From: a virus | DNA length: 64,000 nucleotides | Reading direction: 5' to 3' (one strand) | Virus record (IMG/VR): IMGVR_UViG_3300034418_008897 | Span: 1 to 64,000 of that record | Part shown: positions 1 through 64,000 of the stretch, piece by piece | How the letters are laid out: every line of letters starts with the position of its first letter | How positions within the stretch are numbered: the stretch's first letter is position 1 | The notes under the pieces: model-generated | Database searches by the model: none | What the model saw: only the letters and a program-made list of their open reading frames with translations | Told to the model about the DNA's origin: nothing | Made by a program: the position numbers and the translations under genes

Positions 1-3000
1 GATTTCTTTTACAATTTTTAATTCTTGCTCTAAATCTTTTACTTCTTCTAATTCACCTTCTTCTTTCTTTTCTTCGATCTCTAATTCTAAATCTTCTTCA
101 CTTTTCCCAGACAAATTAATATCAAATTCAATTTCTACGGGGTCTTCTGTATTTAAATTTAATATTAAATTTTCTTCGTTATTTAATAAACCTTTTTCTT
201 CTTTTATTTTTAATATTTCGTCGTTAATCTCAGCTTTATCAGAAATAGTTATATCTTCAATGTCAGATAATTTATTCATTAAAATATCGAACCCTCTAGG
301 AGTAACTTCTTGATTAGCTAGTTGGATGAATTCAGATTTTATTGTAGCTACATATTTTTTGTAACCCTCTTCATTATTAGCTTCATTTTCTATATCAGCT
401 GTATTATCAACTAGTTCATTAAAATATTTATCTGTAAAAATCACTTTATCCTGATCAACAGAACTTATAGCTTTATCTATACTGTTTTTCCAAGATTCTA
501 GGTTAGTAGTATCATCTCCTCTTTGAGTAGCTCTATTAATAAATGTTTCTTTATCTATAGATATTATTTTATCAAAGTCTTTTGCATTTTCTCTTAAAAA
601 TAACATATCAGAAACCACAAGAAATTTATTTGTTTGCTTTGCTTCAATTAAAGCCTCACCCCAATATTTCCTCATAAGGTCGCTAAATTTTTCTTCATTT
701 TTAGGATCCTGTTTACGCCATTCATTTAAACCCTCACTGTTTTGTTTATCTATAGGCAGCTCTAATTCTTCTGCGATTTTTGGTTTAAAGTCTGTATCAA
801 AGTCTAAAACAGTGTCAGGATTATTTTCTTTAAAAGTAGTTTTACCTAAGCCTGGGTGCCCCCAAATAATTTTATCTTGGGGTTCTAAATAGTCAGTATA
901 GGTAATAGGTTCAACGTCTTCTGCTTTTTTAACAATATAAGTAAATTCGTCTTCTTTCAATAATTTATTAGAAGCTATACCGTCTTCGTAAGCATTACCA
1001 TAGTCATCAAATACTATAGCTTTATTTACACCTTTATTATTATCAAAAATAATCTTTCTATCTCCATCCCATTTTTTAACTATATAAGACACTCCTTTGA
1101 TTTTTATTTCTGTGCCTTCAGAAATCTCAGCTAAATATTTTTCTAGTAATTCTCTAGCTTTTTCTTTTTTAGCCAAGTTTTCCTCAATTCTTCTTTTTTC
1201 TGCCTCTTCTTTTTCTTTTTCTTCTTCTGCTCTTAATTTAGAATCTTTTTTAACAGCTTCTGCGTTTATAGGTTGTATGGTAGAATACATAGCTATTTTT
1301 AAATCTTTTGCTTCACGAGCTAAACTTTCATCCAATGATTTATCTACTATGAAAATATCATCTGAAATTACAGAATTTAATGTTCTACTAGTTTCATTAT
1401 GTATATAAGAAAAATATCTTGCTCTTCCTATAGTTGTAGCTAATTTAGAAGCAGCTGCTTTTTCTTTAATAGAAGCGTTAGCCCCATGAGATGCAAAAGA
1501 ATCTCCTATATCCTCTTTAGTAACAATAGAAATAACGTAATCAAATTCTTGTCCTTGAACAGAATTATGAGTAGTTAATTTAAAATTATCTCTGTAAGAC
1601 TTTATTAACGTACCTAATTTAGTATCTTCAGCTGGCACATCTTGCAAAGAAGGTAAAATTATACCAATTTTAAATGGCTCTGAATCTCCTTCTTTTATAG
1701 CATCTTCTATATTACGTTGTATATTATTTATGAATTCTTCATCATTAAATAAGTCTTGTCTAGTTTTACCTTTTTCTGAAAATTTAATACCACCTAATAA
1801 TTTTTCATCTGTGCCTTGAACATAACCGTAGCTGGAAGTAATATTATCAACGTTATTATCTGCTGTAAATAATACTTTTAAATTTTCCTTATTTTCTTTT
1901 AAAATTTTATTTCGTACAAATATATTTATGGATTCTATACGAGTCCTAAAATTATAAATTAATTTAGGAGTTCTAAAAAAGCCTATAGCAGCAGATAAAT
2001 TTTTAGGTTCTCCGTCTTTACTGTAGTATCCATTTTGAGATGGATCTCCTGTAAAAATAATTCTTAAAGCAGGTTCATTTGTTTTTTCCCTTGCTTTATT
2101 TATATCTTCTACTTTTTGCAGTAATTTAGCTAAGTCAGTTTTATTTTTATAATCTACTTTTTTAGCATCTTCACGAGTATATTCTAAGTAAGTAGCTTCA
2201 TCAAAAACAATAGCATTTATATCTTTTGTGTTTTCTATTTTAGATAAAAATCCTAGTAGTTTTTTAGGTGTCCATTTACCATTAACAACCTCTTCCGAGT
2301 GAAATGAATGCTCACTAGTAGAAACACCAAATTTTTGCATTGTTTTACTTAATATATCAACTTGTTCAGGTTGATTAGAAGCCAATAAAACTTTACCTTC
2401 ATTTATTATTTGAGCTATTTTTAAAGCAGTTCCTAATACATAAGAAGATTTACCTGAACCTTGCACACCGTAAACTACAGCTGCATGCCTATTTCCTTCT
2501 TCATTATTGTACGCGTAATCTATAAATTTAGAGCCTGCATCAGAAGTTAACTGAGCTACTAGCTCCATAATAACAGTATCTTGTTCTCCAGTAGAAGTTT
2601 CTGGTCCCTCAGATTCTTGTAATATTTTATTATATTCGCTATAAAATAATTCTCTGTTTAGTTCTAAAGTTATAAATGCATTTTTTATTTTTTCTTTTTT
2701 TGCTGTGTCTGCTAAAGGAGAATTATTTTCTGTTAAAGCTGATACATATATAGTGTAAGCATCTATTATTTTACTTTTTTCTTCTGATGATAAATTAAAT
2801 AATAAAGATTTTACAGCTGTAACTTTTTCAAAGTTTGCTATTATATCTTCATCAAGTTTAAAACGTTCATCTTGAGTTCTTTCAGCCGTCCAATTTGTGT
2901 AATCTTTTATTATTTCGTTACTACCTAAATCAGTTGCATCTAATAAACTTAATAATTCATCCTCTTCTTTTTTCATAGCAGAGATCATACTATCTTTATG

Positions 3001-6000
3001 TATAGTAGCGCCGCCCTTTAAATTTTCTTTACCTTCTTTTGCTAATTCTTCTAAGGATTCTAATCTGTTTTTTAAATCTTTTAAAAAAACATAGCTTTCA
3101 GATAAAGCATTTACTTTTCCAGATAAAATAGAAAATTCTTTTTCTTCTTCTTTAGTTTTATTTTCTTTGTTAAATAATTCTGCGTATTTATTATTATCTT
3201 GTATTAAAGAACCAAAAGTAGATGCATTTAAATTAGGATATAACTTTTTTAAATTGTCATAGGCTAAAACTCCTTTAGTAGTATTGGTTTTAATTTTTTC
3301 TTCTCCTGTGTCTAAGTCAATGTAAGAAAAAGAATTAGATTGTAATAAAAAATCAACTTGTTCTAAACGGGCCTTTACTTGAAATAAAGCAGATTGGACT
3401 TCTTCTAGAGAGTTAAAAGTGTTTATATTAGGGTTTTTTATTCTTTCGTCATTTTTTTGTTTTTCTAAAGCTTCAATTATATCTTTTAAATTATTAGAAC
3501 TTTTTAATTTATTTTTATCTCCGCTAAACCCTTTAATTAAATGCTCTACACTTTTAGCTCCCTTTAAGTAATCTAATTCCTCTAAGTCAACTAAATTTTC
3601 TTTATTTTTAGTTAGAGCATGTAATTCCTTTAAAAGTAAATAATCTTCACTTTCAAAATTTAAATATTCATTATATTTAGCTAAACCTTTTATTCTATTT
3701 AAAGTAATTTTATCATATAAATTTATTTTTATTTGTTCAACTAAAGCTCTAAAATCTACTAAAGTATTAGACTCTGAATTTAATAAATCCTCTAATTTTT
3801 CTTCATAACTTATAGGTATACCATATTCATCAATTAATTCAGGTAATAATTGGTCAGCCGTCAACCCTACTAAGTTCAATAACGGTGTTTTTAATGGGTC
3901 ATTAAACTCAACAGCTTCTAGTTCTTTGATAGTTTCTGCTGACTTTATATCAAAATCAATTTTGTTTTTATAAAAATTTTGAGCTAGAAATAAGTATCTA
4001 TTTTTTGCATCTTCACTTGTTAATGAATTATACTCCGGTGATTTTGTAATGTTTTCTACACTATAAAACTCTTCTGCTTTTTTAGTTAACTTTTCTTTAA
4101 AATTTTTTATACTTTTTTCTGGGGATTCATAATTTTCGTATAAATCTGTGATTTTGTCCTTAGCTTTTTGAGATAAATAAACTATTTTACCTTCCTTTAA
4201 TAAGTGAGTAATAGTATCTATATTAGATAAATCATTTTTTAGTTCACTTATTAGCTTGTCGTTTTCTTTTATTACATTCGCTATTTCTTCAAAATTTTCT
4301 TCAGAAGCTTCAATTTCCTCTTCAGAATTTTGTATTAAATTATACAATATATTCTTACCAAATTTTTCTTGCATGTCTTCAGATAGATTATCATAATCTA
4401 AAGAAGTACCTTTTGATAAAGCTTCAAAGAAATATTTAGACGCAGACTTACCAGTTTTTATATCGTTAAGCTCTTTTTCTATTTCTACTAATCTTTCTAC
4501 ACTAGCAGTATCCATATTATAAGCAGTAGCAAAATTATCTATTTTTTGTTTCTGCTCATCTTCTGTTAATTTAGGATCATAAATAGTTCTAGAACCATTA
4601 GGATTACTACTAGGTTCAGCTCCTGCTGTAGCCATAATATCTAAGTACTCTCTACTTAAATCTTTAATATCTTTTACTAAAGAGTTGTCAGTTAGAGCCT
4701 TTACTATTTCTGGTTTATTTTTAGCAATTTGTTTAAATATATCTACACCGCCTAAAGCATTTATAACAGAATTAACGTACTCGTATTGTTGCAATAAAAT
4801 ATCTTTAGTGGCATCATTCATACTTTGCAACTTATTATCTTCAGTTACAGGTATAAAAGTTTGAGTTTCAGGGTCATAAACTGTACTAAGTTTAGTATCT
4901 GCTAATTTACCTTCTTTATGTAATTTATTTATAGCATCTTTATAAGCCTCTCCTTGACCAGACATAGCATAATCAAGCATACTTTCTTTAACTTCATTTT
5001 GGTGAGGTTCGCCTAATATTTTTCTAAATCCCGGGGCTTTAGTTATTGCACCACCAATAAAACCACCCACAGCACTACTAGTTATACCTTCTTTAAAATA
5101 CTCCCAATAACCAGGATCGTAAGGACTTAAAAAATGTCCTTCTCTACCACCTTCTGCTTCCCAAGGAAACATATGTTTTAAAGCTTGGAATCCTTGTTTT
5201 ACTGCTTCTTCTGATAAAAATTCAGCTGTTTCTTCTGCTGCTTCTTTAGTACCAGATTCTAAAACACCTAAAATACCAGGGGCAGTTTTAGCCCAGTTTT
5301 CTGAAATGCTACTTAATTTAGAAGTATTTTTAGCTATATTACCCATAGTTTTACTAAAAATATTTTTAGTAACTTTACCGGCTGTTTCATCTAATATAGC
5401 TTTTTTAGCTGATTCCTCACTAGCTTCATCTGCCATTCTAAGACCGCTGATAATAGTTTTATGTAAACCGTCTATTTCCGGCTTCATAACTTTCATTACT
5501 GATTTAGCAGTAGCCCAAGATTCATAAGCATTTTGTAACGGGTTCATAAACTTATTAACTAACAACATAGAACCAAAAACACCTGTATATAAAGTAGCAG
5601 CTTCTCTAGCACTAAAACCAGCCGCCAAAGCAGATTGGTAAGTGTCTTTAGCACCGTACAAACTCATACCAACTATAGATCCTGTTGCAGCAGCTTTATT
5701 ATATAAAGACCCTGTTTGTAATGCTCTTAAAGCAGCTTTAGAACCTAACCCGGCCCCAGCTCTTAAACCATAACTAGTCAAAGCTACAGCCGAAGAAGCC
5801 ATAGCACGACCAGACAGTAATTGTAAAATTACATCTGAAACCAACCCAGCAGCAGCATCCCAACTGCCTAAAGCGCTACCTTCTCTTGTTTCAGCAGCAG
5901 GTTTAATAGTAGCTAAGTTTGTTCTAAGTAATACAGGAGCCCAGTCTTCTGCTGCTTCATTACCTCTAATAAAACTATCTGCTGCAGCCCCTAAATTTAT

Positions 6001-6870
6001 AACTGTACCTTCTATACCAGAAGCAAAATTTAAAAGAGATCTAGGAACAAAATCGAAAGCACCTGCTTCTCTAGAAGTTCTAGGGTTATAAATATCCCAA
6101 ATAGATGCTGTTTCTAAATGAGCGCTATCTAAATATTCTCCTTCTAGTATGGCTTGATATCCAGGTTTCATTTTAGATCCTTCTTGAGTAGACCCTTCTC
6201 TGTAAGCCCAACCCATTACTTTTTTCCCATTTACTAAAAAAGAAGGATTGTCTATAGCATAATAAGCACCGCTAGCATCATCATCTGAAAAATAAGCAAC
6301 TGCTTCGTTTATTAAGTTTGATATTTTAGTAAAAGGGTTATCTGTAGGTAAGTTAGGGTGAGCAAATCTATAAGAGTTCATTACTTCTTCTTTACTAGGC
6401 ATTTTATGTGCTTTACCATCAGAAGTAAAAAATATATCAGAATCTGCATGTGCTTTAAATATATCTACAGTAGGAGCAGTTATTTCTCCAAATAAAACTC
6501 TAGCTCCGTCTAAACTAGCATCCGTTGCTCTTACATCAGTCATTACTTTTCTTTCTTTATGACCTGTTAAGTAACCCATACCAGGCATAGCAAAGTATTC
6601 AGATGTAGCAAAAACATTAAATTTACCCTCCCTATAATTTTGATAATCTTTAGCTAATACGTTGTAATCAGCTTCTATTTTATTTTTATATTCATCGCCA
6701 AACTCATTTTTATAAGCTTCAACAATCTGTGGGTCTTGTAAATAATCTTCTTTAGGTTTTAAATCAAATTCTTGTTCTGGGTTGTTATTTAAAATATCAG
6801 CGTAATTTCCCGACATTTGATTCAAAGTTCTTTCGTAAAACCAATCTTTACTTTTAATATTTTCTGGCAT
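1..6870 (-). CDS. Giant (>2290 aa, runs off the window) virion cargo/polyvalent protein with an Ala/Gly hydrophobic region, an SF1 helicase and a P-loop kinase domain; may be the virion RNA polymerase-associated polyprotein
   Basis: ATG at 6870 (MPENIKSKDWFYERT...). The frame was spot-translated at several points and is open at position 1; the track lists no minus-strand ORF here, consistent with no stop. Helicase motifs: VYGVQGSGKSS (~2440-2480), IVFDEATY (~2190-2215), IIFTGDPSQ (~2035-2065), THNSVQGQEFDYV (~1535-1575), ATTIGRAR (~1415-1440). Kinase: IIWGHPGLGKTT (~835-870). No RNAP catalytic motif seen inside the window. Confidence 0.85.
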   Translation of the reverse strand, partial: MPENIKSKDWFYERTLNQMSGNYADILNNNPEQEFDLKPKEDYLQDPQIVEAYKNEFGDEYKNKIEADYNVLAKDYQNYREGKFNVFATSEYFAMPGMGYLTGHKERKVMTDVRATDASLDGARVLFGEITAPTVDIFKAHADSDIFFTSDGKAHKMPSKEEVMNSYRFAHPNLPTDNPFTKISNLINEAVAYFSDDDASGAYYAIDNPSFLVNGKKVMGWAYREGSTQEGSKMKPGYQAILEGEYLDSAHLETASIWDIYNPRTSREAGAFDFVPRSLLNFASGIEGTVINLGAAADSFIRGNEAAEDWAPVLLRTNLATIKPAAETREGSALGSWDAAAGLVSDVILQLLSGRAMASSAVALTSYGLRAGAGLGSKAALRALQTGSLYNKAAATGSIVGMSLYGAKDTYQSALAAGFSAREAATLYTGVFGSMLLVNKFMNPLQNAYESWATAKSVMKVMKPEIDGLHKTIISGLRMADEASEESAKKAILDETAGKVTKNIFSKTMGNIAKNTSKLSSISENWAKTAPGILGVLESGTKEAAEETAEFLSEEAVKQGFQALKHMFPWEAEGGREGHFLSPYDPGYWEYFKEGITSSAVGGFIGGAITKAPGFRKILGEPHQNEVKESMLDYAMSGQGEAYKDAINKLHKEGKLADTKLSTVYDPETQTFIPVTEDNKLQSMNDATKDILLQQYEYVNSVINALGGVDIFKQIAKNKPEIVKALTDNSLVKDIKDLSREYLDIMATAGAEPSSNPNGSRTIYDPKLTEDEQKQKIDNFATAYNMDTASVERLVEIEKELNDIKTGKSASKYFFEALSKGTSLDYDNLSEDMQEKFGKNILYNLIQNSEEEIEASEENFEEIANVIKENDKLISELKNDLSNIDTITHLLKEGKIVYLSQKAKDKITDLYENYESPEKSIKNFKEKLTKKAEEFYSVENITKSPEYNSLTSEDAKNRYLFLAQNFYKNKIDFDIKSAETIKELEAVEFNDPLKTPLLNLVGLTADQLLPELIDEYGIPISYEEKLEDLLNSESNTLVDFRALVEQIKINLYDKITLNRIKGLAKYNEYLNFESEDYLLLKELHALTKNKENLVDLEELDYLKGAKSVEHLIKGFSGDKNKLKSSNNLKDIIEALEKQKNDERIKNPNINTFNSLEEVQSALFQVKARLEQVDFLLQSNSFSYIDLDTGEEKIKTNTTKGVLAYDNLKKLYPNLNASTFGSLIQDNNKYAELFNKENKTKEEEKEFSILSGKVNALSESYVFLKDLKNRLESLEELAKEGKENLKGGATIHKDSMISAMKKEEDELLSLLDATDLGSNEIIKDYTNWTAERTQDERFKLDEDIIANFEKVTAVKSLLFNLSSEEKSKIIDAYTIYVSALTENNSPLADTAKKEKIKNAFITLELNRELFYSEYNKILQESEGPETSTGEQDTVIMELVAQLTSDAGSKFIDYAYNNEEGNRHAAVVYGVQGSGKSSYVLGTALKIAQIINEGKVLLASNQPEQVDILSKTMQKFGVSTSEHSFHSEEVVNGKWTPKKLLGFLSKIENTKDINAIVFDEATYLEYTREDAKKVDYKNKTDLAKLLQKVEDINKAREKTNEPALRIIFTGDPSQNGYYSKDGEPKNLSAAIGFFRTPKLIYNFRTRIESINIFVRNKILKENKENLKVLFTADNNVDNITSSYGYVQGTDEKLLGGIKFSEKGKTRQDLFNDEEFINNIQRNIEDAIKEGDSEPFKIGIILPSLQDVPAEDTKLGTLIKSYRDNFKLTTHNSVQGQEFDYVISIVTKEDIGDSFASHGANASIKEKAAASKLATTIGRARYFSYIHNETSRTLNSVISDDIFIVDKSLDESLAREAKDLKIAMYSTIQPINAEAVKKDSKLRAEEEKEKEEAEKRRIEENLAKKEKARELLEKYLAEISEGTEIKIKGVSYIVKKWDGDRKIIFDNNKGVNKAIVFDDYGNAYEDGIASNKLLKEDEFTYIVKKAEDVEPITYTDYLEPQDKIIWGHPGLGKTTFKENNPDTVLDFDTDFKPKIAEELELPIDKQNSEGLNEWRKQDPKNEEKFSDLMRKYWGEALIEAKQTNKFLVVSDMLFLRENAKDFDKIISIDKETFINRATQRGDDTTNLESWKNSIDKAISSVDQDKVIFTDKYFNELVDNTADIENEANNEEGYKKYVATIKSEFIQLANQEVTPRGFDILMNKLSDIEDITISDKAEINDEILKIKEEKGLLNNEENLILNLNTEDPVEIEFDINLSGKSEEDLELEIEEKKEEGELEEVKDLEQELKIVKEI

Positions 6871-6895
6871 ATCTTGTTATATTATTATATTTATA

Positions 6896-8986
6896 TTATT
6901 CTAGATTAGATAAATTTACACCTATAGGGCTTATTGAAGTTTTTCCTGGATTTTCTAATTGTTGTTGTAAACTCATTTGTTGTTTTGCAACATAAGAATC
7001 CATCATTTTTGAATTAGATCTTGCAGGTATAACTATTTTATAGGCAAAAACTTCAGGTTCATCTGGGTTGTTGACCCAACCTACAATCAAAGGATCATAG
7101 TCTAAAGTTTTATCTGGTTGTACTATTTTACCTAAAAAAAGATCTACCATATCTGACATCGGCTTTACTAAATTTTCTTTTGTTACAGGAACATCATCAT
7201 CAAAAAATTTAGATGTGGAATAAGCAGTAGCTATATAAACTCTTTTTATTGTTACATTTTCTGGTAAAAAAGATTTTAATATTTTTTGATATTCTTGCTC
7301 ATAAGCTTCTGTTCCTTTTTCTGCGGTTATATTTTTAATTTTATTTGCATACTTTAATTTTTGTTCTTTTGACATAGTTAGATCAAAAACACTACCGTCA
7401 GCATTAATAGGTAAATAAGCCCCTTTTAAAGTATTTTTGTCTATAATACTACCACTTAATAAATCAACATGACTATCCCAAGGATCACTACCTGATACTT
7501 GACTAGCCCTTATATTAGTTGAACCTATAGTAGCTTTTGATAAATCAGCAATTTTATTAAATTCAGTTTCATTTTTTAAATAAACCTTATTTCTTTTTTG
7601 GTTATTAGCATCTGCTTGTATATAATCTTTTGCTTCATTAGCATCTGTATTATAGTATGCTGCTTGTATATATTTATTTCCTTTTAAAACATTTAACCCA
7701 TCTATAGTCTGCAATTCAAACTCATTAGCATCAGACCAATCCTTACCAGGACCTTCTAACTTAACTGCTCCAGTTAATTCTGCTATAGCCCCCGCTTTAA
7801 CTACTTCAGTATCATAAATTTTAGTGTAATCACCAGGCATAGTTACTTGGTAACGTTTTAAATATTCGTATTGTAAAATATTAGTTATTTGTTTTTCTTT
7901 TTCTTCTTCCGTTTTAGCATAAACTTTTTCATACTCACCTGTAGGATTTCCATATTCATCTAGTATAGGATCTCCTTTTTTGTATATTAATTCTTTATTT
8001 CCGTTTTCATCTAAAATAGGCTTTCCGTTTTCATCTTTTTTAATTTCCATTAAAGGCATAAAAGCTAATTTAGCATCAAAATATTTTTTAACTTTAGGGT
8101 CCATATTTTGCAATAAGCTTTGAAAAGCAAAATCTATATTTGTTTCATTAGTTCTTTTTCCTCTACTTTGTGTAAAATTCTCTAATATTTGACCAGTAGC
8201 ATCTGCTTTACCCCCTTGTGTAATTTTTGAAATATTATCAGTAAATCCTACATCGTTAAATGCTTTATCTATCCATTCATTTTTAATATATCTATAACTA
8301 ACACCATCTCTAAGGTTACTAATTATATCTCTATCACCTCTAAAATTAATATCTTCTGCCCTTAAATTAGCAACATCTTTATAAGTTAAAAGCTTAATTA
8401 ACTTCCATTGATCTCCTCCTTTTCTAAGTTCTTCAGGTGTTAAGTAAGAATAAGTTGATTTTTTATTACCTTCTTCATCCTCAATTAGAACACTAGCTAA
8501 AAATCTACCTTGATCATCGTAGTAATCAGAATTAGCTCCGTCTTGTTCATTTAAAGCTTTTATATTTTCTTTGTAAGCTTCTTCTTGAGCAAGATCGACC
8601 CTTTGTTGGGTATTTAAATAATATTCGTATTTACTTCTCAACTCAAAGTATTTATCTGTCTTTTCAAAACCATCTACATTATTTAGACCCCATTGAATTT
8701 CATCAAATAGTTGTTTAGCTTTTGTTTGAGTATCAAAATTATCTATAGGCAACCCCACAGCTTCAGGGTATTTCATTTCAGGTAATTTACTGCTTTTTTC
8801 TTTTTTATCACTAGCTGTTTTAGCAGTACTAGCTTTATATTTTTGTAATAAAGCAGAAGGATCATAAGGAGTATAAGGTATAGGCTGTATTTGATAAGTA
8901 GCGTAAAACGGTATATCTCCCCCTGTTTGAAATTTATTTATTTTTCTTCTCTTGATTTCTCTGTTTGAACGGAATAATAACGACAT
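6896..8986 (-). CDS. Putative ejected cargo protein (696 aa), tagged N-terminus
   Basis: Long ORF directly before the giant cargo gene, as in crAss-like cargo clusters; starts MSLLFRS...KINKFQTGG. Confidence 0.6.
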   Translation of the reverse strand: MSLLFRSNREIKRRKINKFQTGGDIPFYATYQIQPIPYTPYDPSALLQKYKASTAKTASDKKEKSSKLPEMKYPEAVGLPIDNFDTQTKAKQLFDEIQWGLNNVDGFEKTDKYFELRSKYEYYLNTQQRVDLAQEEAYKENIKALNEQDGANSDYYDDQGRFLASVLIEDEEGNKKSTYSYLTPEELRKGGDQWKLIKLLTYKDVANLRAEDINFRGDRDIISNLRDGVSYRYIKNEWIDKAFNDVGFTDNISKITQGGKADATGQILENFTQSRGKRTNETNIDFAFQSLLQNMDPKVKKYFDAKLAFMPLMEIKKDENGKPILDENGNKELIYKKGDPILDEYGNPTGEYEKVYAKTEEEKEKQITNILQYEYLKRYQVTMPGDYTKIYDTEVVKAGAIAELTGAVKLEGPGKDWSDANEFELQTIDGLNVLKGNKYIQAAYYNTDANEAKDYIQADANNQKRNKVYLKNETEFNKIADLSKATIGSTNIRASQVSGSDPWDSHVDLLSGSIIDKNTLKGAYLPINADGSVFDLTMSKEQKLKYANKIKNITAEKGTEAYEQEYQKILKSFLPENVTIKRVYIATAYSTSKFFDDDVPVTKENLVKPMSDMVDLFLGKIVQPDKTLDYDPLIVGWVNNPDEPEVFAYKIVIPARSNSKMMDSYVAKQQMSLQQQLENPGKTSISPIGVNLSNLE

Positions 8987-9040
8987 ATTCTTATATAAAA
9001 GTTTAAAAGATTATATTAAAAGTGGTAATATTTTTAAAGT

Positions 9041-9068
9041 AAAAACCCCAGACCGAAGTCTAGGGTTT
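9041..9068 (-). terminator. Intrinsic terminator with cUUCGg tetraloop
   Basis: Minus strand AAACCCTAGAC-TTCG-GTCTGGGGTTTTT, just after the stop at 9097. Confidence 0.8.
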
Positions 9069-9096
9069 GTTATCTCTCAGTAAAAATTTATAGTTT

Positions 9097-10323
9097 TTAT
9101 ACTTTAAAATTTGACTTTAATTTTGTGTAGTTTTCTTTTGCTGAATTTAATTCCTCTAAAGCCTGTTGAATTTTTTCAGGTTCATATTTTTGAGCATAAA
9201 CGTAATTATTTTTTGCCTTTAAATAATTATCATAAGCTAATTGTTGATCCATTAGTTGGCTTTCTGCTTGGTATTGTTTAGAAACTAATTTATTTTTCCA
9301 AACTCTATCTTGTAAATTTGCAAAAACAGTACCTAGATTTTGATATAATTGGCTGAATCTATTTTGTTCAGCTTGTGCTTCTGCAATATCTGCTTGATAT
9401 CTAGCTTGTTCATTAAGATTTTCTGCGTCTGTTCTATAAGCTTCGTTTTGAGCTATTTGTGCTTTTTGTTCATTTACAGCTTCATTGTAAGCTTTTAATT
9501 CGTTTACATTGAAAAGATTTTCTCTAGCAGCTAGTTCTCCTTTGGCTTTTTGAAGGTTAGCTTCTGTCATAGTATTAAGAATACCTGCTAATACTGGGTC
9601 ACTAGTTAATTTAGGGGTTCTAACTTTAGATATTGCTTCATTTTCAGCCCAAGTATTTAGCTTTCTAGGAGCTAAGACTTCATTTACAGGGCCTTTCATA
9701 GCTTTTACTTTCATAGGTTTAACACTAGCCACAGGGTTTTTAAACGCTTTGTAAGCTAAAATTCCTTGTGCAATATCTCCAAAACCTATAGGTATGTTAG
9801 GAGTATTTTCTCCTATAAACCTGCCAGCATCACCTGCCCCCTTTGTTATTAATCTACCTGTATTACCTGCTAATCTTTTAGCATTATCTAGAAGAGAAGG
9901 GTTTGTTGGTTGGTCTCCCGATAACTCTAATCCAGGTGCTGTCCACACTTTATCTCTTCTAGGTAACTCATCTACAGCGGGTTTTCTAGAAAGGCCTCTA
10001 CGAGGTAAATCTAAATAACTTCTATCTGCTAAAAATGGATTACCTAAAGTTAAATCACTTTTGTAAGGACCATCACCAGCAAATTTATATTCAGACATAT
10101 CTCCAGAATAAGGAAATAATTTTTCTCCGGGCTGAAGATTAACTCTCCCACTATTAGATTCTGGTAATGTCAATGAATTAGTATAATATTGTTGCCAATT
10201 ACTTCCAGAGCTAGGCTGAGAGAAAAAATAACTAGAAGGTATGTAGTTTAATTTAGGTTTAGGAATTAAACTACTCAACCCTCCGTCAGCTTTTAATACT
10301 AATTTTTTATTACTTTTATACAT
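9097..10323 (-). CDS. Putative ejected cargo protein (408 aa), coiled-coil C-terminus
   Basis: N-terminal KKLVLKADGG variant of the tag; Gln/Ala/Asn-rich helical C-terminal half; lies in the cargo cluster. Confidence 0.55.
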   Translation of the reverse strand: MYKSNKKLVLKADGGLSSLIPKPKLNYIPSSYFFSQPSSGSNWQQYYTNSLTLPESNSGRVNLQPGEKLFPYSGDMSEYKFAGDGPYKSDLTLGNPFLADRSYLDLPRRGLSRKPAVDELPRRDKVWTAPGLELSGDQPTNPSLLDNAKRLAGNTGRLITKGAGDAGRFIGENTPNIPIGFGDIAQGILAYKAFKNPVASVKPMKVKAMKGPVNEVLAPRKLNTWAENEAISKVRTPKLTSDPVLAGILNTMTEANLQKAKGELAARENLFNVNELKAYNEAVNEQKAQIAQNEAYRTDAENLNEQARYQADIAEAQAEQNRFSQLYQNLGTVFANLQDRVWKNKLVSKQYQAESQLMDQQLAYDNYLKAKNNYVYAQKYEPEKIQQALEELNSAKENYTKLKSNFKV

Positions 10324-10373
10324 ACTTAACCCGTTAGAAGTAATCTTCTTTAATTTTTATATTTACTATAATA

Positions 10374-10679
10374 TTATAGTAATTTACCCCCTTTACGGAA
10401 TACTGGAGTTTCGTAGTTCATACGACCACCGTTTCTCATAGCTGGTTGAGCTTCTTGTGCTCCTCCCATCATTTCTAACAACATATCACAAATAGCTACA
10501 GCAATTTGAGGATCTCTTGTCTCAGCATACTGCATCAACATTCCTTCAATATCTGGTCCTTGTTGTGTTGGAGCTTCAGCCATTTCTGGAGCAGCAGCTT
10601 CTGGAGCCATTTCTCCACCCATTTGAAATTTACCAACTTTATTTTGTGTTCCGTAAACTTTTAAATAATCTTTTGACAT
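10374..10679 (-). CDS. Small (101 aa) internal virion protein carrying three tag copies
   Basis: KFQMGG, AMRNGG and VFRKGGKLL; has its own AT-rich upstream region. Confidence 0.6.
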   Translation of the reverse strand: MSKDYLKVYGTQNKVGKFQMGGEMAPEAAAPEMAEAPTQQGPDIEGMLMQYAETRDPQIAVAICDMLLEMMGGAQEAQPAMRNGGRMNYETPVFRKGGKLL

Positions 10680-10761
10680 TTTTGTTAAATTTGAAAATTT
10701 ATAATTTATTATATTAATATTTATTTAATTTAAAAGGTAATATTAAAATTTTGATAATTTT

Positions 10762-11028
10762 TTAACCCCATGATACAGCAGCTAAATCTGTTAATAATTG
10801 AGCGCTTCCTGATTTAGGGTCTTCAGCTGTAATTAAAAATCCCTCATCAAATCTAGTTTGACCTGTAGTAATTAATTTTGTTCTTAAACAAGGATACCCG
10901 AAAGAACCATTAATTTCTTTTTTAGCATAAACTGTATAAGTGTTATTACCGGATTCATAAGTAGCTAAAGGCTTAACCGAATCTTGGTTATAAGTAGCTG
11001 TTAATATATCTATAAGTTCTCTGTACAT
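10762..11028 (-). CDS. Hypothetical protein (88 aa)
   Basis: ORF packed in the operon; no recognisable motif. Confidence 0.55.
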   Translation of the reverse strand: MYRELIDILTATYNQDSVKPLATYESGNNTYTVYAKKEINGSFGYPCLRTKLITTGQTRFDEGFLITAEDPKSGSAQLLTDLAAVSWG

Positions 11029-11030
11029 AA

Positions 11031-11252
11031 TTATTTATTTTTATTTATATTATTAGTTTTTTGAGCGTGGAATAAAGCTTGACCGCTAAAAGCAACTGAT
11101 GTAATAACACAAGCTATTTCTAATTTAGGGTAATCTTCTAAATAATCACCTAACAATAATGCTGAACAAACAGCAGCCAATGTAGTAGCTAATCTACCTA
11201 ATATTTTATGTATTTTTGGGGTAGGGGCTTTTATTTTTTCTATTAGTTTCAT
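11031..11252 (-). CDS. Small two-TM membrane protein, holin-like
   Basis: Basic N-terminus (KIKAPTPK), hydrophobic segments LATTLAAVCSALLLG and IACVITSVAFSG, basic tail. Confidence 0.55.
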   Translation of the reverse strand: MKLIEKIKAPTPKIHKILGRLATTLAAVCSALLLGDYLEDYPKLEIACVITSVAFSGQALFHAQKTNNINKNK

Positions 11253-11263
11253 TTTAATTTCTT

Positions 11264-11569
11264 TTATTTCTTTTGAAGCTCTTCTAATATTTTAACAAAT
11301 GTTTCGGCTTGATTTGCTATAGTTTTTTCAGTATGCTGCACAGCTCTTCTTAACTCCGTATAGTGAAGATCCATAATTGTCTTTAAATTATTAATCTCTT
11401 GGGGTATACGATCTGTAATAGTTTCTATTTTTTCTTCGTGTTTTGTTTGTATCTTTTCTAAGCTATTATTTTTTTCCTCTAACTTAGAGAATCTATCATA
11501 TAATTTACCTAAGAAAAAAGAAACAATTAAAACCAGACCTGTAATTGTGTGTTGATAAATGTTTTCCAT
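11264..11569 (-). CDS. Single-TM coiled-coil membrane protein
   Basis: N-terminal TM (ITGLVLIVSFFLG) followed by heptad-like coiled coil. Confidence 0.55.
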   Translation of the reverse strand: MENIYQHTITGLVLIVSFFLGKLYDRFSKLEEKNNSLEKIQTKHEEKIETITDRIPQEINNLKTIMDLHYTELRRAVQHTEKTIANQAETFVKILEELQKK

Positions 11570-11612
11570 TTTTGTTAAAATAAGTTTCTAATTTTATTTT
11601 CTTATTTTCTTA

Positions 11613-12272
11613 TTAATTAGTTACGTAATCTTGTTCTTGATTATCGTGTATATCTAGTATTTTTAAAATAGATTCAGCTAATCCATTAGTGTCCCCCTTT
11701 TTAAATTTATCTATAAGTTCTTTAGTATGTTCTCTACTGAAAATAGTAACGCCAGAATCTATATTAGCAACTACATAACCATTTTCATCTAGAACCTGTA
11801 GTCTATCTTCTTCAGGTTTTACATCATCTATTTTTACTTTGTAGATTTTTTCTCCGACTAATTCAAAAGAACCACCTTCTTTAAATTTTCTTACACCTTT
11901 AGCTTGCACATCTAAATGCTCAAATGGTTCTATTTTTTGCCCTACTCTAAGATTTAACTCCTCTACAACTCCTTGATTTAATTCTAAAACCATTGCGCTA
12001 TTGTACATAGCAGGAACACCGGTTTTATCATTTTTATTTAAAGAAGCTGTTTGTAATATTGTCCAATTTTCATCTAAAAATAAAAAATCTAAACCAAAAT
12101 TCATATCTTTCATTACCATATGAACTCTCATAGGTTGAGGGAAAATAAATAACATACCCTTACGTTCCCCTAAATAATCTAAACCAGATAAACCTTTAGC
12201 CTGAGCCTCTGGAGTATCTGCAATAGCTACATCAAAACGAATGTTTTTTATTTTTAAAGGGTATAATGTCAT
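11613..12272 (-). CDS. DUF192-family domain fused through the tag (RKFKEGG) to a C-terminal domain
   Basis: VAIADTPEAQAKGLSG...GMLFIF...MKDMNFGLDFLFLDE...VLELNQG matches DUF192. Confidence 0.75.
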   Translation of the reverse strand: MTLYPLKIKNIRFDVAIADTPEAQAKGLSGLDYLGERKGMLFIFPQPMRVHMVMKDMNFGLDFLFLDENWTILQTASLNKNDKTGVPAMYNSAMVLELNQGVVEELNLRVGQKIEPFEHLDVQAKGVRKFKEGGSFELVGEKIYKVKIDDVKPEEDRLQVLDENGYVVANIDSGVTIFSREHTKELIDKFKKGDTNGLAESILKILDIHDNQEQDYVTN

Positions 12273-13831
12273 TATAATAAAGATTTAGAATAATCGTATG
12301 TATTTTTTTCCAATTCTTCATGTAAAAACTTACCCAGCTCTTCTATGGCTTTTTTATCCCCAGCTTTAGCTTTTTTTCTAAGCTCTTGTATTACTTGGCT
12401 GGAAGCAGCGTTTACCATAAGCTCTAGGCTTTCAACTTCAGCTAATTTTTCAGCCCCGCCTTTTTTCATTTTTACAACTGGTAGTCCTTTATCTCCTTTT
12501 ACACCTGTATTATTTTCTTCTTCGTGGGAAGGACCTGCTAAAATTACATTTTCTTTTTTTAAATCCAGTTCCCCACCTCTTTTAAATATAGGTTTGCAAC
12601 CACAAGATGATTTAACAGCTTTACCGCCTTTTTTAAATTTTATTTTACCACCGCAAGAGCAATTAGGTTTTGCTTCTATTTTACCACCTTTTTTATAACT
12701 GGTAGGCATTATATTTCTTTTTTGCTCTTTTTGAGAAGCTATTTGTAAAATGTTAATAACTATTTTTGGGTCTATATTTAATTTAGCAGAGATTTTTTCT
12801 GGTTCATTACCATCTTTATATAAACTAACAACAGTACTAATAGCTTGTTTTTGTTGGTCTTCAGTTAAAGAAGATAAATCCAAATATTCTTTTTTAGGAA
12901 CATTTTCCCCTGTTACATTATTTACAAGCAAAGAGCTCTGCATTTTTTGGTAAGGGTTTTTAAATGTAGGTATTTTAGGTAAAGTTGGCATTGCTAATTT
13001 ACCACCTTTTTTAAACATAGGTTGTTGTTCTAACCCTTGTATTTGTTGCATTTTATATCTATCCCTTGCTTGAATACCATATTTAGTGTTTTGTTTCTTT
13101 ATAAGCTCATTGGCTCTATTTATAGCATCTTTCTGCTGGTTTCTTTCTTCTAACACTTTTTTCTTTTTAATAGATCCACCAATAACACCGCCTATAGCAC
13201 CACCAACAGCTCCTATAGCACCACCAACAAGACTACCTACACCAGGTAGTATCATACCACCAATAGTAGAACCCGCAGACATTCCTTTACCAGCCCATTC
13301 CAAAGCTTGAGAACCTACATAACCTTTTAAATTATCTCTTTCTAAAGCTTTATCTTCTAATTTTTGACCAGCAAATCCCATACCAGCCCCAGCCAATCCT
13401 ATACCTAAGCTTGCAGCGGCAGTACCCACAGTACCAACTTTACCAATACCAGTAGCAGCTTTTACAGCTCCGTCTTTACCTATTTTTAAACCAGTAGCTA
13501 TTTTAGTACCAGCTTTTGCAGTTTCTCTGGCTGCGGCTAAAGCTTTTGCTCCAGCTATTGCAGTAGTAGTTGCTTGGCTTATAGCTTGTTGTTTATCTCT
13601 CTGTACTTTATAAGGATCTACTTTATATTCAGGTTTAGCAATTTGTGCTTGTTCTACAAATCCTGATGGATCATTAGTGATTGGCGTTGTGCTAGGTATA
13701 CTACTAGAATAAGAAAAATTATTATTCTTTTTCTTTTCACTCGGCTTATATAAAAGCGGAGATGACCCCGAACCGCCATAAGGGCTGATTGTAGGGTACA
13801 TTGATCCAGCGTTAAATCTGTTGTTATTCAT
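12272..13831 (-). CDS. Cargo protein with glycine-zipper TM segments (putative ejection-channel protein) and four tag copies
   Basis: GSLVGGAIGAVGGAIGGVIGG zipper; MFKKGG, YKKGG, KFKKGG, IFKRGG; GPSHE and AEVE motifs near the C-terminus. Confidence 0.65.
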   Translation of the reverse strand: MNNNRFNAGSMYPTISPYGGSGSSPLLYKPSEKKKNNNFSYSSSIPSTTPITNDPSGFVEQAQIAKPEYKVDPYKVQRDKQQAISQATTTAIAGAKALAAARETAKAGTKIATGLKIGKDGAVKAATGIGKVGTVGTAAASLGIGLAGAGMGFAGQKLEDKALERDNLKGYVGSQALEWAGKGMSAGSTIGGMILPGVGSLVGGAIGAVGGAIGGVIGGSIKKKKVLEERNQQKDAINRANELIKKQNTKYGIQARDRYKMQQIQGLEQQPMFKKGGKLAMPTLPKIPTFKNPYQKMQSSLLVNNVTGENVPKKEYLDLSSLTEDQQKQAISTVVSLYKDGNEPEKISAKLNIDPKIVINILQIASQKEQKRNIMPTSYKKGGKIEAKPNCSCGGKIKFKKGGKAVKSSCGCKPIFKRGGELDLKKENVILAGPSHEEENNTGVKGDKGLPVVKMKKGGAEKLAEVESLELMVNAASSQVIQELRKKAKAGDKKAIEELGKFLHEELEKNTYDYSKSLL

Positions 13832-13871
13832 AACAGTTATATTCTATAGTATATATATAGTATTTTTATTT

Positions 13872-14387
13872 CTAAAGTACAGGGTATTTAATCCCTTCGT
13901 TTATAATAAAATTTTTATTATCTAATTTAGATTTTAATTCCCGCCAATTGTAGCTAGAACCATCTTCTTTTTTTAATTGAAAATGCGGATAATCTTTAAA
14001 TGATTTCCAATCTCCGCCCCATTCCCAGCCTTTCGACTTGAAATAATCAACTACTTCCATCCAATCAGCTTTGCCATCTTTATCACCGTCTTTTCTAAGA
14101 GACCAAGATGCCTCTTCAAAAGTCCCATTGCCATCATTATCATACAACAACACAATATCAAAAGCTAAGCCATAGTTGTGAATTGACTGACCACCTTTAG
14201 CATTAGTCACTTTAGGTCTTTTAGCATAAAGCTTATCCTGTTCTTCAATAGAACGATATACATAAGCAAACCTTAATCTAACACCCTTACCTAATAACTT
14301 GTTATTACACTCTGTGTACTCTGCTAATAATTTTTCTCTAAAATCTGGGTGAAAGGTATTTATTCTGTCTAATGTTATTTTGTCCAT
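13872..14387 (-). CDS. Endolysin, peptidase M15 family (L-Ala-D-Glu peptidase type)
   Basis: YRSIEEQDKLY...VTNAKGGQSIHNYGLAFD...WGGDWKSFKDYPHFQ with Zn ligands H, D, H. Confidence 0.92.
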   Translation of the reverse strand: MDKITLDRINTFHPDFREKLLAEYTECNNKLLGKGVRLRFAYVYRSIEEQDKLYAKRPKVTNAKGGQSIHNYGLAFDIVLLYDNDGNGTFEEASWSLRKDGDKDGKADWMEVVDYFKSKGWEWGGDWKSFKDYPHFQLKKEDGSSYNWRELKSKLDNKNFIINEGIKYPVL

Positions 14388-14388
14388 A

Positions 14389-14940
14389 TTATTTTATAAT
14401 TAGTGCCCCTGTTAATATTAATACTATAACCGATAAAGTCTTTTTAATTTTTTTATCTTTCTTGTTAGAGTTAACTAATTCTTTATTTTCTTGTTTTTGT
14501 AAATCTATTATTTCCCTTTGATCTACAATAATAGTGTCTAGTTTATTAACTAAATCCTCATAGTACACTATAGTAGTGTTTTGATCTTTTATTATACTGT
14601 CTTGGTTATTTATTATAAGTGTTTGTTCATTAATAACTTCTTCTTGTTTGTTTACCAATAAAGTAGTATCATTATTAACTTTTATAACTTCTAATTCTTT
14701 TTGTAAAGAATCTAATTTACTTTTGTAATGATCAGTTTCTTTTTTAGAGGATTTTATATTATTCTTTAAATCTTCAATCTTTGATTTTAATTTTTTACTT
14801 TCTTCAGTATTAAAATTTATTTTTTGCTCTTTTTCTATAATTTTTTCTTCTACTTTTACAACTACTTTTTCTTTTTTACAGCACAGCAAAAATAATAAAA
14901 TTAAACCTAATAAAATTATAATTATATCTTTTATTTTCAT
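14389..14940 (-). CDS. Spanin-like protein with N-terminal signal/TM + Cys, long coiled coil and C-terminal TM
   Basis: MKIKDIIIILLGLILLFLLCCKK...coiled coil...TLSVIVLILTGALIIK; adjacent to the endolysin. Confidence 0.55.
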   Translation of the reverse strand: MKIKDIIIILLGLILLFLLCCKKEKVVVKVEEKIIEKEQKINFNTEESKKLKSKIEDLKNNIKSSKKETDHYKSKLDSLQKELEVIKVNNDTTLLVNKQEEVINEQTLIINNQDSIIKDQNTTIVYYEDLVNKLDTIIVDQREIIDLQKQENKELVNSNKKDKKIKKTLSVIVLILTGALIIK

Positions 14941-14975
14941 ATTATTAAATACTAAACCTAATTAATTTAGGAGAT

Positions 14976-15302
14976 TTATTTTGTTTTTAATTCATGGATA
15001 GCTTGAATGATTCTAAGTTCCATCTGAGACATTTCTTGTTTTAATTCAACAATAGAAGCGTCATGTTTGCTGCGGTTATGTTCTACCTGTTGTTTTAAAT
15101 TTTCAATTCTAGTATGAATTATATCATTAGATTTCTGCTCACTTTGTTTAAGGTCACCATGTTCTTTGTTAATAGCTTCTTGTTTAACTTCAAGAATATC
15201 AACTTTATTTTTAACTTTAAACCAGAAGCCAGCAGCACCAATAACACCTGATATAAGTGATATTAAAGCTCCTAACCCTATTGTAATTGAATTTATTTCC
15301 AT
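14976..15302 (-). CDS. Single-TM coiled-coil membrane protein in the lysis cluster
   Basis: ATG at 15302 (MEINS) preferred over the track start at 15323; TM ITIGLGALISLISGVIGAAGFWF followed by coiled coil. Confidence 0.6.
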   Translation of the reverse strand: MEINSITIGLGALISLISGVIGAAGFWFKVKNKVDILEVKQEAINKEHGDLKQSEQKSNDIIHTRIENLKQQVEHNRSKHDASIVELKQEMSQMELRIIQAIHELKTK

Positions 15303-15381
15303 ATCTAAAATTTTAAAAAACAAATATACTATAATATAAAAATTTTATTGGGCTTTTTAACTTAATAATTTCGTGTCGTAG

Positions 15382-15768
15382 TTATTCTTCAATTAAGCAA
15401 ACATCTAATAAAGGTTCAATTACTACAGCTTCTAATTTTAAATCATTAAGCTTATCAATACCAAACTTATAGAAGTCAATACTAACTTCTTCGTTTAAAA
15501 TATCATCCCATAAAGTAGTAGCTTCTTTCTCGTCTTTCCAATCAATTACTGTAATACCATTTTGATTTTTTGTAGAAACTTTTCCCTCTTCATCAATTTT
15601 TGCTAAATTTTTAATTAGTTCTTCTTTTGTTTCATTAATATCCAAAATAAAAGGTTTAACTAATTTTAAGTTTTTAGAGATTGGATACCAAGCAGAAGTC
15701 TTTTGTTGACTTAAATAAGTAAGTGATTCATTAATAGTTAACACTTCTTTTTTCTTTAACTTAATCAT
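15382..15768 (-). CDS. Hypothetical protein (128 aa)
   Basis: Clean ORF with its own AT-rich upstream region. Confidence 0.6.
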   Translation of the reverse strand: MIKLKKKEVLTINESLTYLSQQKTSAWYPISKNLKLVKPFILDINETKEELIKNLAKIDEEGKVSTKNQNGITVIDWKDEKEATTLWDDILNEEVSIDFYKFGIDKLNDLKLEAVVIEPLLDVCLIEE

Positions 15769-15862
15769 ATTATATAATTTAAATTATTTACTTTCTTTTT
15801 ATTTTTTTTTAACATCTTGTCATTTAATATATAATAAAAAACTATTTTGTTATATAGGTAAT

Positions 15863-16156
15863 TTACTTATTATTTTTCTTTTTTACAAAATAAGTATAAT
15901 GAAATACAGCTGCCCATAAAAACAAAATAGCCAACCCAATATTCATTAATATTTCAGTAAATGGTGGCCTACTTAAAGTAATAAAGTTAAATAAAGCACC
16001 TGCTGATACTAAAGCAAGACCTGATTTAACAATCCATTTTTGTACTATACCAAACTTAGCAGTTACATCTAATCTACCAAATACAAATACCATAAAGGCA
16101 CTCACGCTTAAACAAATAACAACATTGCAAAAAGCATTAATTAACGTTAGTGTCAT
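15863..16156 (-). CDS. Three-TM membrane protein, holin-like
   Basis: Three hydrophobic segments and a basic C-terminus (KKKNNK). Confidence 0.6.
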   Translation of the reverse strand: MTLTLINAFCNVVICLSVSAFMVFVFGRLDVTAKFGIVQKWIVKSGLALVSAGALFNFITLSRPPFTEILMNIGLAILFLWAAVFHYTYFVKKKNNK

Positions 16157-16436
16157 CTTTCTTTTTATTTAAAAATTTATTACTAAAAAATTCTACTCCT
16201 TTCAATCCTAAAAAGCCTAATATAAAAGCAACAGACATCTGATACTTTACATCTACACGAGATAAATCCATTACTAATGGAGTAATGTAATTAGCAGATG
16301 CGACTCCTGAAACTATAGAAAAGAAAGTAGTCTTTAAATTAATAGTAGCTGTCTTACCTATAAGAAGTAAAGAACCAAATAAACCTGCAACAGATATACC
16401 TATGTTTATACCTATATTTTCTAAAATTTCTTTCAT
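16137..16436 (-). CDS. Holin-like three-TM protein
   Basis: ISVAGLFGSLLLI / SIVSGVASANYITPLV / VAFILGFLGLKG; charged C-terminus. Confidence 0.65.
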   Translation of the reverse strand: MKEILENIGINIGISVAGLFGSLLLIGKTATINLKTTFFSIVSGVASANYITPLVMDLSRVDVKYQMSVAFILGFLGLKGVEFFSNKFLNKKKDDTNVN

Positions 16437-16440
16437 TATA

Positions 16441-16671
16441 TTAAATTATTGCGTTTTCAATAATTGCATCTCCCTTATATATCGAACCCTCTAGGGTAGA
16501 TATTATTGTAAAGTTAGTTAAATAAGATTGAATTAAATTATCCATAGCCTGTTTTGTTTCTAAAACATTATCATAAACAAAACTTAAAACTTGATCATTA
16601 TGTTTTACTTCATAAACAACCTTTGTGCCTTTTGTATTTAATTCATTTTCTAATGCTATAAAATCTGCCAT
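16441..16671 (-). CDS. Small protein ending the fibre array (possible assembly chaperone)
   Basis: 76 aa acidic ORF, coupled to the upstream fibre genes. Confidence 0.45.
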   Translation of the reverse strand: MADFIALENELNTKGTKVVYEVKHNDQVLSFVYDNVLETKQAMDNLIQSYLTNFTIISTLEGSIYKGDAIIENAII

Positions 16672-16674
16672 ATC

Positions 16675-17322
16675 TTAATATTTTAATTGTAAATGAGGTC
16701 TTACACTACTTCTATTTACACTTGTTGGTTTAACTGTATCTGAATATTGATACGCACCTTTGTTCGTACTTGCACTTGTGCTGTCCGTATCCCAAAACGG
16801 ATAATTTGTTGAATCATAAGCACCGTCATTATTAATCCACATAAATACTACGTTGTCTGTACCATTATAACAAAAGTTAGTAGAAAAAGTTAAGTCTTTC
16901 CAACCTGCTGCCGATGTCTGAAACCAACTTGAATCAAATACAGTCGTTTCATCTGAAACTGGTAAAAAAGCATTTACACCATTAAGAGTTAAACCACTTC
17001 CAAATGTACCACTTGTGTTAATAGTTGAAGCTGGTAACTCTGTAGCAGTAGTATGATACATCTTAATAGTCTGATTTAATTGTGTTATACCTGAAGGTTC
17101 TGTATAAGCTTTTTCAAGTAACAATCCTGTAAACTGTTTAGCTGCACCTAATTCAGCAGCTGTCATTAACCAAATTCCTAATGAGTAATTGTAATATCCT
17201 GAGTATGGAACATAATGTAATACAGTTCCTGCACCATTAATATATGTAGTGGTTGTACCTGTAACAGGAGCACAACGAGGTGATCTTGAACCCTGATTAA
17301 AAAATTGTCCTAAGTGTATCAT
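16675..17322 (-). CDS. Fibre-tip/adhesin-like protein (215 aa)
   Basis: Thr/Ser/Tyr-rich beta protein directly after the 1052 aa fibre; PYSGYYNYS...AAELG...WKDLTFSTNFCYNGTDNV. Confidence 0.55.
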   Translation of the reverse strand: MIHLGQFFNQGSRSPRCAPVTGTTTTYINGAGTVLHYVPYSGYYNYSLGIWLMTAAELGAAKQFTGLLLEKAYTEPSGITQLNQTIKMYHTTATELPASTINTSGTFGSGLTLNGVNAFLPVSDETTVFDSSWFQTSAAGWKDLTFSTNFCYNGTDNVVFMWINNDGAYDSTNYPFWDTDSTSASTNKGAYQYSDTVKPTSVNRSSVRPHLQLKY

Positions 17323-17325
17323 ATT

Positions 17326-20300
17326 TTATTGATAATCTTGTGCGTAATTTCCAAATAAATTAATACCATCATAATAAAATACAATAGTATCAATAGCAAA
17401 TGGACTTGTAGTAATAGTAGGTGCTGTACCTCCTGGCCATTTAACAGAACCTCCTGATACTATATAAGTTCCAATATCTACAAAGTTTGCTGATTTTTGA
17501 ATAACCTTTAAGAAGTAAGTTCCACCTGATTGCATATTAGTGAATGTTAAAATTATATTTGCTGTAGCATTAGTCAAATCTAACACCATACTGTTACCGT
17601 TATCACAATTAAAAGTAGCAAGGTTAGTTGTTACTCCTGTAGAGTGTTGAGGAGAATAGAATTGACCATCACTTCTAACATTACCACCAAACCTATTAAG
17701 CTCAGAACCTACTTGGTATACACCATAAACATTAGTTGCTGTACCTTGAATACTAAAAGGCTCTATTCTAATACCTGAAACTGTACCTACAGTATCTCCT
17801 GAAGAGACTCTTAACATTCTAATATGGAAACCATTTGCAAGACCATGATCGTATTGAGTAGCAAAGTCTAATGAATACCCATTTAATGAATCTGAAGTAA
17901 CGTTTAAAAAACTACCTGTAACAGCGTGTATTGATGAAAATGCACCTTTAACTGTAGGTTGTGCAGTTAAACTTAATTGAGACTTTATAGGTGAATATAA
18001 TCTTGTTGCCAAATCATTATCAGAAACAAAACCTGAAACTTGAAAAGTTTGTTTAGAACCACCTGTATGAACACCTATATTCTTAGATATAAGAACTCTA
18101 TCTCCATCATCCTGCATTATTCCATTTACTAAAGTATTAGTAGTTGAATCCCATTTAGGAATTACATTTGCAGTATAACTACCAACGAGTGCATAACCTG
18201 CTGTAGAGTGGTCTCCCCAACCGTATGCTATATCCCATTGACCTACTTTAGGATCTGTAATAGTATTAACACCCATGTCAATATTAAACAAGTTAGCATC
18301 TAATGTACCACCTAATTGTGGGGTTGTATCATCTATTAAGTTAGACATACCACTAACTGCAGGTGTTTGCCAAGAAGCGTTACCGTTTGAATCAGAAGTA
18401 AGGACTTTTCCTGCTGCCTGTAAACCATCAACTAATTTAAGAGAGTAAGCGTTTCCTGAACCACCGTTTGAAGCTTCAAAATATCCGCCAACATTATCAG
18501 ATGAACTATCAATAGAAACTATTGAGTAAACACCATATTGCTTATTAGTTACACCTGTAAAAGTACCTGTAAGTGAAGATAAGTATCCAATATTAGAATC
18601 AGCTACACCATAACCGTTTCCAATATTTGTAACAACACCATTAATTGTTGTTGTAGAAGCAGTTGAAAGACCATACAATTGGAAAGCAGCACCTGTTACA
18701 ATAGAAGTAGTTGAAGAACTACTTATATGTAAACCTACTTGCTTAGATGTAGAAGCAAAAAGCACCGTACCTGGCGAAGGGGCTGTTCCATCTAAACCAA
18801 TATTACCTAATCCATTATCTCTAATAGAGCCACTCTCTAAAGTATTTGTAGTACTGTTCCAACGTGGAACGCGAGTGTCTGAGTAAGTACCTACCTTAGC
18901 GTAAGTTCCTAAATCTGTAACATCAGCCTCTGTAATATCTGCCCAATTAGCTTTACCATCTGACGTAACAGATTTTAAAAACTTACCTATTCCTTGCGTA
19001 CCATCACTTAATCTAACTGAATAAGGATTAGTACCATTAGCTATAAATACACCACCAACGTTTTCAAGAGTAGACCCTGTAGCTACGGCAACTATACCGT
19101 TATTTGTACCTGAATTAATTCCTTGAGTAGATAATTGAAGAGCAGAAGCATTTGATCCCCCTGAATAAGAATTTATATTATACTGTGTGAACTGTAAAGG
19201 ACTTGATATTCTTAAAGTGTTATTTGCATCAGGACTTACATTGATACCTAATGTTGTACCATTATCTCTAATTAATGAATCACCTAATGTACTTCCATCA
19301 GGAGTCCATCTAGCGACATAATTATTAGTGCCTGAACCTTCTGTAAAAGTATTTGTTGTTAAATATGTATGTTGTGCATTTGTTAAATGAAAATATTCTC
19401 CACCAGTCCCACCTTGTATCCCTGAAAGATCATTATGAGCAGTTACATTTGTCGATTTAAATACTAAATCAAATGCAGAATCTACTGATACAGGAGAACT
19501 ATTTCCTTGTTGACAAATTACTCTACCAACAAGTATAGTATGTGATTCTACTAATTCAGGTATAGAAGGAGAAGCTTCTAATTCGGCCGCAGCTAAAGAG
19601 TTATGTTCTTGTCTACCTATAACTTCATATAAATGACTACCAGATTCTATACCTTTATAATACCAATTTGTTACATATTTACCAGAACCTAATGCAACTA
19701 GATTAGTTCCATTATCGTAATTAGTGTTATTAGCAATTCCTGATCCTGCCCCAGTTACAGTTCTATCCCATACTCCTGCTGTATGATAATTAGAAAAAAG
19801 AACATCATCCCAGCTATTAATTGCTGGTGTAATTTCTCTATTAGCGCCATTCCAAATATCTCCAGCAGCAATATTTACTTGAAGTGGGTCATTACCACCT
19901 GTAGTTATTCCTAAGCCACTAGCCCTTTCAAATTTATTAGTTTCATATATTCTATGTAATAATTTATTACTTAAACCAGAACCTTCAAATCCCCAGTCTA
20001 AAATATGTAAAAAATTACCTGCTCTATATAATGTTATATATTTTGCTCTATCTGATCTATTATAATCAGGCTCTGATGTTGTAATAACCCATTGTGGAGA
20101 CCCTAAATTATAATCTAAATATATATAATTTGTTGATTCATCAGTAAGAGCAGTTAATTCAGTGCCTGTTGTACCACCTGCAACTGTATAATTATTAGCA
20201 ACTCCTGTCCAATTTTGATCGTTATAAAGAGTAACATCTACCGTAGGTATAGTAAGAGTACCATCTAAATTATCTGTCCATGTAGAACCAGTATGCAAAA

Positions 20301-20484
20301 TACCATTCGACCCTAAACCATTAAGTTGTATTCCTAATGCTACCCAATTAGACCCATCATAATAATAATTTATACCTGTGCTGTTATCAATTGCTTGATC
20401 ACCAATTGTTGCACTATGTACAGGTACAGAATCGCACATGTAAACTGTAATTCCTTGTTCTAATTTTGAATATACTATTGCCAT
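17326..20484 (-). CDS. Long tail fibre (1052 aa) with internal repeats
   Basis: G/S/T/N-rich; AHNDLSGIQGG..GEYFHLT, DTTPQLGGTLD, GKVLTSDSNGNASW and C-terminal VKWPGGTAPTIT...DTIVFYYDG are typical fibre modules. Confidence 0.8.
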   Translation of the reverse strand: MAIVYSKLEQGITVYMCDSVPVHSATIGDQAIDNSTGINYYYDGSNWVALGIQLNGLGSNGILHTGSTWTDNLDGTLTIPTVDVTLYNDQNWTGVANNYTVAGGTTGTELTALTDESTNYIYLDYNLGSPQWVITTSEPDYNRSDRAKYITLYRAGNFLHILDWGFEGSGLSNKLLHRIYETNKFERASGLGITTGGNDPLQVNIAAGDIWNGANREITPAINSWDDVLFSNYHTAGVWDRTVTGAGSGIANNTNYDNGTNLVALGSGKYVTNWYYKGIESGSHLYEVIGRQEHNSLAAAELEASPSIPELVESHTILVGRVICQQGNSSPVSVDSAFDLVFKSTNVTAHNDLSGIQGGTGGEYFHLTNAQHTYLTTNTFTEGSGTNNYVARWTPDGSTLGDSLIRDNGTTLGINVSPDANNTLRISSPLQFTQYNINSYSGGSNASALQLSTQGINSGTNNGIVAVATGSTLENVGGVFIANGTNPYSVRLSDGTQGIGKFLKSVTSDGKANWADITEADVTDLGTYAKVGTYSDTRVPRWNSTTNTLESGSIRDNGLGNIGLDGTAPSPGTVLFASTSKQVGLHISSSSTTSIVTGAAFQLYGLSTASTTTINGVVTNIGNGYGVADSNIGYLSSLTGTFTGVTNKQYGVYSIVSIDSSSDNVGGYFEASNGGSGNAYSLKLVDGLQAAGKVLTSDSNGNASWQTPAVSGMSNLIDDTTPQLGGTLDANLFNIDMGVNTITDPKVGQWDIAYGWGDHSTAGYALVGSYTANVIPKWDSTTNTLVNGIMQDDGDRVLISKNIGVHTGGSKQTFQVSGFVSDNDLATRLYSPIKSQLSLTAQPTVKGAFSSIHAVTGSFLNVTSDSLNGYSLDFATQYDHGLANGFHIRMLRVSSGDTVGTVSGIRIEPFSIQGTATNVYGVYQVGSELNRFGGNVRSDGQFYSPQHSTGVTTNLATFNCDNGNSMVLDLTNATANIILTFTNMQSGGTYFLKVIQKSANFVDIGTYIVSGGSVKWPGGTAPTITTSPFAIDTIVFYYDGINLFGNYAQDYQ

Positions 20485-20486
20485 AA

Positions 20487-20807
20487 TTAACTATTTAATA
20501 ATTGTGTACACAATAAACTAACAGCATCTACAATTGGTTTATCATCACCTAAATCACTCACTTCTAATCTTACTACATCACCTTCATTCGGTTCTAAATC
20601 CCATGTATTACTTTCTGCTGTATGAACAATATATTTAATATCCGCAACTTTAGTTAATGCAAAAGTCTTAAGATTATCTAATACTGTTTTTTGTTCTGTT
20701 GTTAATTCAGAGTAGAATCGTGGAGTAGGGGTTAATTCTTCATTATCAGCAATAATCATTAACACTCCATCACTATCTCTATATACTATTTGTTTTACTG
20801 TTTCCAT
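20487..20807 (-). CDS. Small acidic protein (putative fibre chaperone)
   Basis: Follows the 671 aa spike; shares Y.ELT.EQKTVLDN with the 93 aa protein at 22852. Confidence 0.5.
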   Translation of the reverse strand: METVKQIVYRDSDGVLMIIADNEELTPTPRFYSELTTEQKTVLDNLKTFALTKVADIKYIVHTAESNTWDLEPNEGDVVRLEVSDLGDDKPIVDAVSLLCTQLLNS

Positions 20808-20833
20808 GTGTTAAATATATTAACTTTTATTTA

Positions 20834-22849
20834 TTAAAAATCGTAACTTGTATCTTCATAAGTTGTACCTCCAACTAAAATGTTTGGTGCGTATGCTGTT
20901 CCGTAGGTTGTATCTGAAAAAGTATCTGCTAATCTAAACCCTGCTGCACCGTTTGTAACTACTCCAAAATTCATAACATCTTGTGCTGTCCCAGTATTAG
21001 ATGTTATTTGTAATGGTGCTAACCCATTTGCCACTTTTAAATATGGTTGTCCTTTTAATATGACTGTTGAAGTATCTGATTGCTTCCATATTAAACCTGA
21101 TTTTGAACCTGCTTGTGAGCATATAATCTTACCACCGTCTACAAACAGTTTACCACCAGCACTTACTTTTATTGCAGGTGTAGTTGTACTATTTTCAGTT
21201 CCAATTTTTCTAAAAAGTTCTATTGTACCACCATTAAGATTTACAGTTCCTGTTAAAACAGAAGTGTACCATTGACTATATGACCAACCTAAATAACAAT
21301 TACTTGGGATATTTAATGTACCTGCTAAATTACCTATAAACTTACAGAAAAATCTACCTGTAACAGTCATTTCACAACCTGCACCTATAGTAACTCCTGT
21401 ACAATTCTCCCCGCTAAAAGAGTCATAATTTCCAGAATTTTCAATATATAACTTACATGTACCACTTAATGATATACCTGATATACCATTTGCTATAGTG
21501 TTACTTCTCCCAGGTGTTATTATACCGATTGATGAACTTGCACCAATATAAGTACCTTGAAATGCAAGAACATTTACTAAACTATTATTGGTTATTGTAC
21601 CTATTGTTGTACCGCTAAATACAGCAAACCCAGTTGAACCTGAACCTGAGCCACCACTAACATTGATATTTGTATATCTTATATTACCGCTAAATACTGA
21701 ATCAGAGTAGCCATTGCCAGACTGTGCTTCTAGCGTAGTTCCGGACATATCACCTGTAAAATTCAATCCTGCAGTATAGTTGAATATATTAATACTTCCT
21801 ATTACTTTATCATTAACTGTTGCACCTGTTGATGTAGATTTAAAATCAAAAGCATTAACTGATGAAGGAGTTTGTGTTATACCCCAAGAATATAAATATC
21901 CCCTATTAATAGATATTCCACCAAGTAAGCCATATTTATTACCCTTCCAGTATATATTTCCATTAGTGTCAAACCATGCGATAGAACCTAGATTTGCTAT
22001 AAAATTAGGACAGTCTATGTTAATTGTATTAAAACTTTGTACACCGAAAAAGTATAATTGGTTACCTGTACCAATAGAGTAATAATCATGTAATGTAATT
22101 GATATGTCTGCTGTTCCTGATACTGAATTACTGTAATACAACACAGAAGAACTACTTGTCCCTTTTAAATATCCACCATTAACTTTAAAATTAACATTTG
22201 ATACGGATAATCTTTCAAACAATCTACCTGAAAATGCTATAGTAGAACTACCAAAATCATAACTAATTGCTTCTTTATACCAATTTCCAGTAGCAACAAA
22301 ACTACCGTTTAAAACTAACGTATAAGCCTTGTACCAAGTTAATGTTGTTCCTACAACAGTTGATGTAGTTGCTTTAGAAATTGTTATAGTGTTTAAATCG
22401 CCCCCCTCATTTCCCTTAGAAACAATTGTTGTACCATAAGCAACACCACTACCAACAATATACATACCTACTTCTAATGTAGCATTATCAGCATCTGAAA
22501 TACCACTAATAGTAGTATTAGTGTTAGTATTACCAGTAATAGTTGCTGTATTGTTAATTTGTGTTAAAGCGTATTCAGGTGTTAAGAAAGGTTTTGACAG
22601 ATCACCGCTAGTAGCCTCATCAACTCCACTTACTGAATCTACATATAAAATTTGAGCTTGTGAAGTAGATGTTTCAGGTGCATAAGCTCCTATTACAACT
22701 CCATTAGTATCTTTATAATTTACTATTTCTGTTGCTATATCATAAAAATAAGTGTCATTAGGAACACTAGCCCAGTCTGCTGAATCAGCTGTAGTATGAG
22801 TGTATTTAACACCCGCTACCATTTTTGTTGTTATTGCAGTTACTGCCAT
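20834..22849 (-). CDS. Tail spike, right-handed beta-helix (putative depolymerase)
   Basis: ILYVDSVSGVD...GDLSKPFLTPEYAL beta-helix entry motif followed by G/N/S/T/I repeats. Confidence 0.7.
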   Translation of the reverse strand: MAVTAITTKMVAGVKYTHTTADSADWASVPNDTYFYDIATEIVNYKDTNGVVIGAYAPETSTSQAQILYVDSVSGVDEATSGDLSKPFLTPEYALTQINNTATITGNTNTNTTISGISDADNATLEVGMYIVGSGVAYGTTIVSKGNEGGDLNTITISKATTSTVVGTTLTWYKAYTLVLNGSFVATGNWYKEAISYDFGSSTIAFSGRLFERLSVSNVNFKVNGGYLKGTSSSSVLYYSNSVSGTADISITLHDYYSIGTGNQLYFFGVQSFNTINIDCPNFIANLGSIAWFDTNGNIYWKGNKYGLLGGISINRGYLYSWGITQTPSSVNAFDFKSTSTGATVNDKVIGSINIFNYTAGLNFTGDMSGTTLEAQSGNGYSDSVFSGNIRYTNINVSGGSGSGSTGFAVFSGTTIGTITNNSLVNVLAFQGTYIGASSSIGIITPGRSNTIANGISGISLSGTCKLYIENSGNYDSFSGENCTGVTIGAGCEMTVTGRFFCKFIGNLAGTLNIPSNCYLGWSYSQWYTSVLTGTVNLNGGTIELFRKIGTENSTTTPAIKVSAGGKLFVDGGKIICSQAGSKSGLIWKQSDTSTVILKGQPYLKVANGLAPLQITSNTGTAQDVMNFGVVTNGAAGFRLADTFSDTTYGTAYAPNILVGGTTYEDTSYDF

Positions 22850-22851
22850 TT

Positions 22852-23133
22852 TTAAATATTATTAGATGTTATAAAATTATCTAAAACTGTTTTTTGTTCC
22901 GCAGTCATAGAATCGTAATCTAATTCTACAACACTTTCAGGAATACCCATTTTTATATTATAGAATTTTATTATTCTTTTAATCGGTTGATTAACATTAA
23001 TTGTTAATAAATCTTGCGTGTCCATAAAAGTAGATTCAAATGTAGTGTCATTAAAAGTTGTGCCTGCTTGTTGTTGCATATCAGCATCGTATCTATATAC
23101 AACATTTTCTATTATGTCAAATTTTTCTGTCAT
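22852..23133 (-). CDS. Small acidic protein (putative fibre chaperone)
   Basis: Follows the 423 aa spike; LDYDSMTAEQKTVLDNF. Confidence 0.5.
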   Translation of the reverse strand: MTEKFDIIENVVYRYDADMQQQAGTTFNDTTFESTFMDTQDLLTINVNQPIKRIIKFYNIKMGIPESVVELDYDSMTAEQKTVLDNFITSNNI

Positions 23134-24404
23134 TATATTAAAATATTACCTTGTGAATCACTTGTGTTTGTAATTGTCTGTGTTACATTTGCTGTATTAA
23201 CAGGTGTAGTTGAACCAATAAATGTGTTATTAGCGATTGCAGAAGTTGTTCCACCTGATGCTGTTAAACAGTATGCACTAGCATCAGAAACTTGTAGTAC
23301 ATTATTCTGAATATAGCAAAATGTTGCACCAACTGTACCACCAATTGCATGACCACCAGCATTTGCCCAACCAGATTTAATTGTACAATTTTGTATAGTT
23401 CCTAATCTGCCAGTTAATGCAACATTTGAAGTTGATTCTATAACTGAATTTCTTAATATACAAGAACCTGCAAAAAATGTATAATAACCAACACCTGATG
23501 AAGACTTTACATGGCAATTATCTAATTGACTAGACGAAGCACCATAATTACTTGTTGAAATGCCTATAGAATTTTTAAAAGCTCCACCACCTAGACCAGC
23601 ACCACTTGTAGATATACCGACAGAATTATACCCAAAATTACTAACAATACCACTTCCACTTGTTGAACGCCCTATACAATTAGATACAACACCATTACAA
23701 GTTATAGCTGTCACAGATATAGATATACCAGTACAATCATAACAATTACCAGTAGGGTTAGTTATACCTGAACCTGTACCATAACTTTCAGCAAAACAAT
23801 TATACATTGTAGAACTAACTGTTCCTGTTAATGCATTACCATATGCTCTAACATTTAATCCTTTAATTGTACATCTAACAACAACACCTGTACCATAGTC
23901 ATTATCACAATACACACTACTAAATTCAACAACAGATATATCAAAATTTGAATAAAAACAATAACCTGTTTCGCCTATTGCTCTCCCTGTTCTTAGAACA
24001 TTAAGATTTTTAACTTTACATCTTGTTGAATTAGGTACAGTAAAAGCATTAGTTGCATCATCAACACTTAAAGTGTATGTATGACCATTACCATTTATTG
24101 TAACTTCATTTTTTAATGTTATTGTAACACTACCAGTTTCCTCAACATCAGCAAACATTTCAATAGTATCGCCGCTAACTGCCGCAGCCATTGCAAGAGT
24201 TAATGTTGCATAATAAGTGTATTTACCATTTCCGTCAGATATACCAAAAACACCTGTAGGTATTAAAGTAGAAACTAAACCACTGTTAACACCACCATTA
24301 GCATCTACTCCTAATAGTTTTACTATAGGATCTGCAGAGTAATCTTGCTCTATTAAAGCAGTGTTTACTTTTAATAACCCTTTTATATATTTAACTAAAG
24401 ACAT
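23133..24404 (-). CDS. Tail spike, beta-helix with Cys/Gly/Ser repeats
   Basis: YATLTLAMAAAVSGDTIEM entry motif; repeated (N/D)(C/S)xGxSxSG turns. Confidence 0.7.
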   Translation of the reverse strand: MSLVKYIKGLLKVNTALIEQDYSADPIVKLLGVDANGGVNSGLVSTLIPTGVFGISDGNGKYTYYATLTLAMAAAVSGDTIEMFADVEETGSVTITLKNEVTINGNGHTYTLSVDDATNAFTVPNSTRCKVKNLNVLRTGRAIGETGYCFYSNFDISVVEFSSVYCDNDYGTGVVVRCTIKGLNVRAYGNALTGTVSSTMYNCFAESYGTGSGITNPTGNCYDCTGISISVTAITCNGVVSNCIGRSTSGSGIVSNFGYNSVGISTSGAGLGGGAFKNSIGISTSNYGASSSQLDNCHVKSSSGVGYYTFFAGSCILRNSVIESTSNVALTGRLGTIQNCTIKSGWANAGGHAIGGTVGATFCYIQNNVLQVSDASAYCLTASGGTTSAIANNTFIGSTTPVNTANVTQTITNTSDSQGNILI

Positions 24405-24406
24405 AA

Positions 24407-24664
24407 TTATAATTCTTTAAAATATTTTAGTATATTATCTTCTATATATAAATCACCTGGTAAAAATTTAGGCTTAATATCTAAAGTAATCTCTGAAGGA
24501 AAAATTATTTCTTTCTCACCTTCTAAAACTATCTCTTCCCCTAAATAGTTATATATAGTTTCACCAACAATAAAAGCTATTTGTAGTTCTTTATTTGCTA
24601 AATAATCTAATCCTTCCTCTAAAGAATTGAATTTTAATAATATTATGAATTCTTTTTCTAACAT
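24407..24664 (-). CDS. Small acidic protein (putative fibre chaperone)
   Basis: 85 aa ORF directly after the 767 aa spike. Confidence 0.45.
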   Translation of the reverse strand: MLEKEFIILLKFNSLEEGLDYLANKELQIAFIVGETIYNYLGEEIVLEGEKEIIFPSEITLDIKPKFLPGDLYIEDNILKYFKEL

Positions 24665-24665
24665 A

Positions 24666-26969
24666 TTAGTAAATTAAATCTGTTAATATTGTTATTTCTC
24701 CTAATAAATTTGTTATCGTATAATTTGTATTTACTAAAGTATTAGATGATATAACTGAATTAGTACCTGCATATTCTATGCCGTCCCCTGTATTTGAATA
24801 AATACTAGAGTTTAAAATCTGTAAATCTCCGTTGTTAGTTGAGTTTGTTAAAGTATTATTTGTACCTAAATTTACTATATTACTGTTTAATATTGCAACA
24901 TTTAAATATTTACCATCAGCTCCAACATTTACATCACTATTTAATTTTAAAACAGTATTTATAAAGCTTAAGCTAGATAAAGTTGTAGAAGTGTTGTTAT
25001 ACAATTCTGCTCCTGTCACTGTAGATTCTATATTAGAATTAGTGAACAAAGTAATAGATCCGTTTTTAGTGTCGGTTAAAGAAGCAAACTTACCTTCTAT
25101 ATTACCTTTAAAAATAACTTTATTATTTGCACCGAAATTTATAAATAAAGTATTTGTAGTATCAGTAGTACCTTCTACTTTAATATTACCTTCTATATTT
25201 ATACTATTATTAGAACAGTAACCAGATCCAAAAGCACCATTTGCGCAATGTACAATAGTTTTGCCACTTCCTGTGTTAGTTTTTAAAATTATATTTCCTT
25301 TGTAATTTATTACACTATTAGGGCCTATCATTTCAAAAAGAGAACCACCAAAACTATTTTCATAAGCTTCTTCTAAATCTCCGTAGATATTTAAAACAAA
25401 ATCTGATAAAGAAGATGGATCGAATACTTCAGTTATTACGCCATTACCATAAGTAGCTGTATTTCTATCAAAAAGTATTTTATCTATTTTTATATTTATG
25501 TTTTTATGTTTAACCTCTCTAAGCCTTATTAAGTTTTTAGTTAAGTTAGAACAATATTTACCTGTAAAATTAATAATAGAAGAATCAGAAAAAGTTGATC
25601 TTATATAAAAAGGGTAACCAAATCCTACTATACTAACATAATTATAATATCTTCTTTCCGTATTTATATTTATAAATACTTCAGCGTCAGTACCAGCACC
25701 CATAATAAAATACATAGAACCAGCTCCACCGTTACCGCCAGAATAACTAAAATATTCTTCTTGACAATTTATATTTAAATTGATAGAAGTAGCAGCAGTA
25801 TTACTTTTTACTATAGTAATAATATCATTATGGTCACTATATAAAGTTTTTAATTCTACATTAAAAGTATAACCACCGTCAGTAGCTGCGTCGCTAAGTA
25901 AAAAATAACCTTTACCGTTGCTACTATCAGGACCGTTACCATAGTTATAAAATTCTAAATAACCTTCTACAGTACAAGTTTCCCCTGAAACAACTCTACA
26001 ATCAAATAAAGATAAATTTTCCCCAGCAGAATTTTCGTTATGAATTTCTATTTTACAATTAGGTTCAAAGTAATAAGTAACTCCATCTTTCCATAAATCT
26101 ATCTCTGCTTGTCTTCCATTCCATTGATTAGAAGTAGAGTTTCTATTATCGTAAACAATAGTCTGAGAGAAAACATAAATTAAATCTCCTGAAGTAGCTG
26201 CAGTTTTAGCTGCGTATAAAGTAGCATAAGGGTAATTAATATTTCCTTTTTGTGCTAAAGAATTGTCCCCATTTTCAGAAACGTATAATATATTTCCTAA
26301 GTTTAAATATTTAAGATCTTTAAATACTATATTATCAGTATTAACTACAGGTAACTCTGTTATTTGTTCATAAATTCTACCTGTACTTTCTACTTTCCAT
26401 AATCTGAAATAAAACTCACTTGTTTTATTCGAGATTCTTGTTAATATCCAACCTTCAGTAGCTCCATCACCAATTCTAGTTAATTCATAATCCCCATTAT
26501 AAAATTGAGAGGTTTGATCTTTTACCAATACTTTCATACCTAAAAAAGGCGTTACACCTTGTAAAGTAGGGAAAATATCTGTTCCTAATGCATTAAGAGA
26601 GTTATTAGAAATATTAAAAGGGCCGATTAATTCCCCCACAGTCTCTACATCTACATAAGCTAAAGAAGGACTATAATTTGCTTCTACAAAATTAAAAGAT
26701 CTATTTGAATAGTCTATACCGTTAGCTTGTATATTAACTGGGTACGTAATACTAGCAGGTAAAACGCCTGTAGAAGATTCTTTCCAAATGTATTCTTGTT
26801 CTTCTTCTACTACATAAACTTTCATACCTTCATAATATCTAAAAGCCTCAAAATTTGAGGCCCCTAAATCAATTAATTCAGCTAAAGTATTAAATACTAG
26901 TCTATCATCAATAGGAGTTTGACTACCAACCCTCCAACCAGTAGATATAATTTTTTTGTTATCGTCCAT
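24666..26969 (-). CDS. Fibre/spike: PIDDR anchor + VLVKDQ domain + beta-helix
   Basis: GSQTPIDDRLVF; MKVLVKDQTSQFYNGDY; ILYVSENGDNS...YPYATLYAAKTAATSGDLIYV; Asn/Ile-rich beta-helix. Confidence 0.72.
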   Translation of the reverse strand: MDDNKKIISTGWRVGSQTPIDDRLVFNTLAELIDLGASNFEAFRYYEGMKVYVVEEEQEYIWKESSTGVLPASITYPVNIQANGIDYSNRSFNFVEANYSPSLAYVDVETVGELIGPFNISNNSLNALGTDIFPTLQGVTPFLGMKVLVKDQTSQFYNGDYELTRIGDGATEGWILTRISNKTSEFYFRLWKVESTGRIYEQITELPVVNTDNIVFKDLKYLNLGNILYVSENGDNSLAQKGNINYPYATLYAAKTAATSGDLIYVFSQTIVYDNRNSTSNQWNGRQAEIDLWKDGVTYYFEPNCKIEIHNENSAGENLSLFDCRVVSGETCTVEGYLEFYNYGNGPDSSNGKGYFLLSDAATDGGYTFNVELKTLYSDHNDIITIVKSNTAATSINLNINCQEEYFSYSGGNGGAGSMYFIMGAGTDAEVFININTERRYYNYVSIVGFGYPFYIRSTFSDSSIINFTGKYCSNLTKNLIRLREVKHKNINIKIDKILFDRNTATYGNGVITEVFDPSSLSDFVLNIYGDLEEAYENSFGGSLFEMIGPNSVINYKGNIILKTNTGSGKTIVHCANGAFGSGYCSNNSINIEGNIKVEGTTDTTNTLFINFGANNKVIFKGNIEGKFASLTDTKNGSITLFTNSNIESTVTGAELYNNTSTTLSSLSFINTVLKLNSDVNVGADGKYLNVAILNSNIVNLGTNNTLTNSTNNGDLQILNSSIYSNTGDGIEYAGTNSVISSNTLVNTNYTITNLLGEITILTDLIY

Positions 26970-27655
26970 TAGTAAACTAATTTATAGCGGTAAACAGCTG
27001 GTGTTAATGCTAGTTTTGAAACATATATTTTTCTGCTATTAGAAGCATCTACTATTGTATTAAATTCGCTTAATACACTAGAATCAGTATTATCTGAAAT
27101 ATCTAATAAAGTACCGAAAGAATCAGGTACTACAATAACAATTCTACCTGTATTAACTGCTGTAATAGTAAACAAATTAATAGACTGTAACTGAGATAAA
27201 TCCGTCAAAGTACCTTCTATAGCTGGTGTTAAATCTCCAGGAATAGTGATATCATCACCAGGTAGAGCTAATTGACCAACTAAAGTTTTAGCCAATACAG
27301 TTACATTTACTGTAGCATTAGTAGTAAAGTTAGAACCATTAGCATCTTGATAATCTATAATTAATGTATAAGTATAAACACCAACTGTAGTAGGCTCTGC
27401 AAGTAAAACATGGCTAATAGTATTACCAAATCCTGAAATTAAAGAAACATTAGAAGAATCTCTTAAATCCCAAGTAATGCTTACTCCATCATTAGGAGTA
27501 ATAACACCATCTATAGTAACAGAAATAGGAGTATCTGATTCATAATAATAGTCAGGTGTAGCTGTCAATATAGCAGTAGGTGCAGCAAAGCCACTCACGC
27601 TATTACTAGAAAAGCTATTATCTAAAATATTTTTTAATTGTCTTGCGCTAATCAT
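26969..27655 (-). CDS. Ig-like adaptor/structural protein, paralog of 29246..29944
   Basis: Beta-rich; C-terminal GRIVIVVP..FG.LLDISD resembles GRIYIVMP.GT.PIVSVTE. Confidence 0.55.
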   Translation of the reverse strand: MISARQLKNILDNSFSSNSVSGFAAPTAILTATPDYYYESDTPISVTIDGVITPNDGVSITWDLRDSSNVSLISGFGNTISHVLLAEPTTVGVYTYTLIIDYQDANGSNFTTNATVNVTVLAKTLVGQLALPGDDITIPGDLTPAIEGTLTDLSQLQSINLFTITAVNTGRIVIVVPDSFGTLLDISDNTDSSVLSEFNTIVDASNSRKIYVSKLALTPAVYRYKLVY

Positions 27656-27656
27656 T

Positions 27657-29204
27657 TTAAGAAAGTTTTTTTATAGTTAAAGTTCCACCATAACCTGACA
27701 TATTTTCAAGAGTAGAATAAGCCGAACCTAAATAACAAGATATAGCTTCTCTAGTAGTCATTTTTATTAGATATTTAACTGTCATAGTATAGTGTTGAGT
27801 GCCAGCCTCAGAAAATTGACCTGCAGGACTGTATATAGCTTTTAAACCAGAAAAACCTGCAGGATAAGCAGTAGAGCTAGTTATCACATCAGTAGATTTA
27901 ACTAAATTTATATAAAAAACCGGTTGAGCATCGTTAGTACTATAAAATTTACAATCATATTCTATTTCAAACAAAGTACCATTTACAGAGTCTACCCATT
28001 TAGGTTTAAAACTATAAGCCGAAGTAATTCCGTTTATAGTATCAAAATCAAAATAAGAATCTAAATTACCAGTTGCTGTTCTGCTAAACCTTAAAGCATT
28101 AACACTATCGTTGAAATCACCTACTGGTACTTGCTCTAAGGCATATTGAGTTACCATGTCTTTAGGAGACTCTATCATAAACCAATTTGAAGGATCTGAT
28201 CCGTTTAAACCTGCAGGTAACATCCATATACCAAAATTTAAAGGTTGGCCTATAGACAAGCCTTTTGATGGTGTCATATTAACATACCTATCTTCATTAA
28301 CTATAGTAGTTATTTCTGGAAATGGCGGCGATGGAGGTTGTGGCGGTGTACATAAATCAGCTAAAAAAGTAGCTGTATTTGATGCAGCTGAATTTAATCT
28401 TAAAGTACTCCAAGTTATAGAAATTTCATTTTTAGGATAAGGTTTTATAGTAATTATATCATTAGTAAGGTCTATTCTTTCACTAGGAGCAACAGTTAAA
28501 TTATTTTGTTTAGTTTCATTTAAAATTTTACCTTGATTAGCAGATAAAGCGGTATTAATAGAAGTACTAGTTAAACTATCTTCTACAACTAAGCTTAATA
28601 CTGTATTAACCCAGTCGGTAGACTTAATAAATTGAGTAGCTGAAACTTGTACTATAGCTGTGTCTTGTTTTTCAAAAGTAACAGATTCATTTCCTACAGT
28701 ACGACCTCTTAAATCCATATTGAAGCCATCTTCTATTACAATTTTACCTGTATTAGCAGATGTATAATCTTCATGCTTTAAAGTCAATGTTTGCCCTACA
28801 CCTGTAAAGAAAGTTAGTTTTACATCGTCTGGGAAATTAGTAATAGTTTGTACCGAAGCAGTTGTACCACCTACAATATTTACTAAAACAGAATCACACA
28901 GCTCTATACTAGGAGAAACTAAATTTAAATCTAAATTTGTAGTTAAAGGTGTTATATTTAAAGTACCAGTAACTAATCCCGCAGAAGATTGTTTTACCCA
29001 GATTAAAAACCCAGGATTATTAGGGTCTTCTTCTACTCTATAGTTAGAATTATCCTCTTGTACATATATAGTTGCCCCTAAAAATAGAAAATTATCAGGG
29101 GTCATAGGATTAGGTAAGTCTGCGATAAGAGCTAAAGGAGCTAATCTACTGTCTAAAGGACTAGCTTTTTTAAGGTCAAAATCGTTATATATTTCTGCAG
29201 GCAT
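27657..29204 (-). CDS. Fibre protein with PLDSR anchor
   Basis: FDLKKASPLDSRL; VEDSLTSTSINTALSANQGKIL is a common phage fibre repeat. Confidence 0.68.
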   Translation of the reverse strand: MPAEIYNDFDLKKASPLDSRLAPLALIADLPNPMTPDNFLFLGATIYVQEDNSNYRVEEDPNNPGFLIWVKQSSAGLVTGTLNITPLTTNLDLNLVSPSIELCDSVLVNIVGGTTASVQTITNFPDDVKLTFFTGVGQTLTLKHEDYTSANTGKIVIEDGFNMDLRGRTVGNESVTFEKQDTAIVQVSATQFIKSTDWVNTVLSLVVEDSLTSTSINTALSANQGKILNETKQNNLTVAPSERIDLTNDIITIKPYPKNEISITWSTLRLNSAASNTATFLADLCTPPQPPSPPFPEITTIVNEDRYVNMTPSKGLSIGQPLNFGIWMLPAGLNGSDPSNWFMIESPKDMVTQYALEQVPVGDFNDSVNALRFSRTATGNLDSYFDFDTINGITSAYSFKPKWVDSVNGTLFEIEYDCKFYSTNDAQPVFYINLVKSTDVITSSTAYPAGFSGLKAIYSPAGQFSEAGTQHYTMTVKYLIKMTTREAISCYLGSAYSTLENMSGYGGTLTIKKLS

Positions 29205-29245
29205 AATTTATTATTTGAATTTTTATATTAAAAATAACTCTATAT

Positions 29246-29944
29246 TTAAGAGAAATTTATTGTGAAGTATTTCAGGTTAGTACCAGTTAATTGAGTATCC
29301 CATTTTAAAATATAATAAGTAAAAGAACCACTGACTATAATATTAAAATCAGAAACAGGATAAATAATACCATTACTCTCTGTAACTGAAACAATAGGAG
29401 AAGTCCCTACAGGCATAACAATGTAAATTCTACCAAATATAGAATTTGTCATAGAAAAAGTTAAATTGGTATTTGCTTGTTTTGATAATCCTGTAATATC
29501 TGGAGTAAGTGAATTAGCTTTTACACCATAATACATAGGTAAAACAGCTGTCATAGTGTGGCTACCGTTTAATACAATATCTGGATCAACTCCATTTGAT
29601 AAAGTAACAGTTGTTGTAACTACAAAAGTAGAACCTACTGCGCCTAAAATAATTGTAGTCGATGCTCCTGTTAAAGTATCTGTACTTCCTATTGTATCAG
29701 GCGCTCCATTAGGATAACTGATTACGTGGCTGCTTGCTTGAACTGAGTAACCAGAAGGTATATTTACTACAGTAGAAGTATAAGCAATGCTCCCGTTATA
29801 GTTTTCTTCTAATTCGTTAACACCTAAAGAGTTAGTCAATACTACTCTAGGTACTACATTGCTACCGCCACCGCTACCACCGCTACCACCGCCGGCTTTT
29901 AGTATTAGTTCTGAAATTGTTAAATCATAAATGTTAGATTCCAT
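29246..29944 (-). CDS. Ig-like adaptor/structural protein
   Basis: GGGSGGSGGG linker, Thr/Ser/Val-rich beta domain, PMYYG motif. Confidence 0.55.
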   Translation of the reverse strand: MESNIYDLTISELILKAGGGSGGSGGGSNVVPRVVLTNSLGVNELEENYNGSIAYTSTVVNIPSGYSVQASSHVISYPNGAPDTIGSTDTLTGASTTIILGAVGSTFVVTTTVTLSNGVDPDIVLNGSHTMTAVLPMYYGVKANSLTPDITGLSKQANTNLTFSMTNSIFGRIYIVMPVGTSPIVSVTESNGIIYPVSDFNIIVSGSFTYYILKWDTQLTGTNLKYFTINFS

Positions 29945-29956
29945 TGTTCTATTTTA

Positions 29957-32900
29957 TTAATTAAATGAATAAACAAAAGACGATAATATAGCTTGTATAG
30001 TTACATAATCGTACCCTTCGTAAGTAAATTTTATTTTTATTGCTTTATCTCTAATGTCAACGCCTTTATCGTTTTTACCAGCTTCTATATAAAGATGGTC
30101 CTCTATATATTCCATATTTTGCTTTATAATACCAAAGTCAATAGTGTTAAAAGTAAAACCAGCCGGTAAAGTACCTGATATATTATTACCATTTTGATCT
30201 AAAATTTCATTGTAAAATACACCATTTGAATCCTGAACTTTTTTTCCTATTATGTAAATTACCCCTGCAAATACAACATAACCGCCTTCTAACCTTTCTA
30301 CTTCTTGTTCACTCATATCAGCAATATTTATAACTGCATTACTAGATAAAGTAGATGTTGTTATATTCCAACCAACAGAAGGCTCTAGCTCTTGTCTTTG
30401 TTTTAATTTTTGTTCATAATCATTGTTATTACTCAAAAAGTTATCGTAATCAAAATCATTTTCTAATAAAGTATAAGTAACTCTACCAGGGAAAGCTCGG
30501 TTAGAAATAACCATTAAGCTATTTATTACTTTTTGAACAGCAGATTTATCTACTAAAACAAATTCAAAAATAAATTGTTCTTGATTTCCATATATATAAG
30601 AATAAGGAACCTTATCAGAAAAATGTTTCCATATACTTTCTCTATCTGCAATAGCATTAAAAGAATATAGATTATTTTCTATATTAAACATCCATAAAGG
30701 GTTCCAAGATAATTTAGATACCCATTTTTGTAAAGTTTCATTATAATAAATAGAAGCTATTTTATTTTTATCGCAAATACTTTCATAAGTACCTATATAT
30801 AAATTTTCTTCTCCTTCCCTAACTTTTCTATTGATTTCTGCTTCAGCCCTTCCTCTATTAATTTCAAATTCCCCTTCAGCCCTTTCTGCAGCATTATTTA
30901 AAAATTGATTAGCGCCAAATACTTCTGCAGATTGACTAGTATTACTAACTTGCACCTTATTATTTATGTAATCTAAAGCAGGGCCTAAAGCAGGATTATA
31001 TGTTTCTGCTTTGGTTGTATCTCTTACAGTTGTATCTTTTACGGTTGTAGTTCTTACTATTTCTGTTTCCTTACAAGAACCTAACACATCAGTAGTAAAT
31101 TTGCCGTTTTCTAGGTTCATATAAGAAAATACAACATCATTACGTTCTCTATCGTAGTTAGCTTTTACATAATTACGAGCTGGAGAATTGTTTATCCTCT
31201 TTTTATATTCTTTTAATACAGATTGTACAGCAAAATCACTGATAATTTCTAAGCCGTACTGGCTATTAATTCCCACAACACGCCAAATTCTGTTTTTTCT
31301 TAAATCACAACCGTATATAGCTTGATCTGTTTTTATAATACTAAATTGCTGGTCACTACCATATTCTGTAGATATAACTTGCATTTTAGGAGCTAGTACT
31401 TCAGCGTTGTCTATAAATACCCCGCCGTCTTGTTGTGATAACATTGTTTTTTGGTTGATAGGTATCACACCAACACCTTGCTCAAATATACAATAAACAT
31501 TGTTATTATGTGTAATAAGCTTGGTTATTTGACCAAATTGTCTATTGTAGTCTTTAAAATTTAATCCAGAAAAATCTAAATAACCATTTTCAAAACTACC
31601 TGATACACTCGCTTCAGAAACATAAACTCTATTACTAAAATCTAAATTAAACACAGGCGATCTATCGTTTAAAGCCACTGAGAATTTGTCGTGTATATTA
31701 TCATTATAACCAAAGTTATAAGCTGAAGATTCTCTTTGCCTAGAATCTCTAATACTATTTATAGATCTAACTGGGTAAAAACTTCTACCTTGCCCATATA
31801 TACTAAGTTCGGTCGCAACACTTTTATCTTCTATTCTTAAATTTACATTGTAATTATTTTCAGTTACTAATGGCATTACAAAACCCTTTTCTATTAATCC
31901 TGTAGAACGATTTCCATCAGTGTATCCAGTAGGATCTGTAGCAATTGGGTTTTCTTGTATACCTAAACCAAGCATTATATTTTTATATATATGCGCTATA
32001 TAACAATCCCCGGAATATAAACTGACTTCAGTTAATGTATTTAAATCATCTAAAGTATATCTTTCAGTAATAGCGTAGTAGGCTTCCGTGCTTGACAAAG
32101 AATTATATTTATTTTTCCAATTAGTTTGAGTTAAAACCCCATCCATGGAATCATAAACATTAGTTAATACGCCTAAGTTAAAGCCATTAAATTGAACTTG
32201 CCATACATAATCTTGGATATCATTACCAGTTAATCCTTGCCCATTGCCTTTACCAACGTTTGAAAAAGTATTTATATTTTTCACTCTATAAGGGTCATTT
32301 TCCAAAGGTACAACTAAGGCATTATCCCCTTGTTTGGCTTTTATACCTATATAATCAGAATATTGAGTATTAGAGCTGAATAATTCAGAAGCAATATTTG
32401 TGCCCGTAGAGACAACATTACTAGGCCAACTTGGCTCAAAAGTTGCTGGATTTTGACTAGCAGAAGCAGCATAATAAATATTTCTATCTTCTTTAGCAGA
32501 GAATTGCCTAGCTCCAAAAGCATCTTGATCATAGCCTATATAAGATAAATTATAAGTGTTATCACTTATTAAATCTAAAGGGTTAGTAAAATTACTTTTA
32601 AAATTTTCTAAGTTTAAAACTTTTATTGGGGTTACCTCAGCGGGATCAACACTTATACTAGGCCCAAAAGAGTAAGAAGAAATTTTTAACTTATTAAGCA
32701 CAGGTGTTTGAACAATAAAGACATTAGAAGTATAACCATTAATTTGTTTTAAGTTACTGTGGTTAGATTTTTTTCTAACATGATAAACACCAAAATTTAT
32801 TGCTATCTGTAAATCTGTATTTAAAGGTGTATTAGGTGTTATATAAGGAAAAGTACTGTTAGCTTTTAATTTAGGTGCAAAATTACCGTCCTGTGTTTCC

Positions 32901-35335
32901 CAGTTGTCATAAGCTGTTATCCTTGTATATTTGCTGTATACTATTTGATTAGCACTATTTACTTCTATATAAAGATAAAATCGTTCTCTCTGATTATTAT
33001 TGTTGCCCCCTGGATCAAATTTATTAACTGCATTTATTCTCCATTTTTGAACGGTAACACCAGTACCAGCAGTAGTTGAAGATTGGCCTAAATAATTCCA
33101 GTTACCTATCAAATCTTCTATTTCCATTCCATTATTACCGACATTACCAGCAGAAGAAGCACCATAAGGAACTAATTGTACATTATTTAATGCGGTATTT
33201 CCACCAGAAACAGCATTAGGCGCAACTATACTATTTGCTTTTATAGGGTCTGTTACGCCATTAAAAAATAATCCTTTCTGGCTGCTGTTGAAAGTAGTAG
33301 CCATTATAGCAGGGTCAGCTAATTGGTCAGCAGCATAAAAAGCCCAATACATCTCTGGAAGCCCCCCATTAAATTCATTTTGCCCAGTATTTGCGTAACT
33401 CCAATCTTGTGCTGGATAAATTTGACCTTGTTTAGATATAGGCACATGATTATTTACATCATCAGTACTATCTTTAGTTATTTCTTGAATTCTACCTGGG
33501 CAAGGTAATATTTTCAAAGGCACTTCTTTTATATCATTGTAAGCTCCAGCGCCTATAGGACCATCAATATCAGCTATAAACTCTCTGTCATCTAGTCCAC
33601 CTGTGTACCACTCTGTGTAAGAAGTATTATAATCATATCTACCAGTGTTTCTTATTTTTTGATTTACAGGTAACCTATTAGTGTTTGTAGTAAACCCTTG
33701 TACTATACAATCTCTTTTACGTTCTTTCCTAGTAAAAAAGAAACCTGTAGTTTCATTTTGAACCACGGTACTACTCTTTAAAGGAGTTAAATCTATATCA
33801 AAATATTTTATTTCTGTAGTATCTGCATCAAAATTACCAGTAGAATTTTTAAACATAGTTCTGTTTTTATAAGTACGATATATACCTAATCTATTTTCAG
33901 AACTATTTGTTTTAAACCCATTATCGCCAAAATTGTCACCTGAAGTATAAACAAAATTACCATCATAATTATCACCGCCCCTTATAGGCAACGCAGGAGA
34001 TAGAGTACCGTCTTTCATCATAAATACTATACCTAATTCATATGTTTCCCCCGCCCAATAACCTAATTTATTATATACATTATCAGGTTTAGCATAACCT
34101 TCGCCTAAACCTTTTATTAATAAATCTTCGCTTTTTTCTTTTACTTTTAATTGTAAAGCTACTGTTCTTAAGTCTTCGTAGTCATTTAAATTTGTGGTAA
34201 CATTCCCCAATAATAATCGATCATCATATTGAGTCATTGTTTTTACTGTATTAATAGAAGAATAAGTTAAGTTTAAATTGTTTCTATCATATAATATACT
34301 GTCTTCGTTACCATAAATAGTAATACTTATACTTTGAGTAGGAGAGGTTATATTGTTAGGTATATCATATATATCAACAATCTCGTATACTAAAGTAGAA
34401 GGGCTGACTAAATCTTGTCCTTCTGAATAATAAACTTTAATACCTGAAAATTTTGTATCTAGATTAGATAAAGTAAATTTTACAGCTTTTCCTGTGTTTT
34501 CATCATTATTAGCGCCTATATTATCATAAGCAAAAATAACTAACCTAGATTCTTCTACAACATCAGTTAAAGAACCGTCGCTATCTATATATCTAAAATA
34601 AAATCTACGCCCACCACCTTTATGAGCTCCGCCTGGAAATACGCCATCAAATTGTAATTTTAATATTTGACTAGTAGTTTTAATTAATTTAGTAGCGTCA
34701 AATTCTAAATTAGAATAAGTATTGGTGTCTTTCTTTTGTCTTCTATTTGCAATAGCAGCCCTTTTACCGTCTTCATGTAATTTAAATCTACTATTCACTA
34801 GTCTTACAGGGTTATAATCATCTGTAAAAATTATATTAATAGATTCATCATAAGAAGGTTGCAATTCTATTTCTATTAACCTATCAGCTTGAAAATTTAA
34901 TTTAGCTGTTCTAAAAGGGCTTTGGTGAGAAATATCAGTTGAAGCTAAAGGATTAGTACCACTATAAAAATTATGCAAAGGAGCATAGGCTTGTACTAAA
35001 GGAAAATATTCTTCAGGATCTTGAGAATTATTTATAGCCGTCCAATCAGGGCTAGGAAAAGTACCTATTTCACCTGAGATAAAAGTACCATCATTATGAA
35101 ATTTACCAGATAATATATAAGCAATATTTTCATGAACTGCTACTCCTAAAGGTCTATAATCTTTAGTCAAACTAGAAAATAGATCTGTACCCTTCATATT
35201 TTGAAGAATTAACTGGTTAGCTCCATCTGTTGTTAATGCGGCATTAATAGCATCAACCATAGTATCTGCTTTAGCATTTAATGGGTGCGCATCAGTATTT
35301 AATTCTGTAAATGTATTAAACGTAGAATTGCTCAT
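29957..35335 (-). CDS. Tail stabilisation/muzzle protein (P22 gp10-like, crAss type)
   Basis: 1792 aa; N-terminus NTFTELNTDAHP...DAINA and NKLGYWAGETYELGIVF fit crAss-like muzzle proteins; position after the ring and HU/IHF genes. Confidence 0.8.
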   Translation of the reverse strand: MSNSTFNTFTELNTDAHPLNAKADTMVDAINAALTTDGANQLILQNMKGTDLFSSLTKDYRPLGVAVHENIAYILSGKFHNDGTFISGEIGTFPSPDWTAINNSQDPEEYFPLVQAYAPLHNFYSGTNPLASTDISHQSPFRTAKLNFQADRLIEIELQPSYDESINIIFTDDYNPVRLVNSRFKLHEDGKRAAIANRRQKKDTNTYSNLEFDATKLIKTTSQILKLQFDGVFPGGAHKGGGRRFYFRYIDSDGSLTDVVEESRLVIFAYDNIGANNDENTGKAVKFTLSNLDTKFSGIKVYYSEGQDLVSPSTLVYEIVDIYDIPNNITSPTQSISITIYGNEDSILYDRNNLNLTYSSINTVKTMTQYDDRLLLGNVTTNLNDYEDLRTVALQLKVKEKSEDLLIKGLGEGYAKPDNVYNKLGYWAGETYELGIVFMMKDGTLSPALPIRGGDNYDGNFVYTSGDNFGDNGFKTNSSENRLGIYRTYKNRTMFKNSTGNFDADTTEIKYFDIDLTPLKSSTVVQNETTGFFFTRKERKRDCIVQGFTTNTNRLPVNQKIRNTGRYDYNTSYTEWYTGGLDDREFIADIDGPIGAGAYNDIKEVPLKILPCPGRIQEITKDSTDDVNNHVPISKQGQIYPAQDWSYANTGQNEFNGGLPEMYWAFYAADQLADPAIMATTFNSSQKGLFFNGVTDPIKANSIVAPNAVSGGNTALNNVQLVPYGASSAGNVGNNGMEIEDLIGNWNYLGQSSTTAGTGVTVQKWRINAVNKFDPGGNNNNQRERFYLYIEVNSANQIVYSKYTRITAYDNWETQDGNFAPKLKANSTFPYITPNTPLNTDLQIAINFGVYHVRKKSNHSNLKQINGYTSNVFIVQTPVLNKLKISSYSFGPSISVDPAEVTPIKVLNLENFKSNFTNPLDLISDNTYNLSYIGYDQDAFGARQFSAKEDRNIYYAASASQNPATFEPSWPSNVVSTGTNIASELFSSNTQYSDYIGIKAKQGDNALVVPLENDPYRVKNINTFSNVGKGNGQGLTGNDIQDYVWQVQFNGFNLGVLTNVYDSMDGVLTQTNWKNKYNSLSSTEAYYAITERYTLDDLNTLTEVSLYSGDCYIAHIYKNIMLGLGIQENPIATDPTGYTDGNRSTGLIEKGFVMPLVTENNYNVNLRIEDKSVATELSIYGQGRSFYPVRSINSIRDSRQRESSAYNFGYNDNIHDKFSVALNDRSPVFNLDFSNRVYVSEASVSGSFENGYLDFSGLNFKDYNRQFGQITKLITHNNNVYCIFEQGVGVIPINQKTMLSQQDGGVFIDNAEVLAPKMQVISTEYGSDQQFSIIKTDQAIYGCDLRKNRIWRVVGINSQYGLEIISDFAVQSVLKEYKKRINNSPARNYVKANYDRERNDVVFSYMNLENGKFTTDVLGSCKETEIVRTTTVKDTTVRDTTKAETYNPALGPALDYINNKVQVSNTSQSAEVFGANQFLNNAAERAEGEFEINRGRAEAEINRKVREGEENLYIGTYESICDKNKIASIYYNETLQKWVSKLSWNPLWMFNIENNLYSFNAIADRESIWKHFSDKVPYSYIYGNQEQFIFEFVLVDKSAVQKVINSLMVISNRAFPGRVTYTLLENDFDYDNFLSNNNDYEQKLKQRQELEPSVGWNITTSTLSSNAVINIADMSEQEVERLEGGYVVFAGVIYIIGKKVQDSNGVFYNEILDQNGNNISGTLPAGFTFNTIDFGIIKQNMEYIEDHLYIEAGKNDKGVDIRDKAIKIKFTYEGYDYVTIQAILSSFVYSFN

Positions 35336-36089
35336 ATTTCTCTTTATGTATACGTTGTAATCGTTTTTTAACTACTTTTTTCATAATAGCATCATGAAAT
35401 CTTCCTAATGCTCTAAAAAATCTTACTTCACCTGTTTTATCTATAAATCTTACTTCTTCGCCTCTTTTAAGCTCCTCTAGTAAAAGATTAAAACAATGTA
35501 CAACAAGTTTTTTTACTTTATCTTCTTGAATATAAGAAAAGGTATCATAAAGGTACGGTAAAAAATAATCTATACTCCTTGGTCTTACTGAAAATTTTTC
35601 TCCGCTATTAGCGTGTGCTACCATATTATTATATATGTCTTTAGGTACATATATTTTTAATTCTTTTTTCTTTTGTCTAGGTGCAAACCTAAAAGTTAAA
35701 TAAGGCACAGTGTTATTGGTTTGTGTCATATCCACGTAGCCTAATTTACCATGCTTTACTTTACTCCTAACAATAGCATCATTTAATTCTCCAACAAAAA
35801 TAACAGCTTTACTATTACCTGGAAATTTAAATGAACATTTACCTGTTGCTACTTCCCACAATATAGCTTGCAATAAAGTATTAAATATTTTTCTAATTAA
35901 GGCAGGGTTGTCTTTACAACTATAAAAATTTCTTATTCTTCCTTTAGGAGCAGTTTTCTTTTTAACTAAATACTCTTTACAAGTTTGTCTGTCAGAAGGA
36001 AAGATATCTTTAGATGTCAACATTAAAGTTGTATCATATTCTGATCTTTTATATCCTTTTCCTTTTTCATTTATACCATAAAAAGGCAT
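35316..36089 (-). CDS. HU/IHF-like DNA-binding protein, probably two degenerate domains
   Basis: LIRKIFNTLLQAILWEVATGKCSFKFPG and VKKLVVHCFNLLLEELKRGEEVRF fit the HU helix-helix-strand pattern; IHF-like genes sit next to the muzzle gene in crAss-like phages. Confidence 0.55.
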   Translation of the reverse strand: MPFYGINEKGKGYKRSEYDTTLMLTSKDIFPSDRQTCKEYLVKKKTAPKGRIRNFYSCKDNPALIRKIFNTLLQAILWEVATGKCSFKFPGNSKAVIFVGELNDAIVRSKVKHGKLGYVDMTQTNNTVPYLTFRFAPRQKKKELKIYVPKDIYNNMVAHANSGEKFSVRPRSIDYFLPYLYDTFSYIQEDKVKKLVVHCFNLLLEELKRGEEVRFIDKTGEVRFFRALGRFHDAIMKKVVKKRLQRIHKEKYEQFYV

Positions 36090-36853
36090 TATTGTAGGGG
36101 TTTATAACTTGAATTAAAAACTTTTCTATTATGAGTTGTCATAGCAGAAAATACTCTATTCCATTGGTTTTGTGTAATATATTCTGGTATTTTAGCAGCA
36201 GCCATTAATCTCCCTGCTTCTTGCTTAATATAAGGTAATATAGAAGCTGCCCCCGGGTCTCTCATAAATAGTTTCTTTTGAGTATCTATAAAAGCTAATT
36301 GAGCCGCAATAGCTTCAGCTTCTTTTCTGTATAATAAAGGGTTATTATCATCGTCTACACAAATACCTCTATAAATACAAGTACCACTGAAACCTATTAA
36401 TTCTTCTGTAAATTGCAAGGATTTATTTCCACCTTTATCTCCAATTAAATTATAAGGCATATAAGAACCTAGAGGATGTAGCTCGCTATTTTGCGGTAAT
36501 GGTACTCTTGTATAAGTTGGGTCATTTACTACATCCGCTAAATAACCGTTGGGTGAAATATTAGAATCAGAATACAGTAAAGTAAAGTCTCCTTCTGCTC
36601 CAGTAATACTATTACCCTCATTACTAGAAACCGCTTCAATAAATTCTACGTTGCAAGGTAGCTCTACAATACCAGATTGTGGTACAGTAAATTTAAAAGT
36701 ATAAATACCTGTAGCTATATTACCTATAGATCTAAAAACGTTGTAAGCACGCTCTAAATAATCATCTGGTTGCATTTCTATATCATACAAATCTCTAAGT
36801 AAATACTTAGGATACATAAAATCATAAAATGGAGAAGCTGCTTGTTCTTGCAT
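36089..36853 (-). CDS. Tail ring/tubular protein (P22 gp4-like, crAss type)
   Basis: IVELPCNVEFIEAVS...YRGICVDDDNNPLL..KEAEAIA; synteny. Confidence 0.65.
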   Translation of the reverse strand: MQEQAASPFYDFMYPKYLLRDLYDIEMQPDDYLERAYNVFRSIGNIATGIYTFKFTVPQSGIVELPCNVEFIEAVSSNEGNSITGAEGDFTLLYSDSNISPNGYLADVVNDPTYTRVPLPQNSELHPLGSYMPYNLIGDKGGNKSLQFTEELIGFSGTCIYRGICVDDDNNPLLYRKEAEAIAAQLAFIDTQKKLFMRDPGAASILPYIKQEAGRLMAAAKIPEYITQNQWNRVFSAMTTHNRKVFNSSYKPLQ

Positions 36854-36857
36854 ATTT

Positions 36858-37478
36858 TTATTTTTTGTATATTAAACTATTTAAAATACCGCCTTTTTTC
36901 CATAATTCAGTACAAGCTAAATGTCTTGCTGTACCTGGTTTCGCAGTACTACATTTATGTCTTGCTTTAAAAGCTTTTCTTTTGGAGTCTACATTATTTA
37001 CATAACGTTTATCTCCTGCATGGACTAGTTTCTTTTTACCATCTATACAGTAAAGCTTCATAATTTTTTTATGCTTACGGGTAGATCTTTTAGTTTGACC
37101 GCATTTCATATCTGATTTTACAGACCCGCCCTTTTTATATAGCAACATTCCTAATTTAGCTTTTGAAACTTTTTTACCCATACCTTTATTTTTCTTTTCG
37201 GATATTTTCTTTTTTAAATTTTTACCTTTAGGCATATTAGGAGTTTTTGAGCTGACTTTTTTACTGGGTCTACAATACTCAGTTTTACCACCTGAACCGC
37301 AATCTTCACCAGAAATTTTATCTTTCCATTTTTCGTCTCCCCATCTTTTTAAATCCGACCCTTTTTTAGTTTTTCTTACATCTCCTTTAGACTTTCTACA
37401 TTTAGCAATAAGTTGACTACGCCTAGCAGAGTTGGGCATTTTAGCAGCAAATTTTTTATAACAAGCATCTTTACTCAT
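36858..37478 (-). CDS. Highly basic Cys-containing protein, two small domains joined by the tag
   Basis: Very Lys-rich; LKRWGDEKW..CG..YCRP and KLVHAGD.RY...AFKARHKC...LAC.ELW domains; MLLYKKGG linker and LWKKGGIL end. Confidence 0.65.
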   Translation of the reverse strand: MSKDACYKKFAAKMPNSARRSQLIAKCRKSKGDVRKTKKGSDLKRWGDEKWKDKISGEDCGSGGKTEYCRPSKKVSSKTPNMPKGKNLKKKISEKKNKGMGKKVSKAKLGMLLYKKGGSVKSDMKCGQTKRSTRKHKKIMKLYCIDGKKKLVHAGDKRYVNNVDSKRKAFKARHKCSTAKPGTARHLACTELWKKGGILNSLIYKK

Positions 37479-38044
37479 TACTTAGCTAATTCAGCCATCT
37501 CGTTATCTAAAAACCTTAAAGCAGTAGCATCTGTACCAAATGCTTCTAGCTTGTCTAACCAAGTTTGCATTTTAGTAAGCTCTTCATGTTGTTCTTTAAC
37601 ATATTTCAAAGCAAGCTCATATAACATATGATCTCCATGAGACATTGCTGCAGATGCTAATTCTTTGCATTGTTTAGTGATCTCTACCTCATGCTCATAA
37701 GATTTTTGTATAATATCTGGTAATCCTTTATAATCAGAAATTATCTTAGGCATTTCTCTTATTTCAGGTTGTATACCTAAACCTAAAAGATAAGCTCTAG
37801 CCCAATCTACATGGGCCATTTCTTCATGAGCATATTTATGCCATAAAGCCCCAGCTCCAGTATAACCTAAATTATCTAAAAACATGTACATATCTTCATA
37901 CATTCGAGAAGACTTTTCTTCTTCTTGAGCGCGAAAATTTAACATATCTATACAATGCTCGCTAATCAAACTATTTTTGATTAACTTTTTTTCAGTTTTA
38001 TCTCCTGTTGGAGTGTCGTTATTTAAAATCTCTTTTAAAGCCAT
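37478..38044 (-). CDS. Ferritin (non-heme FtnA-like)
   Basis: Ferroxidase-centre pattern: EEEKSSRMY, AHEEMAH, YEHEVEIT, YVKEQHEE; four-helix length. Confidence 0.88.
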   Translation of the reverse strand: MALKEILNNDTPTGDKTEKKLIKNSLISEHCIDMLNFRAQEEEKSSRMYEDMYMFLDNLGYTGAGALWHKYAHEEMAHVDWARAYLLGLGIQPEIREMPKIISDYKGLPDIIQKSYEHEVEITKQCKELASAAMSHGDHMLYELALKYVKEQHEELTKMQTWLDKLEAFGTDATALRFLDNEMAELAK

Positions 38045-38046
38045 AA

Positions 38047-38742
38047 TTATTGAACTATATCATTTTGTTGATTAGGTAAAGGTTGTACATTTAATTGTCT
38101 AAAGTATCTAATATACTTCTCAGTTAAAGTATCTATAATAGCCATTTGCATATGTAAAGGAGCTGGATATTCTTTATCTAAAGCGTCAGGGTCTAAAGCT
38201 AAAATATCCATTGGGTGATTAAACATTGCTCTTAAAGAAACATATTTAAGTGGGTTATACTTGCCTAAGTTAAAGAAATAAATAGTATTTTTACCATTGT
38301 GGTTCATAGATGTATCTACCCAAGCAAAAGGTTTATGGGCAGTTCTTATTCTCACCCTGTGATTTTGAATATCATCTGTATTATAATAAACAGCAAATTC
38401 TTCTTGTTTATTTGCTAACCCTAAAAACTCTATAGCACTGTCATCAGGAGTGGCTAATAAAGTAGGCACTTCTATAGCAGGCACTTGTGAGTCACAATTA
38501 GGAATAAAACTACAAATAGTTGAAGCTAAATCTTTTTGCTCTAATATTATATTATCAAGTGTTTGTATTAAATATTTACTATTTAGTTTAAAAGTAGTAG
38601 AATATTTATTTACAAAATCAGCCCTAGCTAAGTCTATTTCATCATATAATTGCTCTATACTGAAAGATTGATCGCTGATGTTACCAGATAATCCATCTGC
38701 CACTCTATTTCTAATACTACTAGCAAGTTCTAAAGAAGTCAT
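38047..38742 (-). CDS. Tail ring protein (crAss type)
   Basis: ELASSIRN...FSIEQLYDEIDLARA, VSLRAMFNHP...EYPAP; synteny. Confidence 0.6.
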   Translation of the reverse strand: MTSLELASSIRNRVADGLSGNISDQSFSIEQLYDEIDLARADFVNKYSTTFKLNSKYLIQTLDNIILEQKDLASTICSFIPNCDSQVPAIEVPTLLATPDDSAIEFLGLANKQEEFAVYYNTDDIQNHRVRIRTAHKPFAWVDTSMNHNGKNTIYFFNLGKYNPLKYVSLRAMFNHPMDILALDPDALDKEYPAPLHMQMAIIDTLTEKYIRYFRQLNVQPLPNQQNDIVQ

Positions 38743-38793
38743 AAAAATCTTATTTATGAAATATAATATAAAAGATAAGCCGAAAAACTAAGT

Positions 38794-38828
38794 AAAATAA
38801 AAAACCCCCTTAACTTAATAAGAGGGCT
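38794..38828 (-). terminator. Intrinsic terminator after the 339 aa gene
   Basis: Minus strand GCCCTCTTA-TTAAGT-TAAGGGGGT followed by TTTTTATTTT. Confidence 0.7.
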
Positions 38829-38854
38829 TAGTATATAGGTTGTTAGTATTCCTA

Positions 38855-39874
38855 TTATGCGATAAAAGCAGCGCTTGTAGCAACAGAAGAACCATCAGCT
38901 AAAATTAATACTTCTGATGTTTCTTGAGCTAAAGTTAAAGGCGCAGCAGTTACAGTAGCAGTTAAATCAGCTAAAGCAGCAGCTCTTAAAATAGCAACAG
39001 CAGCTAATTTATCAGCAGCACCGTTAGCAGCCAAACAAGTCGCTTCATTCATCCAAAGAACGAACTCGTGAGTAGCTGGTAATGGACCGTGGTCTGCAGC
39101 GATAGTAGAGATTTTTTCTGTGTAAGGAGCAGAAACTTTAAAATATAAAGCACTATAAGTTCCTCTTAAATCAACTCTAGTATCAGCTGTATCAACTCCG
39201 TATGGATCAACATTTCCTGGAGTAGCCATTCTAATAGACTCTTCTAAGAATTTACCTAATCCTTCACCTTCGAAAGCAGTAGCAACAGTTGCGTTTAAAG
39301 CTAAAGCTACCCAATTTTGAGAACCAATTCCTTGCGCACTTCTTCTGATTTCAACTCTTTTAAAAGAAACTGATTCGTATCCAGATAAAGTAGTTAAACG
39401 GATATCAGCTGCACCATTAGATGCTACTGAAAAAGGAAAAGCAGCAGTTGGGAATTCAGCAATAAAGTCAGTGTAAGCAGTAACTAAAGCTGTACGAATA
39501 TCAGCAGCAGCAACAGCAGCTAAAGGCTTAGTTGTTAAAGAAAAAGTTCTTGTTCTTCCTAATTTAGAAGCAACTGCTAATTCTGATTGGTAGCGAGTAG
39601 TATCTACTTCAACTCTCAACTCAACAACTTCACCAATAGCAATACCTGCAGGAGCAGTTACAGTAAAGTCTTTACTTTCGTTAACAGCAGCTCTACCTCT
39701 ACGTAATTGGATATCAGTAATAGCTGATAATTCGAAGTGTCCGAAACCTTCGATTAATAATTTGTCTGTTGCAGCTACAGCAGCAGCAGTCGTTCTTTCA
39801 ACACCTGCGCTAGAAAATACTCTTACGCTATCAGGAGTGTTGATAACTCTTTGTTTGTCAGATAATGTAAACAT
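38855..39874 (-). CDS. Abundant structural protein, probably the auxiliary capsid (decoration) protein
   Basis: Ala-rich; MCP-like high-expression codons (GCT, ATC, TTC, CGT); own leader and terminator; sits between ring genes as in crAss-like phages. Confidence 0.55.
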   Translation of the reverse strand: MFTLSDKQRVINTPDSVRVFSSAGVERTTAAAVAATDKLLIEGFGHFELSAITDIQLRRGRAAVNESKDFTVTAPAGIAIGEVVELRVEVDTTRYQSELAVASKLGRTRTFSLTTKPLAAVAAADIRTALVTAYTDFIAEFPTAAFPFSVASNGAADIRLTTLSGYESVSFKRVEIRRSAQGIGSQNWVALALNATVATAFEGEGLGKFLEESIRMATPGNVDPYGVDTADTRVDLRGTYSALYFKVSAPYTEKISTIAADHGPLPATHEFVLWMNEATCLAANGAADKLAAVAILRAAALADLTATVTAAPLTLAQETSEVLILADGSSVATSAAFIA

Positions 39875-39997
39875 TTGTTTAATTAATTTTTTGTGTAACT
39901 TGTACCAGTGTAATTACACGGTTTATAAAAAAAGGAGCTGGTATCCCCTAAAACTACTGTAATATTACAATTTTATTTTAATATATAAGGTAAATTA

Positions 39998-40759
39998 TCA
40001 CGTAGTGCTTTGATTTACTTGAACATGTGTATTTAATCTAGGATCAGAACTGTTCTCTAAAATTAATTTTACAACTCTTTTGATAATTTCGTTGCAAACA
40101 TACTCTGGAAATTCTAATACCGCAGACGTATCTACTGGTACGTCTCTTTGACCTACAGTAAGATTAACTACTTCTGGTTTTTTTAAATAATCTAAACTTA
40201 CTTCAGTAATGTTAAATTTTTTACTGTCACCATAATAAAAAGTTAAATTAGGTAAAACAGAACCGGCAGAGCCATCTGTAAAATCATGAAATACTCTACT
40301 TGCACTTGGCTTTAAATAAGCATTGTTTATAATACCGTTTGCAGTATGACTATTTAATTTTTTAGATGGTTTAGTGTCTTCATGTCCTTTTGGGTAGCAT
40401 TTATAAGGGAATTTAGCAACTGTAGTTACGTTAGTTCCTACCATATGCCAATAATTATCAGGTGCTGGAAATTTAATAAAATCTGAACTATACCTTTTAC
40501 CTGTAGTAATGTTTAAAATTACTGCAGGGTTAGAAGAATAATAGCCTGTATTATTAGAAATAATAAAGGTATTAGGTACAATTAATGGGCTGATATCATC
40601 CGTTATTTGTTGGCTTACTTGAAATTTATTATATCTTTCATTTATATACTCTTGAATACCTTTATTAATAAAATAATTATAATCATCAAGATGTAAAGAA
40701 GGGGCTTTTGCCTTCCTTAATTCTCTTAATATATTTTCATAAGCCCCTTTTACAGTCAT
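39998..40759 (-). CDS. Tail ring protein (crAss type)
   Basis: ELRKAKAPSLHLDDYNYFINKG...LDYLKKP...EFPEYVCNEIIKRVVKLILENSSDPR. Confidence 0.7.
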   Translation of the reverse strand: MTVKGAYENILRELRKAKAPSLHLDDYNYFINKGIQEYINERYNKFQVSQQITDDISPLIVPNTFIISNNTGYYSSNPAVILNITTGKRYSSDFIKFPAPDNYWHMVGTNVTTVAKFPYKCYPKGHEDTKPSKKLNSHTANGIINNAYLKPSASRVFHDFTDGSAGSVLPNLTFYYGDSKKFNITEVSLDYLKKPEVVNLTVGQRDVPVDTSAVLEFPEYVCNEIIKRVVKLILENSSDPRLNTHVQVNQSTT

Positions 40760-40775
40760 TTTAATTACGTTTTAA

Positions 40776-41639
40776 TTATTTTCCCTCTTCTAATTTCTTT
40801 TTTCTTGCTTCTTGAGCTAATTCAATAGGAGTTTGTTTTTTCTCTGTAGTTGGTTTAGCTATAGCTTTTTTAGAATTATAATAATCAGGATCTACATCTC
40901 TTTCTAATAACTCTAAAATATCTTCATTTTGTTGTAAAAAAGCAATAGCTGACTCATCAGATAACCCTAAAATAGTAGTACCATATTTAATTACTCTTGT
41001 TTCTGGGTCTTCAATAATGAAACGTGCTTTTTTAGCTTTTAAATACAACAAATTAATTTTCATTGATTTATCTCTATAAATACGTTCAATAGTCTTAGGT
41101 TCTGTTTTTGCTTTTTCTAATAAAAACTCTTCAACAGTATCTGGATTTTCACCTTCCATATCAAAACCTAATAACAAAGCTCTATTAACATGGTTAGATC
41201 GAGGATCATTAATAACTAATTCCATAGCTTTAAAAATGTCCATTGACTTTTTGTTTTTAATCTGAGACTCTCTACCTTCGATATGAACATAGAATAAAGC
41301 TTTAGAAGATTGAGCTTCCTCAAAAGACATAGCTATTTCCGGACAATGCTTTAACCATTGCCATGTTATTTTATCTACTTCCGTATTTAAATCTAAAATC
41401 AAACCGTCTTTTAAAACTAATTTAGTATTTAAATGCGGGTCTACTTTATTACCCACTGTTACATAATATTCTCTGGCTTCTTTATCTCGATCAGATAATC
41501 TTTCTACACCAGCCCACCAGTTTGTCATAGGGTCATATGCTGGTTGTACAGTATGTTTAGTAGTTTTGTAAACCGCTTTAATTTCTATAACTCTATCTGT
41601 TACAGTTCCATTTTCTAATTGTTCAATTTCTGTTATCAT
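40776..41639 (-). CDS. Conserved crAss-like protein downstream of the MCP
   Basis: ILDLNTEVD...WQWLKHCPEIA, YGTTILGLSDESAIAFL; synteny. Confidence 0.6.
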   Translation of the reverse strand: MITEIEQLENGTVTDRVIEIKAVYKTTKHTVQPAYDPMTNWWAGVERLSDRDKEAREYYVTVGNKVDPHLNTKLVLKDGLILDLNTEVDKITWQWLKHCPEIAMSFEEAQSSKALFYVHIEGRESQIKNKKSMDIFKAMELVINDPRSNHVNRALLLGFDMEGENPDTVEEFLLEKAKTEPKTIERIYRDKSMKINLLYLKAKKARFIIEDPETRVIKYGTTILGLSDESAIAFLQQNEDILELLERDVDPDYYNSKKAIAKPTTEKKQTPIELAQEARKKKLEEGK

Positions 41640-41700
41640 ATTTACATATTTTATTATTATGGTATAATATACTTAATATTTTTTAAAAAATAAGGGGAAT

Positions 41701-41730
41701 AAAATAAAAAGGGCAGCCTAAGCTACCCTC
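41701..41730 (-). terminator. Intrinsic terminator after the MCP
   Basis: Minus strand AGGGTAGC-TTAG-GCTGCCCT followed by TTTTATTTT. Confidence 0.8.
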
Positions 41731-41756
41731 TTTTGTATTTTTTATTTCACTGTTAA

Positions 41757-43172
41757 TTAAGCGATTCTTGCTTCTTGTACAATGAAAGATTTGTAAGGAT
41801 TGAATACAACAGCTCCAGAGTATCCTAATAAGTGGTATTCTGAACCGTGAACTCCTGTAGAAACTTCTCCTGAAGTTTTTCCATCAGCTCCACCCATTCC
41901 ATGTAAGTTACCAGAAATCATTTCTGATCCTTCTAATGTGAACGTAGCAACGTTTGGACGTCCTGAAGATAAATCAGCACCAGTATCTAAGAAAATACCG
42001 TATCCACCTTCTGGGTACTCTTGAGAAAGTACTCTATCTGGCATAAAAGAGATAGTGTTTCCTTGGAAGTGGTAAGTATCAAACTCAGCACCAACTTTAA
42101 CTTTTCCACCAGCTGCTTTAGAGTAGAAGTATGCTCCATCTGCTGAAGATTGGAAACGTAATTCAGAACTCATCAATTTACCAACTTGGTCGTAGAAACG
42201 CTCGTTACAAATAACTGCGTAAATGTTTCCTGTTGGAGCATCAGATTTTTCACGCATAGTAGCTAATACGTCATCTAATACGTCGATAGTCAAGATAGAG
42301 TAAGAGAATTTATCACAGTATCTTTCGATTTGTGGAATAACTCCGTCTCCCATTGGAATATCGCGTCCATGATCATCTTGATCTAAACATTTACCGTTAA
42401 CATCGTAGTTAGTTTCAGAGAACAAACAGTTTTGCTCACGAGAAATTAAGAAAGTATCTAAACATTCTTTCTCTTTTTTATTCATCTTGTAATAAGAAGA
42501 AGAATCTTTACTATCTTTTCCAGTTTGGATATAAATATCTTCCATCATTGCGAAATCAGCTGACCAAGAAGTAGAAGCTCTTTGACGAGATAAGTAGTTA
42601 CGGTGAGTTTCAGTGTTAGAAATCCACTTAGTATAACCTCTTTCAGATAATTCTGGGTGGTAATTTGAACGATAACGAGTATCTTTACCAGCAGCAGCAT
42701 AAGCAGTGTTGATAGTCTTAGACATATCATTACCAACTAATACCACTTTGTATTCCCAACGAGATTGAGATAATTTCTTAGGAGTAGAAACAACGAATAA
42801 TTGTTGTTTATTATCCAATGTGAAAGTATCGTTTTTATCGTAGTATCTTTCAGCTAAGATAATAGACTCTACGTTTTTGTTAGCTCCATCTCCAGAAATA
42901 GAACCCACGATTCTTACTTTTTTAATAAAGTTTACGTCGATATTCCACTCAATAACCATAGAGTTAATTGGTGTGAAAGATCCTGAACCTTTTTTAGGGT
43001 TGTAATAAACGTTTTTTAACGCGTCTGTCAACGTAGCTAAAGCTAGTTGTTTGTACATAGTAACTACAGTACCTAATTTATGAGGCTTAGCTCCTAATAA
43101 AGTACCGAAATTTTGTACAGTTTTTGTGTCGCCTAGATGCTGAACGACTGAATTTCTGTCTACAATTTTCAT
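41757..43172 (-). CDS. Major capsid protein (crAss type, HK97 fold)
   Basis: 471 aa; RYRSNYHPELSERG, GRDIPMGDGVIPQIER, KVGAEFDTY..QGN; strong codon bias; downstream terminator; follows the scaffold gene. Confidence 0.88.
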   Translation of the reverse strand: MKIVDRNSVVQHLGDTKTVQNFGTLLGAKPHKLGTVVTMYKQLALATLTDALKNVYYNPKKGSGSFTPINSMVIEWNIDVNFIKKVRIVGSISGDGANKNVESIILAERYYDKNDTFTLDNKQQLFVVSTPKKLSQSRWEYKVVLVGNDMSKTINTAYAAAGKDTRYRSNYHPELSERGYTKWISNTETHRNYLSRQRASTSWSADFAMMEDIYIQTGKDSKDSSSYYKMNKKEKECLDTFLISREQNCLFSETNYDVNGKCLDQDDHGRDIPMGDGVIPQIERYCDKFSYSILTIDVLDDVLATMREKSDAPTGNIYAVICNERFYDQVGKLMSSELRFQSSADGAYFYSKAAGGKVKVGAEFDTYHFQGNTISFMPDRVLSQEYPEGGYGIFLDTGADLSSGRPNVATFTLEGSEMISGNLHGMGGADGKTSGEVSTGVHGSEYHLLGYSGAVVFNPYKSFIVQEARIA

Positions 43173-43266
43173 TTTGCTTTTGTTTTGTGGATGGTAGTGC
43201 CACCCTTTGTTTATAATTAATTAATACTTCCTTAAATTAAAAGATTTTTAAACTTTAAGGGAAAAT

Positions 43267-44433
43267 TTAAAAATCACTGTGTAAATCATCTAAATCTACA
43301 AAATTTTCTTTTCTAATAGGTTCTTCTTTACTAGACCCTGAAGTGCTATTGTTATTTATACTCCCACTTATTGGTCTAGAAGGCATACCATTTAAAGCTT
43401 CATTTTTACCGTTTTGATAAGCTTTAGCAATTTCTTTTTTATAATATTGTTCTAAATTGTCGAAATAAGCTTCTCCATTTTTATACATCCAAGCAGCTTT
43501 AAATAAAGTTTTAGGATCAGAAAAAACTTCTTCCATAAATAAAGAGTCTCCATATTCATTAGTCTCTAGTAAATCATGTAAGATATTATTTTTATCTTCA
43601 TCACTAACTTTAAAACCGGCAATATCGTTAATATCTTGTACTACGGTTACAATAGTAGACCTTTGTTCTTCCAACATATTATTGAACTCTTCTTGTTGTT
43701 GTAATTCTACGGTTCTATTAATTTCTTCTTGTTGTTTTGTAAATTGCTCTCTTAGGCGATTTACATTTTTTTCATACAATTTACTCTCTTTCTGCCTAGT
43801 AAGTTCTTCCGCTAAATCTTCTTCTGAAGCTTCTGGGTCACTTTCTTTTAGCCATCTCATCATAACTGCATCGTCAGCCATACTAGAAAAATCTGTAGAA
43901 TTAGATTCGTTAAAAGCTAAAATTTGCTCTACCCTTGCTTGTGCTAATGATTCAATAGATTGTTGTAGCGGTTGGTTTTGCTGTCTTAACCAGTTAATTA
44001 AACCTATTTCTTCTTCATCTAAACCATATCTAGACTCAATATCTGGAGAAGATGTAGCAGATAAATCTTGTAAAATATTGAATTTTTCTGATTCTGTTAA
44101 CTCATTGAAATGTTTAGCCTCACCATCTTCAAAGTTAATCATACCCCCTACAATCCCATACTTAGATAAAAATTGTTCAATACCTGGTGTATTATCATCT
44201 ACTTGAGACTCTCCTTCAGCTCCTATTTGGCTTCTGTCTGAACTTGTTTGGTCACTTTGACTATCTTTTTCATTGCTTGCACTAGTTTCAGAGGCACTTT
44301 GCCCTTCGGCTGTTTTTTCAGTTCCTTCTGTGCTTTCTGCATTTACTTCAGATGTAAATTGCGTTCCTTCTTGTGTTCCTTCTTGAGCGTCATCATCGTT
44401 ATGTAACGCGTCAAGGTTTAATTCTTCACTCAT
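43267..44433 (-). CDS. Acidic scaffold-like protein
   Basis: Very acidic, disordered N-terminus, coiled coil, SDPKTLFKAAW; immediately upstream of the MCP. Confidence 0.65.
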   Translation of the reverse strand: MSEELNLDALHNDDDAQEGTQEGTQFTSEVNAESTEGTEKTAEGQSASETSASNEKDSQSDQTSSDRSQIGAEGESQVDDNTPGIEQFLSKYGIVGGMINFEDGEAKHFNELTESEKFNILQDLSATSSPDIESRYGLDEEEIGLINWLRQQNQPLQQSIESLAQARVEQILAFNESNSTDFSSMADDAVMMRWLKESDPEASEEDLAEELTRQKESKLYEKNVNRLREQFTKQQEEINRTVELQQQEEFNNMLEEQRSTIVTVVQDINDIAGFKVSDEDKNNILHDLLETNEYGDSLFMEEVFSDPKTLFKAAWMYKNGEAYFDNLEQYYKKEIAKAYQNGKNEALNGMPSRPISGSINNNSTSGSSKEEPIRKENFVDLDDLHSDF

Positions 44434-44494
44434 ATTATCTTATTTATTTGTTATTAACTTTCTTATTATAAAGAAAAAATTTTAATCTTTCTAG

Positions 44495-44926
44495 TTAGTT
44501 TGTACTGTCACTAGCAACCCTTAAGTAAAATTTACCATTTATAATAGTTCCAAACCAAACTTGTTTCTTACCTGCTGTTACAGTATAAGAGTTTGTGGTA
44601 TTAGCCGGATCATCTAAAAATACATACTCAGGAGAAAAGTTAAAAACTTTGTCTAAAGTATTATTAGAATTATCTAAAACAAAACTATGTAAACTTCTAT
44701 TTTCAGCTTTAGTAGGATAAGTAAAACTTACCGGCAATCCATTACCTATAGGTGAAATATAATGTATATAAGAATGGTCATGCATTAGATTAGGAGTAAT
44801 AACTGAACTATTATCTGTGATTAATATCTGTCTGCTATCTGTGTCAGGTTTGTTAAAAATCTGCATAGCTCTAGGATTCCTAGTTGATTGTCCTAGTATA
44901 GTGTTATTTAATTGCGTGTTTGGCAT
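44495..44926 (-). CDS. Hypothetical structural protein
   Basis: ATG at 44926 (MPNTQ) avoids the overlap with the upstream gene; beta-rich. Confidence 0.5.
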   Translation of the reverse strand: MPNTQLNNTILGQSTRNPRAMQIFNKPDTDSRQILITDNSSVITPNLMHDHSYIHYISPIGNGLPVSFTYPTKAENRSLHSFVLDNSNNTLDKVFNFSPEYVFLDDPANTTNSYTVTAGKKQVWFGTIINGKFYLRVASDSTN

Positions 44927-44949
44927 AATATATTTATTTAAAATTTTCT

Positions 44950-45384
44950 TTATTGGTAAATTCCGCTGCCTGTATTCCAAGGACTACTACCTAAACTAGT
45001 CGGAGTTCCTGTTGGAGGTACGTAAGGACTTCTACCAGGAATTCCTGTGGGTGGTACGTAAGGACTTACTGTGGGTGGAGCAGGATTAACATGATAATTA
45101 GTTTTATCTATTGTTTTGTTTCTTACTTTTTTACAAGGGTTTTTATCTATGGCTTCTCTTAAGCACATTAATAAAGCCTCGTCTTCTCTAGGATTACTAT
45201 GATCGTTGTTTTCAAAATAATCAATAATCCCAGAAATAATTATAGCTTGAGCATATAATTTATCTAGATATTTAGAAGCCCCCATATAAGGTTCTTGCTG
45301 GGCTAAATTAAATTGTATATCCCCTAATAACAATCTACCATTTTCTATGGTATTAATATAATCATCTGTGTAATTTAATAGCAT
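44950..45384 (-). CDS. Hypothetical structural protein with Pro-rich repeat tail
   Basis: Helical N-terminal part; SPYVPPTG twice. Confidence 0.55.
   Translation of the reverse strand: MLLNYTDDYINTIENGRLLLGDIQFNLAQQEPYMGASKYLDKLYAQAIIISGIIDYFENNDHSNPREDEALLMCLREAIDKNPCKKVRNKTIDKTNYHVNPAPPTVSPYVPPTGIPGRSPYVPPTGTPTSLGSSPWNTGSGIYQ
45006..45067. repeat. Two-copy repeat, 36 bp period, encoding SPYVPPTG
   Basis: ttcctgttggaggtacgtaaggactt (45006) and ttcctgtgggtggtacgtaaggactt (45042). Confidence 0.8.
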
Positions 45385-45392
45385 AAATTTTA

Positions 45393-46472
45393 TTATTTAC
45401 AAGTACAACCATTATCATAAATACACATTTGGCATAAAGCCCTAGAACTTTCTAGGATACATTGTGCTTCATGATATATTTCAGAATTAAATTGGACATA
45501 AGCCCCTAATCTTTTTTGCATTAGTTTTTGATAATGTAAAATAGAAGATGACCCAAAAGAAGGATGCTCACAACAATTACATTGTTTTTTCAATTCTTCT
45601 AATATAGCTTTATTTAATTCAACAGTAACTAAATGTTGCGTTTCTATATAATATATAGGGTCCCCTGGTAATGTTGAGTCTGTATATCCTCTCATAAAAT
45701 CTAACCATTCTTCAAAGTTAGGATTAGGAGACCAATTTGTTGTATCTGGCATCATTAAACCAGGATTGTTGGGGTCTGGAACTAAAGAACCACCAGAGCC
45801 TGTGCGGTTAATGTAGAATTTACTTTGTGGTTCATAATAAACAATAGATCCTGTTGCAGCTCCATTTAAAACTGGGTCAACTACAGACCACTTTTTACAA
45901 GCAATAACATAACTAGTGTACCAACCGTCCAAGTAGATTCTATTATTTTCAACATTAGCTGGTAAAAATGAAGTTAAATGTGGCGCTCTATAAAAAGCTG
46001 TGTAAGCAGGTGTTCCTGGTGCAATATTAGCTTGAGCAGTTAAAAATTGTTTAACTACTGTAAAACCTTGGCTATAATCAAAAGGAAAATTAGCGTAATC
46101 AGCTGGATCTGTTAAATTTGCTAATTCTGGATTATAAGTAAATTCACTAGGTTTATAAGACCATTCATTTGAGTTATTATAACCAGGGATTTGATTTAAA
46201 TCGGCCTCTGCCCCTGATTCAATCAATACAGTTTCAACCATCTGACCTGTCGAACAGTTTTTACCATTATAAGTCAAAAAAGTTTTTTTCACCATATCAG
46301 TACCTATTTGATAAGGTAAAATGTTATAATCTAAGTTATAATCAACTAAGTTTAAAGTTTGGCTAGGCTCATCCCAAGTCAAACTTATGTTTTCCAATGT
46401 TGGATTGACCCTAAACACAGGATCCATTAAACCACCACTAGTTGCCAAAGATTCTACTACTCTAATATCCAT
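45393..46472 (-). CDS. Structural protein with Cys-rich C-terminus (possible tail hub)
   Basis: CNCC...C..C....GCTCK C-terminus; between portal and scaffold. Confidence 0.5.
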   Translation of the reverse strand: MDIRVVESLATSGGLMDPVFRVNPTLENISLTWDEPSQTLNLVDYNLDYNILPYQIGTDMVKKTFLTYNGKNCSTGQMVETVLIESGAEADLNQIPGYNNSNEWSYKPSEFTYNPELANLTDPADYANFPFDYSQGFTVVKQFLTAQANIAPGTPAYTAFYRAPHLTSFLPANVENNRIYLDGWYTSYVIACKKWSVVDPVLNGAATGSIVYYEPQSKFYINRTGSGGSLVPDPNNPGLMMPDTTNWSPNPNFEEWLDFMRGYTDSTLPGDPIYYIETQHLVTVELNKAILEELKKQCNCCEHPSFGSSSILHYQKLMQKRLGAYVQFNSEIYHEAQCILESSRALCQMCIYDNGCTCK

Positions 46473-46474
46473 AA

Positions 46475-47125
46475 TTATTCTATTGTTCTATATATAACAT
46501 CTTGTGCTTCATCATTTAAAATCCAGTTACCCACACCTTCTAATTTATAAGCGTAAGGCACTGTGCTTTTTTCTCTAGTTACAGTTTTATTACCATCTTT
46601 ATCTGTAGTAATTACAGTAACATATTTATAAATAGCATCTTTAAACTCTTTTGTTGGAGAGTTTTCTTCAAGTTCTATTTTTGGTTTTAATTCTTTAGAA
46701 GGAGAAATCTCAACAATAGATAAAGCCGCCCTCATTGGCATCTTATCTACTTTAGGCTTTTCTTTTTTAACTTCTTCAATTTTTGGAACAGAAGCTGCAA
46801 CAGTTTTTAAAACTACTTTTTTAGGTTGCTTTATATCTTCAAAACTGCTTATATTAAACGGTTGATTATTTTTAGCTTCTAACCTTTTAATAGCTGGTAC
46901 TATAACAGTAGCCTCATAAGATCTATTTTTTTCAGTATAATCTTGGTATGCTTTAACTTTTTCCTCTTGAGTATTTAAAGTTTTTAATTTAGATTCTAAT
47001 TCTTTAAAATAATTAAAAACTTTTGCGCTATCCGCTTCACTTTCTTTTAAGCCAGTTAAAGCTATGGGGTCTGTTGTGTAATAAACCCCGCTTGTACCAC
47101 TCTGATATTTTTTTAGTAGTGACAT
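46475..47125 (-). CDS. Tagged hypothetical protein (216 aa)
   Basis: Starts MSLLKKYQSG; abuts the portal stop. Confidence 0.6.
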   Translation of the reverse strand: MSLLKKYQSGTSGVYYTTDPIALTGLKESEADSAKVFNYFKELESKLKTLNTQEEKVKAYQDYTEKNRSYEATVIVPAIKRLEAKNNQPFNISSFEDIKQPKKVVLKTVAASVPKIEEVKKEKPKVDKMPMRAALSIVEISPSKELKPKIELEENSPTKEFKDAIYKYVTVITTDKDGNKTVTREKSTVPYAYKLEGVGNWILNDEAQDVIYRTIE

Positions 47126-49495
47126 TTATAAATTATTTTTTATTTCCCTTGCATTACCCGCTACATTTTCTGCATATAACTGCTCTCTTTCTAAACGAAC
47201 TACTTCTTTATCTTTCTCTACTTCAGCTGTAGCTGTTTTTTCATCTAAATCTAATCTTCTTTCGCTGATTTTAATTCGTTCTTCAGATTCTTTTTTACGA
47301 ATCTCCAGATCTTGCATTTTATATTCTCTATCTGATTTTTCAAGTTTTTCTTTTTCTTTTTGGGTTTTTTCTAGCTCTGTTTGCAATTGTTTAGCTTGCT
47401 CAGAAAGTTGCTCCAATTGTTGAGCCATTTGTTGCAGTTGATTATTCTCTTCTTTTTTCTTTTTAATACTTTCTGACAATAATAGATTAGCTTCTGTGAT
47501 AGAGTCAGTCATCATCAATTTCATCAATACCTCGTCTTCTATAGAGCCTTTACCTGCTAATTGAGGCGCAAGAGCGTTCAATTTTTCTAATTTTAAGTTT
47601 TCTTTACTAGAATTTACTAATTGAATATTGAAATCAGTAAACCTAAAGTTTTCTGGAGAAGCATTAAATAAAATGTTTCTATGGCCAACTATATAAGCTC
47701 CTTTCTTACCTTCTTTATAAGTAATTTTAGCTTGGTTTAATAAATCAATCAAAACAAATTTTCTACTATCAAAAACTAATTCAAATAAATCTTTTGTAAT
47801 TAAAGATGTTTGTTTAATACCAGTTTTAACATTTGTGACTGCATCTCTTTGTTCAGCAGCTGCATACATATATCTGTTTATACCTGTAACAATATCAGCT
47901 TGTGCTTGTATAGATTCTAAAACAACATTTAATTGTTGTATAATATTTCCATTTAAAGAACCTCTGAAATCCCCATAATGTTGGAATAAACCAGCTCCTT
48001 CTTCTGTTGGGTCGTATAATTCTAATCCTTGTTTACGGAAAGCTACAAATTTAAGTAATCTTTCCATAAAATCTTGCCCTAATACTTTTGGTATAGCAGC
48101 TAAATTAACACGAGAGCCATCTACACCTGCGTTAGCAATTAAATTATCTCTAAAGAAAGTAATTACATCATAAGAATTTTGTAAGTCTTCTAGAGACAAC
48201 GCTACTGAATATGGCCTAGTATTTCTATCGTTATAACCAACTCCATTTATAGATAAAGTAGTTTTCCAAGGCGCACTTATACTTCTAGGTGGATTTTTAC
48301 TCTTACCTAAATTTAAATAAATGTCCCAACCAATTCTAACTCCTTCATACCTATCTAACCTATAGCCTTTCTTATTAGGTTCGCCGTAACCAGCATCTTT
48401 TCCACCTCTGAGGTCTTTATCTAAAACTTCGCTGTAATATTTGCTCTTTTTTATGGTTTCTACTACTTGATAGCTTTCTTTATCTTCTCCCGCAATTTCT
48501 ACTTCATTGTTCGCTAACCATTCTACATGGTATACAGGTAAAGTATCCCACATAGAATTCAAATGTTGGTTGTAGGTAGTATTCGCAGCTAATTCATAAA
48601 TCCTATCCAACTGCCTTGGGTCCCTAATAACTTGAGCGCCTGATGAATCTGATTTACCGTATAAAATAGTTTTTTGTTCGTCAGTCATTACATGACCCCA
48701 TTTATTTAAAATAGCTGTTCTAGTCATATAAGTCCTGTGAACTACTGCAGTTACATTAGGTTCGTTTCCGTTAGATAAAAACTGAAAGTTTGTATTTTTA
48801 CTAAAAAATACATTTTCAGGTTTACATATTTCTAATTTTGGGTCTTCCCCTTCTCGGTCTATATAAGTTCTATAATAAGCTTCCCCCGTTATTAATAAAT
48901 CTAAAAGATATTGTTTTAGTTTTTGTTTTAAATCTATAGTAGGGTCTTGCTCAAAAAATTTAATTAAAGATTGAGCTGCAATTTCGTATTGAGAAACAAA
49001 ATCACTATTTAATGTTTTATTCAAATTTTCAATGAAGCTTTCTTCATAAGCTGTTTTAGGGCTTTCTTTACCGGCTTTTATTGCTTCTGTTGTATCTTTT
49101 TTAAATTGCTCTAACTTTTTTAATATTTCTTCGCTTTTCTTTTTCATCTTTTGCGCTTCTATATTATTTATAGTTTGAGCGTCATTCATAGAAATGCGAT
49201 AGGTATACTCTTCATCTAAGAATATACCTATTAATACATCTATTTTAGTTTTTACTAGAGGAGTCATTTTTACAGACATAGGAGTTTCTATGCCAAAAAC
49301 TTGCTCTAAATATGCAAATTCTTCTTTATCCCGCACACCATCATATAAATTTCTAGCTTTTCTGATGTGTTCTTTTTCTCTAACTAAAGCAGAAATATAA
49401 AAATCAACGCTTTGACTTAAATAGTCAAATTTTGATTTATCCTCTTCAGATATAGAAACATCTTCAATGTGGTAGTAACGTTGTATAAGACTCAT
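47126..49495 (-). CDS. Portal protein (crAss type)
   Basis: 789 aa; KARNLYDG.RD.EEF, TPLVKTKIDVLIG, DLLITGEAYY, EQRDAVTNV; C-terminal coiled-coil barrel. Confidence 0.88.
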   Translation of the reverse strand: MSLIQRYYHIEDVSISEEDKSKFDYLSQSVDFYISALVREKEHIRKARNLYDGVRDKEEFAYLEQVFGIETPMSVKMTPLVKTKIDVLIGIFLDEEYTYRISMNDAQTINNIEAQKMKKKSEEILKKLEQFKKDTTEAIKAGKESPKTAYEESFIENLNKTLNSDFVSQYEIAAQSLIKFFEQDPTIDLKQKLKQYLLDLLITGEAYYRTYIDREGEDPKLEICKPENVFFSKNTNFQFLSNGNEPNVTAVVHRTYMTRTAILNKWGHVMTDEQKTILYGKSDSSGAQVIRDPRQLDRIYELAANTTYNQHLNSMWDTLPVYHVEWLANNEVEIAGEDKESYQVVETIKKSKYYSEVLDKDLRGGKDAGYGEPNKKGYRLDRYEGVRIGWDIYLNLGKSKNPPRSISAPWKTTLSINGVGYNDRNTRPYSVALSLEDLQNSYDVITFFRDNLIANAGVDGSRVNLAAIPKVLGQDFMERLLKFVAFRKQGLELYDPTEEGAGLFQHYGDFRGSLNGNIIQQLNVVLESIQAQADIVTGINRYMYAAAEQRDAVTNVKTGIKQTSLITKDLFELVFDSRKFVLIDLLNQAKITYKEGKKGAYIVGHRNILFNASPENFRFTDFNIQLVNSSKENLKLEKLNALAPQLAGKGSIEDEVLMKLMMTDSITEANLLLSESIKKKKEENNQLQQMAQQLEQLSEQAKQLQTELEKTQKEKEKLEKSDREYKMQDLEIRKKESEERIKISERRLDLDEKTATAEVEKDKEVVRLEREQLYAENVAGNAREIKNNL

Positions 49496-49501
49496 CTTTT
49501 A

Positions 49502-50089
49502 TTATAATGTATATAAAATATCAAACTGATTAACTGTTTTCAATTTACAATCACTTTCATTTAGTATAAGATTTCCACAAAATGGATCAAAAGCTACAAC
49601 AGTGCCTTTTTTATATTTTTTAGCTTCTGGACCACAAGAAATAACTTCACCTTTTTGAGTTAAAGCTGATCTTGGATCTTCTTTACTATCATCATAAATA
49701 CCGTCTTTTACAAGACCTTCACCTATAATCTTAACTAAAATTCTATCACCTGTTGGTTTTACTGTTTCTTCTGTCATATTTTCAAAATTACTTGTTACTT
49801 TGGCCACTATATCATGACCTCTAATTATCTTACAGTATCCATCTGTAGTTGGAACTCCATAACCTGCAAACTGAGAAAAAATAATATTTTCTCCCTCTTT
49901 CAGTTCAGGACACTGGCTTTCTTCAGTTGCTTTATCTCCTAACTTTAAAGCACTACCGTAATAGTACTCAATATTACTTTTAGTAGCAACTGGACCAGAA
50001 CCAATATAGATTTCTCCATTTAAATTAGGTAATTCTGTTACTTCAGCTAAAACGTTAAACCCTTCTGGTTTAATTGTTAATTTCTCCAT
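49502..50089 (-). CDS. Co-chaperonin with two tandem GroES (Cpn10) domains
   Basis: IKPEGFNVLAE...LKEGENIIFSQFAG...IIRGHDIVAKV and VKPTGDRILVK...GEVISCGP...KKGTVVAF...VNQFDILYTL. Confidence 0.85.
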   Translation of the reverse strand: MEKLTIKPEGFNVLAEVTELPNLNGEIYIGSGPVATKSNIEYYYGSALKLGDKATEESQCPELKEGENIIFSQFAGYGVPTTDGYCKIIRGHDIVAKVTSNFENMTEETVKPTGDRILVKIIGEGLVKDGIYDDSKEDPRSALTQKGEVISCGPEAKKYKKGTVVAFDPFCGNLILNESDCKLKTVNQFDILYTL

Positions 50090-50150
50090 ATTGACTTATT
50101 TACATATTATAGAAGTATATTAACAATTAAAACATACAGTTTAAGGTAAA

Positions 50151-52424
50151 TTAATCATACATATATTTAGGGTTTTTAGGGTCTGTCATATCTATCCACC
50201 TAACCCCACCATGTCTATTGAAAGATTGCGCATCATTTCTAATTTGGTTTTTAAAAGCTTTTTCTTCGCTGTTTTGGTTAGGAATAACACCGTATCTTTT
50301 TATTTTTTTACCATTAACATATTCAGAATAGTACCCAAATAATTGCAAACCTTCTGTTGCTTTTTCTGGTGGTTTAGCTTCTCTACCCATAAGATCTTCA
50401 TCAGACAGCTCACATAATCCCATAGCAATAACAAAATCGTATTTTGTTCTGTCTTCTCTATTGTAATCTTGTAATTGCTCTAATAATTCAGGAAACCAAA
50501 TAATATCGTAAAAATCATCTATATAAGCCTTTATTTTTTGGTCCATATGGTCAATTATGGGACCAGCAGCTGTAGTACCTATAAGATTAGTATGTTTGTT
50601 TGGATCGGCATTTTGTAAATTAATAGATGGCCTTTTCTTTAGTAAGTGATAGAAGCCTTGATCTCTAAACCAACTTACAATACCTATTTTAGTGTATTCT
50701 ATATTTACTTCAGCATTAAAATAATAAGCTAATTTTAAAGCATTGTCCCAATCATCTCTTACATTGTCGGATCTTTTGTTATATTTAGCCACATATATAT
50801 TAGAAGTAGTTCTAAAATAACCTTTAGACAAAATCCTTTTCTTTACTAATATTGCTAATTCTGATCCTTTTCTATTATCTTTTGCATAAGATGAATCTGC
50901 TAAACCTTGGTCAATACTATCACAACCAGCAACATATAAATTAGACATAGGTTCTTTTTCGTCGTCCGCCGCGTCTTCTGATAACCAGTGAGGGTGCTCT
51001 AAAATTTCTACATCCCCAACAGGGCTAGGGTTCCAGGTAACACCTATAATTTTACCGTTTTCAGCCCTTTGCCATTTTAAAAATCCTTTACCTGGTTTTG
51101 GGCAATCTGGGTTATGAGAAATATTTATACGTTGAGTGGCTATTTTATCTTGGTTGAATATATTAGTACCTCTTCTAGTAAATACTTCTTTAATATTCAT
51201 AGGGTATTCTTGCAGTAAACCAGAATAAGTTTCAGGTTCATTTTTAGCTGCTTCTCTTTCTTTATTTACTTGCTCTGTAGCAAGTTCTACATCAGGGCAA
51301 CCAGTTACTTCCCAAGTACCAGCTCTTTTAATATGAGTTGGGCAAAAGAAACCTGATTCTATTTCAAAGTCGTTAGTTTCTAAAATTTCATGGGCCCTAG
51401 GATTACAAAATATACCTTCAGCTTCGTCATTCTCTATAGTACCACCAGTACCAGAATAAAGCACTTGACATTTTTTAATACTACCCATTACATACCATGA
51501 ACCACGACTTTCTCTTTTACAAGCCCCTAAAGACCCTTTTTGGTGGGAAGGCGGGAAAGCTGCAAACTCTTCTATTAATTGCTTAGTTGGACGCTTACCC
51601 CTTGTTTTACCGGCGTTTTTACCGTAGATGATTTTTTCATATTTACTTAAATGACCTCTATCTTCTGTAGTACCGTCGGGTAATTCTACCCTTTCTCCTG
51701 CATATTTCATATCAGAAGAGTCTGTAATAAGTTTTAATTTTAAAGGTCTATGTAAAGCTTCTATAGCATTTAACCCGGATTCTATTTTATTCCAAGCCTC
51801 GTTTGTTGTTTCTTCATTGGTAGAAGATACCAAGATATGGCTTTCAACCATAAGTCTAAACTCACGGTCTAATATACAGTTGTACATGAAAGATTTACCT
51901 ACACCACGACCACCCATAATGGCCGCATCTTTATTGTTTAAATAAGCTTTCCAACAATAATCAAAGAAGTATCTATCTATATTACTGTATTGAGGGTGAG
52001 AGGTTGTAAAGTCTTCTGTTGGTTTTCCATCTATATAAATAGGAACAGGAAAAACAAAAATATTTAACCAGTAAACAAAAAATGGATTATAATATTCACC
52101 ATCAATAAATACTCCATCGTAGCAGTAATCTATTAAAGGCTTATACCATTCTTCCATATCTAAGCTGTCTGGGTGAAAACTAGGTATATTTCTCCAAGCT
52201 GTTAATTCTTTAGGCAAAGGCCTGTACACTAAATAATCAGTTAATTTTATTTCTTCATGGCCGGTAGGAACACCAGTTAATCTTTTAGGGGCATTAGTAA
52301 CTTCAAATTCGCCATTCCATATTCTACCGTGCTCATCCTTTCTAAGAAAATCTAAGTCAAAAGGGTCATACTCATTTTTTACTCCAAAAAGTTCTGGTAT
52401 TTTATCTACATTAACTGTTTTCAT
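50151..52424 (-). CDS. terL: Terminase large subunit
   Basis: Walker A GGRGVGKS, Walker B LIEEFA, GTGG, QEYP, nuclease YVAGCDSIDQG and YDFVIAMGL. Confidence 0.92.
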   Translation of the reverse strand: MKTVNVDKIPELFGVKNEYDPFDLDFLRKDEHGRIWNGEFEVTNAPKRLTGVPTGHEEIKLTDYLVYRPLPKELTAWRNIPSFHPDSLDMEEWYKPLIDYCYDGVFIDGEYYNPFFVYWLNIFVFPVPIYIDGKPTEDFTTSHPQYSNIDRYFFDYCWKAYLNNKDAAIMGGRGVGKSFMYNCILDREFRLMVESHILVSSTNEETTNEAWNKIESGLNAIEALHRPLKLKLITDSSDMKYAGERVELPDGTTEDRGHLSKYEKIIYGKNAGKTRGKRPTKQLIEEFAAFPPSHQKGSLGACKRESRGSWYVMGSIKKCQVLYSGTGGTIENDEAEGIFCNPRAHEILETNDFEIESGFFCPTHIKRAGTWEVTGCPDVELATEQVNKEREAAKNEPETYSGLLQEYPMNIKEVFTRRGTNIFNQDKIATQRINISHNPDCPKPGKGFLKWQRAENGKIIGVTWNPSPVGDVEILEHPHWLSEDAADDEKEPMSNLYVAGCDSIDQGLADSSYAKDNRKGSELAILVKKRILSKGYFRTTSNIYVAKYNKRSDNVRDDWDNALKLAYYFNAEVNIEYTKIGIVSWFRDQGFYHLLKKRPSINLQNADPNKHTNLIGTTAAGPIIDHMDQKIKAYIDDFYDIIWFPELLEQLQDYNREDRTKYDFVIAMGLCELSDEDLMGREAKPPEKATEGLQLFGYYSEYVNGKKIKRYGVIPNQNSEEKAFKNQIRNDAQSFNRHGGVRWIDMTDPKNPKYMYD

Positions 52425-53022
52425 TGTCTCGTCTTCTTACTAAACTACCTCTTTCTATGAGTGACGAACCTTTATTACCCCTAACTCTACCGGAATTTTC
52501 CATCTTTTTAGCAGCGTTCATAACACTGATTTTCAATGTCATTAGTTTACCTATATTTTCCGCTAATTTAGATAATATGGTTTCATTAGAAGCGAAACTA
52601 ACTACACCAGTAGATTCGTTAACATTCCTAATTATTTCTATTTCTTCTTCTTCTAGTTTAGTACGGGCTTCATCTATCTTTTTATCGATAGCCAATACAG
52701 CTCTTTCAGCAGAAGTTTCGTTGAAAAAGTTGTAAGCATCAATAGCCGCGTCTATTAATTTTTGTTCTTCAGCTGTAAATTTATCTTTTTTACCGGCAAA
52801 AGCCCTAACCATAGCTTGTTCAGGCTTCATACGATAATCTAGATCCCTCATAATATTGTCTTCTGACAAATCACAACAATAATAGACATAAATTAACATA
52901 CGGTTTCCTAAATCTTCTGATTTTTTCTTTTTCCCGTATGCTAATATATTGTTGAATTCTTCTATTAATACTATATTGGGATCTATACAAACTTTGCTGT
53001 TATGTACAGTAAACTTTAGCAT
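52411..53022 (-). CDS. Helical protein overlapping terL (candidate small terminase)
   Basis: Overlaps the terL start; helical, with a basic C-terminal GRVRGNKG; function inferred from position only. Confidence 0.45.
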   Translation of the reverse strand: MLKFTVHNSKVCIDPNIVLIEEFNNILAYGKKKKSEDLGNRMLIYVYYCCDLSEDNIMRDLDYRMKPEQAMVRAFAGKKDKFTAEEQKLIDAAIDAYNFFNETSAERAVLAIDKKIDEARTKLEEEEIEIIRNVNESTGVVSFASNETILSKLAENIGKLMTLKISVMNAAKKMENSGRVRGNKGSSLIERGSLVRRRDNENS

Positions 53023-53243
53023 AATTTTTCTAAATCTTTTGAGCTAAAAGTTCTCTCTTGATACAACCCATCTTTTGTAAACCAAAAACAAGTTATACCT
53101 AATAAAATAGGTTTTTTAATAGCAGTGTCCTCTTTTGTAGGGCGGATTTTGCTAATTTTTTGCACAACCATTGTAGGTTTATGCGGGAGATCTTGTTTTA
53201 ATTGCACTAAGTCTCCTGTGTGGAAGTAAACGTGTAAACTCAT
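53016..53243 (-). CDS. DUF2158/YodC-like small protein
   Basis: FHTGDLVQLK...PTMVV...CFWF..DG.YQE.TF...DL. Confidence 0.75.
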   Translation of the reverse strand: MSLHVYFHTGDLVQLKQDLPHKPTMVVQKISKIRPTKEDTAIKKPILLGITCFWFTKDGLYQERTFSSKDLEKLC

Positions 53244-53307
53244 ATTATCTTATTTTCTTTATTTATAAAGATATTATAAGACAAATATTTTAAATTTTCA
53301 AGTTAAT

Positions 53308-53490
53308 CTAAATTTTATATTTATCCCATTTACTATCTTCTTCCATCTGCGGTCTGTGTAATCTTGCAATAGTAGTCTCTTTATAAGTTTTGTGTAAAGG
53401 ATCTTTTTTAATTTTAGGTTCTACAATTTTTTTATTGTCATCGTAAACTTCAAATCCTTCGTCGCTGTCGTGTAGATCGTCTAAGTTCAT
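53308..53490 (-). CDS. 60 aa protein starting with the scaffold's LDDLH motif
   Basis: MNLDDLHDSDE; coupled to the upstream gene. Confidence 0.6.
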   Translation of the reverse strand: MNLDDLHDSDEGFEVYDDNKKIVEPKIKKDPLHKTYKETTIARLHRPQMEEDSKWDKYKI

Positions 53491-53491
53491 T

Positions 53492-55228
53492 TTAATTTTG
53501 TTTTTGATAGATAATTTTACCGTTTTTTATTTGTTTTATTATATTACCTTTCGAGTCAAAAAAATCTATTACTCTAGAATCTGCCCCTAAAGTATTATCT
53601 AAAACTTCTTGCTCTCTAGATACAGGGTTTGTTCTTCTTGAAATATAGGGCTCAAATCCTTCTTCTATAGTAGTCTTTATAAATCTATCTTTATAATTAG
53701 AGTTAGTTTCTATGCTTTTTTTCATTAAGTCTCTTGCTGATTTTTCCCTTAATCTAGTTGCTTCTTTTAATTGATTAAACTCATCTAAATTTCTAGGCAT
53801 ACCAAGGCGAACAGAGTTAAAACTTTGAGGTTTTTCAACAGAAAGAAGAGTTGGTTGTTTTGCTTTTTTAATTGGGTATTTTAAAGCCATTACAGCAACC
53901 GGGTCTATCATTACATCAGCGATGGTATTAGTAACAGGATTATTTATTCCTTTGCTTTGTAAATAAGAACTTGGAGTTAAATGTTTGTTATTTGTAAACG
54001 CAGACATCATCATGTTTTGAGGAATGCTAAACATATCTAATAAAGTAGTATTATTAGATAATTCTATTTTTTCTGTACCAGGTTTATTATTTCTTAAATT
54101 ATCTTCGTAAATTTTATTTTTAACATCTTCTTCTTGTGCAGGTATAGCATTTTTATTTAACTCTGCTGCACGTTTACCATCTGGATCTTTAATTGGAACA
54201 TATCCGTTTGTTTTTCCAGGAATATTAATCATCCAACCAAATGCACCTTTCTGGTACCTTACACCTGGTCTACTTGGGTAGGTGTAGGTAACTGGACTTG
54301 TGCCATTTTGGTATTTTTTAATGTATAAAATTCCGCCTTTGCGAGCCATCATTATTTTATTTTTATTATTTGTATTAGCAATAGTATTAAAAATTTCTAA
54401 TAAATCATTGTCATTAAATCTCTGCTCTAATTGTTCAAGTTGATTTCTCCCATTTATACCTTTCATTTTAGCTTTTATTTTTTCTAAAATTTCCGGGGTC
54501 ATTGTTTCTGTATAAGGATCGAAAATGTTATTATCTTTTGCAAATTGCAATATTGCATCTTTTCTAGCACTTATTTCTTCTAATCTACCTAAATAATTTA
54601 ATTCCTTCAAGTTATTAATAATATGTTGCTTGCCTTGGTCGGTTTTTAAAAAATCTTCATAAGGCATCGACATAAAGAAATTATTTTCTTGTTCATATTT
54701 TAATTTAGCGTTTTGTGCTAATTTTGTGTCTTTAAAAAGCTCATATGCTTTATAAGGATTATTGTAATCAAATATAATTGCTTTTGCTTCAGGCATTTTT
54801 TCTGGCGTTGCAATTTGCCACTTTTGGTAATCATATTTTGGGAATGTATGGCCAGTTTCATTACTATTAGACATATGTCTATATTCATGAGTTTTAACAT
54901 AAGGATTATAATCTGGCATATTTGTAAACAAAGTAACATTTCTTTTACCTTCATAATAATTAGGGCTAGGATTAGCTTCCCCTAATACATTTGATAAAAT
55001 AGGAGGTTCATTTGTTTCAAAATCATTTAAATTTTTTAACCTTTCAGTTATTATTTCATCTGCTTTCAGTTGTAATTCTTCTTTATTTAAATTTGGAAAA
55101 TCTTTACTTAAAGAATTCAGTAATAATTCTTTGTGTTTAGGTGAATTAAACCAACCTTCTAAATATTCTTTTGAGTCGCTTGGGCTAACTAAAGTATTAC
55201 CTTTTTGATATTTTTTTAATAATGCCAT
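53492..55228 (-). CDS. Tagged two-module protein: zincin-like HExxH metallopeptidase + second module
   Basis: Starts MALLKKYQKG; THEYRH and a later EEISAR; internal MARKGGILYIKKYQNG junction. Confidence 0.7.
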   Translation of the reverse strand: MALLKKYQKGNTLVSPSDSKEYLEGWFNSPKHKELLLNSLSKDFPNLNKEELQLKADEIITERLKNLNDFETNEPPILSNVLGEANPSPNYYEGKRNVTLFTNMPDYNPYVKTHEYRHMSNSNETGHTFPKYDYQKWQIATPEKMPEAKAIIFDYNNPYKAYELFKDTKLAQNAKLKYEQENNFFMSMPYEDFLKTDQGKQHIINNLKELNYLGRLEEISARKDAILQFAKDNNIFDPYTETMTPEILEKIKAKMKGINGRNQLEQLEQRFNDNDLLEIFNTIANTNNKNKIMMARKGGILYIKKYQNGTSPVTYTYPSRPGVRYQKGAFGWMINIPGKTNGYVPIKDPDGKRAAELNKNAIPAQEEDVKNKIYEDNLRNNKPGTEKIELSNNTTLLDMFSIPQNMMMSAFTNNKHLTPSSYLQSKGINNPVTNTIADVMIDPVAVMALKYPIKKAKQPTLLSVEKPQSFNSVRLGMPRNLDEFNQLKEATRLREKSARDLMKKSIETNSNYKDRFIKTTIEEGFEPYISRRTNPVSREQEVLDNTLGADSRVIDFFDSKGNIIKQIKNGKIIYQKQN

Positions 55229-55252
55229 ATTATTATATATATTATAAATATT

Positions 55253-55438
55253 TTATTTTTTCAAGTTATGTATAGAATCTATTATATAATTTAAACAAGT
55301 ATCATTATATTTAACGTAATATTTAGCAAATTTTGTTAAGTTATTTATATTTTCCGGGCTAGCATCTGCCATATCCCCTTTTAAAACTTCAGGTAAATCA
55401 AAATTCATATTACTTATTTCCTTTGTTATAATTTTCAA
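55253..55438 (-). CDS. Hypothetical small protein
   Basis: Fills the gap between two payload genes; start uncertain. Confidence 0.4.
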   Translation of the reverse strand: MKIITKEISNMNFDLPEVLKGDMADASPENINNLTKFAKYYVKYNDTCLNYIIDSIHNLKK

Positions 55439-57626
55439 GGTCTTTTTTTACTCTGTCCATATGTCTTTTTGCCATATAGCCTAGAGGAATACTTGTTGCG
55501 CCAAGCAAACCAGCAGCCCCCTTTATAAACTTATTATTTGAAGCTTTATCCCAGTCTCTAAGCACATCCATTTGCTTTGTATTAGCTGCATTTTTAGTAC
55601 CCAACATAGTTAATTTAGCTGTTGTTTTTTGATTATCTCCTAAAGTACCTGGAGAAAATTCTTCAATAGTTTCAATAAGCTTATTGCCTTTATGATCAAA
55701 AAATTCACCTGAATCGTTGTAATATATTCTATTTTTCAAATCAAAAGGTTTACCACCTGTTAAAGAAGAAACTTCAAAATCTCTGACTTTATTAGGTAAG
55801 AATTTCATCTTTTTTAATGGTTGTAAATCCCATGTATCTGTAAAATCAATAAATTTTCTACCTTGCTCATCTACACCTTTTGTAATCCAACCATTACCAT
55901 GCACACCACCAAAATTTAATTCTTTTTCAATTTCCATAGTACCAAATGATTTTTTAGGATTATCTATTATTTTTTGCAGTTTATTCTTCTCTAATTTAAA
56001 ATCATTCAGCGCTAATGTATTATCTGCGTTTTTAGAGAAAGTATTAAACTCAGGTTCTAATCCGTTGTATAATCTCCAAGAATCAAATCTATTTTTAGTA
56101 GCGTAAGTTTTTGGCTTAAACTTCAAAGCTTTAGGTGTTATTACTTCTAATGGGGCTCCAGCTACTGTAAATAAATCATAACCTATAGGAGTTATAGATC
56201 TATTAACAATTTTACCTAACAAATTATTTTTAGCTTGCTTTGTATAGGTTTTCATTATTTCTTTTTGTCTCTCAGGACTAAATCTAAAACCAAAACCTTC
56301 ATATTTATTTGTAAATTGATTCCATTTAGCATCATTATATTTTCTTTTTAAACCTTTTAAAAAATCACCTTTGGGGGCAACAATATCTTCTCCAAGATTA
56401 ATTAAATCTTGTGGAGCTACATGAGAAGCTACTCCATGAATAAAATCTACCTTATTTACATTTATATTTTTAAGTTCTGGATTTAATTTTACTAAAGATT
56501 CATATACAACATTTAATTCAACTGGCTCTACAAGTCCTGCTTGAGATCTTCTAGCAAATTCATTTAATCTATTAACATCAACTCCTTCTGGTAAAACATA
56601 GTCATGCCCAAATTGAGGATTTACAAGTTTTGATTTTTTAATAGAAGGTTCAAATTTTTTAGTAACAAAATTATAATAGGAATCAGAATTCTTTTTAATA
56701 GCATCCACTGCTCTATAATGTACAGGATCTATACCTACTTGAGTCTTAGCAGATTGTAAATTATATTTTGGAAATTTATATTCAAAATTAGGTGAGCCTG
56801 GTAGTTGTTTAGTAAAATTATTAGCTAATAAACCCCTAGCATCATCTGCATATTTACCTAATACTTTACCGCCTAATCTTACCACATCAGGAGCCTTGTA
56901 TAATAATCCTGCAGGAGCTGTAACTATACCCGGCAAAGAAGCTGCATTTAAAGTATTTGGTGTGTATCTACCTGATAAAGCATCTCCTAATGTAGTAGGT
57001 TGATCGGCATTAGTAGCATATTTCATAACAAATGAACCTGGTATATCTGCAAAAGAAAGAGCATCAGCAGCATTTCCTAATTTTTGCATTACACCTTTAG
57101 GGTAGTAATATTTCGCTTCTTCAGCTGGAGTTAATCCTTTTATATCAGGTGTAAAAGTCGGTCCTTGCTTTCCTGTTAAATTTAAGAAGCTGTTAGCTGC
57201 GGATACTGCTCCACCTTTGGTTCTTGCCCACAATGAAGGCTCTATATATTTAGCATATTTAGAGTTAGGCATTGCTTTAGAAAGAATCTTAGCGTTAACT
57301 AAGTTATTCATTATAGACTCTCTATCTGTAAGATCTATATTATTTTCTTTAGCATACTGCTCTATAACATAATTATTTCTATCATAATCATATCGATTGT
57401 GTATCCTTTGTTCAGCTTGCTCAGGAAAATTTCTTTCGTTTACATTAAATAAATTTTGTAGTCCTTTATTACCTTTGTTTAAGTAATTATCTTTTTCATT
57501 TATAAGGTAATCACGATAAGGATTTTTAGAATTATAATCATTATAATACCTAGTTAAAGGAGTTATAGATGTTTCCTTTAACGTCTTTCCTTTTTGGTAT
57601 TTTCCTATTTTATTATATAACATCAT
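55410..57626 (-). CDS. Tagged multidomain protein (738 aa), unknown C-terminal domain
   Basis: Starts MMLYNKIGKYQKG; central Ala/Gly hydrophobic stretch; globular C-terminal domain (DTWDLQP, GGKPF); hydrophobic tail. Confidence 0.7.
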   Translation of the reverse strand: MMLYNKIGKYQKGKTLKETSITPLTRYYNDYNSKNPYRDYLINEKDNYLNKGNKGLQNLFNVNERNFPEQAEQRIHNRYDYDRNNYVIEQYAKENNIDLTDRESIMNNLVNAKILSKAMPNSKYAKYIEPSLWARTKGGAVSAANSFLNLTGKQGPTFTPDIKGLTPAEEAKYYYPKGVMQKLGNAADALSFADIPGSFVMKYATNADQPTTLGDALSGRYTPNTLNAASLPGIVTAPAGLLYKAPDVVRLGGKVLGKYADDARGLLANNFTKQLPGSPNFEYKFPKYNLQSAKTQVGIDPVHYRAVDAIKKNSDSYYNFVTKKFEPSIKKSKLVNPQFGHDYVLPEGVDVNRLNEFARRSQAGLVEPVELNVVYESLVKLNPELKNINVNKVDFIHGVASHVAPQDLINLGEDIVAPKGDFLKGLKRKYNDAKWNQFTNKYEGFGFRFSPERQKEIMKTYTKQAKNNLLGKIVNRSITPIGYDLFTVAGAPLEVITPKALKFKPKTYATKNRFDSWRLYNGLEPEFNTFSKNADNTLALNDFKLEKNKLQKIIDNPKKSFGTMEIEKELNFGGVHGNGWITKGVDEQGRKFIDFTDTWDLQPLKKMKFLPNKVRDFEVSSLTGGKPFDLKNRIYYNDSGEFFDHKGNKLIETIEEFSPGTLGDNQKTTAKLTMLGTKNAANTKQMDVLRDWDKASNNKFIKGAAGLLGATSIPLGYMAKRHMDRVKKDLENYNKGNK

Positions 57627-57628
57627 TT

Positions 57629-60142
57629 TTAATTTTGTTTTTTATTCCAAGGGTTATAAAGTAAAGATCCTAAACCTATTGGAGCTAATGCCTTATATAT
57701 ATTAGGGTTAGTCATGTCAAACATTCCATTATTACCTATTAAAGATTTAAGTCTATTGTTACCTTTAAAGAATATTACATCATCCCCTATATCTTCTCCT
57801 GGTTTTAACTTTAAAGAATTATCATAATTATCTACAACATTTTTAGCTGTAAAAGAATCGAACCCTTGTTTTTTATATCTTTCTGCTAATTTATTAGTAG
57901 TAAGAGGCGAAGTTTCACGAGCATTAGGATCTAAAAAATCATTTTTTTGGATTGTCATATCTTTTTTATAAGGGGCAGATTCAGGTAAAGATTTTAAATA
58001 TTTTTCTGCTGCTTGTTTTGATCTAAATGTATTTCCTTCTGGAGACAGCATATTACCAAAAGCATCATATTGCATACCTTCTTTATTATTAGAACCTACG
58101 ACATAACCACTTTTCTTACCTATCCAACTATTTCCTTTATAATCTACAGATTTATTTTTACCTAAATTTGCTCCTAATTCTAGCACCTTACCTTTATCCC
58201 CAGCATAAGTTTTAGCTATGTTTTTGTTAGTAGTCGTAAAAATTAGGTCAGGGTATAAATTTCCACTAGTTAATCTTTCTGCTTTACTTAAATCAAATTC
58301 TGTTAAATCTCTAGCTGGAGTTCCGTGGTATAGTACATTTTTATACATATTTTCAGCTTGTTTTTCCCCCCCTGCAAATCTTGTTAAATTTTTAGATTTC
58401 ATTTGGACAAACTGTTCTGGACTACCGTTGAATTTAGTACCGTCACTATATTTCATCCATGTTCCATCAGCTTTAGCTTGTTGCTCAATAGCATTATACT
58501 CTTGCATTAAAGCTTTATTTTCTGGTATTTCTTTATTCCATTTACCCCAATCTATTTCAGATTTAAAATCTTGAGTAGGTAATAAATCAGATAAGTATTT
58601 ATTTGTATTGATTACTTTAGATTTATCTGCTTTTGCTACTACTTCATCTATACTGTTTTTCCATTCTGTTATATCGTATTTAGCACCGCGTTTTTCTATT
58701 CTTTTTACAAACTCATCTTTTGGTATATTTATAATTTTATCAAAAGAGTCTAAATTATTCCTTAATAAGTTTGTATTTGATGTAAACAATACTTGCCCTT
58801 TACTTTTAGCTTCTTTTTTAACTTCATCAAATAAAGACTGCATCATTTGATTATATTCTTTATTCCATACTTCATTACCTCCGTTCTTTACTTGATATGT
58901 AGAAATATTATACTTTTTTGCAATATCATTTACTGAATTATTTATAACATCTGCATAGTCATCATCTAAAGATAAAAACCTATTGTCACCGGCTTGCTTT
59001 AAATAACTTTTACCTATAGTTGGATGACCAAATATAATTTCATCTGTGTTATTTATTACCGGTTCAAAAACACTTCCTGTAGCTTGCCCTACATCTTGAG
59101 CTTTTGCTCCTACAACTGCTTTATTATAAGCTTTTCTAACAATTGGATTATATTTTGCACTAGCTGGGTTTAATTGAGGCACTAACACAGATCTGAAATC
59201 GTTAGCTACACTAGTTGGAGTGGAACTAATCCTAGGAATTATTTTATTACCTATAATATTGTTTAATTTAGAAGAGTTGCTTAACCTCATAGTTTCCAAA
59301 GCAGCGCTTTCTCCCATGTTCATTAACCTACCAGAACGACCAATTAATTTAGTACCTGGTATAAGATCTAAAGCCGTAAATGCCGTTGAAGTTAAAGCAT
59401 TTTGCCAATCCTCCATTTTACCGCTTTTTATTGCTTTTCTTATGTCCTCTTCAGTGTAAAGAGCATCATTACCAGCATTAATTAAAGCAGTAGTTGGGTG
59501 TAAATATGAAGCTGCGTTTAAACCTTTTAAAACAGTGTTATTATCAAAAACGGGATCTGAAAATCCAGGCGATCTTTCCATAGCACTATAATTCATAGGC
59601 ATATTGAAAGGCCCAGGTTTTAAAAAATAAGCTGTTGCTACTAGAGGGTTTCTAATTATGTTTCCAGCTTTATCTGCCCAAGTATATTCAGGAGCCGATT
59701 GTATTGTCCCAGGATCTTTCGGATATACCATTGCTGGTATATAACTATCTATTTTGTTTGTATCTAATAGGATTTTAGCTTTATCTTCTTCAGACAACCA
59801 ATTAGCATTTTTAATTTTATCTACTACTATAGATCTTTCAGCAGCTCTTCTTTTTGAACCCTCTTCAACTATATTAGCAGCTGTATTAGCTATAAGTAAA
59901 TTTTTTGGTTGAGTTGATTCAGCAACTTCTACTCTAGGTAAAGAATTAAAATTAGCTGTATTAAAATTAGAATAAGGTATAGCGTTCTTATTTAATTCTG
60001 CTGTTCTTTGTTCTACATTTCCAGCAGTTAATGGTAAATATTTACCATTAATTTCTTTAAACCATTTATCTCCTTCTTTCTTATAATTGTGGTTATTATA
60101 TCTATAATACCCGCCGTCTTGATATTTTTTTAATAATGCCAT
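57629..60142 (-). CDS. Tagged polyvalent protein: P-loop kinase + ADP-ribosyltransferase-like (ART-PolyVal type) domain
   Basis: Starts MALLKKYQDGG; IIFGHPTIGKS; VLYHGT...FD...IFTT.NK.IAKTYA...GFDS...KSLIGNNGMFD..NPNIY. Confidence 0.72.
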   Translation of the reverse strand: MALLKKYQDGGYYRYNNHNYKKEGDKWFKEINGKYLPLTAGNVEQRTAELNKNAIPYSNFNTANFNSLPRVEVAESTQPKNLLIANTAANIVEEGSKRRAAERSIVVDKIKNANWLSEEDKAKILLDTNKIDSYIPAMVYPKDPGTIQSAPEYTWADKAGNIIRNPLVATAYFLKPGPFNMPMNYSAMERSPGFSDPVFDNNTVLKGLNAASYLHPTTALINAGNDALYTEEDIRKAIKSGKMEDWQNALTSTAFTALDLIPGTKLIGRSGRLMNMGESAALETMRLSNSSKLNNIIGNKIIPRISSTPTSVANDFRSVLVPQLNPASAKYNPIVRKAYNKAVVGAKAQDVGQATGSVFEPVINNTDEIIFGHPTIGKSYLKQAGDNRFLSLDDDYADVINNSVNDIAKKYNISTYQVKNGGNEVWNKEYNQMMQSLFDEVKKEAKSKGQVLFTSNTNLLRNNLDSFDKIINIPKDEFVKRIEKRGAKYDITEWKNSIDEVVAKADKSKVINTNKYLSDLLPTQDFKSEIDWGKWNKEIPENKALMQEYNAIEQQAKADGTWMKYSDGTKFNGSPEQFVQMKSKNLTRFAGGEKQAENMYKNVLYHGTPARDLTEFDLSKAERLTSGNLYPDLIFTTTNKNIAKTYAGDKGKVLELGANLGKNKSVDYKGNSWIGKKSGYVVGSNNKEGMQYDAFGNMLSPEGNTFRSKQAAEKYLKSLPESAPYKKDMTIQKNDFLDPNARETSPLTTNKLAERYKKQGFDSFTAKNVVDNYDNSLKLKPGEDIGDDVIFFKGNNRLKSLIGNNGMFDMTNPNIYKALAPIGLGSLLYNPWNKKQN

Positions 60143-60147
60143 AATAC

Positions 60148-61953
60148 TTATTTTGCAAAGTTTTTAGCAAAATTAGCCTTCTTGACCATCTTACTACTAT
60201 ATTTATTCTTATTAGCTAAAATATGGCTAGCTGCTTCTTGAACATCCATGCCCATTTTTGTAGCTTGCGCTTTAAATGTACCTTTCTTTTCAGGATCTAT
60301 TTTTATAGTATTTCCTTTTTTATATAAAAGACCACCTTTTTTAAAAATTGCAGTTTGAGGTATACTCTTACCTGCTGTTGATCTTATATAATTATCTAAA
60401 TTATACATGGTTTTATTTACATACTTATTTTTTGTGGCATCACCACGCAATAGTACACCTGGACTACGCCAAGCAGTTGCCCATCTTTCTTCAGGGCTTA
60501 ATTCTACATTACCCTCTGCTTGCCTATAAACTTCACCGTTTTTTACACTGTATAAATTGCCTTGATTGGGGTAGTATTTTTCTACTTCTTTTCTTAATAA
60601 AGCAGTTTTATATTGATCATCAACGTCATAATTTAAGAATACTCTTTTACCATTAGGTAGCATATAATAACCATCAAATGTTTCATCTGGTTTTTGAAAT
60701 GAACTACCTCTTAAATCCCTGGAAAAGAATTGCTTAGGTGAAGACCACATACCAGGAGCTTCTTTACTTTTAATAACCCTAGGATTTTCATTACCCCTAT
60801 TATATAAGCTCTTAGAAGATTTATCCAATTGGCTCAAATATATCATAGAAGCTAAACCAGCTTTATAAGGATCTTTTAAATCAGATCTAGATCTAATACC
60901 ATATTTATCCGCTATACTCGCTAACCTAGGGTCGTTAAAAATATTATCTGGGTTTATTTGAGTCATACCTATACTACTACCTACTAATTCTGAAGCATAC
61001 CCTTTGATTCCCTTCAAAGATTTACCGCCTTTGGTTTCGGTCATAGCAGTTGCGGTTAAAAAGTTAACCATTTGTTTGTATTTATCTGGGTCTAAATTTA
61101 AATCTTTAGCTAAATTATTTGCGTGTTGAACTAAAGCTAAAGTAAAATTACCTAAATCATGAGTTAAATATTTTTCCCCCTCACTACTATTATTTACTGC
61201 TTTTTCAAAACCAACTGATTTTTTAATTTTATCATAAGGATTTTGCACTTCAAAATCGTAGGATTTATTTTGCTCATCAAAAAACTTTTGAAAAAATTCT
61301 CTATTTAAATTTAAATTTTCTTCTGGTGCTATAACTGTTTGCAAATTATATTTTTTCCACACTTCTCTAGCTTCTGATAAAGTATATAATTTTTTATCAT
61401 AAGCATCCATTAATATAGATTCCCCAGTATCTTTATCCCATCCTACTTTGATCATAGTATGGTTAGAATTTTTATAGCCTTTGGCTTTAGAATAACCATA
61501 TGGGTGCATATCTTGATCAGGTCCCCATAAATAAAAAGTACCTACAGGGGTATCTAAATCAAAATTTTCATTTCTATTTTCATCTAAAATATTGTAAAAA
61601 GTCTTACCACTATCTGCGTATACCCCTGCTAAATCCCAACTGTCTACAGATCCCTTGTAATCACCTTTTAAATAAGGGTATTTTTCTATTTGTTCTGGTG
61701 TTGGTTGAGTAGATGTTGTCAATAAACCTCTAGCGTTTTCTATATCACCTATAGTTTTTACTCCAGGAATATAACCTAAACCTTTAGTATATAACAAACA
61801 AGCGTCCCCTTTACAATTACCCAGAGTACCTTCTAACATATTATCTCTAAAAAAGTCAGAATTAGCTCTGTCTTCTGCAGTATAAATTACTTTATCTATG
61901 CGAGTATTAAATCCTTTACCTGGTTGAAATTTTTTTACTTTGTTATATAGCAT
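60148..61953 (-). CDS. Tagged dual cell-wall hydrolase (papain-like Cys/His domain + lysozyme/SLT-like domain) with basic C-terminal module
   Basis: Starts MLYNKVKKFQPG; GDACLLY...DSWDL...NHTMI; ATAMTETKGG...SIGMTQI...DLKDPYKAGLASMIYL; IFKKGGLLYKKG precedes the last module. Confidence 0.6.
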   Translation of the reverse strand: MLYNKVKKFQPGKGFNTRIDKVIYTAEDRANSDFFRDNMLEGTLGNCKGDACLLYTKGLGYIPGVKTIGDIENARGLLTTSTQPTPEQIEKYPYLKGDYKGSVDSWDLAGVYADSGKTFYNILDENRNENFDLDTPVGTFYLWGPDQDMHPYGYSKAKGYKNSNHTMIKVGWDKDTGESILMDAYDKKLYTLSEAREVWKKYNLQTVIAPEENLNLNREFFQKFFDEQNKSYDFEVQNPYDKIKKSVGFEKAVNNSSEGEKYLTHDLGNFTLALVQHANNLAKDLNLDPDKYKQMVNFLTATAMTETKGGKSLKGIKGYASELVGSSIGMTQINPDNIFNDPRLASIADKYGIRSRSDLKDPYKAGLASMIYLSQLDKSSKSLYNRGNENPRVIKSKEAPGMWSSPKQFFSRDLRGSSFQKPDETFDGYYMLPNGKRVFLNYDVDDQYKTALLRKEVEKYYPNQGNLYSVKNGEVYRQAEGNVELSPEERWATAWRSPGVLLRGDATKNKYVNKTMYNLDNYIRSTAGKSIPQTAIFKKGGLLYKKGNTIKIDPEKKGTFKAQATKMGMDVQEAASHILANKNKYSSKMVKKANFAKNFAK

Positions 61954-61968
61954 ATCTTTTTTTTTGTT

Positions 61969-62862
61969 TTATTTTTTATACAATAAACCGCCTTTTTTGA
62001 ATTTGTAAGTTTTAACAGCTTTAGCATATTGTCTTTCAAACTCAGGGTTAGATTTATATAAAATTTTATTTACATAATCTCTAGTTTCTCTAGGTAGCTC
62101 GTTCATCCACTCTTTCCCTTTATAAATATCTACGCCTTTTTTCTTTTGTTCATTCAAATATTCTAAAAAATTACCTCTTCCATGGTTGTAAGCTGCTAAA
62201 GTTTTAGCTAACCTTATCTCATTAGATTGATTAGGTTTATTAATGAAAGATGCATTATACAAATCAGTCATGTACCATTTCTGAATCTTAGCACTAACTT
62301 CAGGATCATATAAACTATCTGTAGATTTTATTATTCCTGCTTTTACAGCATCCCCCTTTACATCAGGCATTATTTGCGCTAAGCCAGCAGCACCAGCGGG
62401 AGATACTGATTTAGGGTTAAAGCTAGATTCTTTAAATTGTTGTCTTAATAAAAAATCATTAGTGAATATTTCAGAATTTACTTTAGGCTCTGCTTTAGGC
62501 TCAGGTTTAGCATCTGATACAAGTTTAGGCTCAGAAGAATCTTTAATATATCTTTCTGGTTTTTCTGGTTCACCAAAGAAAGACTTACCATAAGCAGGTA
62601 CATCTGTTCTTAGTTGTGTAGATGGTAATCTAAGCTCATCATTTAACTTTGATTTGCGAGATCCATCGGGGTCTTTTATAGCTACATAGTAACCATTAGT
62701 ACTTTCATTCTTTATAAACCAATCATCAAAAGCATCTTTCATATAAGTAGATCCTGGTCTTTCAGGGTGTACATATATTTTTTTATCGAAAATATCTGCT
62801 TCATTTATAGTTCTACCTGGAGCTTTAGGTTTTGGTTTTTTATCGTTGTACAATAAAGACAT
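61969..62862 (-). CDS. Tagged lytic transglycosylase (SLT domain)
   Basis: ATG at 62862 (MSLLYN) preferred; KESSFNPKSVSPAGAAGLAQIMP, LAAYNHG, LPRETRDYVNKI; ends FKKGGLLYKK. Confidence 0.9.
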   Translation of the reverse strand: MSLLYNDKKPKPKAPGRTINEADIFDKKIYVHPERPGSTYMKDAFDDWFIKNESTNGYYVAIKDPDGSRKSKLNDELRLPSTQLRTDVPAYGKSFFGEPEKPERYIKDSSEPKLVSDAKPEPKAEPKVNSEIFTNDFLLRQQFKESSFNPKSVSPAGAAGLAQIMPDVKGDAVKAGIIKSTDSLYDPEVSAKIQKWYMTDLYNASFINKPNQSNEIRLAKTLAAYNHGRGNFLEYLNEQKKKGVDIYKGKEWMNELPRETRDYVNKILYKSNPEFERQYAKAVKTYKFKKGGLLYKK

Positions 62863-62870
62863 AATTAAAA

Positions 62871-63125
62871 TCAATTCATTAAACTAAATTTTTGTCTGTA
62901 AGCTAATTTCTTACTAACTACCTCATTATCAGCAATTTCTCTTACAGAACAAAATATAATATTTTCTTCTCCATACTTATCATACATATTTTGTATAGCT
63001 TCTACAGGATGTTTTCCTTCTCTTAAAAGCTTAAGATGTACAGAAACACTAGCATTAAAATCTTGAGTAGTATTAATGTAGATGTACTCATCTTGTATAC
63101 TAGTTATGTAGTAAAGAGTTGCCAT
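62871..63125 (-). CDS. Degenerate GIY-YIG-like protein
   Basis: TLYYIT...YIYINTT...HLKLLREGKH....IQ.MYDKYGEENIIF. Confidence 0.6.
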   Translation of the reverse strand: MATLYYITSIQDEYIYINTTQDFNASVSVHLKLLREGKHPVEAIQNMYDKYGEENIIFCSVREIADNEVVSKKLAYRQKFSLMN

Positions 63126-63142
63126 AGAAATTTATAGTAAAT

Positions 63143-63179
63143 AAAAAAGAAAAAACCAGAATAAATTAATATCCTGGCT
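63143..63179 (-). terminator. Intrinsic terminator
   Basis: Minus strand GCCAGGATA-TTAATT-TATTCTGGT followed by TTTTTCTTTTTT. Confidence 0.65.
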
Positions 63180-63205
63180 GAAATTTTTATATGTAAAATA
63201 ATAAA

Positions 63206-63952
63206 TTAAAATCTATATTTTAAACCTGCTCTGATATTATAATTAGAGTCGTATTTACCTTTATCATATCTACCTTCTAAATTACCTGATAATTTAGGCG
63301 TGAAATATTTTTCGGCATTAATATTAGCGCCTACTCTGTAGTTTTCATTCTTACCTAGACCTTTTTCAGCGGAAGCAGAAACCCCTAAATAACCATTCTT
63401 CAAAGGCACTCCTTTATTAACATTATAGCCTAAAGAAAAGCTAGGGCGGCTTATACCTTTATATGTCACAAATTCAGGAAATCCGGGTGCACTAGGTATT
63501 TTATCCATAGCGTAGTTAGCCTCAGCCTTGACCCCTAGGGACCCTAAATTTTTAGGTAAGTCTTTGTATAAACTAGACTCGAACCTATTAAACTCTTCTA
63601 TCTGCGGATATTGTTCTATTATTTTTTCACCATTTTTATCTACATCTTCATAAATTCTCATTCTCTTTGCCTTCTCAAGGCTAGCCATACCATCAACTCT
63701 AAAACCTTTAGGCAAAGCAGCACCAGCACCACCCATTTTCATATAGTCATTGGGAGCTTCTAATCTTTCTTCATGGCTCCACCCATAAGCAGTAGGATTC
63801 CATCTACCAACAGGAGCTGATAAATTTATCCTAGGTTCTTCTTTTTCTACTAAAGGGCTGGTATTCATAAACTTATGTTTAAGGTCTAAATCCTTTATAT
63901 AGGAATTTATAGTACCTTCTGTTTGATATTTTTTAGTATATAGTAAAGACAT
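63206..63952 (-). CDS. Tagged protein with outer-membrane beta-barrel-like C-terminal half
   Basis: Starts MSLLYTKKYQTEG; amphipathic strands; ends YNIRAGLKYRF. Confidence 0.6.
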   Translation of the reverse strand: MSLLYTKKYQTEGTINSYIKDLDLKHKFMNTSPLVEKEEPRINLSAPVGRWNPTAYGWSHEERLEAPNDYMKMGGAGAALPKGFRVDGMASLEKAKRMRIYEDVDKNGEKIIEQYPQIEEFNRFESSLYKDLPKNLGSLGVKAEANYAMDKIPSAPGFPEFVTYKGISRPSFSLGYNVNKGVPLKNGYLGVSASAEKGLGKNENYRVGANINAEKYFTPKLSGNLEGRYDKGKYDSNYNIRAGLKYRF

Positions 63953-64000
63953 AATTATTTTTTATTATATAATATTCCTCCTTTGTTAAACTTATAACTA

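Follow-up and report, generated by a model that had tools for sequence, protein, structure and literature searches.

The tagged array and its neighbourhood

The phage from which the window was taken (the window being the whole stretch of 64,000 nucleotides analyzed here), which is uncultured and known from metagenomic data, carries crassvirus capsid, ring and muzzle families as well as portal and terL genes, and by this gene complement it is a distant crAss-like podovirus. Crassviruses rank among the most abundant phages yet described. At the head of the late operon, six large ORFs follow one another in tandem on the minus strand at 53492-63952 (248, 301/297, 601, 837, 738 and 578 aa), each opening with a short peptide tag, in agreement with the initial annotation, and two further tagged genes beyond the window end (G000 63955-66121) bring the array to eight genes spanning 53492-66121. 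The array was also correctly described as lying upstream of the terminase, from which three small conserved genes separate it. The features of the array and of its surroundings are the following:

G000 65384-66121, beyond the window: T1, 245 aa, tagged, barrel-like
G000 63955-65379, with the 3' end in the window at 63955-64000, minus strand: T2, 474 aa, tagged
63206-63952, minus strand: T3, 248 aa, with the N-terminal tag MSLLYTKKYQTEG at 63914-63952
62871-63125, minus strand: untagged 84-aa ORF similar to the N-terminal portion of homing endonucleases
61969-62862, minus strand: T4, SLT protein, 297 aa counted from the tag Met
60148-61953, minus strand: T5, 601 aa
57629-60142, minus strand: T6, 837 aa
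55410-57626, minus strand: T7, 738 aa, with the tag MMLYNKIGKYQKGK at 57585-57626
53492-55228, minus strand: T8, 578 aa, two tagged cassettes fused
53308-53490, minus strand: conserved acidic 60-aa ORF ending in SKWDKYKI
52411-53243, minus strand: conserved 75-aa and 203-aa genes between the array and terL
50151-52424: terL (phrog_6681, 1.6e-46)
46475-47125, minus strand: tagged 216-aa gene (MSLLKKYQSG) inserted after the portal gene, which it separates from the next conserved gene
29957-35335: muzzle gene
13872-15323: endolysin and lysis cassette, apart from the array

The position of the array differs from the canonical post-muzzle position of cargo genes. The untagged 84-aa ORF matches phrog_7168 (1.7e-4, aligned to positions 1-73 of 284) and is probably the remnant of a homing endonuclease; an 88-aa homologue lies within the array of one relative (L007). 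The acidic 60-aa ORF is likewise found within the arrays of relatives, and the tagged 216-aa gene is shared with no relative but the closest one (L014).

All eight array genes start with the tag, which in the six within the window follows the pattern M-x-LLY/LLK-KK-Y/F-Q-x-G, the copy in gene T4 being degenerate (MSLLYNDKKPKPK). Late-strand proteins contain 10 copies of the core K[YF]QxG compared with 0.35 in shuffles, and nine late proteins carry it within their first 25 residues compared with 0.03 in shuffles; it is confined to late-strand proteins, with none in early genes. Further copies are found at C-termini (KKGGLLYKK; the C-terminus of T2 reads FNKGGILYNKK), as a full internal junction in T8 and in at least four other late proteins. 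The tags form a family, (GG)-[L/W]-L-x-K-[Y/F]-Q-x-G(G), which heads each product and sometimes also ends or divides it. No description of this motif was found in the literature, including searches with the literal motif strings.

Synonymous codons differ between tags (Ser, for example, is encoded by TCT, AGT, TCA or TCG), indicating that selection acts on the peptide. Because of this variation, and because the upstream DNA is unconserved, the idea that the tag is a repeat at the DNA level, a promoter or an RBS was rejected. Although the KKGG codons spell AAAGGAGG, over 30 nt separate them from the next start, and they were discarded as an RBS; scans for sigma-70-type promoters and terminators gave no excess over shuffles. 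An origin as a by-product of AU-rich translation starts was also rejected, since internal and C-terminal copies exist, other late genes lack the tag and the related W-type motif is not AU-rich.

Protein modules and their turnover

Each product consists of one or a few exchangeable modules, among them peptidoglycan lytic transglycosylases, putative OMP-like barrels, a P-loop kinase-like domain, a candidate ART-fold domain and modules with no assigned function. For the four proteins in which several parts can be delimited, these are, in order:

T4: degenerate tag; 45-aa post-tag module (62641-62775); SLT lytic transglycosylase (62134-62433); C-terminal tag FKKGGLLYKK (61972-62001)
T5: tag; N-domain with invariant Cys47, Cys52 and His165 (about 61264-61896); SLT-like motif series (about 60394-61086); internal tag KKGGLLYKKG (60313-60342); C-terminal mini-domain (60151-60312)
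T6: tag (60110-60142); 45-aa module (59975-60115); module 1, with no assigned function (59072-59935); P-loop kinase-like domain with Walker A GHPTIGKS (58568-59053); ART-like C-module (57632-58573)
T8: tag (55199-55228); orphan N-domain with HEYRH...TGH; complete internal junction KGGILYIKKYQNG (54302-54340); 45-aa module (54155-54286); module common to lysozyme-bearing proteins

The SLT domain of T4, first recognized in the initial annotation, was confirmed by Pfam (PF01464, E = 5.6e-17, 61.8 bits against a gathering score of 21.3), and the PHROG matches of this protein are endolysin, lytic tail protein and internal virion protein with endolysin domain. The beta-barrel-like domain proposed for T3 gained a lead from a third-party Atlas model (pLDDT 0.61), which matches exclusively outer-membrane beta-barrel families (TM 0.48-0.64), although no Pfam match accompanies it. 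T3 is beta-rich and OMP-like, and its C-terminus, GLKYRF, resembles a beta-signal; neither a signal peptide nor a PHROG match was found for it.

For T5, a Cys/His hydrolase and a second lysozyme-like domain had been suggested. The motifs are present, the Cys and His residues being invariant in a 4-sequence alignment, but they gained no family, profile or fold support: the N-domain and the SLT-like region have no Pfam (E up to 10) or PDB match, and hhalign of the SLT-like region against the C-terminal part of T4 gives a probability of 12%. Sequence searches of PDB chains with T5, T6 and family profiles returned nothing meaningful. The HExxH peptidase suggested for T8 is in the same position, the HEYRH...TGH motif being present but matching no Pfam, PHROG or PDB-sequence family and gaining no profile or fold evidence; no homologue of aa 1-296 was found, and the T8 homologues P0155 (with a VgrG3-like lysozyme domain), P0156 and P0157 cover aa 297-449 only.

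T7 contains Ala/Gly-rich, weakly hydrophobic stretches, and no domain was identified in it with Pfam, PHROGs or the Atlas (best score 0.79, uninformative); tblastn of T7 against phages gave no match. The layout said to be common to the 738-aa and 837-aa proteins (T7 and T6) holds for composition but not for detectable homology, which was rejected (best BLASTP E = 0.15). The Ala/Gly-rich stretches of both reach Kyte-Doolittle values of 1.0-1.2, below transmembrane level, and transmembrane helices were rejected there as no 19-residue window exceeds 1.25. Across the array, Pfam at E up to 10 returned only noise for single domains of T1-T3 and T5-T8, T1, T2, T7, T8 and most late genes had no PHROG match, homologue searches with a word index yielded no more than 2-3 relatives each for T5, T7 and T8, and the array had no megablast match among GenBank phages.

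T6 had been read as a kinase joined to an ART-like enzyme, and its module boundaries were defined from 873 homologues. The Walker A sequence GHPTIGKS is invariant in 10 homologues, and model comparison supports a P-loop NMP-kinase-like fold: VIA matches the domain to dephospho-CoA kinase 8dv0_A (Z 9.5, rmsd 3.8, 158 aligned) and to shikimate kinases (Z 8-8.9, with 8.9 to 3vaa_A), and Foldseek probabilities are 0.97-1.0. The C-module combines an invariant N-subdomain with an invariant GNNGMFDMTNPNIYK tail. The wide VIA list for its model (pLDDT 61) consists almost entirely of the ART superfamily, including the RES toxin (Z 6.0, rmsd 3.8, 113 aligned), MbcT (5.9), ParT (5.8), tankyrase, diphtheria toxin and PARPs; the best Foldseek match has E = 0.027. 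Among 40 family members, the ART triad positions are occupied by H (32) or R (7) at 606, Y (26) or F (10) at 635 and E (22) or D (14) at 787, T6 itself having F and D at the last two, where the family majority has Y and E. The C-module has no Pfam match, and one homologue gives a sub-threshold match to DUF3990. Together, the predicted ART fold and the conserved H/R-Y/F-E/D triad lend modest support to an ART-like assignment, the Z-scores to ART proteins being at most 6.0. The cyanophage A4 ejectosome was discarded as a structural match (Z 5.3, too weak to use), and the term 'ADP-ribosyl' was not found in the text of the A4 ejectosome paper (PMC12002296).

Cassette turnover was assessed in 16 relatives whose terL is 68-88% identical, with the 75-aa and 203-aa genes as flanking markers. 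The 75-aa ORF is kept in relatives and the 203-aa protein is 61-79% identical in 13 of them; in contrast, the tagged cassettes are almost wholly different, with scattered domains common to them. For example, the slot after the tag and 45-aa module holds an SLT domain here and a phage lysozyme in L008. Relatives' arrays also include an untagged patatin-like phospholipase, and homing-endonuclease-like ORFs are inserted in several of them. An invariant locus would have spoken against the initial annotation; what is seen is the opposite, conserved flanks with changed cassettes.

The junction motif in giant proteins and in crAss001

Independently of one another, the three T6 modules are found again in 873 metagenomic proteins, which are 228-5,649 aa long. 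In the giant homologues, an analogous motif, GGWLDxYxxGG, is found at both termini and between modules: N-terminal copies number 15 compared with 0.3 in shuffles, C-terminal copies 23 compared with 0.4 and internal copies 43 compared with 11.8. The left GG is missing from the N-terminal copies and the right GG from the C-terminal ones, a one-sided pattern that fits a self-sufficient core. The recurrence of single T6 modules, and the presence of the motif both at termini and between modules, support the earlier description of the locus as a split polyvalent system of separately tagged cassettes.

These internal copies, flanked by Gly-Gly on both sides, bear on whether the tag could mainly be a proteolytic processing site, with giant cargo polyproteins cut at the GG-flanked junctions by a phage or host protease. 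The terminal copies in the split array would then be leader and trailer pieces removed after loading, which is compatible with an address function. Precedents for such cleavage are the capsid-targeting sequence (CTS) of phage T4, which is N-terminal only and is removed by the prohead protease gp21, and the GG-X viral polyprotein proteases. In line with processing, what is a fused junction in T8 is found as separate genes elsewhere, the HExxH motif of T8 could belong to a processing peptidase, and autoprocessing by their own peptidase domains has been proposed for polyvalent proteins (PMC5512222). However, the full core is kept at natural N- and C-termini, where a pure cut site would not need it, and many window tags have a single Gly after Q (QKGN, QKGK, QPGK, QTEG). 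No protease family was found in the window, the T8 HExxH domain being without family support; a prohead protease was not recognized there either, most late genes being unannotated. Processing as the main function of the tag is judged unlikely.

The location of the motif exactly at module boundaries, and the homing-endonuclease-like ORFs inserted in several arrays, would also suit a flexible hinge or a recombination-friendly junction that tolerates domain swaps and has no loading role of its own. This is considered very improbable: synonymous codon variation speaks against a DNA-level recombination signal, a hinge needs no conserved aromatic and basic residues, and free termini keep the motif though there is nothing there to hinge.

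A close comparison is with the cargo of Bacteroides phage crAss001, in which cargo proteins 1 and 2 are gp45 and gp46 (Bayfield et al., 2023; PMC10172136); crassvirus particles contain cargo protein amounting to several megadaltons (PMC10172136). The two systems share a crassvirus-like architecture (capsid, ring and muzzle families) and are linked by the T5 mini-domain, by a homologue of the T6 C-module that carries CARG1 and by a junction-type motif in gp45. Specifically, the T5 mini-domain aligns with gp45 aa 368-424 (hhalign probability 70%, E = 3.9e-5) and is also present in genes at the post-muzzle cargo position of cr108_1 and cr127_1. Residues 431-439 of gp45 read GGWLNTQGG and lie at the start of the gp45 domain aa 424-555, which is portal-bound in cryo-EM (PMC10172136). 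P0007, which is homologous to the T6 C-module, also carries a fused crAss_CARG1 domain (PF25725), a family matched only in P0007, gp45 and cr108_1 and without a match in any window protein (Pfam, including E up to 10). The systems differ in that crAss001 has one or two cargo genes after the muzzle gene, whereas here eight stand at the operon head, upstream of terL; the motif has the form LLYKKYQxG and serves as an N-terminal tag here, whereas gp45 has GGWLNTQGG; and the enzyme and barrel-like payloads found here are lacking from gp45 and gp46.

The portal-bound location of the motif-bearing domain in gp45 argues against the tagged proteins being late effectors that are never packaged, i.e., lysis accessories, superinfection-exclusion or anti-defence factors, or toxins that would act in the producing cell or after release, with a tag for membrane or cell-wall targeting, chaperone binding or non-classical export. 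SLT domains do occur in endolysins too, as the PHROG names indicate, the patatin-like phospholipase in relatives' arrays is untagged, and OMP-like proteins would have to reach the periplasm. Nevertheless, a dedicated endolysin and two membrane-protein genes are encoded elsewhere in the genome, the tag is without hydrophobic character and is not a signal peptide, and the modules are found again in giant proteins such as crassviruses typically package, all of which makes unpackaged effectors quite unlikely.

A predicted cargo set with exchangeable payloads

We estimate at roughly 60% the probability that the array is an accessory cargo (ejection-protein) set, encoded as separate genes instead of one giant protein and equipped with an address or docking tag. 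The tag probably marks its bearers for particle loading and injection, and we infer their virion location from gene position and from homologies that involve small accessory pieces. The tag core would draw the protein that carries it into the region of the particle where cargo resides (portal, capsid interior or tail barrel), and the glycines would be mere linkers on whichever side a domain adjoins. Upon infection, the cargo would leave ahead of the DNA; lytic transglycosylases would breach the cell wall, barrel-like and Ala/Gly-rich proteins would work at membranes, and kinase-like and ART-like enzymes would modify host targets. If the tag rather than the payload decides on loading, cassettes could be freely swapped, fused or split, which would explain their rapid turnover.

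A role in envelope breach is plausible, to judge from the two peptidoglycan-hydrolase-type proteins predicted in the array and the separate lysis cassette, which implies that the wall hydrolases of the array are not needed for lysis. From the predicted kinase-like and ART-like folds only, we infer a possible role in host takeover or anti-defence.

A bolder version of the cargo reading, which we regard as tentative and somewhat doubtful, holds that the tag peptide is a portable crAss-like virion-loading signal, whether its bearer is a separate protein or one bead of a giant chain, such that any tag bearer would dock in the cargo zone of the portal or tail barrel and then be injected. The signal-less OMP-like barrels would reach the periplasm from outside and be inserted by the host BAM to form the outer-membrane part of the ejection channel. 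A short tag common to unrelated predicted cargo proteins, with relatives in giant proteins and at the portal-bound domain of gp45, offers a testable handle on crassvirus cargo loading; it would also explain the fast change of injected-protein repertoires, as payloads would swap while the loading system remained untouched. The array also flags several large uncharacterized families, among them the following: the ART-like one with the invariant GNNGMFDMTNPNIYK tail, the P-loop kinase-like module, the 45-aa post-tag module and the signal-less OMP-like proteins.

Several injected systems offer parallels. The internal proteins IPI-III and Alt of phage T4 bear the CTS, which we take to be an analogue of the tag. 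As here, a short N-terminal peptide is common to unrelated proteins, which in T4 include an ADP-ribosyltransferase and are carried in the particle and injected; the packaging and injection of Alt are summarized in PMC5512222. This is an analogy and not homology: the two peptides have no sequence similarity, copies in the array are also C-terminal and internal, and their function is a putative one.

Polyvalent proteins combine mix-and-match enzymatic modules and are encoded next to the genes for portal and terminase, with packaging and injection predicted for them (Iyer et al., 2017; PMC5512222). The array resembles them in its SLT, ART-like, kinase-type and possible peptidase modules and in adjoining the terL and portal genes. 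At least two kinds of enzymatic domain per chain, the mark of a polyvalent protein, are combined in T6 (kinase-like and ART-like); T8 consists of two fused tagged cassettes, and the other array proteins have one recognizable module or none. Unlike polyvalent proteins, the modules here are spread over separate ORFs, most with one or two modules, and the kinase is of the P-loop NMP-kinase fold, whereas that of PMC5512222 is of the protein-kinase type. MPTase, MuF and ArdC-N had no Pfam match among array proteins, even at E up to 10, and a term search of PMC5512222 retrieved nothing on a peptide conserved at junctions or used as a tag.

Lastly, transglycosylase and peptidase domains are known from podovirus ejection proteins, and those ejected by phage T7 (gp14, gp15 and gp16) and cyanophage A4 (gp26-gp29) are active at the outer and inner membranes and in the periplasm (PMC12002296). 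A lytic transglycosylase is common to these sets and the array, and the A4 set also includes a peptidase; no homology extends beyond the SLT fold, and the T7 and A4 sets are fixed and conserved, whereas the array is variable and tagged.

The tagged array and its peptide

Six large ORFs stand head-to-tail at 53492-63952, as the initial annotation had described, each opening with a short shared peptide (tag), and the series continues for two more genes beyond the window, in the DNA of the same phage (handles G000 and L002). Beyond the outermost gene, T1, lies a ~590-bp divergent intergenic region followed by early genes on the plus strand; thus, the array comprises eight tagged genes (T1-T8) and opens the late operon. 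The IMG/VR record is 80.5 kb long, and the window, its first 64 kb, has a GC content of ~30% and carries every gene on the minus strand.

Tagged array and principal phage genes (window coordinates unless G000 is given)
G000 65384-66121, minus: T1, 245 aa, tagged, second barrel-like protein (T2 and T1 together, L002 1955-4121)
G000 63955-65379, minus: T2, 474 aa, tagged, with 45-aa module and C-terminal tag copy
63206-63952, minus: T3
61969-62862, minus: T4
60148-61953, minus: T5
57629-60142, minus: T6
55410-57626, minus: T7
53492-55228, minus: T8
50151-52424, minus: large terminase (terL; phrog_6681, 1.6e-46)
47126-49495, minus: portal (phrog_6547, 2e-51)
41757-43172, minus: major capsid protein (PF23898)
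38047-38742, minus: ring protein 2 (crassvirus-like particle module)
29957-35335, minus: muzzle protein (PF25731, 1.5e-33)
13872-14387, minus: endolysin (phrog_2649, 3e-27)

Judged by its capsid, ring protein 2 and muzzle families, the particle module is crassvirus-like; terL is just 22-27% identical to full-length matches in described Crassvirales, which makes the phage a distant relative. The lysis cassette (~13.9-15.3 kb), composed of the endolysin and two small ORFs whose N-terminal stretches are hydrophobic, lies apart from the array. A GroES-like gene (Cpn10, 2.7e-9; 49502-50089), conserved in all the relatives compared below, separates terL from the portal gene, and the tail module contains a ferritin-like gene (7e-18; 37478-38044).

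All eight array proteins start with M-x-LL(Y/K)-x-KK-(Y/F)-Q-x-G, the copy in T4 being degenerate. The peptide recurs as KKGGLLYKK at the C-termini of T2 and T4, close to the end of T5, and as a full internal junction copy in T8 (KGGILYIKKYQNG). At least four late proteins outside the array are also tagged: a 216-aa protein encoded beside the portal gene (46475-47125), a 101-aa protein with a tag at each end, a 696-aa protein, and a DUF5872 protein (36858-37478) whose C-terminus is a tag copy (WKKGGILNSLIYKK) and whose homologues in one relative (L016 866-1560) lie within the array upstream of terL, with tags at both ends. Late proteins (21.5 kaa in total) contain the core K[YF]QxG 10 times, nine of these inside the first 25 residues, against shuffle means (n=500) of 0.35 overall and 0.03 in the first 25 residues; the 36 early proteins contain none. 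The tagged array is real and statistically solid. Because the tag codons differ synonymously between genes and the upstream DNA lacks conservation, the conserved object is the peptide.

Several smaller features accompany the array. T4 and T5 share a reading frame, with one TAA and five codons between them at 61954-61971 (…KKGGLLYKK*NKKKDMLYNKVKKFQ…), so read-through would yield a single protein with two tag cores side by side, as would have existed before any recent split. The product of an untagged 84-aa ORF (62871-63125) looks like the N-terminal portion of a homing endonuclease, and relative L007 has an 88-aa homologue within its array; longer, Cys-rich endonuclease-like ORFs without Pfam match break up the arrays of L006, L007 and L012. 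A 60-aa acidic ORF (53308-53490), kept within the arrays of L004, L006 and L007, ends in SKWDKYKI, reminiscent of the core of the W-type junction motif described below, and might be an adaptor or tag mimic. In L006 (2519-2984), a small tagged gene shifts frame within the poly-A run of its tag (…KKGGKLLYKKKSKMC) and a gp45-like mini-domain carries on in another frame, which could reflect sequencing error or A-run slippage.

Domains of the array proteins

The enzymatic assignments of the initial annotation are borne out most clearly for T4, an SLT lytic transglycosylase (PF01464, 5.6e-17), and, at the level of predicted fold, for the kinase-like module of T6. An exhaustive search returned 873 T6 homologues, which divide the protein into three independent modules (aa 70-357, 355-528 and 524-837). 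In an AlphaFold model of aa 340-837 (pLDDT 72.8), aa 364-525 adopt a predicted P-loop NMP-kinase fold with an invariant Walker A motif, GHPTIGKS, matching dephospho-CoA kinase 8dv0_A (VIA Z 9.5, rmsd 3.8, 158 aligned) and shikimate kinases (Z 8-8.9), with Foldseek probabilities of 0.97-1.0 (best E = 4e-3); this fits the kinase domain proposed earlier. The poorer model of aa 520-837 (pLDDT 61) gives modest support to the proposed ART-like domain: nearly all its fold matches belong to the ART superfamily, led by RES toxin (Z 6.0), MbcT (5.9) and ParT (5.8), and further including tankyrase, diphtheria-toxin homologues, exotoxin A, PARPs, Tpt1 and Arr. In a family alignment of 40 sequences, conservation extends to the positions where the triad is expected, and the substitutions there are those usual for ARTs: position 606 is H in 32/40 and R in 7/40, position 635 Y in 26/40 and F in 10/40, and position 787 E in 22/40 and D in 14/40, T6 itself having H, F and D. 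The strongest conservation lies outside the catalytic positions, in a helical subdomain at the N-terminal end and in the tail, KSxIGNNGMFDMTNPNIYK, which is nearly invariant and leads into an Ala/Gly stretch.

Other assignments are traced at the level of motifs, composition or a tentative fold. T5, annotated as a Cys/His hydrolase joined to a lysozyme-like domain, has the motifs, namely invariant Cys47, Cys52 and His165 and an SLT-like series (TETKGG, GMTQ, IYLSQL, KYVNK), but profile searches gave no match and hhalign to the T4 SLT domain reached a probability of 12% at most. Similarly, T8 contains the HEYRH...TGH of the proposed HExxH peptidase, whereas its aa 1-296 have neither homologues nor family matches. 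The layout said to be shared by T7 (738 aa) and T6 (837 aa) comes down to composition, i.e., weakly hydrophobic Ala/Gly stretches, which include no transmembrane-grade segment; the two proteins show no homology. Pfam on single domains, Atlas and homologue searches, and tblastn against phages identified no domain in T7, which contains FTDTWDLQP at aa ~590-600. T3 has no family match and no signal peptide; Atlas's own model (pLDDT 0.61) matches outer-membrane barrels only (TM 0.48-0.64) and the C-terminus is GLKYRF, giving a lead toward an outer-membrane barrel-like protein.

Cassette turnover among relatives

Cassette turnover had been put forward as one check on this locus, and an invariant locus as part of the result that would speak against the proposal. 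Among 16 IMG/VR loci with 68-88% identical terL, the flanks are conserved: the 203-aa gene before terL stands at 61-79% identity in 13/16 and the GroES-like gene after it at 54-77% in 15/16. Within the tagged cassettes, similarity to the relatives is confined to scattered pieces, including the T5 N-part (29%), the T5 mini-domain (61-68%), the T6 C-module (34%) and a 45-aa module; the locus is thus far from invariant. Relatives carry 0 to ~6 tagged genes with tags of the same kind (MSLLYKYQSGG, MILRKYQLGG, MLLKKYQNGD; C-terminal FKNGGVLYGKR), and their arrays include an untagged patatin-like phospholipase (PF01734, 4.9e-30). The tagged 216-aa gene is confined to this phage and its closest relative, L014, where it parts the portal gene from the next conserved gene; the slot is empty in the others, which indicates that tagged genes can insert elsewhere in the late operon.

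The 45-aa module (RPGxxYxK..W..I....GY..I.D......ELNKNAxP) follows the tag in T4 (62641-62775) and T6 (59975-60115), stands behind a tag copy in T8 (54155-54286) and is internal in T2 (L002 ~2650-2790). Its place in relatives and in metagenomic proteins is ahead of an SLT, phage-lysozyme or VgrG3-like lysozyme domain; the slot behind tag and module holds SLT here and phage lysozyme in relative L008.

A wider junction motif and a proposed link to virion cargo

Many of 149 T6 homologues open and close with an analogous peptide (W-type motif, e.g., KNGGWLDKYQNGG and KANGGWLDSYEEGG), and long ones have copies between modules, up to five per protein. The counts are 15 at the N-terminus, 23 at the C-terminus and 43 internal (shuffle expectations 0.3, 0.4 and 11.8), and 14 proteins have it at both ends. 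The left GG is missing from the N-terminal copies and the right GG from the C-terminal ones, as expected if the aromatic/basic core works and the glycines merely link the neighbouring domain. The peptide could instead be mainly a cleavage site, which we consider rather unlikely: terminal copies without the outer GG fit pure cleavage more poorly than docking, and a putative docking element fits the pattern better.

This docking element would have a counterpart in gp45, cargo protein 1 of Bacteroides phage crAss001, whose status as cargo is proven by mass spectrometry and cryo-EM and whose aa 425-552 bind the portal (PMC10172136). The first residues of that portal-bound domain (aa 431-439) read GGWLNTQGG, and the T5 C-terminal mini-domain aligns with gp45 aa 368-424 (hhalign probability 70%, E = 3.9e-5). 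A T6 C-module homologue carries the crAss_CARG1 domain (PF25725), which is found in none of the window proteins. T5-type mini-domains are also encoded by the gene that follows the muzzle gene in cr108_1, beside CARG1, and by a gene of cr127_1 whose annotation is lysozyme; the P-loop module occurs in a 2,068-aa protein of cr124_1 adjoining a giant helicase-like protein. Taken together, these indirect links make virion cargo the best reading of the tagged array products, whose function is inferred.

The array appears as a variant of polyvalent/cargo proteins, and its start peptide as a variant of T4-like targeting tags. A literature search found no paper containing the motif strings, and term searches of the crAss001 paper (PMC10172136) and of a polyvalent-protein paper (PMC5512222) returned no passage on such a tag. 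New here are the complete splitting into genes that bear one tag each, the location at the operon head, the LLYKKYQxG variant, the tagged, signal-less proteins with predicted barrel-like folds, and a turnover of cassettes that is shown directly.

Homologues of T6 aa 355-528 (P0014-P0063) often open with M-x-C and have Cys 1-3 residues from the C-terminus (…KKCS, …IKCL, …QCKL), which looks like another terminal motif pair; further recurrent elements are a third motif type (DWEIIQD) and a leader that is conserved (MKKTPKNIPSPYKF). A giant ORF at window 1-6870 (>2,289 aa) contains no tag copies, gives weak helicase-type matches and resembles the giant 'DNA helicase' adjoining the P-loop-bearing giant protein of cr124_1.

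Follow-up and report, generated by a model that had tools for sequence, protein, structure and literature searches.

The locus described here raises the question of what a phage would do with a protein that resembles a bacterial outer-membrane protein (OMP) and carries no signal for export. The window, that is, the whole stretch of DNA analysed (64,000 nt), comprised bases 1–64,000 of an 80,524-base virus record, and the protein is encoded near its right end (Table 1). It is called the barrel protein below, after its predicted fold. The best explanation of the models is a two-part protein, in which a shared tag of about 10–13 residues and a disordered linker of about 40 residues precede a predicted OMP-type barrel domain of about 190 residues. 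By analogy with phages whose entry has been described, we propose that the barrel protein is an ejection (internal virion) protein of OMP type; the known ejection proteins that form outer-membrane pores are helical.

The gene, its family, and its genomic surroundings

The preliminary description had drawn six peptides from this frame (SLGVKAEANY, FSLGYNV, YLGVSASAE, YRVGANINAE, LSGNLEGRY, and YNIRAGLKYRF), and all of them were found in the minus-strand translation of the gene. DNA of the phage was found in freshwater metagenomes, and a diverged copy was found in an estuary sample. The estuary copy of the barrel gene showed 20 differences over about 588 covered bases. Among the 19 changed codons, 16 carried synonymous third-position changes, which indicated that the frame is under purifying selection. 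The open reading frame is a real gene. Two contigs of 151 nt, identical to the barrel gene, were found in a metatranscriptome library; they are a weak hint of expression, because carry-over of DNA could explain them.

The start codon (ATG, 63950–63952) follows the TAA of the preceding gene, which ends 2 nt before it. Another TAA was found in frame four codons 5' of the ATG, and the open frame comprised 251 codons; a longer N-terminus is therefore impossible, and no upstream start can supply the signal peptide that the preliminary description had considered. A recoded stop was also ruled out, as the stop is TAA and the genome is open throughout in table 11. TAA is not among the stops that crassviruses recode.

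The phage was recognised as crass-like. A 471-aa protein matched Crass_capsid (E 5.8e-17), a 1792-aa protein matched the crassvirus muzzle family crAss_MUZ (E 1.5e-33), and a 231-aa protein matched CrAss_Ring_2 (tail ring protein 2); terminase and portal were recognised by PHROGs. The large genes of the window were all on the minus strand, and the G+C content was about 31%. The closest deposited phages were MT835470 and MT835492, two unannotated uncultured human-gut records named 'Bacteriophage sp.' (37–40% MCP identity). The barrel family was absent from both, and the stretches of these records that were examined (41 kb and 28 kb) showed no tag.

The barrel gene is found at the head of the late strand, where tagged genes form an array ahead of those for terminase and portal. 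The preceding gene product (P0007) carried the tag at its N-terminus and a permuted copy, FNKGGILYNK, at its C-terminus. The SLT lytic transglycosylase encoded downstream was built in the same way, with an N-terminal tag and a C-terminal FKKGGLLYKK; the true start of its gene is likely the ATG at 62862 (MSLLYNDKK). Its PHROG matches included 'internal virion protein with endolysin domain' and 'lytic tail protein'.

Table 1. Features of the barrel gene and its neighbours. Positions are those of the window; residues are those of the barrel protein.
Feature	Position	Strand	Basis
Tagged SLT lytic transglycosylase gene	61969..62874	-	Pfam SLT, E 5.6e-17
84-aa neighbour, GIY-YIG-like stub, just downstream of the barrel gene	62871..63125	-	phrog_7168, E 1.7e-4
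Barrel gene, 248 aa (P0001)	63206..63952	-	ORF list and translation; stop codon 63206-63208
Predicted transmembrane-type beta-barrel domain, residues 56-248, 11 DSSP strands	63209..63787	-	AF2, structure matches
Candidate C-terminal OMP insertion signature (beta-signal), residues 238-248, YNIRAGLKYRF	63209..63241	-	Sequence match, conservation
Polar linker, residues 14-55, predicted disordered	63788..63913	-	AF2 pLDDT, no hydrophobic stretch
Shared N-terminal peptide tag, residues 1-13 (MSLLYTKKYQTEG)	63914..63952	-	Recurrence and conservation
3' end of the preceding tagged gene (474 aa, P0007; runs to 65379)	63955..64000	-	Tag; TAA stop

Searches of large sequence collections showed that the barrel protein belongs to a small family. 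A phmmer search against 1.84 billion representatives revealed one relative besides the protein itself, P0003 (E 2.5e-10), and word-indexed profile searches revealed P0004, P0005, and P0008 as further relatives. These were the four relatives in the databases searched, all of them were on phage-like contigs, and their identity to the barrel protein was 23–35%. P0003 and P0005 aligned over their full length (33% identity, E 3e-23), and the five sequences were therefore regarded as one family with three lineages. All five members start with M[SA]LLYK.K or MLLYKYK, all five lack Cys, and G, N, Y, S, and A together make up 38–40% of their residues. No bacterial homologue was found in the phmmer and profile searches, which gives no indication of a recent capture of a host OMP.

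Against PHROGs, Pfam, and NCBIfam, no family was obtained at threshold for the barrel protein, and Pfam gave no match at E up to 10, also when the C-terminal 123 residues were searched alone. Among 50,697 phage records, tblastn and megablast found no match to the barrel gene. When PDB sequences were searched with a profile, a single chance match was returned, a proteasome subunit (E 0.78). PF13505 had no match in the phage genome, and no confirmed relative came from pattern scans, which covered viral contigs and, with P0003 as query, metagenome contigs. The sole Pfam match in the family was that of P0004 to OpcA (PF07239; E 0.023, 14.8 bits against a cut-off of 26.3). The gathering thresholds of the Pfam OMP families (OMP_b-brl PF13505, Autotransporter PF03797, KdgM, OpcA, and Omptin) were reached by none of the members.

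P0008 is encoded on a 69-kb IMG/VR contig, where its gene is the second of a similar tagged array after a divergent early/late junction. One gene further on in that phage is an 85-aa homologue of the 84-aa neighbour (33% identity), in syntenic position. Few other array members were common to the two phages once the tags had been stripped. In an array that is otherwise variable, the barrel gene thus seems to belong to the core, being kept and syntenic while other members differ. Just beyond the window, a second beta-rich tagged protein (P0006) had a sub-threshold match to the TP0733 OMP family (E 0.0017), and no homology with the barrel protein was detectable beyond the tag. An Rfam scan of the GC-rich island returned nothing.

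C-terminal signature, export signal, and predicted fold

The OMP signature consists of a terminal Phe or Trp and, counted back from it as position 1, hydrophobic residues at positions 3, 5, 7, and 9, with Tyr preferred at position 3 (PMC1634882). The barrel protein matched it fully, with F248, Y246, L244, A242, and I240 at positions 1, 3, 5, 7, and 9. Of the 129 ORFs with 60 or more residues in the 80.5-kb genome, no other matched it in full; 0.19 such ORFs were expected from composition, or 0.023 if Tyr at position 3 was required. On its own, this match is suggestive. The signature was complete in P0003 and P0004 and agreed at three of four positions in P0005 and P0008, which have Gly at position 7; the end K-Y-[R/N]-F was invariant in all five members. 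Tag aside, the C-terminal signature was the best conserved block of the family. Its conservation in homologues that are only 23–35% identical to the barrel protein makes the case for an OMP signature stronger.

The highest mean Kyte-Doolittle hydropathy was 0.76 for eight residues within the first 45 and 0.39 for 19 residues anywhere in the barrel protein. The four homologues scored similarly, and no signal peptide, TM helix, or hydrophobic stretch was found by Kyte-Doolittle analysis in any of the five. At the sequence level, the barrel protein was thereby confirmed to be without a Sec export signal. Two claims of the preliminary description, a beta-signal with terminal Phe and Tyr at −3 and the lack of a hydrophobic Sec signal, were both borne out.

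AF2 prediction from the single barrel sequence gave a pLDDT of 33.6. With a four-sequence alignment covering the three lineages, the mean pLDDT was 61.9 and the pTM was 0.50; the pLDDT was below 50 over residues 1–58 and mostly 70–83 over the barrel strands. An all-beta meander was predicted for residues 56–246, with no helix longer than five residues. DSSP placed its strands at residues 56–66, 69–80, 84–104, 110–131, 138–153, 161–167, 171–184, 187–199, 205–216, 221–232, and 236–246. The predicted strand count of 11 is odd, and closed antiparallel OMP barrels have even counts. Strands 84–131 were highly charged; they may form a long extracellular hairpin as in OmpT and OpcA, or they may be mis-modelled. 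The likeness of the models to OMPs was robust for the last eight strands, which comprise about residues 121–248. A homotrimer prediction of residues 50–248 had a score of 0.00 and counted neither for nor against.

Structural comparison by VIA-align against 48,161 PDB representatives showed that the best 46 matches were all membrane beta-barrels, from Z 11.9 downward. The top matches (Z 10.9–11.9) had 170–200 residues aligned at 3–5 Å; unmatched models typically reach Z 7–8 by this method. The matches included OmpG, NalP, BrkA, FhaC, EspP, a PgaA-type secretin, KdgM, TamA, BamA, and Sam50. Foldseek gave the BrkA autotransporter beta-domain as the best match (E 7.5e-5), followed by OmpT, NalP, and EspP, at low TM-scores of 0.25–0.40. 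The ESM Atlas holds an independently made model of the barrel protein itself (pLDDT 0.61), and all 10 of its listed structural neighbours were outer-membrane barrels (TM 0.48–0.64 by query), from the autotransporter, Omp85, ShlB, FadL, and DUF2490/OMP_b-brl groups. Attacin_C and Gloverin were returned as Atlas feature neighbours at 0.87–0.88; this is below the lead level of 0.9, and the two were set aside as probably reflecting composition only.

The best-supported fold of residues 56–248 or so is, judging from these models, an OMP-type antiparallel barrel of about 10–12 strands, which we regard as probable. The beta-barrel of the preliminary description was thus supported at moderate confidence by AF2, VIA-align, Foldseek, and the ESM Atlas, and no soluble non-barrel fold was predicted. 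The preliminary description had also placed about six strands in the C-terminal half. Strands were indeed predicted there, and the count was probably too low, as the models reach back to about residue 56.

The same data were weighed against a different reading, in which the barrel protein would be a tagged virion or assembly protein with a soluble or particle-bound beta domain, for instance one that lines or plugs the tail barrel or forms a piece of the internal core. The barrel models and the terminal Y-x-F would then reflect amphipathic hairpins and not membrane insertion. Several results are consistent with this: model confidence was moderate (pLDDT 62, pTM 0.50) on a shallow alignment, the Foldseek TM-scores were low, strands 84–131 were very polar, and an OMP family was not detectable by sequence. 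Alternating hydrophobicity occurs in soluble sheets too; by a simple amphipathicity measure, the period-2 hydrophobic-moment count, the barrel protein ranked second of 66 ORFs of at least 100 aa, its homologues were unremarkable, and the measure was indecisive. However, two independent predictors gave a barrel, and the top structural neighbours were all membrane barrels. The full OMP signature, whose terminal Phe belongs to the best conserved block besides the tag, also speaks against a soluble domain, as does the Cys-free, Gly/Asn/Tyr-rich composition of all members. A soluble or particle-bound domain appears less likely than the route proposed below, of which it is the main rival; if it were the case, the barrel gene would be an ordinary orphan structural gene.

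The shared tag and a proposed route to the outer membrane

The tag heads 11 late-strand genes, with the consensus variants M-S-L-L-Y-x-K-K-[YF]-Q-x-G. A permuted form, [FW]-x-K-G-G-[IL]-L-...-Y-K-K, was found at the C-termini of several proteins or inside them. Codon usage varied freely among the copies (Ser TCT/AGT/TCA/TCG, Leu TTA/CTA/TTG), which showed that the tag is conserved as a peptide; a DNA-level repeat or recombination linker was rejected on the same grounds. All four homologues of the barrel protein have kept the tag, and it is present also in the second phage. By analogy with the capsid targeting sequence (CTS) of T4, the tag may be a cargo-loading signal; its occurrence in permuted form at C-termini and inside proteins is a point against such a role.

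The barrel protein may be delivered by the virion, since the tag heads 11 late genes, one of them encoding the SLT enzyme, the gene is located in the late operon, and an export signal is absent. In the proposed route, the barrel protein would be made in the cytoplasm late in infection, where it could not use Sec. Through the tag, it would be taken up, like the SLT enzyme and the remaining tagged proteins, into the procapsid or the cargo space of the tail. In the next infection, the tail would release it in unfolded form into the envelope of the new host, a diderm and probably a member of the Bacteroidota. There, the C-terminal signature would let the barrel fold into the outer membrane, via the host BAM or spontaneously, and the inserted barrel would anchor or nucleate the outer-membrane end of the ejection conduit. 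We infer packaging, ejection, membrane insertion, BAM use, and the conduit role, and of these packaging and the conduit part, like the cargo-signal role of the tag, are suggested by gene context and by likeness to the T4 CTS and the crAss001 cargo.

Monomeric barrels of about 10–12 strands are too narrow for double-stranded DNA. The barrel protein would therefore more plausibly anchor the conduit in the membrane or nucleate it than serve as the channel for the DNA. On its way out of a narrow tail, an unfolded OMP would resemble one that emerges from Sec. However, the tail is outside the cell and the receiving face of BAM is periplasmic, and this difficulty of handover counts against the mechanism. 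The full chain, from loading by the tag through ejection and folding in the outer membrane to an anchor role in the conduit, is put forward tentatively, as a possibility about which we have some doubt. We are more doubtful of the stronger version, in which a crassvirus virion carries an unfolded OMP-type barrel and hands it to the host BAM by means of its beta-signal, and in which the tag is a transferable cargo-loading tag.

A true OMP barrel could also act on the cell that produces it. It would then leave the cytoplasm by a non-Sec route, such as holin lesions, and would disrupt the outer membrane or BAM at lysis in the manner of a spanin or disruptin. The barrel prediction, the beta-signal, the missing export signal, the late-strand context, and the presence of cell-wall enzymes such as SLT among the neighbours are all compatible with this, and unassembled OMPs with intact signatures are toxic to BAM (PMC1634882). 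A role at lysis leaves unexplained, however, why more than 10 large and unrelated proteins have the tag in common. The candidate lysis cluster of small membrane proteins is far off, around 13.9–16.4 kb, and SLT enzymes that match internal virion proteins point to entry and not to exit. We consider a lysis function improbable. Even slightly less probable is that the tag is an unconventional export signal which brings the barrel into the outer membrane of the infected cell for receptor masking or superinfection exclusion; no evidence of superinfection exclusion was found. The tag does sit exactly where a signal peptide is expected, and several tagged proteins are envelope-active enzymes. However, it differs from Sec, Tat, and lipoprotein signals in being short, rich in Lys, and without hydrophobic character, it occurs also internally and at C-termini, its genes are in the late structural strand and not among the early genes, and no translocon candidate was seen.

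Comparison with known systems

Structural detail on how podoviruses pass the outer membrane is available for few phages only, and the pore proteins of these are helical. T7 gp14, P22 gp7, and DEV gp73 are small ejection proteins with a predicted hydrophobic helix that form oligomeric, DNA-wide pores in the outer membrane. The role proposed for the barrel protein is like theirs, namely that of a small virion-carried protein which would leave the particle first and end up in the outer membrane of the host. As in the gp14-gp15-gp16 block of T7, its gene adjoins that of a protein bearing a lytic transglycosylase. Unlike gp14, gp7, and gp73, the barrel protein is predicted to be all-beta, has no hydrophobic helix, and would as a monomer be too narrow for double-stranded DNA. 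It is therefore not a member of that group, whose proteins are helical, hydrophobic, and oligomeric pore formers. No description of a beta-barrel ejection protein or of a Crassvirales porin was found in the full-text literature searched. If the proposed role is true, ejection proteins would include a new type, the beta-barrel, of which the barrel protein would be the first example.

The diverse internal proteins of T4 have nothing in common but a short conserved leader, the capsid targeting sequence (PMC3012670). The tag is like it in being a short N-terminal leader that is the sole feature common to otherwise unrelated phage proteins. It differs in sequence and in being found, in permuted form, also at C-termini and internal junctions; in this comparison, no prohead protease or tag cleavage site was identified in the phage. 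If the proposal is true, the tag is a candidate portable label for loading foreign proteins into crass-like particles. Both the tag and the terminal Phe are short and mutable and offer an experimental handle.

Crassviruses are the most abundant gut phages, and their channel-forming cargo is still only assumed (PMC10172136). About 5.5 MDa of cargo proteins are stored by crAss001, and a partly unfolded exit by way of the tail has been proposed for them (PMC10172136). The crAss001 cargo proteins C1 and C2 (gp45 and gp46) come from the same virus order as the phage described here. However, gp45 is helical with a predicted TM helix, unlike the barrel protein, and the crAss001 cargo genes adjoin RNAP genes, whereas the barrel gene is at the head of the late strand, upstream of the terminase. 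No sequence similarity was found between the crAss001 cargo proteins and the barrel protein, and term searches of the crAss001 paper revealed no shared tag (PMC10172136).

Among bacterial proteins, the predicted meander is similar in size to the outer-membrane barrels of 10–14 strands (NalP/BrkA/EspP, KdgM/NanC, OmpG, OmpT, and OpcA), and the Y-x-F end and the absence of Cys are further likenesses. Unlike these, the barrel protein has no Sec signal, no membership in a Pfam or NCBIfam OMP family, and no passenger domain or plug helix. It is also encoded in a phage late operon behind a phage-specific tag, and its relatives are on phage-like contigs only. The autotransporter beta-domain consists of 12 strands with a linker helix in the pore and a passenger, whereas the barrel protein has only a disordered N-terminus of 55 residues ahead of its predicted barrel. 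Phages themselves encode small outer-membrane barrels, as in the Ail/Lom family, and the predicted barrel protein is like these in kind. Lom, which the lambda prophage expresses, comes with a signal peptide; a Pfam match to the Ail/Lom family was not obtained for the barrel protein.

If a protein that is an OMP in every respect but the export signal is indeed ejected, it would represent a different solution to crossing the outer membrane, one that uses the host barrel-assembly pathway. Such hijacking of BAM, if true, would be close to something new in kind. The barrels of mitochondria and plastids have a C-terminal beta-signal and no Sec signal; after passage across the outer membrane through a different channel, they are inserted from the inner side by a machine of the Omp85 family. 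Mitochondrial barrels thus show that a beta-signal can work in a protein that has no Sec signal. The comparison is an analogy only, as it concerns eukaryotic organelles, and no homology is implied. If the route by way of BAM is true, the barrel protein would be an outer-membrane anchor or port built via a hijacked host assembly pathway, and the bacterial-virus counterpart of mitochondrial barrel import.

Distribution and leaders of the tag

The N-terminal tag (variants of M-S-L-L-Y-x-K-K-[YF]-Q-x-G) was found on 11 genes, which were spread over positions 6896-63952 of the window and onward to position 66121 of the phage record. The tag codons differed among the copies, so the selection is on the peptide. 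A permuted form, [FW]xKGG[IL]L..YKK, was present in four proteins of 206, 301, 474, and 601 aa, at a C-terminal or internal position. The N- and C-terminal forms could pair with each other, or they could mark processing sites.

Examination of the 25 nt upstream of ten tagged gene starts in the window showed A/T-rich leaders, and no Shine-Dalgarno-like purine run was found there; such leaders would fit a Bacteroidota-type host. The features located in and beyond the window are listed in the table.

Coordinates of the features in the crass-like phage genome (window positions, except where the whole record, G000, or L002, a stretch of it reaching past the window's end, is named)
Feature	Coordinates	Strand	Remark
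Giant ORF	1-6870	minus	>2290 aa, continues past the record's end
Ferritin-like domain protein	37478-38044	minus	Pfam Ferritin, E 7e-18
84-aa gene within the tagged array	62871-63125	minus	phrog_7168, E 1.7e-4
P0006, 245-aa tagged protein	G000 65384-66121 (L002 3385-4122), beyond the window	minus	First late-strand gene
G+C-rich island	G000 66300-66650 (L002 4300-4650)		50-63% G+C

First late-strand gene and the early/late junction

Gly, Asn, and Tyr were abundant in P0006 and its strand patterns were OMP-like, with a basic tail at the C-terminus in place of the terminal Phe. The sole family hint was to the TP0733 outer-membrane barrel family (E 0.0017, far under the cut-off), and no model of P0006 was found in the ESM Atlas. 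Apart from the tag, homology between P0006 and the 248-aa predicted barrel protein was undetectable.

The G+C-rich island, beginning about 2.3 kb past the window's end, lay exactly between the divergent early (plus) and late (minus) gene blocks and contained runs of 8-9 G; the phage overall had about 31% G+C. An Rfam scan of the island gave no family matches. The equivalent junction of the related phage (L003 ~8500-8900) held spurious ORFs whose translations looked G+C-rich.

Other late-strand genes

The giant ORF had only weak, helicase-type matches (AAA_12 and Schlafen group 3 helicase), RNA polymerase not being among them; directly upstream of this ORF lay three genes of 696, 408, and 101 aa, each tagged or tag-like. 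The ferritin-like gene was situated midway through the crassvirus ring/tail module, adjoining the gene of a DUF5872 protein that carried a C-terminal copy of the tag.

The 84-aa gene weakly matched GIY-YIG-type homing endonucleases over their N-terminal portion and is far under the length of a full enzyme of this type; its counterpart was kept in the related phage at 33% identity.
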